DNA of 63,925 nucleotides, the filler included, from Sluysia triapertura (lineage: Eukaryota): assembly GCA_046118255.1 (NCBI GenBank). It is 5 parts of 5 records of this genome, joined end to end, with 100 filler letters (N's around TTAATTAATTAA, not from the genome) between each part and the next. Parts side by side here need not be neighbours in the genome. Positions count along the whole stretch, not along the records: positions 1 to 11,903 come from JBJNIA010158046.1; 4 more parts are not named here. One strand, 5' to 3'. Each line of letters starts with the position of its first letter. The stretch's first letter is position 1. Positions 1 through 63,925 of the stretch are shown one piece after another. Position numbers and translations under genes: made by a program. The notes under the pieces were generated by a model. It had not been told where the DNA came from. It ran no database searches and saw only the letters and a program-made list of their open reading frames with translations.

Positions 1-260
1 TGATTGTCAGCATTTAATAAAGAGTTTCGTTAATAATAAATTGTGTTACGAATTTTTGTTTAATATTACATTATCGACTCGGTTTTGATTTTTACTGTCA
101 GGTACTTAAATTTGGGAATAATAGTTAGTGATACTATAAGAGAAGATTATTGAAAAAATATATTTGATATATTGACTATTCAAATTATCGAGATTGCTTT
201 AAGCTAACCAAGTTAATATTGAGACGTAATAGCCAGAAATTTTTAAAGACGCAACATTAT
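1..260 (+). repeat. Dispersed repeat family A/B, segment B; inverted copy at 10938-11192
   Basis: Blocks such as aagctaaccaagttaatat and ttttaaagacgcaa are reverse-complemented at 10938-11192, with the same order and spacing. Confidence 0.9.
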
Positions 261-762
261 CATTATTATTATTATTTTTATCATTATATTAATTTGTATT
301 AATTGAAGAAGTTAAATTTTATTTGTATTTTCTTTTATATTTGAATTAATTTTTTAATTATTTAAATATTTATTTCTAAATCGAAGATGTATTTCAATGA
401 AAGTTCTAAAATTAATTATAAATAATTAAATTAAAATTTATCAAATTATTTAATTATTTTTTATTGTATTATAATTTTAATGAATCACTCTGCTTTAAGT
501 AGAAATACGAAATTGAACAAAATTTATCATCTTCGGTAATAAAAATAGCGACAATACCAAAATAAATAAAACAAAGTTAATTGTAGGTGGAAAGATACAC
601 ACACTGTTTTGTAGGGATTCAAAAATGAACATGGAATAAAATATTAATTGTATTGTTAAAAAGTGTAATATCAATTAAATAAAATATCAAATATTCGAAA
701 ATTTATTAATAAAGAAACAACTAAACTTATTATTCATTCATTGATAACTAACAACATAGATT

Positions 763-2440
763 TTAACAATGGTTTGTTGTACTCAATTTTGGAAGTTGTG
801 GATTTGTAAAATGAGGCAATAATTTTAAAAGTTTAGATTCTTGAACTAAATATGTTTTTAATTGTTTAATTTTGAGAAGTTTATACCGATTTATAGTTTT
901 ATAAGTTTCGAGTACTAAGTAATCTCTTAAATAATCATTAAAGAAATAAATACGATTCATGTTAAGTGTGAAGTTTGTAATTAGGTTAAAATTTCGAAGT
1001 TTCCATGTAATATTTATACTAAGGATGGTCATCATAGTGCTTAGTAGGAAGATCTGCTGAATAGTGGAATTAGCTACGGTTAGTTTTAACAATATACACG
1101 TAACATCTACTAATATTTCTATAAACATAGGTTTAGACTTAAAATTATTGTTGCAGCTATTATATGACATTAACTTATCTTGCCAACTTATTTCTTTATC
1201 ATACTTTTTATAAGAAGACAATAATTTCACCTTTGGAATCAATGAGTTTGAGCTATCCTTTTTGTCTTTAAAAAAATACATAAAATTTAATTGAGATATT
1301 TTTATCATACATAACAAAACATTTATCTTCAATGAATAAATCTTCCATTTACTGGGATTTGTACTTCACCACATCTTATTGCTCTCCACCGTTCCAGTTT
1401 CTAAACTTGTCATACACGATACTTGATTGTGAACAGTCTTCCTCATAAACTTTCATAGATTCATTGTACGTGGAGTTGATTTAATACTTTCATTGACTGC
1501 CAGTGGTACAGTTAATTGTTGGCCTGGTAGAAATAAGTTAATCCTATTAACTCGTAGCGTAATAGAACATTTTGGAATAATTATTTCCATCTCTAAAGCT
1601 AACGATCCACTCGATCTCCGATTAACACTTTTCAATGGGTTCTTCAACAAACGTAATAAATACATGAAACACTTCTCAACTAATAAATATAATAGACTAT
1701 CTGACTCTGCATCAACGTATGTAGTAAATGGAAAAGTTGATGATTTACTTCCTTTTCGTTCACACTGAAATAACAGTTTATTAACTATGAAAATATTCTT
1801 TTCAAGCAATAGAATCGAATCGATTTTTTTTCTATATAACAATGAATTATACATTGTTAGACAAAATTCCTTTGACATATATATAATTGTTTCTGGTTTA
1901 TTTTGCCGATGACATAGTTTAGTACATAAATCGCTAGTGATTTACAACATATTGTTAAACGACGATCAATTTTACACCAAATTTCGTTTATAATAGAACG
2001 AGGAAGATAAATTTTAACATCAACATTAAATTAATGTAGGATATTACACAGTTTAAAACTAAATCAATTGCGTTCATTTGTATCAAGGTTGCGGCCTTCG
2101 ATTGTCCTGGTTGATCGTAAAAAATAAGTAAAATTTTGTAGTTTTTTGATACATGATATCGATTACAAATAATCCGTGAGCTGTTGTCAGAATCTTTATT
2201 GTTATAGTTTTCTAAGTCATCTTTAAATAGTTTCGTATTATCTAAATGTTTAGTTATGATTTCGGAAGTTCGATCAATTTTTTGTTGAACTTGTTCATCT
2301 GTTAACTGTTCTCGTTCTGATTTAGTTGATGATACCATATTATTAGAAGACAATACTAAATATACAAAGCTTTGTGTAACATCTAAATTTTTAGTCCACC
2401 GAGAATAAAACATTAAAAAATTTTTGTCAATGTGGTACAA
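763..2440 (-). pseudogene. Decayed orphan gene (three tandem ORF fragments of 150, 141 and 189 aa), cargo of cassette copy 1
   Basis: Same-strand ORFs separated by short stop-containing gaps. AATAAA on the minus strand follows near 703-708. No recognisable family motif. Confidence 0.5.
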
Positions 2441-2502
2441 ACTAATTAGTGCTAATAATCATACTAAAATTTTTGATGCTGATTTACAGTAAATTGTGGT
2501 TG

Positions 2503-2650
2503 GCCATCCAATCACGACTTCGAAATAGTAAACTACATGATATGTATAATGATTGGATGGCAGTGAAAAATAATGAATATTGATGATTACCATCATCAAT
2601 ATTGACAATCTAATAACATTTGCGAACAGAAATGTCAATATTGATAACGG
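2503..2650. promoter_or_regulatory. Double-hairpin module: inverted CCAAT pair plus ~18-bp stem hairpin
   Basis: gccatccaatca (2503-2514) and tgattggatggc (2550-2561) form a perfect inverted repeat; ccatcatcaatattgaca (2590-2607) and tgtcaatattgataacgg (2633-2650) match at 16/18. Confidence 0.7.
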
Positions 2651-2697
2651 CAGTAACACTTTTGATATGGTTCGGACTTTTAAATAATTTAATAATT

Positions 2698-2749
2698 GAT
2701 AATAATAATAATAGCAATAATAATATTGTCATTATTATTATTATTATTA

Positions 2750-2788
<39 letters not shown>
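2698..2788. repeat. (TAA)n followed by (TTA)n microsatellite
   Basis: Direct reading; it produces the spurious poly-Ile ORFs in the track. Confidence 0.95.
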
Positions 2789-2789
<1 letters not shown>

Positions 2790-3677
2790 GAAACAAAGAA
2801 TAATTCGCATAAATCTTGTCTTTATAAATCTTAACTACATGATCTTTTCTTTCTAAATCTTAATTTCTCACAAAAAAAATTGAGGAATAAAAGCTATTGA
2901 TATTATGTGAAGGAGCAACGGTAGTGTGGTACACTTTGTTTCAGTTATCATTGTTGCTTCATCATAAGGAAATGAATTCTTTAAAGCTGTATTGAATTTA
3001 TTTTTGAAGATAAAATAAATGATTTGAGCTGTGAGTAAAATGACGAATGATAGAATAATTCTTGACGTTTATTTAAAGTTTATAGTTGGGAATAAGATAT
3101 ATATACTGAATATAATGGTTTGAAAGGCTTGTTGAAAGGTTATAGTTTATTAAATTTAAAAGACAATTACAAAATACATCTTGGCGTATTTACAATGTTG
3201 TTGTAGAATGTTAATAATGGTTATGTGTAGATGAAATGGGTTTGAATTAGTATAACTGATTCGAGGTTGTAACGTAAATGTTTTCTCTGTTTCAGGTACT
3301 TGTTAATGCTGTTGAATGGTGTTGATGTATTTGTGATTTGAATATTATATGTTGTGGTTGTGATTTGGTTTGGGAGAATGACTATAAGTAAATGTTATGG
3401 ATTATTCGGTATTAATTATCAAAGTATAGTGTGAGGTGATTGATTGAGAGTATTAGGCGAATTGTTTGAGATGTATATGTTGTTGAATTGTTATAAATGT
3501 CGAATATTGTTTATGATGAATCAGTTAATGTAATTCGATAGTGTGAAAGGGGTTTATTTTAGATGTTATGCTTTTTGTGAACTAGTTGTTGAAATTTGAT
3601 AATGTTGAGTTTGATTGTGATTTGAATGTTGTAATGTTTTAGTGAATTCTTTTGAATTATGGGTGTTGGCCACTACA

Positions 3678-4150
3678 GTAATTTAAGTAAAGATAGATTG
3701 AGTGGAGTAAAAAAGAAATGATGGTTGATACTTATGACGTTTTGATAGACCGTAATTGTCAAAGTTGTTATTTTCAGTCTAATTCTCAAAGAGATTTGGA
3801 TGATTCGTGTGAGAGTGTTTGATTGTGAGACTTGGGATCTACCCACATTGAAGATCCATGCATATGATAATATTTTTATTTGTTAATACTTTTTATCATT
3901 TTATTATTTTAAATAAAATAAAATAAATAAATAATTTTTTTGGGAGGGGGGAAAGTATCTCAAGAATGGTTTCGCGAGGACACCAGCCATATTTATTTTA
4001 TTTTGAATTAAGTATTTTATTTTTAGCAATTTTATTTCAGACCCTTCCCAGTTTATTTTAAAATATTTTGAATTAACCATTTGATTTTTAGCAATTTTAA
4101 GTTAACTTCGTGGGCGACACTCGAAAACTTATAATTTGTATTTGATTTTT
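3678..4150 (+). repeat. Dispersed repeat family A/B, segment A
   Basis: Homologous to 25525-25645 (gtaatttaagtaaa...taattgtcaaagtt) and inverted at ~11440-11903 (ctctttgagaat, tatgcatggat, tatcaaccat). Confidence 0.8.
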
Positions 4151-4290
4151 TTGTAATCATTAAATAATTCAATTTTTGTTTATTTTATTAAAAAACTTAA
4201 TCTTTGGGTTGAATAAATAGCATCATCGAAATAAGGAAATTTGTTATAATTTTATTGTAGTGGATATTTCTTTATTACTTTTAATTTAAC

Positions 4291-4403
4291 GTCGAACCCG
4301 GGACCATCGCTGCGCAGTTAGAATACTCTACCACTGCGCTATCAATTTCAGTTTATTATATATCAATTTTACCAAATGGCTCTTTAGGCCTTTTACCCCA
4401 ACA
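4291..4403 (-). mobile_element. tRNA-bearing TG..CA mini-element, 3'-truncated copy
   Basis: The minus strand begins TGTTGGGGTAAAAGGCCTAAAG and contains an A box (tagcgcagtggtagag) and a B box (gggttcga); flank atac. Confidence 0.8.
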
Positions 4404-4777
4404 ATACGAACTTCTTTGTAAATTCTTTAGAGATGTTAAATTTTAAACTGTTATTATGTTTTATAGATGTAGGATTATAAAAGACAATGGAAAACAAATT
4501 AACGATTATATTTTTATTATAAGTTTTACATCGAAAAATTTTATTTTTCTTATATCTCTTCTACATATGTTATGAAGCTAATTTTGCACTTGATAGTCTA
4601 AAATAAAATTTAAATTTAAATTATAAACAAGTCAATTAAAAGAATTAATTACATTCTGAAGGCACTGTGAAACTTGAGAAATCCACGTAAGTATATTTTG
4701 GTTTTGAAAAAATAAGTAGTCTGTTTATTTGATTTTAATAGAATCGACTTTCATATTATTTTGAGATAAATAAATTT

Positions 4778-5724
4778 CTAATCTAGCACAAACGTCTGTT
4801 GTACCACATTTAGATAATTTTGCGTAAGTTCTGTATAAATATTATATAATTCGTAAGCCGAAATGTCATAGCCGCCTCTGCAAATACTCATACAAATGTT
4901 TGTAACATCACCACAATGAGTAATTTCATTCAATTTATCTTTTCTAGACTTTCTATAGGCGATCAAAGAATTTGAAAAATCTAATAACTTTAGAACATCT
5001 CTGAAAATTTGAACTATTAATGTAGATATAAAATCAAAAATCATGTTATCATTGACAAGATGGATGAGATAACTCATCACATGATGAGCAGAGTCACTAC
5101 GCACATTTATTTCTTTCGTGTCTAACAAAAAATATGATAAGTGATCACAAAACGTTATTGTTGATTCATTATGAAAAGATGTAAAATAGCTGAACATGTA
5201 GTAGAACATTGTCTTGTGCTACAAATCAACATATTAAATGAAATGGCGATACTATCATTAATACAACCGTAGCCTTTCAGAAAATCAATTAAGAAAATCA
5301 TAGATTCATTTATATTATTCATTTGACTTAATTTAGTATTACTTTTCTTCTCTTTAGACATATACTCTGAAAGTAAATGAGCATCGGAAAATGTAATATA
5401 TCTTGTTAAAACGTTCGCTATTAGCGACTGAACTAGTTCTTTAAAAAATAATAAACACTTACTATATGTATATATTGGATCCAATGACTCAAAACTATAA
5501 ATTTGAAACAATTCTTTTATCCATACTAAAACTGGAACTATGTATTCTGAATTATGTACGAGGATTTTATAACATCGTTCTATACATTCAAAATTGACGC
5601 ATTTGAATCTTGCATATAAATTACTAATTATTAAACTAAATAATTTGCTGCTGTTCTCTGTTAAAACTAAAGACAATTTCATTAAGATATCATATTGTGC
5701 TCCAAGTAGTTTTTTTGGTTTCAT
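4778..5724 (-). pseudogene. Frameshifted orphan gene (189 + 143 aa overlapping ORFs), cargo of cassette copy 2
   Basis: ATG at 5724; two overlapping ORFs suggest one ~315-aa helical protein with a single frameshift near 5155-5209. No known motif. Confidence 0.55.
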
Positions 5725-5897
5725 TCACTGATTGATGAAATAACTGAATTTTTATCCATTCGATTAGGCATTAATTTACTTCTTTTCAGCATTATTTACG
5801 CTTTAGAATTTTTTTGGAATTCGATTTTTCTACAAGTTAATTTTATTTGTGACTATCAAAATTACTTTAAAAAATTTTTGCATATAAGTTTATTCTG

Positions 5898-6057
5898 ATT
5901 AGTTGCCCAATCAGAGAGCGTAAAATTTGATAATCAGTGTAGCACTGATTGGACAACTAATATGAAGAATCAAAGTAGCATAACTGAGTGATAAGCCATC
6001 ATCAGTGTTGACGTAAATCTGTTTACAGTAATGAGCAATGTCAGCACTAGTGATGGT
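5898..6057. promoter_or_regulatory. Double-hairpin module, copy 2
   Basis: attagttgcccaatcag / ctgattggacaactaat (16/17); gccatcatcagtgttgacgt / atgtcagcactagtgatggt (15/20). Confidence 0.7.
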
Positions 6058-6839
6058 AGTTACAATTTTTGATGTATTATGTTAAACTAATGAAATTTAA
6101 TATCAATAATAATAACAATAATATTATTATTATTAATATTAATTAAATACAAAATATTAAAAAAAGCATAAACTCTTGTTGAACTCTGTCTTTCATTTTC
6201 TTCAATACTTCTTAACATATTTTGAACCAAAATAAAATAAAATTGATAGAATTGAGTGTAATTACAACAATAATAAGAGGATCAATGTTATAGTTATTGT
6301 TCTTATTAAACTGCACAAATACTGAACACGATCTTACTTTAAATCCTTTAGATTTCTAAACATATTTGAAACTAAAAATCTTTAAGTAAAGGTTGGTTTA
6401 AGTGAATATGAAAAAGATAAATTATAGTAGAAGTCTTAATATATTCAAAAGGTTATTGTACAATGTTAATAATGTGATTGTTATCTTTCTATTTTTAAGT
6501 GGTATTGTCTTTTGTGCTGTTAGGGATTATGTGAAACAAATGATGAATTTAAAATGTTGAAATTGATTCGAAGGTGTCGGGTGGCTAATTTCAAATGAGG
6601 TTGTAGTTTGATTGTTATGAATGTCGAGTAACATATTTTTGATGTAAATTGATGGTATTGGATGTAAATGTGGTTTGTATGTTATGAGATTGTGGGTATG
6701 ACTTGATTCTGGCAGATGAATTGTTTTAGTGAGTGTAGATAAAATTAAAGTGTTGAAGAATTATTTTTTTTATAAAATTTAATAGTAGTGAAGGTTGACC
6801 ACCGTATCTTCAAGTTGGCGATATCGTATTTGTATTAAT

Positions 6840-7978
6840 GACAAAATTGAATCGTTGATCGAATTGCAAGAAAATTTACGAAGACATAGTGAAGACATAG
6901 TGATCGGATTGAGTTAACTCTCTTTAAAGAAAAATCAAAGATGAATCTATCGATAAAATTACAGATTAACATTTAATAAATTGATAGATAACTATATCAT
7001 ATCAAAAAGAGTTACCCACTTATTTAAATCTAATACTACAAGTCGATGCTCCTTGAATGACCAAGATGTGGATGATGAAAAATTTAATCAACTAAAACGC
7101 TGTAAATGCGTGATGATAAAAGGTTTCTATGATTGTATTCAGCAGTATTGTTTAAGTGAATATGAATTACTATGTTTCTGACCAAAGCGAAAAATCAAGC
7201 ATTAAATATCAAGTTCTGCTAGCGCAACCACGACACGTAATTAGTCATGATAAAAGAACGAATTTGAAGGAAACTTCAGATTTAGAAGATGCTACTGAAC
7301 ATCTACTAAAAGAGTTAGATAGTCCTCAGAATATATCAAGTAATATTATCACGCTATTTGCATACCATCATCAATGAATACGACAGGTTTCCAAGTAGTT
7401 CCACCACGGCTAAATATTAAGTCTCATCTAATCACAAATGTTCGAGACCAATCCATTTCCAAGCCATATTTGAACACAATTTCTATTAATCAATTACGAA
7501 CGGCACAATGTCCCAGCGAACTCGATTCTTATAATAAGTGTATAATGCGTTGATTGCGCTATCCAAACTTTCATAATATAACCGAAATCAACAACAGTCA
7601 TGAAAGGACACAGGATCAATTGGCAACATCATTAAAACATGGAATCCAGCAATCATGTACACAATTAGATATAATTACGCCCAATGATATCTACAATGAC
7701 ACTCTTAATATTAATAAAGTAATTTTGATTTATCTCGTTATTCATAAAGATGTAATTATCCAATTTTTATTTTTTAGGAATCTTCAATCTGCAAACATAC
7801 ATTCACAATAATATATAATTCTCGAACTTTAAAATCGTTAATATCGAAATTAAGTTTACGTGTTTATAGGAATAAATTTTTATATCTTGTTTGTGCTAAT
7901 TTTTATAACTTTTCGAATATAATACTGATAAAGAAACCTGATACAAGAGTTGTGAAACATTTTCAATATTGTGTTTAA
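6840..7978 (+). pseudogene. Decayed spliced orphan gene with a 59-nt intron (7719-7777)
   Basis: Run of + strand ORF fragments. Removing GTAATT...TTTTAG opens a further ~66-codon frame to TAA at ~7978; AATAAA at ~8032. Confidence 0.4.
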
Positions 7979-8074
7979 ATTCAATGAATTATTATACAAA
8001 TTATAATTCAACAGCTTAATCATAAATTTTTAATAAACGGTGTCGAGAGCCCAATTTCACTCCAAAATAGTAAT

Positions 8075-8890
8075 CAGCCCATGCCTAATTTATCATCTCT
8101 TCATCATTCTAAATATGAAAATTTCAGCATTTTTTTAATTGAAAATTAATTAAAATTCTACTTTGTTCAATATGAAGGCTTTCCTCGCATGAACTCCATC
8201 TGAATATCTCTTTAAAACACATACAAACACAATTACAGTTTTAACATAGCATTCCTCATTCAAAAGTTATTGACACAAACGTAATTTTTCTTAATTAATT
8301 TAATAAATATTTTAATTAATTATTTATTTATTTTAACTTATTTAATTCTAAGTTTAATTATGGTTGTAATGTTGTTAAATACTTTATAAGGTACTCAGGA
8401 GGCTCTAGATGTTTTCACCTTCACCATTCTCAATACTTTTCTACTTTTTTATTTTAATTATAATGTATCAAATGTATCTTTAGTATTATTAACCATGATT
8501 TTAATTCTTTAACATTTCAAAAGTTCCAAACATTTTACAAGATTACCCGAAAGGCTCAAAAGTCTTCAAAGTTTCTAAAAGATCAACATGATCTCAAATG
8601 ATCCGAAGGTTCAGAAGTTCAATGGTATCTTCATACTTCAAGACATCTTTCCAAACCTTACTTAAATCTTTATAATGGTCTCAATACCTTACAAAGATCA
8701 TTGGGACTCCAGGTGTTCTTCGGTTTCAGAATGATTATAAACATTTTATTGTTCTAGAAATATTTAATTACATTTATATTATCAAATTTCAGCTATTTTA
8801 TATCACTTTTTAATCTATTTTAAATTCTCTTACCTTTTAACCTATTTTCTTGGTAATTGCAACATTTTTATGAACTCTTACAGGGTCTGT
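8075..8890 (+). repeat. Dispersed repeat family C, copy 1
   Basis: Shares tagcattcctcattcaaaagttatt and ctctagatgttttcaccttca with 52745-53430 (+) and matches 24625-25330 (-). Confidence 0.9.
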
Positions 8891-9654
8891 TCTAATTTTG
8901 TTCCTTTTAAATTTCTTAATTATCAAATATCCTCTTAGTTACAAATCTCAGTAAAAAATTATACTCTTCTAAATCAATAAAAACGACTTTACCTTGTCCA
9001 TTATTAAGTGTTAGTTTTACATTTTAAAAAATTCTTTAATTGAAATTATTCAAACGACGTTTATTCCTCCAACAAAAAAGAAAACAAATAAGTGCACGAA
9101 AGTTTATTTGGACAAAAAAATGTAAACTACAATAATAGATATAAAATATTATGACTAGAGTTACCTCTACGAATAATAATGAATTTTAGCAATTACACTG
9201 TGTCTACCTAAAACTAGATTTTAATTAAACAGTTTAAGTAAATTTTATTTTTTTTGCTAACGGAAAAGGAATCCTACACAATTAACTTACTGATAACTCA
9301 GATTTTCAGAAATGCCAGGATCAATTGATTATTGTTAATCCAAACTGCGATCGCAATGTTTCGAAATAATACCAAATGTCGTCTTCTTAAAAATTTAAAT
9401 CACGTCTTCAATTCAAAAACATGTTCTAGATTAAATTAACAGAGTTTCGATCACGATCGATAATAACGTACACTCCATTTTTAACGAAATAACTAGTGTC
9501 TTTAAAAACTATTTTAGTGAGGCATCAGCAATATTACACAATAATTATATTTTTAGATAAATAATAATGATATTTTGGTACAATCAGTCAGGTAGATAAT
9601 TTTTAGGTAAAATAGTCAGGTTAATGTTTTTTTCTCACAAAAATTAGTTATTAT

Positions 9655-10745
9655 AGATATCTATGTAAAATTTTGTTTAAGACTTATAGAATAAAGTAAA
9701 ACTTTTACGTGAGTCCACCAACGTACTAGGCTTACCGATTAGATCTAGTCGTTGGATTTATAGATAAAAGAATGGGGGTAATTTACTAAGGATAGATGCA
9801 AATTTAGATTGAAGTTTTCAATATTCTGCTAACTGAAAAAATAACAATTAAATTTTGTATTATTAAGATAGTTTTCGAAAATCCTATGAAAAGGATTTAT
9901 AACAATAGATTTTACGATATCAGAATTAAATTCTGATAAAACTTTGAGGCGCAGGCGATTTTATGATTTTGAAACTATGAAATAAAAGTTATTCTTTTAA
10001 ATAATCATATATTATCAACAATAAAAAAATTTACAACGGTAATTTAAATATTTATAACAAATTGATAAGAATTTACGTAAATTAACTTAAGGAGTTAATT
10101 TTCAAATAATAAAGTTTAAAGAACTGTATTTTACGAAAAAACTATTAAACAGTTTTTTAAAGTCTTTATAAAGCAAAGATTTTACTTGTACTTTACGTTG
10201 ATACTAAATTCGTACGAATAACTTAACAAAATAAACTAACGTAAAACTATTTTTATAATATTCTGGCCAAGTATAAATTTTTCAGTAGATTAATTATCTT
10301 ATGAGTTATATAAGAATTCGTAGAGACTTGTTATGTAAAGTAGTATGAAAAATTTTTAAAAAATAAATTATGTAACAAAAATTTTAAAAATAAATTGTGA
10401 TTTATGTTTTTTTGTTTGTTCTTTTATACATCTTTTATGTTGGCCTTGATTTTTTAATAAAAATAAATTAATAAAACAAAATATTTAATAAAATTTATAA
10501 TAATTTGAAAATATTTAATAACATTGAAAAATAATATTAAAGTACTTATGTTCGTTTTTAGATCTTCAAAATTTTTTCAAAATAATTAATTAAAATCCAG
10601 TGTTTTTAGAATAATTAATTGAAATCCAATAAACAAAATTCCAATATTAATAATAAAATATTATCAAAAAACCAAATCAATAATTTTATGTATACAAAAA
10701 TTAAATTCATAATATTTGGTAGTTATGCATTCACGATCACAATTT
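9655..10745 (+). repeat. Dispersed repeat family D, copy 1, with GC-rich structured core at 9709-9755
   Basis: cgtgagtccaccaacgtactaggcttacc is also present at 27576 onward (+) and 22089-22136 (-); aaatcctatgaaaaggatttataa is shared in inverted form at ~21875-21900. Confidence 0.88.
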
Positions 10746-10937
10746 GTCATTATTAATTTGTACAGATAAATACAGATGTGAACTTTCAGGTTAATTATTG
10801 TTGTTGTTGTTACTGTTATTATTATTATTATTAATTTTTGATATTAGTATTATTATTACTTTGTTCAGAATGTTCAAATTCTGAATTCATTTCCACATTT
10901 TACTCTGTAATTGGATCAAGCTTTTTTGTTTTAATAA

Positions 10938-11903
10938 TATTGCGTCTTTAAAATTACTAGCTATTACGACTCCATATTAACTTGGTTAGCTTAAATGAAC
11001 TTTAATAATTTAAATAGTCAGTATATCAAATATATTTTTGCAGTAATCTTCTTTTATAATATTAATAACTATTATCCCCAAATTTAAGTTCTTGACAATC
11101 ACAATCAAAAATAGGACAATAATATACTATTAAACAAAAATTCGTGAAATAATTTATTATCAATAAAAATCTTTACTAAATCCTGAGAATCACTAAAACG
11201 ACAAAAATAACAGTAGCGATATAATAAAATCAAATATAAGACAAAACAACCAGGAGTGACGCAACAGACACCAACACTAACAAAATATCTAGAAAATTAA
11301 TAGTAATTATATCATTTAAGTATTTTAGGTCAACAGAAATTTCTAAAGATAAAACACTTAGTATTTTGATAAATTAAAGTGAGTAGGGATATTCTTCTAA
11401 AAGTATCTTAAAAATATCTAAAAATCAAATATTAACGTTAACAAAAATTACTTGGGGCATTTCCCAAAAACTATTTTAGTAGTAACAAAAAATCAAACTT
11501 TTAAAAATTTACAAAAGTTACGTTGGGTGTACCCCACAAAACTATTTTAATAATGACAAAAATATCAAATTAATCGCTTATATTAAATTAAAATATAATC
11601 TATTACTTATCTTATTTTAATATAATAAAATAAAATAAAAAAATAAATGAAAACTTTACCCTATGCATGGATGTTCATACCATTGTGCTATTGCACCATA
11701 GTGTCATCGTTGTTGTTGTGTTATTGTATTATTGTGTTGTAAAAATTTTGAAATCTTTATTTTATACCTTCTAATCATCCAATCAATTCACAATCTCACA
11801 ACCAAAAACTCTCTCACACAAATCATCCTAACCTCTTTGAGAATCAGACCGACATGGTATGGTCTGCCAAACTTTATTACAAATCTGATTTACTATCAAC
11901 CAT
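10938..11903 (-). repeat. Dispersed repeat family A/B, long inverted copy linking segments A and B
   Basis: Reverse complement matches 3720-4150, ~25990-26010 and 1-260. Confidence 0.8.
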
Positions 11904-12003
11904 NNNNNNNNNNNNNNNNNNNNNNNNNNNNNNNNNNNNNNNNNNNNTTAATTAATTAANNNNNNNNNNNNNNNNNNNNNNNNNNNNNNNNNNNNNNNNN
12001 NNN
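11904..12003. other. Artificial assembly spacer (N44-TTAATTAATTAA-N44, six-frame stop linker)
   Basis: Identical 100-bp structure occurs four times. Confidence 0.98.
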
Positions 12004-13059
12004 TCTTCAAATTTGATTTCATATTGTTATTAATAATTCTTATTTTAAGATTATTTCTTAACTGTAATAGTAAGGTTTAATGTTTTCAAATTTTAATTTC
12101 ATATTGTCCTTATTGAAACACACGTATACTTATACTTAGAGAAATTTAATTGTAATTTCTTACTAAATTTTGAAATTAAATTAAATGCATGCAATTTCAT
12201 TGTGAATTAAGAATCAAGCATTTTAATCTTAGTAATTTTTTAAGCATCATTATTTTAACAATGATATTAAGATGAATAATTATTTTAACATTATTTTATT
12301 AAAATTAAGTCTATTTTAAAATGAACATTATATAAAATGTTAATGGTAAAAATGAATATTATGTGTACAAAATATTACAATAATATTAATTTTTATTTTT
12401 ATTTGTATTAGTCATTTTGAATATGAGTATTAGCCATTTACCTAATAAAACATTAAAATGCACAAACAACTTGGCTGTAAAGCAATTCATTAATGTATAG
12501 TAATGATTGGCTAAGTTATGGTAAAAATCGTACATGCACAAAAGTAGTTCGAAAAAACATCAATAGTAAGTGATTTTCGTGCGGGTTGTATAGAAAACTT
12601 TTTTACAAATAATATAAAGTTAAAATGAAATTGTTCTGACTTTATGATATGATGAATTACATATTGATTAATAAAAACCCTTAAGAATAGTTAAATAATA
12701 AAATCAACAAACACAATTAAGCTTAATTCTCCTCGTCGTTATTATTACGTTATTTAAAATAGCACCGACACAATTCGACCAATCTTTGACAGACTTAAAC
12801 AAATTCAAGTCATTCACAATATTTCAACGTAACTACCACTCTGCTATCACAACAAAATTATAATATGATTATAAATATAAATATAAATATAATATAATAA
12901 GATAATATAAATATTAAACACAACAATACCACAAAACAAATCATAAATTTATGAGAGTTATATTTTAACAAAACACAAACCACAATAAATTGCTGTCAAG
13001 AGCATACAAAACGAACCACCAGACTTTAAACCACATATTATAAAATAATTAAACGTTAC

Positions 13060-15300
13060 ATATTTCAAAATAAGTACTAACACATCCTTTCTTTCCGCAG
13101 CTGCATTTAACTTTCTAATAATAATAATAAAAATTAATAATAATAATAATTATTATTATTATTATTAATAAAATAATAATAATAAATTTTATTAATATTA
13201 AAATTATTATTGAGTATAGAAATAGTTAATAATAAAACATTAATAATAATAATACAATAATAACAATAATAGTAATTTCAATTTTCGTATATTAGAAGTG
13301 AGAATTATAAAACTCTAAACAATATATTCTAAAGTTATTCAACATTGAAAATTAAGTAATCACACGTACTTTCCTCCTGAACGTTCATTGAACTTCCTAA
13401 AAATAAAGTAATAATAATAATAGCATAATTATACTAATGTTAATATTATTATAATGATTATAAAAAAGTTAATAAAACATCAAAAATAATAATATAAGAA
13501 TTAGAATAATAATTTTAATATTCATATATTTGTAAATAAATATAATATATTCATTAAATTTTAATATAAACAAATATAGTGTAATATTCATTATTCATTA
13601 ATTTTTATTTAAATAATAATTTATTGTTTTAATTTTTCATTATTATGTTATTTTAATAGTTAAGAATTAAATTTTAAGAAAATAATTTTCGACTAAGGTA
13701 AATAGTCATTTCAATAGTTTTACTACTATTTATTTATTAATATTATTGAATTTATTTGGACTACTACTATTTATTCATTTGTTAACTATTAGTTATTTGA
13801 ACAGTTATACTACTATATTATTGAATTCGGATTACTACTATTCATTATTAACTATATCATTTATTAACTATATAATCTGGAAATTTATTGAATTTATTTA
13901 GAAATATTATAAAATACGATTAATTTCGAAAATATTATAAGAAAGATTTTGTATTAAAAGAGCAAAAATATAGACAAAAACAACAGAAATTATCTTCAGA
14001 ATTGCTTTTCAAAATTATTGAAGAATTATTTTATGAACAATTTACAATACAAAGACTCAAATTTATTTATCCAAGACATTTTAATAATTGATCTGAAACA
14101 AGAAGATTCAAGTGAGAAATATATTTTCTTTTTAGTCGAAAATTACTAAAATTATAATCTAATTTTACTTATTAATAATTATATTGATTCATAATTTATT
14201 AAAATTATCTTTTCATTTTATTATTTGTAAATTAGACAAGGATTGGAAATAGAGTATTCGGGCGCAATAGTAAATTTTAGATTAATAATTATAATTAAAC
14301 CTAATTATTAAGTTTGAATCAAACATTGACGAATAAAATTCCATTAAAATCGAATATTAATAGTCACGTAATTTCATTTAGTCGATTATTAAGCACTTCT
14401 ATTCTTAGCAACAAGGACAAATAAAGTGATTCATACCTCCTGTTAAGTTTGATATAAAGTGATAACATTAATAAAAAAGTACAGAATTATAAAAATTTAT
14501 AAAGAGATTTAAATTAATAGTAAAGAGCAAGAGTTCTGCAAATACAAATAAAGTTTATAAAGTATAAAATAGCATTCAGATATAACAATTCAGATATAAC
14601 ATTCAGTTAACAAAAATTAATAACGTAAGGTCACAGAAATAACGTATAAATTCTTAAAGACTTAGAAGAAGCAAAGAGAATTTTTCATTTTAGCAGAATA
14701 AGCAAAAAAATATTTATTACACTTACATTAAAAGTTATTACATAATAGTAGTGATAATTATGAAAATCTTAAACAAAATATTGTAATGTACTTAAACATT
14801 GCATATTTAAATTTAAATACAAATACATACTTTTTTTCTGAACGTGCATTGAACTTCCTAAGAATAAAGTAATAATAATATAATTACTACTAATATTAAT
14901 AATAATAACAATAATGATAATAATATATAACATTAATGTTAAAATTAATATTATGATTAAAGAAAAAGTTAATAAATCTTTAATGATAATAAACATAATG
15001 ACAATAATAATGTGATTACAAAGATAATAATAACAATAATAGTAATTTTTATATTCATATATTTGTAGTAAAAATTATAAAACACTAAACAATATATTCT
15101 TAGGTAATTCGAAGTTGTAAATTAAGTACTAACACATCATTTTCTTTTAAAGGTTCATTGTACTCCCTAAAAATAAAAGTAATAATAACAATAATAATAA
15201 TAAATAAAAATAACAATAATAAAACATCAATAATAAAACAATAATTATATCAATCTACATTTAAATAATAAGCACTAACGTAGTCCTTTCTTCTTCCGAA
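13060..15300 (+). repeat. Degenerate ~280-300-bp tandem repeat interrupted by a ~1.2-kb insert (~13550-14770)
   Basis: Recurrent taagtactaacacatc...gttcattgaacttcctaaaaataaagta motif at ~13070, 13352, 14815, 15122 and 15268. Confidence 0.7.
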
Positions 15301-15304
15301 ATAC

Positions 15305-15372
<68 letters not shown>
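15305..15372. repeat. (TAA)n microsatellite
   Basis: Direct reading. Confidence 0.97.
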
Positions 15373-15543
15373 TAAAAATAATGTATTATTCGTGATCACT
15401 ATAGATCTATATGCGGTAACGCAACTCAATCCAAAATATTATTATAAAAACCTCACATCAACAAAACATCCACCAATCCATTAAGTTCATTATAAAACAT
15501 AGAAAACAATCAATTCATCACTTCTTTGGGTAAAAGAAGTTTA

Positions 15544-16945
15544 TTAAATTAACATTAACATTATTTTAACTTCAAAATGCCTGTTATAAAATTGGAGATA
15601 ATTGTACCTACATTTATTTACAAAACAAAACAGTATAAAAAATTTTAAATCATATTGTTTATTGGATTTGAACTGCAAACCGAGTTGGGAACATGCTGTC
15701 GTATTTCTGACATTGTGAATTCTAAAACAAAAATCAAACGTATAAGTTCGTTGTATCAAATTAAAAATAAGATTTACCTTATAATAGTTATAATCAGTAA
15801 AATCGTTTTCCACTTTTAACTTGTATAAACTTGATAGTATACTAAAAATTTGTTTACAAAAAAACTTGACTCGTCTGTGTGAGTTTCAATATTCACTGTG
15901 ACTAATGTTTGACCATAAAAGACTACTGTAATTTTATGATCGGAATTGATTCCATAATGCTTCATCTTTGAAAAAGTGTGACATTACAACATCGATCATT
16001 TCACCGTTTATCAAGGTTATTCCACTAAATTCTTGGAAATCCGCTACTGGAGTACTAATATTTTCTGCGATGGTATGTTTGAATCCATTCATTATCATGT
16101 CGAATGATATTCTATGTTTCACATCTAGATATAAATTGTTGAAATAAACAGTTGTTATTTTGTAATTTCAGACTTAATTTTGCCATTTCAGATCGAATTG
16201 ACACTTTTACATTAGTTCTATCCACTTGGACGATTTCATAACTAACTTTAAGAGTTTCATCTTTAAGAGTAGATAGGTTTATCGAACAAATGATCTGTGC
16301 AAATACTTGAAAAAAAGGATGAATTTCCTCTGATACGATTGCCTGTTAATATATAATGGTGACTTAAACAAACAGCATTCATAATCGGAATGATACTGAA
16401 CACAATCGAGCCTAAAATTTCACTTAAGTAATCAGGTGGTGTTCTTTTCATGATTCCATCTTCCGTGAATCTATCGTATAAATCCAGATGACTTCGATTC
16501 TCTTTAATAATTGCCTTACTTTTTATAGGGGTTGATAAATATATTTTAGTAGTTTTATAAACCTTTGTACAAACAATAACAATTTGTTTCATCATCGAAG
16601 TAACAAATTGTATAGGTAATTGATTTATAAAAATTGCAATAAAATTTGATTAGGAAACATCAAATTCATATTGGTGTTGATCATTAACTATTATTGACAT
16701 GGTTAGATTCAAATTAGATATGCTTATTTTTAGTCTTCTTTCTCTTGCTGAGTTTGTTTCTAAATATTCTTGATTTCCTTGATAAATATCAATTAAATTG
16801 ACAATCGTATTGCTGTCACCGTTATAAACATCACCTGCTGAAATGAGAAAACGATATATTTAAAAATTCATGAGATAATACTTCGAGAAGTCTATTGATA
16901 TTACATATACAAACGGATTTATCATTTACCTGTAGATCAACATCA
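15544..16945 (-). pseudogene. Decayed orphan gene 3b (ORF fragments of 110, 62 and 89 aa)
   Basis: Collinear minus-strand ORF fragments downstream of the 17187-17254 inverted CCAAT pair; polyA-like signal near 15540. Confidence 0.45.
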
Positions 16946-17186
16946 TTAAGCAAAGAATTGAAAATATGTTTATGAATTCGAATTAATAATTCTTTAAATC
17001 ACTTATACAAATATAATTTACTTCATCTTTGAAGCAATTATAAAGAAATTTTGTTTTTTTGAACATTTATAATAAATTTAATATATTATGAAATGTTTCG
17101 AGCTCAAAAATAGTATTGAACAATTTTGCATTTAACGACTAACAAATATAATAATAAAAACCAATGTATAGTCATGTTATTTGAGA

Positions 17187-17254
17187 TGATTGGATGTCCA
17201 ATCCAAGAAAGCAAAAATATAGTATAACGATAGCACTGATTGGACATCCAGTCA
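17187..17254. promoter_or_regulatory. Inverted CCAAT pair upstream of gene 3b
   Basis: tgattggatgtccaatc / gattggacatccagtca (16/17); tagcactgattggaca is identical to 5940-5955. Confidence 0.65.
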
Positions 17255-17325
17255 ATTGCCGTTTCTAAAACGTGTAGACATAACAAATGACATGTGTTTG
17301 GAATTGTAATTTTAATTGACCAATA

Positions 17326-18640
17326 TTAATTAATTTTAAAGATTTTAAAATTAATGTTTAAATCTTTGGTCATTATTATTAGAAAGTACGTTATATGGCT
17401 GTTAAAAATTTGATTGAAACTTAATTTGTACTTTAATATAATTATGAAAATTTTAAATACCTTTGCATCAAAATTTATAATCAAATGAACAGATACATGA
17501 ATGTTTTTATTTAAAATTTTGAAACATGAATAATTTAAATTTAATTTTTTTGTTCTGAATGTGGCATGAGATAGTGTCGATATTCTGTCACCTGAAAACA
17601 AATTATAGTTATAATTAATAATAATTAAATAACAAAAAGTTGTTACTTTAATTTTAGCACCCTTATGAATATTACCGTTGTTACGACCAAATTTGACATA
17701 AAGAGTATTACTTCCGATGTTATGATCGTAGACATTATAAGACTTTATAATGTCTTTATCATCATTTGTATTATTAAAAGACGTTTGATAGTGAATTTAC
17801 GTCTGAAGTTGCAACTTCCACATTTCTTGACGATATAATAATCAAACTTAGTACTAAAATTATAACATTGATGATGTAAGAAAAATTTTATATCTAAAAC
17901 ATGATACTTGCGAGTATTGATGCAGTGATATTTGTATTTTTGTTCGAAATCATCGGGCATTAATTTTTTATTCGAAGGTTGTCCGTTTCTTGGTTTATTT
18001 TTATTATTTGATCACCAGTTTGAGCTGGTTTCTCATGTAATTGCAAGACTTCTATATGCCGAGGATGGAAAGCATCAATAAAAGAAGGATCATTTGTTGT
18101 CAAAGTATTTTGGTTATGATTATCTCCAAAATCTTTGATTAAACAATCACTAAAAATATGAATGTCGGAGAAATATTCCGTAACTTTACACTGCTTCAAA
18201 AATCTGTTTTGAATCATTTGTACTACTTCTTTGTAACTTTTTAAATCTCTCGTAGTTACTAGCGACTTCAATGGTTGAACTTCAGTTTGAGCAATGTATA
18301 GTGTAAAGAAATGGGTCGATAAGTAACATCTTGAATTGTAATAATAACATTGCCATTTTCGATTTTGAACAAATTTTTATCAGCACTTGGTGACAACTAA
18401 TCAATAACTAACTCGACTTCTTGACGTGATAAAAGTTGACAAACTTCAGATATATTTAGATATACTATAACATCTAAATCCATCGCCGCTTTCTTGACCA
18501 TCGTTATTTCTTTCGTTAAATTCATGAGTACAATGTTTATACAGTAATTAGTTGTTGATGAGACTGGTAAATCTAAATTTTGCTTGTTTAAACTTGTTGT
18601 ACTTGTATTAAATCGTTTGGTAATTGTTTTAAGTTTTTCA
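17326..18640 (-). pseudogene. Decayed spliced orphan gene 3a with a 55-nt intron (17592-17646)
   Basis: ATG at ~18640; ORF fragments of 103, 71 and 91 aa; minus-strand GTAACA...TTTTCAG intron precedes the last fragment. Confidence 0.45.
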
Positions 18641-18738
18641 TCAAGAAAAGATATTGTAAAATTAAAACAGTTACTTTTATTTTTTTTTGATTTTGTGATT
18701 GAAAAATTTTAATTTTTACTAATAAATTTTGCATCACG

Positions 18739-18922
18739 ATTGGTTGTCAAACCAAAATCGTTTGAAGAAAATGAGTAAAATAACTGATTTGATTGGATAG
18801 CCAGTAGGGTTAGTTAGTTTGTTAATGGAAATCGATGATTGATGTCAACTGTGATGACAACCTTCATCAACAGTGGTATAAAATTATAGTTGTAAAACAA
18901 AAATGTCGCTGTTGATGAAGGT
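18739..18922. promoter_or_regulatory. Double-hairpin module, copy 3
   Basis: Imperfect CCAAT pair at 18739-18805; accttcatcaacagtggtat / atgtcgctgttgatgaaggt (17/20, remaining positions G-T). Confidence 0.7.
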
Positions 18923-20559
18923 AGTAACTCAGTTGATTGAGAACTGCATTATTAAAATTTTATTTTGAACAATTTATGTTAAAATTGATGATAATAATAA
19001 TAATAACAGAGTGTTATTATTATTATTAATCAAGAAAATTGCATTAAATCTTTGTTTATTTCTTTTACACGAACTTTTCTTTTATATCTGTCTTATTCTT
19101 AAAATATATAAATTGTAATAGTGAAAAGAACCTTCAGGTTTGTAAATGTAGTGGTGAGGCTTTACCTTCTGGTCTTAGGTACCTTTTTTGCTGTTTTAAG
19201 TGACTTTGCATGATTGGTTCTAATATTTGACTGAAATAATATTTTTGTCTGGAATGTTATTAATATATGAATAGTTTTGAATAATGCAGACGTTAAAGTG
19301 AGCGATGAAGATGTTTGACTATTGAGATTGATAGTACAAGATGTAGGTTTAAGGTATTTATTTTATTTGGGAGTGTTTGTTGATTGGTTGTGAATGTGGA
19401 TGTAATTAAATTGTTTGGGATGAAAGGATGTAAAATAAAATATTCTGAATGAATATTTAATGTGTTTTGATGGTTTAAAACGTTATTGTGATTTGGATGT
19501 TGTGAGGTGCTGAATAAGTGTTCTTGATGGATTTCTTGCTATGAGTTGATAGTATTCTTTATTATGAATTTATAGACTTGAGGTGTTTAGAGAAGTAAAA
19601 TTTTGTTTTTGTAGATTTGTGAGATTTTGGTATGTTTAAAATGGGATTTTAGTAAAATTTGTAGAAGTTATAAGGTTGGCCACCACAGTCGATATTATTT
19701 ATGTAAAGAAGTAAATATTATAAGAAAAGTAACTGTTTTTGATGAATAAAATTTAGGATTTGAATTGAAAACTGTCATTATTAAGTTGCTAATTTAGTCG
19801 ACCAAGCTAGAATGTGCTTCTTTAATCGTAGAAAAATCTAATTTTAAATATTCAAAAATAACTATCAAAATTTTACTTGTGTGATGATAGTAATTTGTAC
19901 TACTAATTATACATGTACATATATTATTCTCGCTTCACCTTAAAAATAAGGTCTTGTAGTCATAATTATTCGTTTTATGTTTATTATAGTAATGATCATA
20001 ACTTGTAATGTTTATTAATGGCTAATATGCTACTAATAATCAAATAAAATTTAATTTAATTTGATTTATTTTAATAATCATATTGTTGGCATCTTTTCTA
20101 ATTACTCAACAATTATAGTTTTTATAATTTATGGGTTCGCCTATAATCTACGGTTTAAATCCCAAGGAAGACGTAGTTATAGGAGTGACAGTCAAAAAAT
20201 ATTCTGCAATAAGGAATCCTTAATCTTTAGTGAACAATTTACTAATTAAAGTCTAATTCTTTAACAATTGTCAGAATGTTTATTAATCTTTCAATTTATC
20301 TTAAATTATCCTTAAAACTAATCTACGTCACTGAACTGTAACAAAATTACTTTTTAGTCAAAATTATGAAAAACTCAGTTACCCCCGTATATATATTATA
20401 GACAAATTAAATAAATAGATTAAATACAAAAATAAATATAAGCAATGTACAATAATATATGTTCTAGGATTTCACCTAAGATTAATATAAACAAGAATTT
20501 AATTAAGATTTTAACCCAGGTGAATACTTTGGCTTGGAAATTGTTTATGTTAATTTAAG

Positions 20560-20735
20560 TATATTTTAACGCAAATAATTTTTGTGAACAACTTAAAATA
20601 AATAGCTTACGATTTTATGGATATTTGAAAAAACAAAGTGTAATGTTGGCTGTTCGACTAATTAAAATCGAAATCCACGAAATATATTCCAAATCGGGTT
20701 TAGCAGCTGATATAAATTGTCCACGAATAAGCCCA
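20560..20735 (+). repeat. Dispersed repeat family E; inverted copy at ~26565-26740
   Basis: Collinear motifs cttacga, atcgaaat(c/t)cac, attccaaatc, ttagca and aataagc. Confidence 0.6.
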
Positions 20736-21499
20736 CGAAGTTTTGTGATGTTTTTCTTTTAATTGTGACTCAAAAAATCCAAATCCACGAATATTCCAAC
20801 GAAGTTTTGAGATTTCTCTCTTTTAATTGCACTTTTAAAATTGTGTTTTTTAAAATTGTGTGATTTAGCTAGAAATCGCAATCTATTTATACTAAACTAA
20901 TTTTTGTGAACTATACCGAAAGACTTTAAAGTATGCCGGCGATTTATTTGAGGCAATTATTTTATAAAAGAAAACTGTGATTATTTGTTTATCGAAATAG
21001 AAGAATTTTTATCTAAAATAATAAATTTTATTTATCAAAATAAAAGAATTTTATATAAAATAATAGAAATATTAATTAAATTTGTACTTATTAATTAATG
21101 TAAATTTTTTCTAAAGTTCTTTATAAAGTTATTAAACAAAATTTATTTACAAAATTTAATAAATATTTAATATTTTGTTGTTTTAGGTAATCATATTTTC
21201 TTATAATTTCTAATATTTACAAAACTAACGTAAGTAATTCTAATATTTCTGCATATTATTAAACTCTAATATTTCTATTAGTTAAAATAATTTTGTTTTA
21301 ATTATTAAAAATAAATATTTTTTGTTTTAATCTGACCAAAGTTAGCTAAATAAGTATTTAAACATCGCAAAAAATGCACAAGACACACAACTATTATATT
21401 AACTAAAGAAATGACAATTGCATTAGCACACATTTTAAAAATATTTCGTTGGAAAATTTTCAGTTGGACAAAAACTATTGAAACATGACTGTTTTTCAG

Positions 21500-22190
21500 A
21501 AAGGACTTCTTGGCCAGATTTTTCATAGTCTATATAAAATATTTGCTTTAGTTTATTATATTAAGTTTGGATACAGTAAGTATCTACGTAAAATCGAGAA
21601 AAACAGATTTCGTAATAAATTTTGAAACTTATAATAGTTTCTCGTAAAATATATTGTTCAATTATTATTAAAAGAATTAACTGAAAGTTAATTAGAGCAA
21701 CTTTTCTATTAATATCTATATATCGTTTTTATCAAGTTATTTAATTTATGAATATATAAATTCGTTGAGAAATTCTTATTATTAACAACTAATTTTAATA
21801 GTTTTAAATTTATAAAATCATTACTATAGTAAAGCTTTATTCAGAATATAAATCTGAAATCAAAAAATCATTTATTATAAATCCTTTTCATAGGATTTTC
21901 GAAAATTATTTCAATAATACAAAATTTTCAGTTAACAGAATATTTGCATCACTAAATTAGAATTTACTCCCATTCTTTTATAAATTTTATTAAATTATAT
22001 TTAAAATACCTCCAGACCTTAATTACAGTTAAGCAAGAACTAAGGTATCTTTCTTAGTCTAATAAAATCTTTTCAATTTCAAGAAAACCCAACGGCTAAC
22101 CCTAACTGGTAAGCCTAGTACGTTGGTGGACTCACGCATAAATTTTGCTTTATTCTATAAGTCTCTTTTAAAATTTCACGCGGATATTAT
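21500..22190 (-). repeat. Dispersed repeat family D, inverted copy
   Basis: Reverse complement of 9655-10270, including the core ggtaagcctagtacgttggtggactcacg. Confidence 0.88.
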
Positions 22191-22203
22191 TTTGGAAAAA
22201 GCC

Positions 22204-22461
22204 AAAGAAGTTTGAATAACAGGCGATTTTAATATAAAAATGAATGAAGAATGTCAAACAAGTAAAACATTCATCCAATTAATAAATAGATTCAATTTAA
22301 AATTTAAAATTCATAAATGTAGAAATATATCAGATTTATTAATAACCAATATTAATATTAATATCGTTACTGATATAAAAGTAAATGAACTATTAGATAT
22401 ATCTGATCATCATTTATTTACTTTGAAAGTAGAATTTAAGATTACAAATTGTAAATTATAA
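22204..22461 (+). mobile_element. Non-LTR retrotransposon AP-endonuclease fragment (L2/CR1-like)
   Basis: Translation ITGDFNI...ISDLLIT...DISDHHLF contains the APE motifs GDFN, DL and SDH. Confidence 0.8.
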
Positions 22462-23445
22462 ATTCATACAAGCAAGAAAATAGAAAGAAAGGTGACGTGT
22501 AAAAAGAAACAGAGATCGTAATGATAACAATGATATAATTGTTATATTTTAATATGATGATTTTGCTGATATTATTATTATAGTTATTTTATGATAATCA
22601 TGATAATCATATTATATAACAATAATCCTAATAATTATTATATATTTTAATACAATTGGATTTATAATAACAATAATTATGTACAACGACTAGGTTTGAT
22701 TTTTTGAATGAGTCAAGTAGTTTATTTAGTGTTTTTTATGTAAGAAATGTTTTATGTGATGAAGTGTTGAAATTTTGATGTGATTTCATTACAATTGTTT
22801 ATTCATCATGATATTACTGTAAAACTAAATGCGTTCAATATGTTAAGTCAAGAGGTTAAGTCAAATTATCACAAAAATCAAATATAAACTTATCATCATA
22901 ATCAAACTTAAACAAAGTTAATTTAATGAAAACATGTATCAAAGTGAAATGAAAATATAAACTCTATCGTCAAATTAAAACATCGAAAATTAATTTCAAA
23001 AAATATGAATTCAATATCATCAAAAGCTTATAATCAAAATCAAGTATTATCACATTAAATAATTAAATGAAATAAGAAACAGATGAATATTCTTACTCGC
23101 AATTACGCATAAAAATAATAGTAATATCAAATTATCAACATTTAAAATGCAGATTAAGTTTATCGTAACCAGAATAAACTTATCTCATAAAAGAAATATC
23201 AATATAACATTCTAATAGCCAAATTATTCTGGTGTTTTATATGCCATGCAGTGAACTCAAGATTAAGATATTATAATTGTAAACATGACACAAAATAATG
23301 TAATCCTCATAAATAACATTTTAAACAAACTTCAAAATACCAAATCATCAAACAGTACACAAACACAATTCTTATAATATTATACACAATAATTATTGTC
23401 TTATTATTATATCCTTATTGTTATCTTTCATTATTATCTTATTAT

Positions 23446-23547
23446 GACTATAAAAAACAAAATTGTAAGACGGGGCTGAGAGCTAAGTAGTGTGAAGCGA
23501 GAGGCTGGGGTTCGATTCCCGGTCAGTCTATTTATTGAAGTCTTAAA
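23446..23547 (+). mobile_element. tRNA-bearing mini-element, 5'-truncated copy
   Basis: tgtaagacggggctgagagctaagtag...ggttcgattcccggtcagtcta...gaagtct. Confidence 0.8.
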
Positions 23548-24624
23548 TTACTACTTACATTTCTATACTATTTCTATAGTATTCCTTATTACTATTACTA
23601 TCACTATTATTATTAATTTTCTATATGCATTGAAAACACTATTATTTTAACATATTGTACGTATTAAAAGCTTTTGCATACGTTATTAGTTTATTTTTGT
23701 TTATTACGATTTTTATATAGAAGAAATTTAGTTCATAAATATCCCAAACAATTTTTGAATTCATTATGCAGTCATTATGATTTTGGAAAACTTTTGTTCT
23801 GTAATAACGTCACATTAACAAATACAAGCTCCTACTTTCACAGAAAAAATAAAATGTTTTTGATGTATCACTAAAACTCCATCTCCGAGTTGCATTAATA
23901 CATGGTCACTCTCATTAAACGGTAGTTTAAATACCAGCAGTAGTTTCACCGCTTCAAAGTGTTATATTGCTGTACTAATAAACGGACTATTCTTAATAAC
24001 CGTAAAATGTCTAAATTTATAGATTTTTATAGTGTTCAGCAGATAATGGTGAATGTAATTACAGATGACATTGTTACTAAAAATCGTACCTCTACCGTTC
24101 GTCGTTACCCTAAACGTTCAACAATATCACATATTTACAGTAATCGATAAAGTACGATTACATCACAGCAGCATCAACAAACACCTGGGTTCAGTATTTT
24201 TTCTAAACCGGTTGACAAAACGTCACATTCAACAATCAATGTAACACACCATTTCAATACAAGAATTTGAAGAATTTGAATAGTGCGTGTTAAGCAAATT
24301 TTAGAAAGTAACCTTAGACTGCTGCCTTATGTTTTGTCTGATCAACATAGATTTAAAAGAACAATTTGACAACGAAAGATAATTAAGAATAAATAGAAGA
24401 TTTAATGCGTTTTGCAATTACCTGACTAGTTAACTTCGATTTCTGAGTAAATTAGAGCGAGAAAAAGGTATGCATGCTTTCATAGAATATCGCTAGATAT
24501 TATTAGATGATTATGTGACTAATTTTATAATTTTGTACCTTGTTATTATCGAATATCTTGTACATTGTATATAAAATGTAGTCGTTCATTTTCTAATTTA
24601 TTGAATAAACCACGCAGTTTAAAC

Positions 24625-25330
24625 ATTTTTCATTGAAATGTTGGTATTGCCCAGCTGTGGATCTGGAAACGAATGAAAACATACAAAATCATAAAATTAC
24701 GGAATAATTGATACAAAGTGATAGTTAAAACATTATACATATTGTTGGAATAAGAATAATGAAGATGAAAACAATTATAGTAGCGTGGATAACTGATGAA
24801 TAAATTGGGATTTCTCATAAACGAGTTTGAGATGGACTTTGGATCCCTTTGAACTTGCGGACTTTGAGCCATCTGAGACTCCATTAACCTTTAAGCATTC
24901 TTGAAACATGGATAGGCATGTAAGGTCTTCGATTAATCTTAAAATCTTTAAGATATAGGAGAAATAAAATCATTGTCATTGGTATTAAGAATAAATCTAG
25001 TAAAGTAGTAATTAACAAGAAGGAATCAGAAAAGTGAAGGTGAAAACATCTAGAGCATCCTGAATGCCTTATAAACTACTAAATAACTTTAGAACCTTAA
25101 TAAACATAAAATAAGAATAAGTTTAAAAATGCATCAATAATTTAAAATTCTAATTAACTTTTTGAATGATATTTGAATGCGAAATTGCTATGTTAAATTT
25201 GAAAATGTGTATGCATTTATTTTTAAAAAACATTTAAAAGCCTTAATATTGAGCAAGGTCAAACTTTAAATATGAATTTTTAATACTTAGAATGATGAAA
25301 ATATAATGAATTCAATATGAGGTGATTGCT
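24625..25330 (-). repeat. Dispersed repeat family C, inverted copy
   Basis: gaaggtgaaaacatctagag and flanks are the reverse complement of 8075-8890 and 52745-53430. Confidence 0.88.
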
Positions 25331-25524
25331 ACGAAAAAGGAGAATCTAGAAGTGAGTTTGAAATGTCTGTTGAGTGGTTAATTTGAGAATAAGAACCGTA
25401 AACATTTTTCATTAGAAAATACAGTATGGAAAATCGAAAATCAATTAAATTCTAAAAAGTGAAAATAAATTCATTATTTTTATGTATGTTAACAATATTG
25501 TTGATTGTCATTTTAATGTGAGAT

Positions 25525-26010
25525 GTAATTTAAGTAAAAATAGACTGAGTAGAATAAAAGAAAATGATAGTTGATAATAAATCAAATTTTGGTGTCTCGT
25601 ATCTAATGAAGTTTGACAGACTGTACCATGTAATTGTCAAAGTTATTAAAAAATTTTTCGACACAACTAGTCAAGCGTTATTAATATGCTCGTTGATAGA
25701 AGGTCCGTGATTTAGGTGAATTTTTAAATTTACTTTATTATATAATTATTATTAATAATTAAATTTTACATTTGATTATTTTTTTTATTATCATTGAAAA
25801 ATAAACTTAAGTAATAATTATCTATTGTATTGGCAAAGATGATTTTTTACTTTTATATTAAAAAAATTAATTTAAGGGTCGAAAATTATTAATATCAAAC
25901 TTTTGAAATTATATTCATAAGCGTTTTTTAAGACCCTTTATCTATTTATTATTGTAGAATCACTTTTTGGAAGGTGGGTTGATTTAATTGTGTTACGTCA
26001 CCACTGCTTT
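25525..26010 (+). repeat. Dispersed repeat family A/B, further copy
   Basis: Matches 3678-3770; tgttacgtcaccactg matches the reverse complement of ~11250-11266. Confidence 0.6.
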
Positions 26011-27117
26011 TCAGTTCATTTATATTAATTATTATTTTGTTTAATTTTTTATTTTATTTTGAATTACCGTTAGGTGACAGTAGTTTTGAATGTTGGAAGA
26101 GAAATAGCAATATTTTACATCAATTGATTGAAATTATTTACTTTTATTGTCTTATTATTTTAATTACGGTATGTGGAATATAACTGAATTCATATGTTTT
26201 GATTTTTAAATTTTTAAAATTTTAGTGAGTGAATTTTTTTTGATAAAGTTTTTTTTGATAATTTGCACTAGATTGTTAACAATTATTAAATTAATTAAGA
26301 TTTTAAGTTAAGTTAATTTTATTAAGTTATAAATCAAATTATAAAATAATAATAAATAGTAGAAATAATAATAATAATATAATAAAATACTAATAATAAT
26401 ATTGGTAAAATGAAAAATTTTTCTCTTCTCAAATAATAATAATAGTATCACTCACAACGACAACAGCTACTACAAGAAGAGATTTATTGTGAGGAACATT
26501 GTAAAATCAGATATATTTAAATTAAATTTATTTATTTATTTAAATTTATTCACATATTTGCAATTTGCTTATTGGCAAAAGACTGTACTTGTGAAATTTG
26601 CTAACTCCGTGATTTGGAATTTATAAGTAAAAATTTTACAACTGTGAATTTCGATATCCAGTTATTCGGTACACTTCACAAATCCAGCGAAATTATCTTT
26701 ATCCTAAAATAATAAGTCGTAAGTTCATAATTGTTTAAGGTTTTCCCTTTTACATAAGGTTCAATATCTACTAAAAATCCTAAATATTTTATAAAATAAA
26801 TTATAAAATTATAAATGTTTTGATAATCTATAGTATTAGACTTAAAATTTTAATTAAAATAAATTTAGTTAAGGTTCAAAGCCTTAATTTTAACTGTATA
26901 TTATCATTATTATATATGCACATAACGACTTCTGCAATTTACGTTTTAGCATATTTTGTGTATTATATATTTTTGGTATTTACTTTTTATTTATTAAATT
27001 AACTTTGCGTTGAGATAACGGAATAATAAGTTTATTTTGGAATATTTGATATTTTTTGTAACATTAAACGACTCTCCAGTTAGCGTATAAAAATATGTTA
27101 AAAGGTAAGAGAATTTA

Positions 27118-27121
<4 letters not shown>

Positions 27122-27166
<45 letters not shown>
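27122..27166. repeat. (TA)n microsatellite at contig end
   Basis: Direct reading. Confidence 0.97.
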
Positions 27167-27170
<4 letters not shown>

Positions 27171-27173
27171 CAT

Positions 27174-27273
27174 NNNNNNNNNNNNNNNNNNNNNNNNNNN
27201 NNNNNNNNNNNNNNNNNTTAATTAATTAANNNNNNNNNNNNNNNNNNNNNNNNNNNNNNNNNNNNNNNNNNNN
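27174..27273. other. Artificial assembly spacer
   Basis: N44-TTAATTAATTAA-N44. Confidence 0.98.
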
Positions 27274-27497
27274 CAGTGATAACAAGCTAGATGATAGGTT
27301 GTATACTGTTTATGTCTCAAAAATATACAACCAGTTACCAGAGAATGTCAGATTGCTGGAAGATTATGAAATATTTAAAAAAAGGCAAAGTTCTTTCTGT
27401 TTCAGAAATATTATGGTGAATGATTTACCTTAAGCGCTTTTGGGTACTTTCGCAGAAGATATGAGCGCAATATAAATTAATATATTATTATTATTAT
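27274..27497 (+). mobile_element. 3' end of L2/Crack-type LINE
   Basis: LDDRLYTVYVSKIYNQLPENVRLLEDYEIFKKR resembles the L2/CR1 ORF2 C-terminus (WNxLP..IR....FK). It is followed by an aagcgctttt...gagcgcaatataaat stem-loop tail and (ATT)n. Confidence 0.75.
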
Positions 27498-27519
27498 ATT
27501 TGGGAAAATTTTTTAGATA

Positions 27520-28480
27520 TAATATTCTATGTGAGTAATTTAAAGTAAAGTAATAGAATAAAGAGATAATTTTAACGTGAGTTCACCAACGTACTGGGCT
27601 TACCAGTTAGGGCCAGTCGTTGGATTTGTGAATAAAAGGATTCTTAAGTAAGATTAAAAGAAATCCCCCAAGGACTTTTCTAGTGATGCTAATTTATATC
27701 TTTAAATAGCGAATTAAAAAAGTGTCTGGAGGTAAGTTTTGATACTAAGAAATTTTGAGATTTTATCAAAGATTGATAATGTTATTTGAGTTATTTTACG
27801 TAATTGAATTTAAATTCCAATTGTTGAAAACACTTTCTTCTACTGATTTTATAAATTGAACAATAAAACTCGCTTTTAATAATTTATTATGAAACAATTA
27901 TGAAGTAATAATAAAACGTATAATACAATAATATCAATTTACGTATTTTAACTCAATAAGGGCTAAAATTTAAAAATCAAATAAGTTAGTAAATGATTTT
28001 CCGTAGGATCTATTATAAGATCCAAATATTTAATAAAAGATTTTACGTGTGATTTTAATACCGTAACTTATAATAATTAAACTAAGATAACTAAACTAAG
28101 GAAAAGAGTTTATTTGGAGTTAAACAGTGAACTGGTTCTAAAACCGTAGACCATGAATAACAAAATTATGTTAAAAAATTGTGAATTGTTTTACAAAATG
28201 CAAGTCTATTTAAAATTGTTTTTAATCTGACCTTCATTAAAGTTTAATTTATTAAAACAAAACATTAAAATTTTATTTATTATGTTAGTTTAATTAATTA
28301 ATATAATATATAATTTCTTACTTTAATAATAGTCTTCAAATATTTCCAAAAAAATAAAATTCAAATATAAATAGTATAAATGTTCCAATTCAAATATTCA
28401 AAAATAAAATTTAATCATACAATAATACCTATTATTTATTAATAATAATTACAAAGTTCATAATAATTACGCACAATCAC
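27520..28480 (+). repeat. Dispersed repeat family D, copy 2
   Basis: Core cgtgagttcaccaacgtactgggcttaccagttagggccagtcgttgg; 3' part resembles 10540-10745. Confidence 0.8.
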
Positions 28481-29142
28481 ATTGTAGTGTTCAGTCCATT
28501 CATAAATCGTTAATACACACAACACAAACATCCATTACATTTTACACCAACATAATATAACTTAAATAAAATATAATATCTCTTTCAGTAACTTAAATAA
28601 TATATATAATATACATTAATCTAAATAAATTATAATATACTAAAATTACAATAATTTATTATTAATATTACTTTTATTTCGCTGTGATCACCTTTTCCTA
28701 CTTCATCAACATTGTCTAAATGTTCACATCCTTTCTTTTTGTTATTATTATTATTGTAAAAAAAGTATTCGATTTAGACCTTTTTAATCTTATTGAAAAT
28801 GGGTTTTGATTAATTCTTTTTTGATTTGTTCATAAGCTCAAATGAAAATAACTGATTGGTTATTTCAATAATTAGTATTTTATTTTTGATGTTATAAGTG
28901 TTTAATTTTAAACCAAAATAACTTATTAATCAATGTGTATATCCAGTGAAATCCTTTCTATTCTTGTTTCGTTATCATCAAAAAATTAAATAAAATAGCT
29001 ACTGAATCTGTTCATTATTGACTAACAATTGAAAATGTTTATTTTAGTTCAGTAAAGTGTATTGTAATTTGTTTCAATATTCATCAACGATATTAGTATG
29101 GTATATTATTATTATGTATTCAATATTTTGATTGGTCGAAAC

Positions 29143-29369
29143 CAATGGTTCTTAACTTGGGAAATGAGACGACTAGCTACTACACTGTCTACTTCTGACC
29201 CAGCGTATCAAACATAACAGCAAATTTTGTAAAATAAACTAAAGAGATGCACCAATATTATTATTATCATTCAGGAACTAAATCTTATAAGTTATTTATG
29301 TAATCACTAAGTAAATAAATATAAATTTTTCAAAGGCATGTCCATTACTAAAGAGATTAAGAACCACTG
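29143..29369. mobile_element. hAT (Charlie/Buster-type) MITE, 227 bp
   Basis: TIRs caatggttcttaac / attaagaaccactg; 8-bp TSD gtcgaaac / gtcttaac (6/8). Confidence 0.8.
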
Positions 29370-30481
29370 GTCTTAACTACTATAACCTTCGTTTTTCAAA
29401 ATCACAACTTTTTTTCTGTAGGACAATTGATTCTATAAAAGACGCAATGATTTTTTTAGATCTAATTAATATTAAAAATTGTCTAAATATTTTATTATTA
29501 TTATTATTATTACAAAACGTTTTAAATCAATGTGGTATATAAGTGTATCATATTCTACGATAAATGCGTTCATATTCTATAATTATGTACTTTTAACCAT
29601 ATTATTTGTGTAACTAGTGCCGATTGTTTTATCTGTTTTTAACATAAACAAGCTTATCTCAAGTATGGTAGTATTTTTCATTTCGAGTATGTTCTTTTAT
29701 GTATTTATAATAAATTTAGTCGTGTGTTTGTCAGTTAATGTAAATAATTTTATGCATTTTTACGAATATTGTATGAATTATTTTGATTTTAGTGTCAGGC
29801 ACGGTTTTTATTTTAAAATCAGATTCTGAAATTTTTATTAAATAATATTTTTATTGTTTAATATTTTCTCTAAATTAATTTCACGATTAAAAGTGTTTAA
29901 CATTTTCATATTTCCAATTGTGTTTTGTGTTATAATTTTGACCAGACTTAATTAATCCTAAAAATAATATCTAATAACATGATCGTATAATTTATATAAT
30001 CGCAATATCTGACCTTGCTTTTATATTTCAATGATTGAATATTTGAAATAGTGTCTTTCAAAATTAAGTATTTATCAAATTTCACAATGTAGAATAATTA
30101 TACACTATCAAGTTATTTTTGTATATGTAATAGAAATACTACTGTTCACAATTAACTGCATGTATGAATTGAATGGATTATTTTGATAATAGAATTTATT
30201 GGTTTAATTTTGAGACAAATTTTAATAGATTATTTTTATTTTTATTATTATTACTATTAATTTTTAGTATTATTATTAATTTTTATTATTATTATTATTA
30301 ATTTTTATTAATACGATTATTATTATCATTATTTTTATTATTATTGTTTTAATTGACAATAATCTATATTACGGTTCGACCTTGTTACCAAAAATACTTT
30401 TATGGGTAAATTCAAAATTTTTTAAATCTTAGTACAAAGAATTTTTAAATCACTTTTCACCAAATAGAATCGAGAAACATA

Positions 30482-31867
30482 ATGGAGATGAACTATGAAG
30501 AAGATGTTGGTTCCTTTATGCTAGCTACTTGTGAGAGACGTCTGCAGGATGATGCATTGCGGTGTCATGCAGTTGCGGTTGGTGCTGAACTTTATGTGTC
30601 ATCGTATTATAACAATCATTCCACAGTGTACATTATGTTATTAAATTATGAATATGTAATTAACGATGCGAAGAAAAGCGTTGAATTAGAACCAGAAAAT
30701 GTAAAATATATGAATAGATCAGTAAAGCGTGAATTACTGCATGGTAATGGGAATATGACAGATAATTTGTATATTGAAGTTTTATTATTTTATGCCAAAA
30801 GTATTGAAACTACTCGTGTCATTTCAATCACTAGAGCTTTCAAAGAATGCATTTTAAATTTAGATACTGCCTTTCCTTACGAGAATAGAAGTTCAATTGA
30901 CTTAATTCATGAAATTTTTGTTAGTACTGATCAGCCAATGTTTTGTATCACCTGTAAAGATAAAGAGTTAAACAAAGTGCACTTTAAATCATATATGTTA
31001 AATTATGTATTTGATAAACATAGCGACGTGAATGTTGCGACTTTCAAATTAATTTACTTTGGGCTATGTTTTTCTAAAGATGAGACACAAACGGCTAGGT
31101 GTTCATTAGAATTGTCTTTTTTAAATAATATTGTAGAAGATACAACTTACAGTAATATTTTTTTATTAAGAGTATTCTTGGTTGAAAGAGTTTTAAGCAA
31201 TGATGAGTTTTATAGTTTTGATTTTTATAAAGATTTGATCAATTTTGATTTTTGTAATTTTAATTTTGATTTTTGTAAGTTTAATTTTGAATTTGTAAAT
31301 GATTTTAATCATAAGAATGTTTTGAAAGTTAAAGTGATTCTAGGTGGAATGAACAATACCTTAAGTAGTTTAAATAATCTGTGGCATGATATAAATTATT
31401 TGGCTGATAAAATTATTTTTCAAGATTTATTTGGGAATGTCGTCTATAGTAAGATTGTTTGCCAGTTGGAGTTTTCTCGAGATGTCGTGATGCACAATGC
31501 ACTATCACGCGGATTCTTGATACAAAATCGAAATATTCTTCCAGACTATGACTGGATTTTTGAGGTAATTTGTACAGTTGATCATGTGGCTATTTTCAAT
31601 TCGAACTACCGACTCCTCAACATTCTTAGTGATTCTAACAGAACGTATGGACCTTTTGGAACTAAAATTTTACATTTTTTTAGATTTTCGTATAATTTTA
31701 TCTTGGATATTAATTTTTCACATAAATATAGTAACGTTGCCTTTTATTTTTATTTGATAACTTTTAATAACCAAGGATTATTAAATTTTAATTATTTGAA
31801 AATAACAAACATTTATCATAAGTTAAATTTCAATTTTTACATTAAAGCCCGGCCATACTTACATTAA
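30482..31867 (+). CDS. DNAJC7: Intronless, highly diverged DNAJC7 (TPR2)-derived protein, 461 aa; TPR repeats plus degenerate J domain without HPD
   Basis: [50 protein letters not shown] aligns by eye with DNAJC7 [62 protein letters not shown] resembles [21 protein letters not shown]...[12 protein letters not shown] resembles KDYYKILGV...YRKRALMHHPDR. Longest open frame in the window; AATAAA directly after the stop. Confidence 0.7.
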   Translation: [461 protein letters not shown]

Positions 31868-31927
31868 TAATAAATCAATTTTAAATAAATAATATTCATT
31901 ATAAAATTTTTATTAGTGACATCATTT

Positions 31928-31957
31928 AAATAGTACCACTAATAGGTGGTACTATTT
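31928..31957. other. Perfect 12-bp-stem hairpin 60 bp downstream of the DNAJC7-like stop
   Basis: aaatagtaccac-taatag-gtggtactattt. Confidence 0.8.
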
Positions 31958-32789
31958 GATGTTCTCCACAAATTATTTAATTAGATAACCAAAACATACA
32001 AACACATTAATACTATAATAAAGAAAAGTCAATAATTACTTAATATGTTCTGTATTAGCCTGCGTACTGAAAAAATAAGTAAAATTCTTTAATACTGGTG
32101 ATTTGATTGAAGAGCTTATAACAAGTTTTTGTCTGATGTTCGAATGTTTCACGAGAGTATCAAACGAGTGTGGACACAGACATACTGAAATACAACATTT
32201 AATCATTTTATCACTTTATATTACGTTCGGATGTAATATTAATAAATATAATTAGTTAATATATTTGAGAGTTGTCAACAGAACACAATAATTAAATTTA
32301 AAACTATGAATTTGTTATATAAAATAATTTTTAAATATATTATAAAACATTTCAATAATCTTAAAATAAAATTATAAAATTTAAGCTAAAAATATTACTT
32401 ATAACCTCAAAAGACATCATAAAATGTCTAAAATTAAAATATAAGATAGAAAATAAAAACAAGATAACGAACACAGTTCTGTACATACCACGGTTAATTA
32501 GTAAGTCAAAAAGATTAAGGACCAAATTTGAGCTTCGGAAGTACGAAAAAGCTATGATTTTATGAACAAATGAACACAAACACAACTCAATAAATTACTC
32601 GAAAATGAATGGTTATGAAAATATGTGAATTATACGACGAAATATATGGACGAAATTGGCCATACCACAAGAGTACGTAGAAAGAAATGCGCAAAGAATA
32701 TCTTCAAAAATGAAATTTGTAGAAAAAGGAAAAATGTGTAAAGGAAAACTTACAAATATAAATTGTAATATGCACTCATTTAAGCGACA

Positions 32790-33699
32790 GGTTGTTCACG
32801 CGGACGAGAGTCAATGAATTCCTGGAAGGCCAAATTGACACCATTGTCGCAATTAAATTGTTTTCTTATTAAACAATTGTTCAAATTACGGAATAAGTGG
32901 TAGTCAATGAGTATATAGGATGACAAAGAAATTTCAACTCCAATTCCTGTAGTCTTGATACAGTAGTTTGTGTAATCCGTGGTCTAACGTTGTCAATTGA
33001 CAATTATAGGTTGTTTTTTAAGTTTGTGCATCATTTTGTTCAGTTGGTTGCTGTGATTAATGAACCATGTTTCATGAAATAATACTGGATTATACCTGCT
33101 CTTTGAAGTGTGCCTTAGTGATTCAACCGTGTTCAACCATTTGCAATTGTTATATTGGACCCATTTCACACTAGAAGTGACAATTCAATTCAAGAATGGA
33201 TCAGATTTATAACGAGAAAGCAACATCAAAGAAGCTTCCTAACCTTGTTTTTTGTTTTTCATTCAGTTCAGGTGGAACCCACTTATTTACCGATTTTAAC
33301 TAAATGAGATAATATTGTTTGTTTGCTGACCCTAAACGACAACGATAATTCATAAATACTCTGAAATGGATCAGACTCAACGGTGACCTTTGATTTGATA
33401 TTGTCTTTCGCATAGTAACATCAGAGCCAAATACACTATTAATGATTCGCGCAACATGCGGTGCCTTGGTTCCAAGTAAGAACTTCATAATAATACGAAT
33501 TTCCGACCGTTCCATTTTCAACAAAATTAATTTCTAAGTTTTTAATATTTTTAGAGCTTACAATAATTTCTTTAAACCAGCGTAATATGTACCTTTGCAG
33601 CAAAGGAAGCAGAACGATAAGATGTTAGGCCAATGTCAAATAATAAGCTGTTAAAATTAGCAATATTATTAACTACAATTTCACCCTTGCCAACCTAAA
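32790..33699 (-). mobile_element. Decayed, internally deleted mariner transposon
   Basis: MERSEIRIIMKF...ARIINSVFGSD (HTH), KWVPPELNEKQK (WVPHEL), FLN*IVT..KWVQYNN, DNVRP, HPIYS, DYHLFRNL; mariner-like TIR TTAGGTTGGCAAG at ~33698. Confidence 0.92.
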
Positions 33700-34719
33700 A
33701 GAACAAGCTATAATAAACTAACTACAGAACAGTTAATAATAATGTAACTGAAGAATTAATATGTACCGATAACAAAATTTAACATAAATTTAATAATTAT
33801 CATAATAAAAATATCAATGCTTTTACATAATATCTGTTTTATAACATATTTTATTACAATATAAATAGACCTTAATATTTTAATTCTTTTTACTTCTTCA
33901 AGGATTGCTGGATTAAGACGTAATTTTACTGAAGATTGGATAAGGAGTTACAATCTCAAATTCTAATTACTTATTTATGGCAGTGATTTTCGAGTTTTTT
34001 CCTGTTTTTCAATCCATGACATGTTAGGATGATTTTAACTCTAGGAGTTAATTTCGTAAAATACACCTAAGATCTATTTTAAATGAATTTTGATCCCCAT
34101 TTTACTGAGGGTTAAAATCATTTGTAAAATTTAGTATATTGATTAAAAAATTAAAGACCTTAATCAGGTTTTAATTGTAAAATATATTTTTATTGATCCT
34201 TTTTTATCTTCTGTATAAATCTGGCGACACCTTGTGTATTAATTTTATAGCAAATTTTTATAATAAATCTTCACGTTTTAATATTATAAATGTATCGTTT
34301 GTAGTGCATTGTAAATTATCGAGCCGATCTTAGCACAAAACCTTTATTTAGCAATTTTATAAGGTTAACGTCATAAGTAATACACTTTAGCCAGACCCTG
34401 CTCAAAAATATTTCTTGCTATAGGGTAAATATTAAAAGTATAGCACTTCATCTACCAAAAAAGTACTTATATATTGCATACCATGCGAGTCCATTGGACT
34501 CATAAAATAACAAAGTTAATTTTTTCATTAAATAGATTTATTTAATACATTTTATTTATTCAATGCACCATTACTAGAAAATAACTAGTGAAATTTAAAC
34601 GCGGATCCATTGCACTCGACTGGTTGCCGGAAAGTTAATTTATATTAAAATAGTTTAAATAATTTAAAATAATTTAAAATACAGTAAAAAAATAAAATAC
34701 TAATAATGTTCGAACTAAC

Positions 34720-34881
34720 CAACACTTCCAATTATTTGAGATTCATACTTTTTCATAATGGATAAATATGCTTCAAGTATTTCAGATTCATTGCATCGTA
34801 ATTCTTTAATAATGGGAATAATTTCAACATCATAATTCTTCGTAATTCTTTCATTAAATCTCTCAACAGCACGTAATGATG
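34720..34881 (-). CDS. Exon (phase 1-1) of GABA-B-like / ANF-receptor ligand-binding-domain protein
   Basis: tttag|CA TCA...GTT G|gttagt; open frame ASLRAVERFNERITKNYDVEIIPIIKELRCNESEILEAYLSIMKKYESQIIGSVG resembles the class C GPCR/rGC pattern A..AV..IN.....L..Y.L......D..C........IIG..GP. Confidence 0.7.
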
Positions 34882-35039
34882 CTAAATTATGCAATGTTTG
34901 AATAAAATATAAATTCTATTTCAATTTTTTTACATTTTCGAATCTACATTTATTTATATGCACATATTTCAGATTAAAAATATTAAGGGTCAGTTTTAAG
35001 GAAAACAAAAAAAATAAATAAAATGCATATTAAAAAATT

Positions 35040-36264
35040 ATGGAAAATGCCTAAGACATTACAATACAAATTAGAAAATTAAGATAGAAAATAGAATTTA
35101 TTCGAGAAATGAATTGTTACACGCAAATCGAAATCCTGTTTAATTGACATGACTTAGATGACGATGATAAAATTGTAAATTTTAGATATCCTATGAAGGA
35201 TATCAACTTCAGAACTATCCAATCTGTAGTCATGGGATAGAGCATTCGAAACTTCTAGTGAATCTATAACCTCACCGAAAGAAAGCTAGGATTCATTGGG
35301 ATTAGAATCAGAACATGATATTATTGCAATATATGAGTGCTATGACAAGAGACAAAAATTGTCATGGCACTATTAAATACTAAACTATTAATATTTTAAT
35401 GGCACAATTAATTAAAAACTATTAAATATTACTTTTGGATAAAAATGTTCACGTTATTACTCTGAATGAAGAATGAAGAAATTAGATATATGAATATAAC
35501 TATCAATAATGATTACTAATATTTACAATGGAATTCATTTCTAAAAAGATTATTTTAAGAAACACGTTCGAAGTTTACTGTGTTTACTGTACTTACCAAA
35601 TCACATAATGTACCAAGTTGCGTACCGACCTATGCTAATAGGCTTCACTTTAGATAACGTAGAAAACAAAACAATGTGATGAAGAAAAGTCAATTGCGTA
35701 ACCGACTTGTGAGCAATCATTAAGGCGGATTCACTAAAGAATATCTCAAATGGAAATTTATCGACTTATGATAATGCAAAATTCATGGATAAACTTTTCT
35801 AATACTTTTACTACTTACAATAGCACATGTCATGGGAACTGTATTTTATGTAATTACTCATGGCAAGGATTTCAGAGACCCTAAAACCAACAGAAACTTA
35901 TATTGATTTCTTTAACTCATGGTCACGAACAGATCTATAAATCTGAATATTTTCAGTTTTACAAACTGAATACAAAAGTGAAAGTTAAATTGCTATATAA
36001 GGATATTCGAGTTAAATTCACTTGTCTTCGACCGGCCAGATTTAATTTTAATATTTGGATTATTTCGGAATATCACATAATTTAATAAATCCATGTGCAA
36101 TATGCTCTGATTTTCTTTCTAAGGAAGAACGACAAATCATAGCTAGAATTCACTTTTCATATAAAAGGGTAGAACAACTACATTTCGCCTTAAGAAGTAG
36201 ACGAAATACCTTAACGATGTTTGAATTACTAAAAAACAATTTCGTAATAAAACATTCATTATAG
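35040..36264 (+). mobile_element. Possible decayed LTR-retrotransposon gag-protease relic
   Basis: Stop-riddled frames with TQIEILFN*HDLDDDDKI (gag N-terminal-like), CILCN...HGKD (broken zinc knuckle) and ETYIDF...LDYF (protease-like spacing). Confidence 0.35.
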
Positions 36265-37836
36265 CCGCAATAGCATTTATCGTCGCATTAATAATGCAAC
36301 TATCCATGTTTAATCTCTAATAATGACGACGACGACCATTATATGATTCTCATCACCAGCAACGCTGTCGATACTTCCTCCAACATATAAGTACGTGAAG
36401 AAAAATTATCCTTCGCTAACGTTTGATAGAATGCAATTAACTAATATACGCTCAACCTTAGTGGCTTGTATGTATTTCTCATGTACACGCGATTCCTACG
36501 AATGCCTATTTCGAAGAATTAATACCAAAAAATACTCAACCTAAAATTACCCTCGAAGCCATACAAAGTCATTTATGCTACTATACATAAAAGCAATAAT
36601 AAAATGATCAATGTCACCATGCAATTCCAAATTGGTGTCACAACGAGTTCCATATTTCTAAACATGTTTTCTATTGGATTATATTTTGCGAAGATCTTTT
36701 CGAGAATGAATTATTTCACGTCACCTTCACTGAGCACCTCTTTTTCTCTGAGCTTATGTATTTTCAACTATTATTAAAAATTTTATTTTGATTTGAGGAC
36801 AAATCTTTCTTTGAGGGTATTTCTAAGCATTGCATCCGTTCAAAATAAGAAATAAAGTTAAAAACTAAATTTGGATTAATTAAGTCTTAACAAATATTAA
36901 TTAATTATAACTGTATCAAAATAAATAACTATTTTAACGACATGAGAAAATTAACACGCTTTTATCAACTAGTCTAACAATTTAAGAAAATGTTATTACT
37001 AAAACCAAGTGTTTTTTATTAATTTATATACGAATAATCAAATGTTATGTAAATTTTATCAATTATTTTGTTATTTTCAAGCCAATAAATCATATGTTAA
37101 GATAAGTAGTATAAATAGAAATTTTAAATTGACAAAACCGCACGCAAACATATTTTAGTTTTTATAAATTTTTGCAACTTGGAGTTTAATTTAATCAGCG
37201 AATTTAGTCAAAGAATTTTAAATAATTATTTTGTAGTCAAAAAAATACATTGATTTTATTTTTCGATGATCAACAATCCATAAAGAGTTTTAAATTTGTC
37301 AAGATTTTGTAAAATGATAATCACATCTAGCTGTTTTGTGTTACTAATATTCCGTAAGCTTCTTTAAAATAATTTAAAATACTCCTTAAGCAAAATTTTT
37401 TTAATTTTGATCTGGCTTAATATAGATATAAAATCTAACTAAAATTAATATTGAAAAAACACTAAATGTTTAAGACCTACTGTTACAAGATATTATTATT
37501 ATTGTTATTGTTATTATTATTATTTTTAATATTTTTGTATAGCGTCTTATGCTGTGCGAATATAAATTTGGAATTTATTATTTTGTTCTTAAGATAGTTG
37601 TATAAAATAGGTTCAAGGCTCATAAGTATAATCTAAATAAATAATAGCCATCGAATTAGACCACGATATAATAAAAATTAAAAGCGATTAAGAAAGTAAT
37701 CAATAAGAATTTAGAATTATTACGAAACTTATAAATAGTCATATTTTAACTAAAAACCAGTTTAAATTTTTCCATATAACAAAATAAGATAATAAATTCT
37801 ATAAACAATACATTAAACAAAATTTATGACTTAATT

Positions 37837-38078
37837 CAGTGGTGGACTAAGGCTAAAGCGGGCCCTAGGCAACACTGCAATTCCGGACCTATTTTTCAGT
37901 CATGACACATACTTTGCGTTTGGTAGTTTGGTTTTAAAGCATATAATATGTAGTTCTATTTAATTATCGGATTCCAAGAAAAAAAGGAAAAATATAATAT
38001 ATTTATATTAAAAACCTAATTTTCGAGCTCCAAAAATTACGGGCCTTAGCCACGTGCCTAGGCCTTAGTCTGCCCCTG
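37837..38078. mobile_element. hAT MITE, 242 bp
   Basis: TIRs cagtggtggactaaggc / gccttagtctgcccctg; perfect 8-bp TSD acttaatt. Confidence 0.93.
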
Positions 38079-38578
38079 ACTTAATTAGTGATAGTTTATA
38101 GCGTTAATCCATACATGCGTAATTGCATACATAGCTTGATATAATTGATTTAAAACTCTCGTCTGCAAAATTTAGAATTCCTATAAATGCGTCTCTCCTG
38201 TGAGAATAAATTATATATTAGATGCGAACCCTTCATACTAATTTTGCAAGATTTAGGAAAGTATTCAAAAACAGCACGATGGATATAAATAAATATCAAT
38301 TAAAATTAAATATAGATGAAATTGGACATATTATCTCAAAAAAGAGAAAGACCATAGCAAAATTGATTGAAGGAATAAACTAACTTAGAAAAAATGTTAG
38401 AGTGGAACTGAGAAAATTATCAACCGCATAATAATATCAGAGTATATCAAGCTTTTATTTTTTACAATAGTTTCAAGAATAGTTCATAATTACAATTAAT
38501 ATTTACAAGACCTATCGATTATGACAAGCCTAGTTGATACTTAAAGGCTGATTTTAACAGTATTTACAAATTGATCCA

Positions 38579-38667
<89 letters not shown>
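38579..38667. repeat. (TAA)n microsatellite
   Basis: Direct reading. Confidence 0.97.
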
Positions 38668-40310
38668 TTTTAATGTAATAGTATTGTAATACTAGTGGTG
38701 TTGTATAATAACAAACTAAAGTAGCTGAATATTGGCCATTGTATAATTAAAAATAATTAGAATATTGTTTAATAAACATTTATGCGTTTAATAGAAATTA
38801 ACTATCGAAAAAATTGATTGTGGAGAAATTATTATAGAATATATTAATTGGTTAAATAAAATAGCATGAAAATTGCTGCATAAGTGTTTTCATAGTCAAA
38901 ACACTTATTAATATTAGTTGTCTAGAGCGAGCATTAATTTAGTATATTATGGGATTTATTATTTGGAATACACTTGGTACATTAGGACATTTATTATTTG
39001 GAGTGTACTTGGTATATTCGGATTAATGTACCTGAATAATTTTATTAAAAATTAATCGTTAGTGAAGTAAGATTTAATTTGTAAAATAAAAAAAAGATGA
39101 AAGTTTAATTTCTATTTAATTCGATATTTCAAGATAAAATTTAACACTAAACGTACCAAGGTTTGATGTATACCTCTATCATACCATCACCAGTTATCAG
39201 ATTTACTTTATAATTTTTTTTAATAATGTAAATTTATTTGTTTATAAATAAAATTAAAAGTCATTATAAAATGGCAAAAAAACAATACAATTTCATAGTA
39301 CCTTTTTAAAGCAAAAACTAAAAACCAATCGTGGTATTAAAGGTTTCATTAGTTTAATTACGTGTGACCATTTTTATTTCATTGCCATGAATTTATTAAC
39401 ATTTTTACTTTTACTTTTACATAAAATAAACTTTAACTGAATTAAAAATTTCCTTTTCTTTTGAGACTTAAATGGGTATCAACTTTTATATCTCACATCA
39501 GAGACTAATATTACTCTCATTTCCAGATACAATTAAGAAATAAATTTAAATTATGAACTGTGATATTTTAACTAATACTTAACAATCTATTAAACGAATG
39601 ATTTTGCCCATCGAATTCCGAATAGCATTAAGGTGAATTTAAATAAATATCATAAAAATTTTATGTCCAATACAAACAATAGATTATTAGAAATATACTA
39701 AAGGTGATTTTACCAATATTTACAAATTGATTCTACTAATATTTGCAGGTTGATTTTACTTAAGTAAAATATTAAAGCAAAAGTTATAAAATTTTTAAAT
39801 AAAATCTCAAAAATTACTTGTAGTATATCTACATATTTTGTTTGGGGAATAGATTTTAGTTAATCATCGACTCATATTTTTAAATGAATGTAATAAACAG
39901 AGATTTTAAAGGACATTAAAATTTATAAAATTTCGCACTTTTATCTTTAAGATAGATAGATAGCGAGTTAGAATAATTCACCATAACACATTAACTTTAA
40001 TTTAAACTGACATTTAAAAATCTTTAAATACCATTCAAATTTAAATCTACAATCTGATTTGATAAACTTCTAAACTTTATAAAATTCTCAATATTTTGGA
40101 TACTAATTATCCACAGTTACAAATTGTTGACAAACATTTAATGTGAATAAATATCACAACATTAACAAAAATAAAATTCACAAGTTTTTATTACAAAAGG
40201 ATGCAACTAAAAAGAAGTTTATCAAATAATAGAAAAATTTTAAATTAAAAAACCATAGAATTATTTCAGTTAGAACAGTTTAAAATATTGATTCAGAAAA
40301 ACAAAATAAC

Positions 40311-40497
40311 CATTATGATTTATATTTGTTTTAATATTTCCGTAATCATTCAAAAAAATAGGTAAATACACTTGATTTCGTTTATTCCAATTACGGGTCC
40401 AAGGAATCCATTTCATACGGTTTTTCAGAACCCAATTACATGCTATATCATAATAATGGTTGGACGAATTTCCGTTGTATTCATTGGATATGTTAAC
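40311..40497 (-). CDS. Exon (phase 0-1) of the same GABA-B-like/ANF-receptor gene, upstream of 34720-34881
   Basis: ttaag|GTT...AAT G|gttatt; VNISNEYNGNSSNHYYDIACNWVLKNRMKWIPWTRNWNKRNQVYLPIFLND. The AC.W...N...W..W motif precedes the first ANF strand; phase is compatible with the next exon. Confidence 0.65.
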
Positions 40498-40918
40498 CTT
40501 AATAGGTAAATAAAATTTCTCTTTGTAAATATCCAAAAAATAAACAATTAATATTTAAAGATGAACGCTTTATAACCTAGATTATGTACTTTTAATAGTA
40601 AAGAATATAAATCCAGAAAGTAAATTACTGCACTATGAATATTTCATAAAATTATCAAAATTTTTGAAACTTGACGAAAATTGGTTTTAACTCTAAATAT
40701 CTAATGGAAGTTATACAACACATTTTCAGCTAGTTACGCACACAGAAACAAATATATTGTACAATTAAAATCTATGAAACTCCAATAGTTTAAATTATTA
40801 ACAAATGTGGCAGTATTAATTATAATTCTAAAAACATTTAACACTTTTTATAAAGGCACCTCGAATATTCATTATAAGCCTTTAAAACTTTGAATTATAC
40901 AAATTTTATATAATTTAA

Positions 40919-41030
40919 CACGTTCGCTACCAGCGTCATATCAGTTCTTGCCTTTGTGTTGCGTTATTGTTAATAAATAATACTGATAAATTAGGCATTC
41001 CACATATTTGCGACGCTGATAGCCAACATA
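40919..41030. mobile_element. piggyBac-type MITE, 112 bp
   Basis: TTAA on both sides; TIRs cacgttcgctaccagcgtc / gacgctgatagccaacata. Confidence 0.8.
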
Positions 41031-41044
41031 TTAATCATCTATAC

Positions 41045-41121
41045 CAGGGCTTCTTAAACTTTTTTATATAGCGACCCCCTTCAAGCTTAGGAAATTTTAA
41101 ACGAACCCCTCCTCCATATAA
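41045..41121 (+). mobile_element. Left end of hAT/Charlie-type element, cut by the gap
   Basis: cagggcttcttaaactttt...gcgacccc, a typical Charlie-type terminus. Confidence 0.7.
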
Positions 41122-41221
41122 NNNNNNNNNNNNNNNNNNNNNNNNNNNNNNNNNNNNNNNNNNNNTTAATTAATTAANNNNNNNNNNNNNNNNNNNNNNN
41201 NNNNNNNNNNNNNNNNNNNNN
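41122..41221. other. Artificial assembly spacer
   Basis: N44-TTAATTAATTAA-N44. Confidence 0.98.
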
Positions 41222-41241
41222 TATCATTATTATTATTATTA

Positions 41242-41298
<57 letters not shown>
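41222..41298. repeat. (TTA)n microsatellite at contig start
   Basis: Direct reading. Confidence 0.97.
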
Positions 41299-41299
<1 letters not shown>

Positions 41300-41589
41300 A
41301 TATATGTATTGCTATTATTAAATCATTATAACTTCTATAAATTCAAAATATGAAAAGAATAGTAAATCATCTGAAAAATGATAAAAAATGGAATTGCGAT
41401 GAGACTTGATATTCTGATTAACTAACTGAATTATTATTATTATTATAAACAATTTAATATAATGAATTATAAATGAAATTTAGATGTAAAACCTAACTGT
41501 TTCAATATGGCAATAAAATCTAGAAAATTAATTTAAATATTTTGTTAGCCAAATTGTAGAAATAAACTTTAAAAAAGAACAAAAACAAA

Positions 41590-41826
41590 TTATAAATTCA
41601 AATTCGAATTATTGTTGTTATTAATATTATTAGTGTTATTATTATTGTTGGAAAATTCATTTGTCATATTGTTATTAATACCAGTCGTATTATGTGGTAA
41701 GAAGATATCGTGAAATTGAGATAGATATTGAATAAAATTTATTGCATCATGTAATTCCCTACCACAAAGAGGGCAATTAAAATAATCTGCTGTTACGTTT
41801 GTTGTACCAGTCGTACCTGTGTTCAT
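41590..41826 (-). CDS. Small ORF with a degenerate C2H2 zinc finger and Asn-rich tail
   Basis: FNCPLCGRELHDAINFIQYLSQFH: C-x2-C-x12-(H to Y)-x4-H. Confidence 0.35.
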   Translation of the reverse strand: MNTGTTGTTNVTADYFNCPLCGRELHDAINFIQYLSQFHDIFLPHNTTGINNNMTNEFSNNNNNTNNINNNNNSNLNL

Positions 41827-42571
41827 ATTCTAGCATTTTAGTGATTAGATCAAACATTTCTATGGTTTCTTGGTTTTTATCTGTACAGCATCACAATAAC
41901 GGCCTGCAATTATCTCTGATATATCGCATTTCAGAACTGTAAGCGTCCGAAAGTAGTTTACCGTGGGAAAAGTAATTCATTTTAGATTTTCATGCCATAC
42001 GATATGGAAAATGTATCAATATATGTTCCGTCATTGCTAGGTGTTCTTTGTTGTCATGTGTTTGAAACATATTAAAGATAGTAATGATAATAAAAATAAA
42101 AAATAATAATAATGGTAATAGCAGTAATAATAATAGAAGTAATAATAAAAAAGAAAAGGGTGTGAAAATTAACACAATGTTGATACAGTTGGGAGAGGCG
42201 ATATTAGCGATTAAAATAGTGCTCTATGATAAATCATATTCTAAATATATTATATTATATTTAAGATAAGGTATATTAATATAATATGTTTAAAGTACAT
42301 GATATGTTTAAATTATATTGTATTTTAGGTGTTGGCCTGTGTGAAAGATGTGGTAAAGCTGTACTGTGTATGGAAGATTTGTAGTTGGGTTTGTTGATAG
42401 TTTATGAATGAGTTGAACACTACAATAATATTTTGATTCGTTTATAAGGATGAAAATATAATATTAACCTAATTTGCTGCCAATGTTGAAAGTTAAATGC
42501 CTGAAATTGTTTGTGATTCTTCTTGAATATTTGAAATTGCTGAAAAGGTATAATGAAGTGTTTAATGCAGC

Positions 42572-42726
42572 TGTTGCGGTAAAAGCCTCAAGTGCCGTCT
42601 AGAATTACGACAGTAATATTGACTATAATAAAATTGTTAGACAGGCCTAATAGCTCAGTTTGTAGAGCATCGAACTGCTCAACGAGAGGGTTCGATTCCC
42701 AATCAGTCCATTTATGAAGTCTAACA
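42572..42726 (+). mobile_element. tRNA-bearing TG..CA mini-element, full copy (155 bp)
   Basis: TGTTGCGG...GTCTAACA; A box tagctcagtttgtagagc, B box ggttcgattcc; 4-bp flanks cagc/caac. Confidence 0.85.
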
Positions 42727-43086
42727 CAACAATATGTTGATTTATTTCCATCTTTCGTCTTTCTAATTTTATGACATTAAAAAAATAGCAATCGATAAAG
42801 TTTTTAAGAAATGAACAAAATAAATTACTTTAAATATTACTAAAGCAAACTTTAACAAATTAATATTATAAAATTACTAAATTTAAAAACTATTCTTGTA
42901 AATAATAGCAAACATCATAGTTAATTCGTATTTTTATTCATATTTAGTTAGATAAATTAATAAGCTATTCTAAATACAAATGCATATTTTGTGTAAAAAT
43001 AGATACTCTGATCATTAATCTTGAATTGTATAAATTATCTGCATTTACAGTATACTATTATTTTAATTCTAATAAAATACGTAGAC

Positions 43087-45214
43087 TAACAATTATTATT
43101 TATTATAACGATTATTGATTTAAAAATAACAATTATTTATTATTTATAGACTGATTAACAATATTCATAAATTTAACAATTTAAATTGGTTAGTAATCAA
43201 ATTATTAGTCAAATTATCAATTAGTTTATATTTATATCAATTAGTCATAACAATATCTTTTCCTATCGAAAAATTAGTCCCTAATTTTAATTTTGAGTCT
43301 TTCTTCTAAAATGAAATAATCTGCCGCAGTCATCATCAAAAGTCAAATAATCATTGTCACACAGATCAATGTAGTCAGTATTATTGTTAAGAGTGTCATC
43401 TAAATCACTAATATCATTTAAGTCACTAATGTCATCCAAGTCCACTGATGGCGATAGATGCTTCGGTGGTGACTGTTTTGGTGGAATCGGAATTTGACTA
43501 CCACAATGAGAAGGTGGAGTTACTTTTGTTGACAGTGATGTTGAAGGTTTCTCCTCTATATTTGCAGATGATTTTTGTTTGAACTTCTTGGTTGGTGGTG
43601 TTTCGGTATGTTTCGTTTGATATTTTTTGTGCGTGTTTTTTGTAGACAAAATAGGAGTACCAGAGTTGTATTTATTGCACTAATAGTCTGAACAACATCC
43701 TCTATGTATTAAGTCTAAAGATGAAGATGGTAAAGTAGAGTCAGGTTTATGCTCTGTAATTTTTTGTGTATTTGTAATAGTTTCTCTAACAGTATCAGTA
43801 GAGACAGTAGTACTAAGATAAGAAGACATAGTTGGTAAGTCGATTTCACGGTTTTGTGGCAAAAATGTGGGATCTTTGTTGTTTATATAATCAAATAATT
43901 CTACGAATTCTTTTACCAATTGCTGACAGGTTACCTTGGGAGGGAATGGGTATAATAATTTCAACAATCTGCGGGTTTTAGTAATGGGGTTTAATGAGGT
44001 TTGGGGCATTAAATGGGTGCATGACAAATTTATAATGCCTTTTATCCATCCATAAGGGATGTGCAACGTTTTGATTATTAATTCTGGATAGGTAGAAACC
44101 AGAATTTTATTGTACAATGCAGCCAGCCAAAAGTCCCTAATTTCAGACAAATCTTTAGCATCTTTAAATGGTCCTCTTTCAGACCATGACCTACTGTCAG
44201 AAAGTTTTTTACTCTAATGCGGGCTCTTAAAAGAACCTCCCCATGGAACAACTTGTGGTAGGGCATGAAACACATACGAAGTACATGGTGTCTGTCGTCA
44301 AACCCTAACGCAAATTGTGCGGCGACAAAGATAAAGTCCCCTACATGTGACATTGGTGTTTCTGTGTCGTGGGAATATGTCAATCCTTCCTGCCAATTAC
44401 ATATGTTTATTTTATCTTCACTATAAAGCAATGGGCGCTTTTTATAATCTATTGGTTTTTCGACTTGTGCTAAGAGTACCGCAAATGTTGACTCTATTTG
44501 GATAATGCATGAGGGATTGATATTAGTGATCAATAATGACGAGTAACCCTGTACTCGTGACATTATTGGGATCCCCTCTATTGTGATGGTTATTTTCAAC
44601 GTTTCCCTAGCCATCGCGATGACTATGGGCTTATTATTAAAGCAAAATCCCCTTAATGAATTCACGATGATGGGGGATTGAATGTTTTCAATCCGAAATA
44701 GATGTGTGACAAATATGTCATCTAATTCACACTTTAAGATGTTAGGAGTGATATTAGAAACCCGAAAATGGCATGGAGTTTCATTATTGCCACAAAACCG
44801 GTCGATCTCATTATAAAAGGGTATTATATTATTTATGATGCGTGCATGTACTTATGGTTTCTCCATACTAAATAGAAAGTAAAGAAATAAAGAACATATG
44901 AAGATTAAAATGTTAGAATTTATCGTTAGTTATTTATTTGATTTGATATTATTTAATCTCTTATGTATTTTAGGAAAATTAAAAAGTTAAAAAAAATAAC
45001 AATTATCATTTATTATAACGATTATTGATTATTTAAAAATAACAATTATTTATTATTTATAGACTGATTAACAATATTCATAAATTTAACAATTTAAAAG
45101 TCAAATTGTCAATTAGTCATAACAATATGATTAGTCAAATTATCAATTAGTTTATATCAATTAGTCAAAGTCAAATTGTCAATTAGTTTATATTTATATC
45201 AATTAGTCGTAACA
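43087..45214 (-). mobile_element. LTR-like element: direct repeats 43087-43252 and 44997-45214 enclosing one ORF
   Basis: Near-identical direct repeats that begin TGTTA(C/T)GACTAATTGAT on the minus strand; purine tract ATAGGAAAAGATAT immediately 5' of the downstream repeat. No PBS, TSD or terminal CA was found. Confidence 0.65.
43287..44866 (-). pseudogene. Recently inactivated ~525-codon ORF with RRM-like N-terminus, basic Pro/Ser-rich region and acidic tail
   Basis: ATG at 44866 is in frame with the 195-aa ORF (TAA at 44852-44854); frameshift near 44150; TAG at 43680 is in frame with the 120-aa ORF. FRVSNITPNILKCELDDIF...SLRGFCFNNKPIVIAMARE resembles an RRM. Visibly higher GC than the flanks. 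Confidence 0.6.
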
Positions 45215-45684
45215 CTTATAAGGTCTAGGAGAGATCATCATTCTGGTCTTATTATTGTGGTTCTAATTAAATGGAAAGGTCGAATATGGTAATCTTTACA
45301 ATAATTTTATTGAGGTTCTTTATAAATAGAACCTATTTAATATCAAAAATTCAATTTAATGTAGGTTTCCTGTTAAATGAAACCTTTAGTAGTTTAAATG
45401 AGATTTTAATAATGATTTTAGTAAGATTTCTATTTAAATGAAACCTTTATAAAAACTCGATATTTGTAAATATTTGTCTTATTAAATAATACAATTTAAG
45501 AGTTAAAAATTTATTAACAATTTACATTGGATAACAATAAAATAGGTAATATGAGTATATGATTTAACATAATAAAAAACAAATTATATTTAATCCGGAT
45601 TATTCGTGATAATCACTTAATCAATGATTTTAGAAAATTATTTTTTACTTATGATTGAATGTAATTTAAGTAGATTTTATATGT

Positions 45685-46296
45685 CAGGGATGGCGAACCA
45701 ATGGCACACGTGCCACAAGTAGCACGTTTGAAAGTTTTTATGACACGCACAAAAACAAAATAATTTTTTTGATAGAAGTGAATTAAAAATTATTAATCTG
45801 CACTTAATTTATAATTTGTGATATAAATTTGTAGTAGTGAATACCGATTTTAGTATGTTAACTAGAACCGTCAAATTATACATTTTATTATTAAAATATC
45901 GCATGAATTCTCTTGATGTATATAAAGATGCGCATTAGATAAATTTTTTAGCGTATCCAGTTTCGCCTTTTAATGTTATTGTATCACTGCATTAGTCATT
46001 TTTAGTAAACTGTCGTCTTTGACGGATTAGTCGAGCTCTGCATGCGTAGTGTTGAAATTAACTAAATATGAATCATATATTAAATCTTTATCATCTTGTG
46101 TACAGCAATGAAAGTCACATTAAAAACAATTGTATCTAGCATATTGCTTTTTATAAAACATTGATTAATAAAAAATTGTTTAAAGAAGAATTGCTTTTAT
46201 ATGTTTATTTAATTATACTTACGTTTAGTTTCGCCACGCTAACATTTCGAATGAAATTTTATTGTGGCACGTTACCTATTTAAAAAAGAATCCCTG
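45685..46296 (+). mobile_element. Internally deleted hAT (Buster/Charlie) transposon, 612 bp
   Basis: Ends cagggat...atccctg; perfect 8-bp TSD ttatatgt; remnant RLTD*SSSACVVLK...LSSCVQQ*KSH* matches a Buster-type transposase C-terminus. Confidence 0.93.
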
Positions 46297-47034
46297 TTAT
46301 ATGTAATCGTTAAAAGATTATAAAACTTAAGCAAAGAAAACTAACGATTATTTCTCTCTTTAATTAAATATTCCGAAAAAACAAGCGTGTGGTAAAACAA
46401 ATATTTATAAAATTTTATTTGGTAATGTTGGGTAATTTGTTTACTGTTTTATAATTGTGATTGTGACCTTGAATATGATAAAACTATTAATAAATGAAAT
46501 ATAAAATGTTAATATTATTTAAAATACTAAATAAAATATTATTTTATATTATCGATCAATAAATTCCAAAAACTGTAAATAGATTTACATTAAATTTATT
46601 AACAAATAAAACTTCATAACAAATAAACTATAAATAGAACAAATATGAATAGTCAATAGAATATAATTATTCTCAAATAAATTGTAAATGTTCTCTAGTA
46701 AGTTATAGATAGCACTGATTAATAGTGCTTTTATTCAATATATTATAACCAATCAATTTTCTAATTTCATTATACACTAACTTTTCTATAAGTCCATTTA
46801 ATTTTACTGTCTAATTTAATTTCATACAATGTATATATGATCTTAATATGCGTATTTTTAAATTATTTCGTTTTGTTCTGATTGATTTTCTAGATTTATT
46901 GTAGAAGTATTGATTAAATTCTATTGATTTTTTAAAATTAAATTGAATTTTATTTGGATAAATTTTAAAATTTATATTCATTTCATTTTCATTAGTATCA
47001 CATATTACATTATATTTTGTGTTAACGTTCTCAG

Positions 47035-47195
47035 ATACAAAGCAATACTTAGAAAAACTATTGGTTAATCCTAATTGTTTCAAAGTACCTGGACTTGGTG
47101 TTGTCAAATTTTCTTGTATGGAACAAATTTATAAACGCTTTGAAAAGTTAATATTATTAAATAATATTGTAATGATTGGAACAATCAGCTTACAA
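47035..47195 (+). CDS. Probable tetraspanin exon (end of large extracellular loop plus start of TM4)
   Basis: ttctcag|AT...CAA|gtatgt; ...PNCFKVPGLGVVKFSCMEQIYKRFEKLILLNNIVMIGTISLQ. Cys followed by an amphipathic helix and a hydrophobic stretch ending in Q at a phase-0 donor. Other exons not found. Confidence 0.45.
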
Positions 47196-48290
47196 GTATG
47201 TTTTATATTACTTTATTTTCCAAGAAAGTCTCAAATTATATTTACAAAAAATATTTTGACAAACCAAGTTATTCTGAAAAAAATTATTTCAAAAATTGTA
47301 ATTTTCGTGGACAATTTCTTTACTCTAAATAAATTAAGGAGAATATAAAAATCATTTTTCATAATATTGTCTTCAAGTATCCACTTAAGAAGACAACTTT
47401 TCTTTTAATGTCGTGAGTGTAAACCATGTGTAAATTGTTCTGGAAATTCATATTTATTTTAACTTTAATGTTCTAAACTAAACTGACTTTGTATATGTAT
47501 ATACCCACGTGTTTTATCTGGCCATATTGTAGTGTCAGGTCTTACAAAATATCATTTTGCAAGAGTAAAGCTAAGATATGTTTAATCGGAAATCTTGCTC
47601 CTGTAGACTTTAAAAAAATAAAAATCTAATCTTTTAAATCAATTCTGACATATTGTAAATTTGAATTTGATCTCAATGATTCTGTAGTTTTCTCAAATGA
47701 AAGCATAAACAAATTTATTATTGTGAATTAAAACACACTATACTTGAATAAATAATTATTATTAAAGTTTATTAGTGATAATATGAAGCTTCTGTGTAAT
47801 TATTTATAATTTATTTCTATTACATAAACTTTAAAAATAAAAAACATTTTCAAACATTATTTAGAATAAGCAAACATTAAATATTTAAAATTTAAAATTT
47901 AAAAAATATTTAAATATTTAATCTTGTCTAATATCTATCTCTAAATTTGCACAAGGTTAACTATGTCTACAAAATAGATATGACACATATTTCGACGTGA
48001 ACTCATGATTTTAAAGAATTCCAAAAAACGTTATAGGTTAGATGGGAAAATACGTCCTAAAGTAACGATATACAGTGGACCTGAAGTCGAATGTAAGGTC
48101 TCTATCAAATAAACTCCGAAACCTCCTACTCTAAGCCGCATTTTTTCTCTCCAAGCGTCTTTTTTCCAGCGCCCCTTTATTTTTTGAGGTGTTTATCTTA
48201 CCAGGAATAGTAAGTGAGAAAATTATTGCACAAGTAATGTTCACAGGAAAGTGTGATTGGGCGTCTAAATTACAATGTCTATATAAGCTT

Positions 48291-48473
48291 TTATAACACT
48301 TGAATTACTGTCTAAATAACACTTTATAATACCCTATTTAATGCCTGAATAACATGTTTGAATAACTTTATAACACTCTAATTAATGTCTGAATAACTTA
48401 TAGGACTCTTGAATTAATGTTTGAATAACAATGTCTGAATAACTATATAACACTCTAATTAATATCTGAATAA
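48291..48473 (+). repeat. ~30-bp minisatellite (ttataacactctaattaatgtctgaataac)
   Basis: About five degenerate units plus partial units. Confidence 0.85.
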
Positions 48474-48589
48474 ATTTTTGTTGTGCTGCTACATTATTTT
48501 TGTGAAAGCTACTAAATTTAGTAGTTAATTTATATTCAATTTAAATTAATTGAATAATTATTAAATAATTATTTTAATTTAAACTCATA

Positions 48590-51480
48590 AACTTTCTACG
48601 TTGCCGTGAATAAAATCTAATTTTTGTGTTAAATGGCATAGTTAAGTTCTCTAACGAATGAATTTGTTTTTCTATTTCAACAATTTCTGTATAAAAAGAT
48701 TTAATTTTTTGTTGACTTTCTGATACACAAGCTGAAAAGGCTTTTCAATCGTCAGTTGACTTGTTAGTTGGCTCTTCTGTTTTATTACTTGATTTCAAAA
48801 GTTTTTCTAATTGTTCTTCCTCTTTTTTTATGTTTTCGTTCTTTTTTAGATTCTCCTATTAAAACGTATATTATTGCTTACTTTGGATTTCAAAATGAGA
48901 TATAAAGGGAAATTTTGTTTAGTGTACAAAAGTGTTTCAAATAATCATTATTTTCTTTTTGTACGATAGGTGGTAGCGAGTTATGAGAAAAAGAGTTATG
49001 GTAGAGAATTAAAAGAAATTAAAATTGTTTTTAAAGAAATTTCATTGTTGCTTAAACTTTAGATTTTAAATTATTAAGGTTTAATATATTAAGTTATTTA
49101 GCTGTTACGTGGTTGTGTAGTTGTTTGGTGTTTTATGTAGTGAAAATTTTGAATGAATGAATAGGGTGACAACAATTAAATCGCCGTGATATTTTTCGAA
49201 ATCGCAGCTCGTACGTGAAGACTTATAACTTATAACAAATTCTTTAGCGAAAAGCATCGCAATCAATTGGTCGACAATATTCATCATCTGTTTGAATTTA
49301 ACTTTGCTTACATATGCAACGTATGTCTTCAGATTATGATTGCAACATCTCAAAAAATTCAATTTATCAAATATTCAGCTGCCTTAAAAAATGAGGAATT
49401 TTTGATAAAATGTCTTTAATGATAAATGCATTATAATAATTAATTAAGAACAAAATTCGAAAGCGGGACTTAAGGTCCATTTTTATTATTTGAAATTTTA
49501 CATGAAAAGTTGGCTTAAGGCCTGAAATGAATTCCCATGTATAAATAAATAACAAAATAAAGATCCGTTACATTTATTGCCTTAAAAATTAAAAATTTAA
49601 AAGAAACATCAACTATAACGACAATTACGAATTTATTTTTGTTATCGTTGTATAAAAGTATCAACACTGTATTTAAGTTATTAAGAATTTGAAATAAATT
49701 CAATACCCATGTGTAGATGATAAATCCTTTAACAAAGTTATGAACATATTCCTAGTTGGGATGAATTTTCTAAGTAATGAGGTCAAAATACTTTCACAGC
49801 TGCCAGGTAAGGCTTCCTCATTCATTATGCTTAAATCTTCCTGGAACCATAATTAAATATGCCATATCATCGATAGCATCAGCTAATTGATACTGCTGTT
49901 TAGTTTGTAATTGTGATGCTAGTTTATATACTAGTCGTCGGTGTAATTTTCTAGAATGTAATATGTTTTTTATTTTGGTAATATGTTTTCTTTTATAGAA
50001 ATTGACAATTTTAAGTGGTTTGTTTTAATAAATTTAATAATTTAAGAGGGTTGTGATGACAACCTTACAGGTGAAATAATTAAATCAACTTCAAAAGTAT
50101 ACCACAAACTACTTTCTACATTATCGGTAATTAACAAATAAACCCATTCAAATAAACCCACATAAATTATTGGTATCAATGTAGATTAATGGTGTTGTCC
50201 CGTCATAGTGAAATTAGTGTTGATAATTAATAATTAATTGATAACAAAAATCAAAAATAATTAATAACCAGCCGAAACAGGTTTATGTGTTTGGAAATAT
50301 ATCGCTATCAGCCAATAAGATTCAAAATTACTATATATCAAACAGTAACGATACAGTCTTACAAAATGACATTAAATTCGCAATTGTCATTTGACAGCAT
50401 GGTATATAGTGTCTGATATTTTTTGTTTTGCACAATGATAAGTGTTTATAATAAGCTTTATGTTTATAAACCCATGTAAACACCAGAGACACCATTTACA
50501 TAGAAGACGCATCTTTATTTCGAATATTTAATAATTTAACTAATTATGATAAATCAATATTAATTGCCATGTAATTAAGAGTTGATTTATAGAACAAAGC
50601 AACACTGTCATTCTGTTACAGTCAATACTTTCATTGACTGGATCAGTAGTTTAAAATATAACCAAAACATGTTTTGGTAATCAAGAATAACCAAAAATAT
50701 CCTTTTGGTATACTACATTTTGTCTAACGAATACGTTTGTTATAATTCTCAACAAATATTAATATATCACTAAGAACAAAGTAATCAGTTTCTGATTTTT
50801 TTATTATTTTATTATATTAATAGAGTAAATCTCTTCAAAAGCTGCATTTTGTACAAAAATGTTAAGTAAAAGAAATCAAAAAGATACAAATCTGAATCTA
50901 CTATTTAACAAATTAGTAAATCAAACTCGGAATTTCAGAACTACTAGTATGGCTAGTTAGTAAAATTGTTTTTTCCTCATTACTAAGTTTTTGCCCGTTG
51001 TAGCCATTTTTTGGAGACTTTAAAATACCATCACACCATTCTAATTTTTATTTATACTCAAACTCCTATTTCTAACCAGATGGAGCGATATTGATCCATT
51101 TTTTCAATAATCAAATTTAATTTTAATTATTTCAACCATCATAGGTATCAAAATGTGACCGACGATATTAATAAGAATATTCGATTGTTCACCCAAAATA
51201 ATGATTATTTTATTTTTCTGTCTGAGAGTACATAAAAGCCCTATGCTGATCAATGTGTTATTATAAAATCCTGATATAATTGTAGATCCGTCAATTAAAA
51301 CAAATACAAAGAATATGTACAATACCTTGCACAGAATTTTTATAATAATATAATTCATATATTTAGATTTTGACGTTATGTATTACTTGTAAAGTTTCAG
51401 AAGCTCGACCAAGATATTTTTGAACATGTTTTCTGTTTATCGGTAAGTGTACTGATTGTTTGCAACAGATTACCTAGCAT
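48590..51480 (-). pseudogene. Cluster of decayed orphan minus-strand ORF fragments
   Basis: ORFs 49105-49362, 49367-49555, 49515-49703 and 51104-51358, plus stop-broken frames between them; tgtgatgacaacctt at 50052 is identical to 18850. Confidence 0.3.
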
Positions 51481-51737
51481 TATTAGAATCCGAAATAAGA
51501 AAATAATTTAAAGCAAGGTTATTTTAATGGTAATCGAAAATTTATTTAATAATCACTAAAATTATATATTAATTAATAAAAATATTACTTGATTTTAATT
51601 AAATGAATATTTATATTTTTACTTAAATATAACTAATTTATAATTAAAAAATGAAATTTATTATGTACTTATTTTTAATAAAATTCAAATCAAATATTAT
51701 CATTTTGTAAAATACTATTTTAATAGAACAATGTTAA

Positions 51738-51765
51738 CACGTTGACTGCCATGTTATCCGTATCT
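51738..51765 (+). mobile_element. Isolated piggyBac-type left terminus
   Basis: ttaa-CACGTTGACTGCC; no partner TIR seen. Confidence 0.4.
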
Positions 51766-52631
51766 GTATGATGTTTATTTGAGCAGTTACAACGTAAGTT
51801 AGTAGGTGTGTGGAAAATATTTCATAAAACCATTGAAATGTTATAAAAGTAATGTAGAAAAATTATTAATCCGAATTGAAAATATTTTGACCATTAGGTT
51901 CTTTGGATGCAAAAAGGCATCCCATGTTGTTCAATCAAGAAATACCAAAAACTGAAAATTTCATTTAATATTTTTGTAAAAGTAAAAATCATCTTTATTT
52001 ATTTTTTGTATGAAACTAAATTAATACATTAATCAAAACAGCAAAGTTATTCATTTTTAAAATAATTTCATCTTAATCCTAATATATAATTTCTTCTTGC
52101 TTTTCTTTATCCAATGTAATTATTTAAGGTGAGGTTGCTAGGTTATCATCGATCATATATGATTTATAAGTAAAAATAAATAATTAAAATAATGTGAAAT
52201 AATAAAATGCAAAATAATGACTAAAAAAACTAAAATAAACGACTAAAATTGTTAGTGTTTATTTATATAATTACACAAACAATTGTAACAATGTATACCT
52301 CATCTGTAATTCACGATTTATTTCGTAAAGAAGACGCGATTACAGGATTTTTACTTGAAAGAATGCTTCTACGAAAGGTTTCTTTAATTCTTGCAAATAA
52401 TCAAAATATGATTTCTTTGACCTAATCTCAATTACTTAACTATTTAGTTTGGACTAGTTGATTCTACTATTATTTCCTAATTTATTTTTTAGTTTCTTTA
52501 TTATTAGCTTTCAATCTACTATTCGAAATAACAAAACAAATAATCAATGAAATTTTATTATAAAACTCTTGTTTTATAATACTAAACAAATATTTGTAAA
52601 TGTACAGAGATTATCGAGTTTACAAATCAAG

Positions 52632-52731
52632 NNNNNNNNNNNNNNNNNNNNNNNNNNNNNNNNNNNNNNNNNNNNTTAATTAATTAANNNNNNNNNNNNN
52701 NNNNNNNNNNNNNNNNNNNNNNNNNNNNNNN
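52632..52731. other. Artificial assembly spacer
   Basis: N44-TTAATTAATTAA-N44. Confidence 0.98.
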
Positions 52732-52744
52732 TTGCATGAACTCG

Positions 52745-53430
52745 GTCAAACCATACCTTCATCAAAAGGTCTTTTCAAAACAAATACATACACAGTTTCA
52801 AATTTAACGTAGCATTCCTCATTCAAAAGTTATTCATAAAAACATACTTTTTCTTAATTAGGTTAATTAGATTAATCTATTTTTAGACTTAATCTTATTT
52901 TATGTTTAAAGGTTTTATTGAGGTTCTATTTAGTAGTTTATAAGGCATTTAGGAGTCTCTAGATGTTTTCACCTTCAGTTCTTTGATTCAGTTTTCTACT
53001 TCTTCATTTTAATTATTACTATACTAGATTTATTCTTAAAACCAATAACAATGATTTTATTTCTCAAATATTATAAAGATTTTAAATACGTTATGAGATT
53101 ACTAAAGGATCTCAGATGCTTATCATTGTTCCAAGAATGCTTAAAGGTTACTAAAGTCTTAAATGATCGAAAGGTTCACTAGTTCAAAGGTACCTTAATG
53201 CTTCTAAAGGTTTTTCAAGTCCATCTCAAGCTTCCATAAGGTCTTTGGAACCTTAAAATATTCTTTAGCTGTTAACATCATTATAAATGTTTTCTTTTTC
53301 ATGATTCTTATTTCAACAATGTTTATATTTTATATATGATTTTATATTTCCATATATTTCTTACTCATCTCCTGATCTACAGTTGGGTAATCCCAACATT
53401 TTTATAATTTTAATCAGGTTTGATCTTAAA
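52745..53430 (+). repeat. Dispersed repeat family C, copy 3
   Basis: Collinear with 8190-8890. Confidence 0.9.
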
Positions 53431-53749
53431 CTTAAAAAATAACTTACTTACTTTTTAAGACGCTATACGAGCTATCTCTTAAGAATTTGATTAAGATATA
53501 ATTCACTCTGGAATTTCAGTCAAGATTTCAATCTGAATACTGAATTGGAGAAAGTTTTTTTAGTTGCATTTTACTTCCGAATTTTACTTCCATTTATATT
53601 TCCGTTATTATTATTAAATTTATCTTTATTTAATCTAGGGCGCAATTTCATAAACTTCACGTTATTGGGGTCAAGATCTACTTAAAAACAATAATAAACA
53701 CTTTCATAAATTAATAAAGGACAATAAAAATGAAATATATAAAACTCAC

Positions 53750-54311
53750 TAAACGTGACATCAATGATGTTACTTGCTACAAAAATAATTGAGCATATTC
53801 TGGTAACCTTTCGTTAAGCTGTTGATTGAGAAGTCAGCTTCTAAATGGGTATTTTTTCCATTTTTACTAAATTAAGTTTTTCCTTTCAATGATCCATGCA
53901 GATTCTTCAATGTTGAAGCAGCTAATCTCATAAGATGAAATTCCACTAATTTTAATTGTTTAACTGTATAACGTATAATATTCTTATTAATTTGTGACAA
54001 AAATATAATTTTTCATTGTATCATGTTTGCCCCAATGAAATGTTAGCTGTCAATTCGTATTTCATTGGTTTGTCAGGTAATGTTTCATTAATTTTACAAA
54101 TTTTTTTAAGTGAAGTAATAATAAATAAACAATTTATATATTTATTTATTATTGTTGGGGTAAAGACCTAAAGCGTCATGCATAAATATTGACTATAATA
54201 AAATAAAATTGTTGGACGGGGCTGATAGCTCATTGGGTAGAGCGCAAGCGAGAAGTACTCGGTTCGATCTCCGGTCAGTCCATTTTATGAAGTCTAACAT
54301 TATTATTATTA

Positions 54312-54354
<43 letters not shown>

Positions 54355-54787
54355 ATTGATACTATTAATACAATTAATATGGAATAAATAAAATTAAAAT
54401 CCAAAGAATTACAAAATAATGATTCCATATTCAGCACCTTGGTGAACTTGGCTCTTAAAGATTATACAGTCATAATTTAAAATCTAGTATTCAACCATGT
54501 CAAACAATAAGCTGCAAGAATTGAATTGTTAAAGACTAAGAATGATCTGTAGCATCACATTGTTTAATACAATGTTATTATTAAATGATTTGAAGGTGAA
54601 ATGGTTTAATTTATAACCTTATCAGTTGATGGAATGTTAAAGATGTAAAATACAGGATAATCAAAGGACTATTTGACAATCTAAGAATGTAATTCCGGTT
54701 AAAGGTTTATTGACTGTTTTATGAGTTCTAACATGGTCATGTAATGATGAGATGGTAAAATTAGTCGCTATGAATTGGGCCACCACA
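53750..54787 (-). mobile_element. Shortened cassette, copy 4
   Basis: Right end tgggccaccaca (54787); (TTA)n tract; perfect ccaatgaaat/atttcattgg inverted pair at 54032-54068. Left boundary undefined. Confidence 0.45.
54153..54299 (+). mobile_element. tRNA-bearing TG..CA mini-element, full copy (147 bp)
   Basis: TGTTGGGG...GTCTAACA; gggctgatagctcattgggtagagcg...ggttcgatctccggtcagtcca; 4-bp TSD ttat/ttat (within a microsatellite). Confidence 0.88.
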
Positions 54788-54798
54788 GATTGGATTCT

Positions 54799-54851
54799 TG
54801 TGAGAAGTTCTGGCTTCGAATCTCGATCAGTTCATTTTTGCAAGTCTAACA
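54799..54851 (+). mobile_element. tRNA-bearing mini-element, 3' half
   Basis: gagaagttctggcttcgaatctcgatcagttca...aagtctaaca. Confidence 0.7.
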
Positions 54852-54999
54852 TATTAAAATTTTATCTAAAATATCTATATTCCTGGCCATTCAATTTCTT
54901 CATTAATACTAAAATCTACAACATTTAATAAAGTGTTTTCAATGATTAAAATCATTTTTAAATGATTTAAAATATCTTAATAAGTTATGATTTACATAC

Positions 55000-55143
55000 T
55001 GTTAGACTTCAATAAATGACTGACCGGGATTCGAACCCGAACCCTCACAGCTCTGTCCACTAAGCAATCAGCCACATCTAACAATTTTATTTTATTATAC
55101 CTTCATAATTCTAAATGGCACCTTTTAGGTATGTACCTCAACA
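55000..55143 (-). mobile_element. tRNA-bearing TG..CA mini-element, full copy (144 bp)
   Basis: tgttagacttc...cctcaaca; perfect 4-bp TSD atac/atac; B box gggttcgaatccc on the minus strand. Confidence 0.88.
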
Positions 55144-57102
55144 ATACGTACATATATGAGACGTTTTTACACAACATTTTCCCAATGAATCAATGACTAA
55201 TTTACAATGATAAATAATAAGTACTAAAGTAATATTAACTTTTATTAACACATTGATTTTCAGTTATTTACAAAATTTTTAAATACTTAAAATACTTATT
55301 TTTATATTTCGTAGATTGTAAATGGAACCGTAATATAAAATTATTTGCTGCAGTTTGTTACCATTATATACATATATATTCCGGTTTTACTAATTAATCG
55401 GCTGTGTATGTTTCATGAAAAATTAATTCAAATCTACTAACATAAAATAATGATAAAGATTAATCGGGTTCGTACTCATGGATTTATTCAGAATTTTAAA
55501 GTTATAATAGAGTCACAATTTACTTTGGAGGTCTCTAGTAATATTATACATATTAATACAGCTAGATCCTATGTTCAGTAAATAATCACTAGAGCTAGTT
55601 TAATTTCTTTACTAATGGACTTTAATGATGATTTTAATCTCGTTTTAAAATATTTTAAGAAAACAATGATTTTATTCCTTTTTAAGCAGGGAGCAAAAAT
55701 TTTGATGAACACTTTAAATTTTAAATTATAATTTAAGTATTCCTAAAATTTATTTCTTTTTAAACTGGAACATTTTAATTTATAAGGGTTTAATCGATTG
55801 ATAAGATATCTTAATTACACTAGTTAATATTTATTTACAATCTTATGTATATAAAAATATATATTTTTATATACTGAAAATCTTTAAATATAGTAAAATA
55901 GATTTTAATAATTATCTTACGGCTATTTAAACTGCCGAGAAAAATTATGAATGAATTTAAGTCTATTTTATCACCATGTAAACAATGAAAACCTATTTAA
56001 ATATAACTAACGATAATAATCCATGATTATCTTCAAAAAAATTTATGATACTAATGAATTTCATTTCTCTTTCAAAAATTGTGTAATCGATTTTGTTGTC
56101 TATGTGGTATTGCTTTAGACTGGTAAAATCGATAATTTGTGCTTGCGTAAACGAATTTTTGGAGATTGTTAAAAGATTTTCAAGAGAGTACTATTATTGT
56201 CGAATTTTGTGATTCGGTTATGCTTTTTGATGTTAAACTATTTTATTTGATCAAATTTTTTTAAGCAATGAAATATTAATTTTTAATTTTGTCGATGTAG
56301 TGTTTCAATCACTCACTATAATCTCGTTGTCGCTTCTATACATAAATTCATACAAAGTCACATTTCAAGTCATATATAATTCACATATAAAACATTTTCT
56401 ACACATCACTGCTTCAGCATACTCAACACAAAAACCCTACAATAAAATATATTTAAGTTATTAACCGCTAAAATTACCAGTAATGGTACACAAAATTGTA
56501 TTATATAAAATAAGCGTCATACATTATTAATTCATTGCACTCAACAAAATTCATGAAATTTTATAGTAAAATCATCTAGATGAAATTATAATAACCAAAT
56601 ATGTTAATATCATGATCCCTATTATCAGTTATCGTTTCTTTTATTTTTTACATCTGTACCAACCTTTTAGGACAATTCCAAGTAATAAATTAATTGATCT
56701 CAATATTCGTAATTCGAGAATTAAAATATTACTAAATTATGTTTAGAAAATTTAGAGTTATCAAAGTTTCCAAATTAAGCAATAAACAAATCTTTTTATT
56801 AATAATTGTTTCTGTTAAAAATTATCTTTTTGTTAAAAAAATTGTATATTAATTAAAAATTATATATTAATTAAAAAGTGTATATTAATTAATTATAAAA
56901 TCATGCATTAATAAAGAATTACGCATTCTTTTTGTTTGAATGCGTGATTACTTCTTTATTGTACTATTTTTCTTATTATTTTTCTTTTACATTCTTTTTT
57001 TGTATTATTTTTATTGTAATTTATTCTTAATTTTATAAAATTTTAAGTGTTCAAAAACTTATCGAATTTAATTTAGTTTTTATTTTTTGTGTATTTTAAA
57101 AA

Positions 57103-57830
57103 TTGCCACGTACCGGGAAGTATTTCACAGATGATATATTTTTCACAATGAAATCTAATGAGACGTTAAGTTCAAATATTATAAGTTTCCTTATGCCAGT
57201 ATTAAATAAATTTAGAATAGATTATGACGTTGAGAGAGATGAAACTTTTCTCAGAATGAAATCTGTGAAGAATGCTAGAGGAATTCAAAATATTACTAGA
57301 GATACCAATAATTTTGAAAATTGTTCTCAATCAGATAAAAGAATGTTTTGGAAAATTGTTGATTATATTTGTTGTATGTTAAATAATGTAGTTAAGTGCA
57401 GCAAATTGCTTAATTCGCAAGATAAATTAAAACATTATAATGAACGTTCTCAAAGTGTATTACTTACTGAATTTCCTTGTTTCTTTTTTCGAAATTTTTC
57501 TTTTTTCAAAATTTTCAAATAAAGACTTATCGAGCAAAATGTGTAAAGTTCGTTGAATATTTAACCACACTAAGAACATTAATAACATCGTGTAACATTA
57601 AATTAATTAATAATAATAAAATTCCTAAGACTAGTGAAAATTTTAAATTTGAATTTAAGTGAATTAAAGACTAAAAGAGTATATTTTTATTATGTTTGCA
57701 AGAAAAGACAAGTGTTTTATGTAGTGATGGCAGTAAAAAACATAAAGAATGAGTGGGACATCCACTTACACTTTTATCGAAAATCGAAAAGGACACGAAA
57801 TGGTTCCAAATTGCAACAAAATGGAATAAA
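57103..57830 (+). pseudogene. Decayed orphan ORF immediately upstream of an SLC6 exon
   Basis: Overlapping ORFs of 139, 61 and 100 aa with shifts at T-runs; hairpin aattacgcattc/gaatgcgtgatt at ~56917-56949. Confidence 0.35.
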
Positions 57831-57907
57831 TAATTTCCTTTTTTATTTAGTATTAATATTGTTTGTCCTTCAAAACGAAATATATCCAATTATTTTTTGC
57901 TATTTAG

Positions 57908-58010
57908 AGTGGACCATACATTTTCCGGATTTTTGATTATTATTCTGCTAGTGGGATTGCACTTTTATTTTTGATATTTTGTGAATGTACCGCATTCTCG
58001 TGGTGTTATG
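57908..58010 (+). CDS. SLC6 sodium:neurotransmitter symporter (GABA/taurine/betaine subgroup-like), TM10 exon
   Basis: tttag|AGT...TAT G|gtttgt; [35 protein letters not shown] resembles GAT [26 protein letters not shown].YG; 103 nt. Confidence 0.95.
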
Positions 58011-59867
58011 GTTTGTAAATTTTTTTAATATTTCTTATAATACAAACGCTTTCTAAAATAACATTTATTAGTAATTCATTAGCAATTAAATATTCAATAC
58101 ATTTTACTCATTCTTATGATCAACCCCATCGATTGAGCTAAATAGGCTTCCTAAGGATTTAAAGTTTCTGATCAATTAAAGGTGCTATCTATTGGAGTTG
58201 TCGGAATATCGCAGCTTTCCGGTAAAAAGATATCAATATTTTCTAAAATGTTACAAAAATTTTATAAGTATATTAATTAATTAATTTAATTAGAATTGTT
58301 TGAAAATCATTTTTAATCAATAGCTTTTCTTATGATGTTTGCCTGAAAGCGGGTATAACGCATAATAAAACATAATCATGAAATGTATCAATGTTATGAA
58401 CATCAAGACAGTGTGAAACACGTCGACGTAGATAACGTAAAATCATTATTTTTAATTAATTTTCTTTATTATAAGGTTAAATTTCTACGTATTATAATGA
58501 GCATACATAATAAAAGTATGTATCAAATTAATGCTCATTAAGAGATCATTCTAAATATTTATTGATGTTAACGTGTTTGGTACTATTATAACTATGATCT
58601 TAAATTTTAATTTTATTGTGTCCAAAAGATAACAGTTTGCCATAAAACTTATTATCTTTGGATAATTGCTAGATAACATTAAGATGGAAATTTATTTTCA
58701 AATTTGATTAATAAAATTGTTCGGAATAAAACCGACTCTAAGAAGTAAGCATGTCTTGTCGACATGCACAATAATCAAGTCGAATTCTCCACTTCTAGCA
58801 ACTATCCAAACACTATCCAAAACCACTTTTTCCTATCATAAATCCAAAACAAAATAAAAGAAAATTATTATAACTTTTGCTGTAAGAAGATTGATTCAAT
58901 ACAATAGTGGCAAACACTGATTTAATCTTAAAATTCTTTAGAAATCGGACTAAATTTTATTAAAAGAGCCAACTTATTGGTGGTTAGTTGAGTCCTGAGC
59001 TTTTATTATTTATTTATTGTATTTTGGGTATTATAATTGAATTTTATTTTATTAACTGTCGTGATGTATTGTGATAATATATTGAGATTCAGACTCATTT
59101 AATTGTCTTTTAAAATTTAAAGAGTATTAAAAAGATAAAAACACAACATATCAGTCATTTTTTATTTATTTTATTTTATCATTACTTTTGATGTAAAGTG
59201 TATAATTTTATTTTTCTAATACATTTGTGATTAAAAATATTCACAATGAGCATAAGATATGGTATGTTTCAAGCATTTGTGACAATTAATGTTATTGTAG
59301 TTTAATTAAATGGACTTAAGAATTTACGTTAGTGCAGCCAATAGTTATTTTAGGGTTTTAGTGTTTCATTATTCTACATATTCTACACGCGTCATAGTAT
59401 TTTAACTTCATTATGTTAAATTAAAAAACTAAAATTAAGTATGGACACTAAGTTTGTCTGAAAATGTGAAAACATCGATCTTTAAGATCCCTTTAAGGTC
59501 CACAAAAAACAATAATTGCACTAAATGACTGGCATAAATTTGTATCTGTAAGATTTAATTATTTTAAAATAACTCTGTAAGTATCTTGAAATAAATAAAT
59601 CTGGAAATATTTAATTATTAAAATACATATATCCCTTAAGATAACCCTGCATGTAAAAAAGATGGATAAAGAAGCTTAATGCTTTAAGATAATATGCAAT
59701 TAATAAATTTTTGATTCTTAGGGCATACAAGTTTATTTTTTGTTATTATGGTAGGTTTTCTTAATATTGATTTAAACTGACTTAGCAAATATAAATCCTT
59801 ATTGTTTGGTTTTATATATTACGAATTTTATGTTACGAATTTTTAAATTTATAATAATAATTATTAT

Positions 59868-59870
<3 letters not shown>

Positions 59871-59952
<82 letters not shown>
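59871..59952. repeat. Perfect (TAA)n-(TTA)n palindrome, ~80 bp
   Basis: Direct reading; centre at 59910/59911. Confidence 0.95.
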
Positions 59953-61042
59953 GTTTCGCCATCTAAATTACAATCTCTGTATATGTATTTTAAAATGTGC
60001 CAAATAAATGAAAGTATAAAGTTACAAAACAAACAAAATACTAACTTATCAAATTTTATTAAAAAACTTTGGCTACTTAAGACTTCATTTTATGTTTTAT
60101 TGTCTAACAATGTTGCATCTAAGTTACCTTATAATCAACCTACACAGTCAATTTTTATATATTGAAGAAATATCATTTTTATGATTTATTTGGCATCTTG
60201 TAACTGTAACAAAAGCTAAAAATTATATTTTGATTGATTATAAAATAAATATTATATTTTCACTTCTATGATTTGTAACCGTGCATCCTTAATAAGCAAC
60301 ATTCTTCTATATTAAATTACGTATCGAATTTCGATAATTACTTTTGTCATAATTATTGTTGTATTAGAGTTAAGAGTAATATTAAATAACCCAGAAACTT
60401 TCGTGATCCGGTTGAAACGTGGTTTCCGATTTTACACAGCTGAACGATATTTCCATCATCAATCTTAGGTTTCACAAATAATATGAAAATGCATTATTTA
60501 CCAAATCTATTAAATCTATACATTACATTTGAAGTCTATAATAGAAATTGTAAATATGAAAAAGTGAAATTTTAAAACAAAATATTTTTTTCATATTATT
60601 GAACTAAATGTAACATTTTATTTTTCACTTGCATTAATTTATGATTGTATATATTGTAACCTAAAACAAAATAAAATTAAGCAGAATCCCGGTTACAGTA
60701 AACGTCTTAAGTCGTAAAGATGGTGCTCCTACAACTTTAATTAAGCAAATATGCCTTGTATTTATTCGTTAAATTTCGCTTGTGTATTAATTTTTAGAGG
60801 ATCTTGAAAAGTTTCATTTCTAATCAATCTAATCTCAGTTTTAACTAATTTGATTACTCAAAAATAAATACAAAAGACTTTATTAATACAATATATATGT
60901 ATTAAATCAGGAAAAAGATGACAAGCAAAGAAGGACATATAATTGAAATCTTTTTTAGATATTAAATTAATTTTTATGTAAAAACTTTCCCTTCATTTAT
61001 TTAGAATATATTTTACGAAGATTTTAGCTGATTTTATTATTT

Positions 61043-61680
61043 TTATTGCCTCAAGGAAAATAAAAACCACCTTACAAAATGGTCAATAAGCCCCTTGTCA
61101 GAGATCCAAATTGTGGAATTTGGGAAAATTCGATAACAATGTAAAATTGTACAGCCAACGATATTATTTGTACTAATGAACCAGCTAAAGAAACCTTTCT
61201 TCGAATCCAAAAAAGCAAGGTAACCAATATGGTAACCATTTATATAAACCAACAGCCACTCATAAACGAGTACAATTCTAGAATTTCTATTTTTAGTAAA
61301 TCTTCTTTGTTAGAAAATAAGATAAATTATTGTTGTAAGTTGTTTTTAAAAGTGGTTTTTGTAGTATTAAAGGGTTGTTGATGACAATCTAACTTGATTC
61401 TTGCAATTAGATTTTTAATAAGTGCTTCTTTTTTATCATTAAATGTGTTTCTGCACCTTAGTGACTCTCTATTGCTTATAATTCATTTAAAGTCAATCTT
61501 AATTTATTATTGCAACCTTGGTGTAACTTTGTTCCAAAGACACGGTGATAGCATTATATCACGCCTGCAGCGTACATCAAACCGATTTTCAAATTCAATT
61601 TTGTTACTAGGCACATTTCATACTTCCAAAATAATATTTTTTGTTTGAAAATGTCATCGAAATACATAACTAATGTTAAT
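61043..61680 (-). pseudogene. Decayed antisense orphan ORF nested in the SLC6 intron
   Basis: Long stop-interrupted minus frame (...NKIEFENRFDVRCRRDIMLSPCLWNK...IKLDCHQQPF...) continuing into the 69-aa ORF; local similarity to 50010-50066. Confidence 0.3.
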
Positions 61681-62030
61681 CTATTGAACTATTAATTTAG
61701 AACTAATTAATTAAAATACATCAATGAACATATCGGTGACATCAATGATTATTAGAAAGTCATCAGTTTAAATCTGACGGTTATTGAAAGTGAAAAGGTC
61801 ATTATTGAATATGACTATATTCTATATTTTCATATATTATATACCTTAATGGCATAGTTCAATATAAAAATCATCTATTTTATATAAAAATAATTACATC
61901 CTCGAATATTTTGTATTTGTATAATTTAAATTATAAATACACAATTGTTCAAGCTCACAAAAACTTTCATCACGATGAAACAAAGATTTGTATATTTAGA
62001 CACATTTTCAAACTTCAAATTTTTTTATAG

Positions 62031-62131
62031 GAATTGAAAATTTTATGAAAGATTGTCAACAAATGCTCGGATTTCGTTTACCAATTTGGTGGAAATTGTG
62101 TTGGTTAATATTTTGTCCCATAATATGTTTA
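62031..62131 (+). CDS. SLC6 transporter, TM11 exon
   Basis: tatag|GA...TTA|gttagt; GIENFMKDCQQMLGFRLPIWWKLCWLIFCPIICL; 101 nt; phase matches the previous exon. Confidence 0.95.
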
Positions 62132-62213
62132 GTTAGTTTCTAATTTTGATTTATAACATTATAATTTATATTACTGATAAATTTTAGTATTATATAATTA
62201 TTAAATATTACAG

Positions 62214-62402
62214 AGTGTACTACTGTTTTCTTTAATTAAATATCGTACTGTGACATATAATACTTATGAATTTCCAATATGGGCACATTTGATAGGTGTT
62301 GCTATAGCATTATCAAGTGTACTTATGATACCTGCTTACTTTTCTTATTATGTTATACAACAATGGTATTGTGGTGATTACAAACGCAAAAGTTATAAAA
62401 CG
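62214..62402 (+). CDS. SLC6 transporter, TM12 exon
   Basis: tacag|AGT...ACG|gttatt; SVLLFSLIKYRTVTYNTYEFPIWAHLIGVAIALSSVLMIPAY... Confidence 0.95.
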
Positions 62403-62445
62403 GTTATTACTTAATATATTTAAGTACAATTTTATATTAATCTAG

Positions 62446-62550
62446 GCTTTATGTGAAATATTACGACCTAAATATCCTATTAACTCAGAAGATGATAATG
62501 ATGATGATCATAATAAGTCACTCAAAACTGTACAAGATACAAATATATGA
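62446..62550 (+). CDS. SLC6 transporter, terminal exon
   Basis: tctag|GCT...TGA; ALCEILRPKYPINSEDDNDDDHNKSLKTVQDTNI*; follows a 43-nt intron; AATAAA at 62581. Confidence 0.85.
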   Translation, partial: ALCEILRPKYPINSEDDNDDDHNKSLKTVQDTNI

Positions 62551-63196
62551 ATATTATTACTGCTTAGCTTAATTTATGTTAATAAATTGTTATTATTTTT
62601 ATTTTTACAATTAGTAAATAAATTCTAATTTTTAAATTTAAAATTTTACACCTATATATAGCACTTTATCAAAGCCAAAATTTAAATATTACAGTAATTG
62701 AAAACATTAGCAAAAACATTGTTATGGACATTTCTGTTGCATGACGTGCTATTTATAGATTCTGAATAGTTTTTGTTTATCTTTTGTTAATCTTTATGAA
62801 ATTAATATTAAGTAATATTAATATTAACTAAAGTATTGGGTAAAGTTTTAAATGCAGCGATTAATTAATTTTTAAACGTCAAAATTTTAAATTAATGTTT
62901 CCAAATAGTCCGACTTATACGTAATTAAATCAACAAGGAATCAATAATCGGTTGATTAATATTTTGATCTAATATTCTATCAAAAATTATGAAAGAAATA
63001 TAAAATAAGTTTTAATTTAACTAATCTTTTATTTCTTTTTAGATTGGTCATTTTTAAGGGAGATTAATTTGTCAATAAATTATGCAATATTTTTATATAG
63101 ATTTTAACTGCAATTTATCAAATTCAAACTTAAGAAAATTAAATTAAGAATTAAATTAAAAAAACGAGGAAATAATTAGTTGCTTAGTATCTGAAG

Positions 63197-63460
63197 TTAA
63201 CTTGTAAAGATTTTGCAAATTTTTCTAAATAACAACTTTTCTAATGAATGCAGACTATCTGAAGTGCACTGATTGCATGAAAAGCCTAGTTTCAAATTGT
63301 TTACGGATTTCAGTGTAAATGCCCAACATTTATTTAACGTCCAGATATTTATTACAATCTTAGGTAGAGAAATTATCATTACGTTTTCAAAATGCAGACC
63401 TCTTCCTTTCATAGATTTCATTATATTCGTATGTAGAGAGATAATATCATCATATTTCAT
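63197..63460 (-). CDS. Orphan 87-aa ORF, possible cargo of a fifth cassette copy
   Basis: ATG-to-TAA open frame with CxxC; upstream tgatgaccatcatc (63834-63847) resembles the cassette hairpin arm and is followed by (TAA)n. Confidence 0.3.
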   Translation of the reverse strand: MKYDDIISLHTNIMKSMKGRGLHFENVMIISLPKIVINIWTLNKCWAFTLKSVNNLKLGFSCNQCTSDSLHSLEKLLFRKICKIFTS

Positions 63461-63855
63461 AATTTAAAAACTAAAAAAATCAACATAAAATCCTAACAAA
63501 ATGATTTAATTTTAATCTGCTCATCACTTAATACATTTAATTTTGTCTAATTTAACATTAAATAATATTATTGAAAATTCATTTTTACTAATAAAATAAT
63601 TGTTTTTATTATTACTATTAATAATATTATTTTATATAATTATAATTGTCAGTATGGTAATAAATCAATATTAATTATTTGATTAATTTTAGCCCAATTA
63701 TTTTCCAAATTTTGACTTAAATGTCGTCGTACACCAATTTGTTAGTGGTAATTGAAGTGTAACTTAGTATAGAATTTATTTGCCTGGAGTACCACATGCG
63801 AGTGATTAATATGTCAAATAATTTTTCAAGTAATGATGACCATCATCTAAATCTA

Positions 63856-63925
<70 letters not shown>
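63856..63925. repeat. (TAA)n microsatellite at window end
   Basis: Direct reading. Confidence 0.97.

Follow-up and report, generated by a model that had tools for sequence, protein, structure and literature searches.

The stretch of DNA analysed (the window, 63,925 nt) consists of five contigs of 11-15 kb each, joined by N spacers; hence, no linkage is implied among copies 1 and 2, copy 3, and copies 4 and 5 of the family described here. It is AT-rich (GC ~25%) and repeat-rich. Copies 1-3, put forward in the first-pass annotation, were found to be real. Each has the common TGTRGTGG end (degenerate in copy 2), a skewed arm, a homologous module and, after it, an ORF region on the same strand.

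At 62030-62393 lie two short exons with similarity to SLC6 transporters (Pfam SNF, E 3.5e-9 and 2.9e-7); the introns separating the SLC6-type exons measure ~55-80 nt. A protein search with one such exon gave no match by which the host could be placed. A mariner-like remnant (recognised by eye) and tRNA-like SINEs also occur in the window. Based on the SLC6 exons with short introns, the remnant and the SINEs, the host is a eukaryote and probably an animal.

Repeat structure was read from a public run, X1 (6.25 million contigs). Two pieces in X1, of 880 and 235 nt, have exactly the sequence of the window; as X1 is possibly its source sample, it was not used as independent confirmation. X1 depths are summed contig depths, not copy numbers. 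They were read over 2800-11900 only, which leaves out the module, cargo and left end of copy 1 and the whole of copy 3. The features are as follows.

582..590, plus strand: candidate second end of copy 1, TGTAGGTGG (inverted end word)
763..2458, minus strand: copy 1 cargo, coding region broken into 1988-2458 and 763-1941 (two in-frame stops within the second piece)
2497..2567, minus strand: copy 1 inverted repeat 2, the CCAAT pair (18-bp arms, 35-nt spacer)
2581..2653, minus strand: copy 1 inverted repeat 1 (arms of at least 18 bp, 25-nt spacer)
2699..2790, no strand: copy 1 (TAA)n/(TTA)n tract
2800..3664, minus strand: copy 1 arm, non-coding, C-rich/G-poor, with the pre-TAA block at its end; multi-copy in X1
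3665..3677, minus strand: copy 1 end, TGTAGTGGCCAAC (motif search, X1 loose end; sharp junction with a separate repeat)
3678..3860, minus strand: neighbouring repeat U, outside the chassis, cut off at the copy 1 end
4256..4263, plus strand: candidate second end of copy 2, TGTAGTGG, lying past a SINE piece (4292-4404)
4778..5724, minus strand: copy 2 cargo, a frameshifted ORF in two pieces that overlap; multi-copy
5896..5963, minus strand: copy 2 inverted repeat 2
5996..6056, minus strand: copy 2 inverted repeat 1
6150..6793, minus strand: copy 2 arm (composition, profile, X1 depth)
6794..6806, minus strand: copy 2 degenerate end (comparison of copies; X1 depth drop)
15544..17110, minus strand: copy 3 cargo B, broken coding region (candidate intron-like segment 16838-16929)
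17187..17254, minus strand: copy 3 inverted repeat 2, second unit, without inverted repeat 1 ahead
17560..18708, minus strand: copy 3 cargo A, broken coding region (candidate intron-like GT..AG segment near 17593-17647)
18737..18807, minus strand: copy 3 inverted repeat 2, first unit, the most decayed
18852..18924, minus strand: copy 3 inverted repeat 1
19035..19674, minus strand: copy 3 arm, with an inverted end-like word at 19147
19675..19687, minus strand: copy 3 end, TGTGGTGGCCAAC (motif search; U profile does not match the outer flank)
28483..28782, plus strand: related subfamily, TGTAGTGTTCA end and arm (arm homologous to 42424)
41590..42424, minus strand: related subfamily with TGTAGTGTTCA end, 300-nt arm, TTA tract and broken ORF with a CxxC pair
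54370..54787, minus strand: doubtful 'copy 4', an end-like word (two mismatches) and a weakly skewed arm between SINE pieces

Ends, junctions and abundance

The end motif TGTRGTGGCCAAC matched exactly at the ends of copies 1 and 3 (3665-3677 and 19675-19687). At up to two mismatches, four matches were found in the window against 0.41 expected: at 3677, 19687, 54787 and 42424, the last of which is absent from the first-pass annotation. The copy 2 end is more degenerate and falls outside these four. The common TGT(A/G) end claimed earlier therefore holds exactly for copies 1 and 3, in degenerate form for copy 2, and for copy 4 only as the two-mismatch word. The end reads TGT on one strand and CACA or TACA on the other. 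The TGTNR terminus of Ginger elements is present as TGTAG or TGTGG at 3677, 19687, 42424 and 28483; it is degenerate in copy 2.

The TGT end of the element is a true junction, as seen from contigs of repeat U, from the related subfamily and from the depth drop at copy 2. The outer flank of copy 1 is a separate repeat (U), similar to 25525-25650 and 11788-11903 (z 12). Among the loose ends listed for X1 (6 of 2830), 47 contigs of repeat U show a loose end at 3677 and continue with other letters, which match the uninterrupted U copy of the window at 25504-25523. This bears out the sharp boundary expected at the TGT end. The sequences at 28483 and 42424 are homologous from TGT inward (z 12.6), and their outer flanks are unrelated (z -0.3). 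Across the copy 2 end, X1 depth fell from 1476 at 6764 to 163 at 6866 and 24 at 6872-6899. Repeat U was rejected as a part of the chassis: its profile had no match at the flanks of copies 2 or 3. The outer flank of copy 3 scored z 2.6-2.8 against that of copy 1.

The word TGTAG(G)TGG occurs four times in the window (582, 3677, 4256 and 19147), with 0.7 expected and a maximum of three in 30 shuffles. All four lie in or at copies 1-3, and three are inverted relative to a main end. This suggests short inverted ends, by which the unit would measure 3096 bp in copy 1 and 2551 bp in copy 2. Against 582 as an end, the interrupted repeat U does not resume to its left; against 4256, the copy 2 trailer is low-copy in X1. 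No second-end candidate was found after the cargo of copy 3, and sharing of 3' trailers was not significant (copies 1 and 2, z 0.5). The left boundary first placed at 4468 for copy 2 was unsupported (X1 depth 30-116 at 4469-4691).

The inverted match between ends never extended beyond 8-9 bp, and terminal repeats of Ginger length (40-270 bp) were absent. In agreement with the first pass, which saw no convincing target duplication, no exact one was found. With the candidate second ends, the best case was four of five bases at copy 1; the flanks of copy 2 gave three of four bases under one reading. The end flanks do not fit the Ginger target preferences CCGG/CCGT or RTATAY.

Summed X1 depth was 50-66 in unique bins, 38,000-43,000 in the copy 1 arm, 4,200-14,700 in the copy 2 arm and 1,500-4,400 in the copy 2 cargo. 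The module bin reached 44,000, a value inflated by the TAA tract. For the copy 2 cargo, X1 held differences shared by 25-27 contigs, and one 263-nt contig was ~82% identical. Thus, the chassis arms and at least the copy 2 cargo are multi-copy. Point depths in copy 2 are of the same order in the arm (1476-4368) and the cargo (1437-1904), so amplification of the whole unit fits better than free swapping. With these depths and a chassis that is only ~60-70% alike between copies, recent exchange of cargo on a common chassis found no support.

The related subfamily at 41590..42424 was without the double-repeat module. The supposed copy 4 had neither module (z ≤1.7) nor ORF, and a tRNA-like SINE stands ahead of its TTA tract. 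The module match of copy 5 was not significant (E 6.1), so neither was retained. No autonomous partner was found in the window.

Arms and the double inverted-repeat module

The arms are C-rich and G-poor: C:G in the first 300 nt was 72:14, 76:16 and 72:13 in copies 1-3. The homology between them is weak (whole-arm z 3.4, 1.3 and 2.7 against shuffles), and leave-one-out arm profiles gave best E-values of 0.0028, 2.1 and 5.8. Composition is common to the copies more than sequence, and the arms are barely alignable. The CA-rich/G-poor arm of the earlier description hence stands as a skew and hardly as a homologous sequence. The block ahead of the TAA tract, also described as homologous, was significant for copies 1 and 3 only (z 6.2; copies 1 and 2, z -0.2; copies 2 and 3, z 1.2).

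The module was better conserved. It consists of inverted repeat 1 (arms of at least 18 bp, 25-nt spacer) and inverted repeat 2 (18-bp arms, 32-35-nt spacer), and the arms of repeat 2 are loosely palindromic in themselves (TGATTGG-N4-CCAATCA). An unbiased inverted-repeat scan gave six matches outside microsatellites, five of them within modules. Pairwise module scores against shuffles were z 8.3 (copies 1 and 2), 9.2 (copies 1 and 3) and 2.1 (copies 2 and 3). Leave-one-out module profiles retrieved copies 1-3 (E 2e-7, 7.1e-5 and 4.6e-6). A fourth CCAAT repeat, overlooked in the first pass, was retrieved by profile inside copy 3 (17187-17254, E 3e-5). The inverted CCAAT pair was thus confirmed ahead of the cargo in copies 1-3, twice in copy 3.

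In each inverted repeat, paired changes on both sides were seen at five of 18 pairs. Column shuffles matched this covariation in 1 of 500 and 3 of 500 cases and slid controls gave 0-1 pairs, with only four and three sequences behind the two repeats. Judged by these alignments, the module is homologous across copies 1-3, and its symmetry has been kept through compensatory changes. The mismatches favour neither strand, which shows inverted symmetry being maintained but gives no sign of a hairpin in RNA. In copy 1 the minus strand gives the better fold of repeat 1, in copies 2 and 3 the plus strand, and an RNA hairpin tied to one strand was set aside as unproven. From the ~62-nt hairpin of the earlier description, there remains a homologous inverted repeat with conserved symmetry.

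CCAAT boxes are promoter elements. The CCAAT-bearing repeat 2 may act as a gene-proximal promoter, because every ORF has it upstream, so that copy 3 holds two, and because the word ATGCAAAAWT mostly follows it. This word lies 4-56 nt downstream of repeat 2 on the cargo strand in three of the four repeat 2 units; it was noticed after the fact and occurs four times in the window against 2.6 expected. Sharing of the sequence directly behind repeat 2 was not significant between copies (z -0.8 to 2.4). A promoter alone needs no compensatory changes at the central arm bases, a point against the reading favoured below.

Pattern scans with the module gave three viral and 17 metagenome loci (seven distinct matches, GC 40-65%), none of them window-like. 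Owing to the lack of similarity to the window, they were taken as chance matches. Rfam and ARAGORN gave no match.

Cargo regions

The cargos are coding-like, lie on the same strand, are mutually unrelated and are broken. On the element strand, 67-97% of each cargo region (four in copies 1-3) lies in stop-free stretches of at least 50 codons, an openness reached in 0 of 200 shuffles for each of them. The opposite strand is 22-39% stop-free, and 8-82 of 200 shuffles were as open. All four cargos are interrupted by stops or frameshifts. Hence, the suggestion that the element seeds host genes found no support in the copies present here. Two candidate GT..AG segments in copy 3 (55 and 92 nt) have the size of host introns, with an open frame through each.

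That the cargos are unlike one another was confirmed: the best similarity among 131 translated pieces was 20.8 bits. A Pfam search of 29 ORFs, four further pieces and 18 read-through frames gave no cargo match above the cut-off. Integrase, RT, Rep and capsid domains were not found in the cargo, and the first-pass impression that none of it looks like a transposase, RT or integrase held. PHROGs gave one weak match only for 18 ORFs (E 6e-4, unnamed family). A word-based protein search yielded no usable match for the copy 2 ORF (against longer proteins) or the 392-residue frame of copy 1. Exact look-up of ten ORFs found none of them, the ESM Atlas returned nothing at 0.9 for two pieces, and three cargo pieces had no usable match among PDB sequences. 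Single-sequence AlphaFold models were too poor for use (pLDDT 48 and 34.5), and a viral fold search from these poor models gave nothing at E ≤0.001. Scans of metagenome and viral contigs for related loci gave no usable match. Signal peptides were not above background: 37-90% of 1380 background windows scored equally high.

The 200-residue piece of copy 1 had one HMMER match, P0002, among 1.84 billion representatives. It was rejected as a relative, being a tandem-repeat translation with a score summed over repeats. The large protein searches covered the cargos of copies 1 and 2. Alternative genetic codes 4 and 6 do not account for the cargo breaks. A mitochondrial minicircle insertion was also rejected: table 4 joins only the two pieces of copy 1, not those of copies 2 and 3, and there was no Pfam match.

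Origin and affinities of the family

We favour, at about even confidence, a reading of the copies as non-autonomous, TG..CA-ended DNA elements of the Ginger/Gypsy-integrase type, in diverged subfamilies with unrelated passengers behind a shared promoter-like module. An integrase of retroviral type (Ginger/Gypsy-like), encoded elsewhere, would have moved the copies in trans, via DNA and not RNA. The diverged subfamilies would have taken up different passenger genes long ago; after capture, the units would have been amplified whole and would then have decayed. The second end would be the short inverted TGTAG(G)TGG, and the CCAAT-bearing repeat would serve as the gene-proximal promoter of the passenger. 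The mobile gene-carrying element of the first-pass annotation survives in part: the family is dispersed and multi-copy with one sharp TGT end, and two of the five copies fail.

According to the account in PMC2836005, the TGTNR rule covers Ginger1, Ginger2 and most Gypsy ends, and Ginger elements have terminal repeats of 40-270 bp and CCGG/CCGT or RTATAY targets. The present family is like Ginger1 and Ginger2-Tdd in its TGTNR end, and Ginger too has non-autonomous copies with the same end (PMC2836005). The unit of ~2.5-3.1 kb would also be Ginger-like if the candidate second ends are right. Unlike Ginger as described there, it showed no 40-270-bp terminal repeats, no exact 4-bp duplication at the candidate ends and, in these copies, no DDE transposase, and its flanks do not fit the reported target preference; its unrelated orphan genes and the double inverted repeat in its interior are further differences. 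Given the missing long terminal repeats and the flanks that do not fit, the element was not assigned to Ginger. IS481EU/Banshee elements share the TGT..ACA ends; the account in PMC10045372 gives them terminal repeats mostly <50 bp and partnerless non-autonomous families. They differ in being reported from parabasalid protists only, in duplications of 4, 15 or 25 bp and, within that account, in having no passenger genes.

Pack-MULEs, Helitrons and Starships are likewise mobile elements with coding cargo; as summarised in PMC11162782, the cargo of the first two is mostly fragments of genes, and the captain of Starships is a tyrosine recombinase. The present family differs in its ends, lacks a captain and has each cargo in one fixed orientation after the shared module. 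A Helitron was rejected given ends that read TGT and CACA or TACA, with no Rep/helicase domain. Helitrons have 5' TC, a 3' hairpin with CTRR, and insert between A and T.

The copies are unlikely to be the left ends, with accessory or cargo regions, of larger virus-like elements, be it a Polinton/Maverick or some other endogenised DNA virus, that lost their core genes or have them beyond the short contigs. One conserved end with variable downstream content would suit them, as would the two tandem genes of copy 3 with the same repeat upstream of each. Nematode Mavericks, in the part of their description used here, carry intron-bearing cargo in a 2-5 kb variable region that separates the left terminal repeat from the integrase (bioRxiv 10.1101/2022.07.12.499685), and the variable, possibly intron-bearing passenger near one end is alike. 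Unlike Mavericks, however, the copies have no terminal repeats, and no pPolB, integrase, capsid or ATPase domain was found in the window ORFs and frames scanned, on contigs of only 11-15 kb. No long terminal repeat partner lies in the 3.5 kb of contig past the copy 3 cargo. The viral link suggested earlier was not upheld by the viral contig, PHROGs and fold searches, which were empty. Next in probability, and also unlikely, come host multigene families (e.g. parasite secreted proteins) with conserved upstream DNA and diverged coding parts, spread by duplication. Their precedent is the Hessian fly SSSGP families, reported with conserved non-coding and unalignable coding DNA (PMC2955719), so that upstream DNA is the more alike part there as well; the host-like size of the intron-like segments in copy 3 and the promoter-like motifs agree with this. 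Against it stand the sharp junction between the TGT end and another repeat, the fall in depth across the end, the broken cargos, the background-level signal peptides and the lack of significant sharing directly behind the repeat. Moreover, SSSGP genes are described as lying in tandem arrays and encoding small secreted proteins, their signal peptide and intron being conserved (PMC2955719), whereas the present copies are dispersed, broken and longer, and end like a transposon.

An origin as long solo LTRs, or from the 5' portion of giant Gypsy-type retrotransposons that carry accessory ORFs, ranks after the host families and is improbable. The copies lack a direct repeat, a purine tract ahead of the end, a primer-binding-site-like word behind copies 1-3 and a gag or pol domain. 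A solo LTR family would not give the uneven depth seen along copy 2, and the intron-like segments lie in sense orientation. These points were set against TG..CA ends with a short inverted match only, a C/A-rich sense strand, CCAAT boxes, the near 5-bp duplication at copy 1 and the giant planarian Burro elements, for which accessory ORFs are reported (PMC6431247).

Integron attC sites let single-gene cassettes be added or swapped. By analogy, the CCAAT-bearing inverted repeat might be a recombination site for such exchange, which we consider very unlikely. It stands before each ORF, two in tandem in copy 3, and its symmetry, not its motif alone, is conserved. Polydnavirus host integration motifs are similar inverted repeats with non-conserved spacers, mostly of 32-78 nt in the cases given, on segments with unrelated genes (PMC7843510, PMC8460044). 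But the motifs given there are different ones and are split to both ends on integration, whereas the repeat here is intact and internal; no recombinase, terminal direct repeats or polydnavirus gene family (Pfam) was found. No cargo was seen behind two chassis and no two cargos behind near-identical chassis, and the CCAAT content suits a promoter equally well. Equally improbable is a cassette platform in which the repeat would be both promoter and recombination site, cargos would be swapped and a TG..CA integrase would spread the whole, making it the equivalent in eukaryotes of a transposon-borne integron.

The gene-carrying repeat family is real and probably undescribed, and is known here from three old copies. 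A published description of its layout was not found in titles and abstract openings; a deposited unpublished family is possible. Few cargo-mobilising elements are described from animals, namely Mavericks and Teratorn, with Helitrons and Pack-MULEs carrying mostly fragments, as far as the overview in PMC11162782 goes. The copies, of which one end is proven, are all old and broken and do not indicate an effect on the host. If the favoured reading as non-autonomous TG..CA elements is true, the cargo mobilisers would gain a further type, a family with complete, mutually unrelated orphan genes after a single conserved regulatory module, and a way in which lineage-specific genes are amplified could be put to the test.

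Sequence details within and beside copies 1 and 3

The 8-mer TGGCCAAC occurred both at the end of copy 1 (3665–3672), a decayed repeat element, and within the CCAAT repeat of that copy, on the outer arm (2497–2504); the CCAAT repeat is the second inverted repeat of the element's module. The exact match between end and outer arm was absent in copies 2 and 3. Copy 3 carried an end-like word, inverted, 541 bp inside the element, and this word could be the boundary of a short nested unit (19147–19687). No duplication was seen for this candidate unit.

Very AT-rich DNA past the cargo of copy 3 contained a further repeat:

13055–15250, + strand: repeat unit of ~80–140 bp, four copies

The copies were 64–81% alike, arranged as two pairs and C/A-rich on the strand opposite to the arm of copy 3.

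Dispersed repeats

Two dispersed repeat families were present:

4292–4404, 23439–23550, 42571–42729, 54152–54302, 54801–54852, 54997–55144: tRNA-like SINE pieces
3678–3860 (U, adjoining the end of copy 1), 11720–11903, 25525–25660: U/B repeat, first set
8068–8893, 24553–25331, 52757–53475: U/B repeat, second set

The SINE family, with six pieces in the 64-kb window, shared a 5′ extension of ~60–100 nt. Summed contig depth, which is not copy number, was very high at 4325 (piece 4292–4404). The U/B repeat is non-coding and high-copy, with the U block followed by the B block and a strong strand skew; some bins reached a summed contig depth of 256,000–503,000, again not a copy number.

Genes and other elements

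29143–29372: short MITE-like element (by eye)
30482–31867, + strand: intact intronless ORF, 461 codons
33330–33530, − strand: mariner-transposase-like N-terminal remnant (by eye)
43083–45200: ~2-kb two-ORF unit, ORFs on the − strand
~60000–62550, + strand: SLC6 (sodium:neurotransmitter symporter) gene (Pfam)

The SLC6 gene, whose introns are short, was the only clear host gene seen in the window. By eye, the start of the 461-codon ORF was TPR-like and the ORF contained a CxxC pair, and the MITE-like element had inverted ends of ~15 bp. Pfam gave nothing above cut-off for this ORF, and it was absent from the protein collection by exact look-up.

The two ORFs of the 43083–45200 unit overlap (257 and 177 codons, a stop and 130 further codons) and had no match in Pfam, PHROGs, PDB or viral contigs. 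They are flanked by 150-bp direct repeats, 85% alike and built from short tandem units. The unit looks like a separate element, virus-like or YR-type.

Follow-up and report, generated by a model that had tools for sequence, protein, structure and literature searches.

Repeated pairs of hairpins with covarying arms in Sluysia triapertura, a candidate microRNA precursor pair

Introduction

[quoted passage not shown] In fly microRNAs, as presented in PMC3753935, the loop is the least conserved part, the seed and the distal part exceed the centre in conservation, divergence affects both arms of clustered loci, and the ratio of single to double changes is high. The MirGeneDB criteria for a microRNA, as given in PMC12539619, are a hairpin that is imperfect and has 16 or more paired stem bases and, for the reads, an origin from both arms, 5' homogeneity and 2-nt offsets. 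Inverted arms are also carried by mobile elements of the DINE-1/HINE type (PMC4067079).

The cassette described here is a small non-coding unit, present in several diverged copies with two hairpins each, in a window of 63,925 nucleotides (the whole stretch of Sluysia triapertura DNA that was analysed, filler included). It resembles the two Tribolium families in each of the respects listed above, and is set apart from them by its predicted seeds, which differ from those listed in PMC4691753 (AGUACG, AGUACA, CACUGG and others). Unlike the Tribolium clusters, the candidate has antisense orphan frames and a skewed tract beside it, and is known from sequence alone. With the Drosophila mir-309-type clusters, as described in PMC3753935, it shares a least conserved loop, seeds conserved above the centre, divergence of both arms and retention of the hairpin, but it shows a larger share of double changes, a long hairpin-1 loop, and no sequence homology to that type was found. 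Palindromic inverted arms, a conserved core, a microsatellite and a location within a repeat family are common to the cassette and to DINE-1/HINE as these are described in PMC4067079. In contrast with these elements, neither a matching repeat at the far end nor a 3' palindrome was found for the cassette, its arms are 30-35 nt apart instead of 3-22 (PMC4067079), and the likeness between copies runs on to the left of hairpin 1.

Results

The window consists of five contigs joined via N linkers (1-11903, 12004-27173, 27274-41121, 41222-52631 and 52732-63925); it is AT-rich, with a GC content of 19-29%, and tRNA-like short repeats and GT-AG signals were read in it by eye. Together with a sub-threshold Mos1 match given below, these signals point to eukaryotic, insect-like DNA. 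Cassette copies 1 and 2 and cassette copies 3 and 4 sit on two different contigs. On the plus strand, broken orphan minus-strand frames are followed by hairpin 1, then after only 28-57 nt by hairpin 2, an AAT and then an ATT run, and a G/T-rich tract; the copies are about 58-70% alike in their non-coding parts, and this likeness extends left of hairpin 1. The AAT run and the tract are present in three of the four copies, copy 3 being hairpin 1 only, with neither hairpin 2 nor a tract behind it. In copy 1 the AAT and ATT runs occupy 2699-2789 (no strand assigned), and copies 2 and 4 have shorter versions behind their hairpin 2. The tracts, all on the plus strand, are 0.5-0.9 kb long with a G-C skew of 0.50-0.60: 2900-3830 in copy 1 (skew 0.59; its likeness to the two others is about 60%), 6300-6800 in copy 2 (0.50) and 19100-19700 in copy 4 (0.60). 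A possible third hairpin (2903-2966, plus strand, z -2.3) is confined to copy 1, as no fold forms at the corresponding places of copies 2 and 4. Further strongly skewed tracts lie by AAT/ATT runs that are accompanied by neither hairpin (28200-28750, 42140-42560, 12800-13430 and 14740-15600); the first two share a likeness of about 60% with the tract of copy 4. Beside one skewed tract, two short palindromes centred on TGATTGG (28840-28866 and 29129-29147) look like single hairpin-1 arms; the hairpin-1 model does not detect them.

Stems were scanned over 62,747 bases, with AAT, ATT and TA runs masked and 72 block shuffles as control. Sixteen stems scored at least 16, against a mean of 8.6 per shuffle. 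Six scored at least 24, a level reached in 0 of the 72 shuffles, and these are exactly hairpin 1 at 2503, 5898 and 17187 and hairpin 2 at 2590, 5996 and 18860. The hairpins are confirmed as real, and the scan reproduced the stem coordinates and sizes reported in an earlier note on this DNA for both of them, as well as its hairpin-1 spacer of 30-35 nt. All hairpins are given here on the plus strand. Hairpin 1 of copy 1 (2495-2571; stem 2503-2514/2550-2561, 12 bp, 35-nt loop) is the weakest duplex, with 15/20 pairs. In copy 2 (5894-5967; stem 5898-5914/5945-5961) and copy 3 (17185-17258; stem 17187-17203/17238-17254) it has 17 bp, loops of 30 and 34 nt, and 17/20 and 18/20 pairs respectively. 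In copy 4 (18735-18811) the left arm is decayed, 16/20 pairs are formed and alternative folds are preferred. Hairpin 2 has stems of 18-20 bp and loops of 23-25 nt in its three copies: copy 1 (2590-2652; stem 2590-2607/2633-2650; 17/20 pairs in the 63-nt candidate precursor), copy 2 (5996-6058; stem 5996-6014/6038-6056; 18/20) and copy 4 (18861-18923; stem 18860-18879/18903-18922; 19/20, with a further lower stem).

The earlier note counted four copies of hairpin 1, of which those at 2503, 5898 and 17187 stand. The fourth stem, CCAATGAAAT at 54032-54068, has a score of 16, which arises 8.6 times per shuffle; being on another contig, with neither hairpin 2 nor a tract, and missed by the hairpin-1 model, it was rejected. 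The decayed hairpin 1 at 18735-18811, absent from that count, has a right arm that pairs 11/12 with the copy-1 left arm. Covariance models built from the hairpin copies found no further copy within the window.

Hairpin 2 aligns gap-free across 106 columns, whereas the flanks need many gaps, and each hairpin-1 arm is itself palindromic. In free folds, hairpin 1 of copies 1 and 4 pairs just 12/22 and 13/22. Hairpin 2 folds better on the plus strand in two of three copies; on the minus strand, folding is as good or better for hairpin 1 in two of four copies and for hairpin 2 in one of three, copy 1, where it is more stable on that strand (-26.4 vs -14.8 on plus). A 12-bp palindrome found in copy 1 only (2576-2603, no strand assigned) overlaps the hairpin-2 left arm and competes with hairpin 2 on the plus strand; it looks like a fold-back copy.

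The arms do change together between copies and stay paired, as had been claimed. In hairpin 2, 51/54 cells are paired and 5/18 pairs changed on both sides, as high a value occurring in 1/500 shuffles; in hairpin 1 the figures are 58/68, 5/17 and 3-5/500, in both cases with only 3-4 copies and with stems selected for pairing. Compared with the free decay of a perfect stem, 34/36 cells are paired where 25.5 are expected (copies 1-3), 42/48 where 34.7 are expected (all four) and, in a further set, 45/54 where 36 are expected. Both comparisons support the proposal of the earlier note that pairing is under selection or that arms are copied from each other. The double changes occupy neighbouring columns in both hairpins and for this reason may be few events; a block of them may be what one template switch would produce, and template switching is described as able to create and repair stems (10.1101/2021.04.15.439925). 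The covariation is real, yet alone it is no proof of function. Double and pair-keeping single changes stand at 5:5 in hairpin 2 and 5:2 in hairpin 1, between paralogs that are about 30% diverged. Most stem mismatches are transitions, also as had been noted (14/16, against a background of 628/1031), with a p of 0.02 that is inflated by the way stems are delimited. G-U mismatches outnumber A-C ones by 9 to 5 (p 0.42), too little to tell the strands apart.

If 22-nt arms with 2-nt overhangs are drawn on the plus strand, hairpin 2 measures 63 nt with a 19-nt loop and 17, 18 and 19 of 20 pairs (3/3 copies), and hairpin 1 measures 74-77 nt with 30-33-nt loops and 15, 17, 18 and 16 of 20 pairs. This 2-nt-offset geometry of the predicted hairpins is compatible with a microRNA. 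Six of the seven hairpins have at least 16 paired bases (16-19/20), while hairpin 1 of copy 1 has 15. The other three of the four annotation criteria cited above concern reads, so that the cassette is treated as a microRNA candidate and not as a member of the class.

Arm positions 2-8 have an identity of 0.90 in each of the two hairpin-2 arms and of 1.0 in the hairpin-1 3' arm (7/7 columns in four copies). Identity is 0.40-0.53 at arm positions 9-13, 0.34-0.36 in the loops and 0.27-0.42 in most flanks. The hairpin-1 5' arm is not seed-like (0.67), and the eight bases behind hairpin 2 are likewise conserved (0.75). In a strict register the hairpin-2 3' arm begins one base later and its positions 2-8 are invariant at 5/7. 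Where paired columns vary on one side only, the 5' end of an arm is spared in 10/11 (one-sided p 0.006), the registers and this asymmetry test having been set post hoc, after the alignment had been seen, on 3-4 copies. With that same restriction on registers and copies, the hairpins show the evolutionary signature of microRNAs, a least conserved loop and seeds conserved above the mid-arm, in agreement with the fly microRNAs of PMC3753935. The single-to-double ratios, 5:5 and 2:5 columns, are not the high ones expected of microRNAs. The seed-like profile would make sense on the plus strand only.

Rfam gave 0 matches in the window at the gathering threshold, the best weak matches reaching 24-27 bits against thresholds of 70-160. 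A 19-bit Rfam match to mir-2_2 on the minus strand lacks the seed and was set aside. H/ACA and C/D snoRNAs were discarded by eye, there being no pockets and no conserved D box. The hammerhead ribozyme core is CUGANGA...GAAA, and it occurs in 0/8 strand-regions of the four cassettes.

All four copies have minus-strand frames of 128-189 codons within 1.5 kb to their left, against 0.1 frames of 130 codons in a shuffled window; the frames are too long for chance. Broken frames of 156, 162 and 200 codons left of copy 1 (763-2458) have no homolog found; the same holds left of copy 2 (4778-5724) for frames of 189 and 146 codons, in different frames, with a low-confidence helical model. Left of copy 3, broken orphan frames (15934-16929) include an intron-like stretch at about 16838-16929 (GT-AG by eye), and orphan frames of 156, 138 and 103 codons are found between copies 3 and 4 (17326-18708). 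The blocks are unrelated to one another (0 matches). Among 20 proteins from these frames nothing exceeded the Pfam cut-off, and among 10 proteins no PHROGs match was convincing. Searches with the flanking frames returned no homologs apart from one repetitive weak match, no PDB match, no viral loci and no usable Atlas match, and an AlphaFold model of one had a pLDDT of 48 and no fold match. Elsewhere in the window, 30449-31867 (plus strand) holds an intact 472-codon orphan frame (458 aa from 30491-31864) without a Pfam match above cut-off. At 43087-45210, minus-strand orphan frames of 257, 177 and 130 codons with a higher GC content lie between two direct repeats of about 170 nt that are 85% alike (43087-43247 and 44997-45167); no Pfam, PHROGs, PDB or viral-contig match to the frames was found, and this segment looks like a captured foreign segment.

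Region 15400-27100, with copies 3 and 4, was matched at 80% likeness to the one public sequencing run found to contain this DNA (X1), which may be related to the source of the assembly and is not independent of it. Summed contig depth is 355-907 in 10/10 bins of 15400-19309 and 3243 over the tract; for comparison, single contigs with 0-3 differences have depths of 10-18, and the two lowest bins 39 and 66. Summed depth is not a copy number and shows only that copies 3-4 are repeated in both their frames and their hairpins. In the same run, a joint links the end of the copy-4 tract to a very high-copy repeat of depth 6e5. Among the 40 variants listed of 1031, none falls inside the hairpins, which carries no weight.

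A scan for the cassette pattern gave 0 matches in viral contigs and four in metagenomes, three of which do not fold into the stem; the fourth, the insect-type contig L002, has no hairpin 1. It carries CCATCATCA...TGATGATGG arms at the same spacing as the cassette. Its arms contain a CTGATGA...GAAA core and form an inverted pair of minimal hammerhead-like motifs, which we take to be Penelope-type. General support only for this label is found in 10.64898/2026.07.22.740005. Such pairs occur at 787-887 and about 1130-1420 of L002; the first has the TGTCCAAT word in common with hairpin 1, and arm words in common with hairpin 2, and these shared words were judged coincidental.

Discussion

The reading that best fits the sizes and the conservation pattern is that the cassette is a multicopy, lineage-specific microRNA precursor pair, to which we give a probability of about 0.5. 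We infer strand, transcription, processing and function as follows. A cluster of two microRNAs, hairpin 1 and then hairpin 2, would be transcribed on the plus strand and would have been multiplied along with its surroundings. On cutting by Drosha and Dicer, hairpin 2 would yield a 63-nt precursor with arms beginning CCWUCAUC and AAUGUC, and hairpin 1 a long-loop precursor of 74-77 nt with a 3' arm beginning UGAUUGGA. Selection would maintain the seeds and the pairing, while letters in the middle of the arms would drift and be restored in pairs, possibly blockwise through template switching. Copy 1 is the poorest case for a microRNA, with 15/20 pairs, a hairpin 2 that is better on minus and a competing palindrome, and the preference of copy-4 hairpin 1 for other folds also counts against it. 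Further points against it are the 30-33-nt loops of hairpin 1 and its 5' arm, the frequency of double changes, the eight conserved bases behind hairpin 2, the short distance between the two hairpins and the lack of a match in Rfam. The gap-free alignment of hairpin 2 and its better plus-strand fold in two of three copies speak in its favour. The position of hairpin 1 upstream of every minus-strand frame block is unaccounted for by the microRNA model. If the model is true, covariation between paralogs would by itself have revealed a new lineage-specific microRNA pair, whose predicted products can be tested; the pair would also illustrate the spread of microRNA genes within a repeat, which is useful and of an already known kind. 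Among the three candidates put forward by the earlier note, the pre-miRNA pair is the one that fits best, through its duplex geometry and its seed-like conservation on the plus strand, and it is still a candidate; the NF-Y dyad promoter is disfavoured, and the replication or packaging origin survives as a live rival, the specific known signatures that were tested being absent.

This last idea belongs to a broader alternative, possible though clearly less probable than the microRNA pair, in which a mobile or virus-derived element with captured orphan frames would use the hairpins as signals in its DNA or RNA (sites of nicking, priming, packaging or recombination). Covariation would arise because the protein of each subfamily reads the fold and because one arm serves as the template of the other while the element is single-stranded, and double changes in adjacent columns agree with this. 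The repetition of 15400-19309, frames included, the joining of the tract end to a very high-copy repeat, the strong G/T strand skew adjoining the hairpins and the presence of hairpin 1 ahead of each frame block all favour such an element. So do the hairpin-1 arms, palindromic as in the mite HINE subterminal repeats, and the DINE-1 order of repeat, inverted repeat, core and microsatellite (both as described in PMC4067079). However, no partner repeat was found downstream (the best 13-base matches are 9-10/13 in 4/4 copies), CTAG is absent behind the hairpins in three of four copies, no Rep, transposase or integrase was found near the cassettes, viral contigs gave no match, and this alternative does not predict that every arm should be conserved at its 5' end. 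The known forms examined did not fit. A CRESS-type rolling-circle origin has the NANTATTAC nonamer at its stem apex; this nonamer occurs in 0/8 strand-regions. HINE/DINE-1 (Helentron) elements require matching subterminal repeats of at least 11 identical bases at both ends, and the best matches within the 1.1-1.4 kb to the right of each copy have 9-10/13. A head-to-tail junction model fails, as the copy-2 left arm pairs 7/12 with the copy-1 right arm and 11/12 with its own.

A combined reading, improbable in our estimate, is an undescribed, cassette-built mobile or virus-derived element in which hairpin 1 precedes each unrelated orphan gene, the hairpins being either the element's own opposite-strand microRNAs or recombination sites recognized by their fold. 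By analogy with integron cassettes, the recombination-site version of this same improbable reading would recruit new genes in an animal genome. The locus would matter much more if the hairpins proved to be working sites of a gene-capturing element.

It is about equally improbable that the hairpins form, in the minus-strand transcript, a structured leader that precedes the orphan frames. The long frames left of 4/4 copies (128-189 codons, against 0.1 per shuffled window at 130), the intron-like signals read by eye on the minus strand, and a minus fold as good or better for hairpin 1 in 2/4 copies and hairpin 2 in 1/3 are in line with a leader, but the frames downstream of it are broken and mutually unrelated (0 matches), and conservation would then fall at the 3' ends of the arms, for no known reason. 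We would give similarly little credit to the absence of any function, the hairpins being old inverted repeats of a repeat family that replication template switching holds paired. Template switching can create and repair stems according to 10.1101/2021.04.15.439925, and both the blockwise double changes and the extra palindrome at 2576-2603 fit; nevertheless, an identity of 0.9-1.0 at the arm ends against 0.35 in the loops and the fixed length of hairpin 2 are left unexplained. Least probable is that hairpin 1 works as a double-stranded promoter element whose inverted CCAAT boxes drive the minus-strand frames: its four copies contain nine CCAAT motifs, TGATTGGA is invariant and hairpin 1 is upstream of each frame block, but the two upstream purines of the NF-Y consensus RRCCAATCA (as given in PMC6313513) are present in 1/9 motifs and absent in 8/9, letters between the boxes co-vary across arms, which duplex binding does not need, and hairpin 2 has no CCAAT.

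Other repeated sequences were observed in the window. The very high-copy repeat, whose summed depth in run X1 rises to 6e5, occupies 24680-25650 and recurs at 8068-8639 and at 52765-53347; in its right part it is like the end of the tract of copy 1. A mariner transposase-like remnant lies at 33300-33533, with a sub-threshold match to the Mos1 helix-turn-helix at 33303-33533, and 22216-22461, with a depth of 1e5 in run X1, is presumably a remnant related to a LINE endonuclease, which it resembles by its motifs. A dispersed repeat is present at 23445-23619, 42615-42726, 54150-54357 and 54996-55146; its core is tRNA-like, the sequence upstream of this core is conserved, and the tail is made of ATT. 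Finally, 13026-13613 and 14742-15341 are made of tandem units, in which a TACTAAC branch-point-like motif and a pyrimidine run stand just ahead of AAT repeats.
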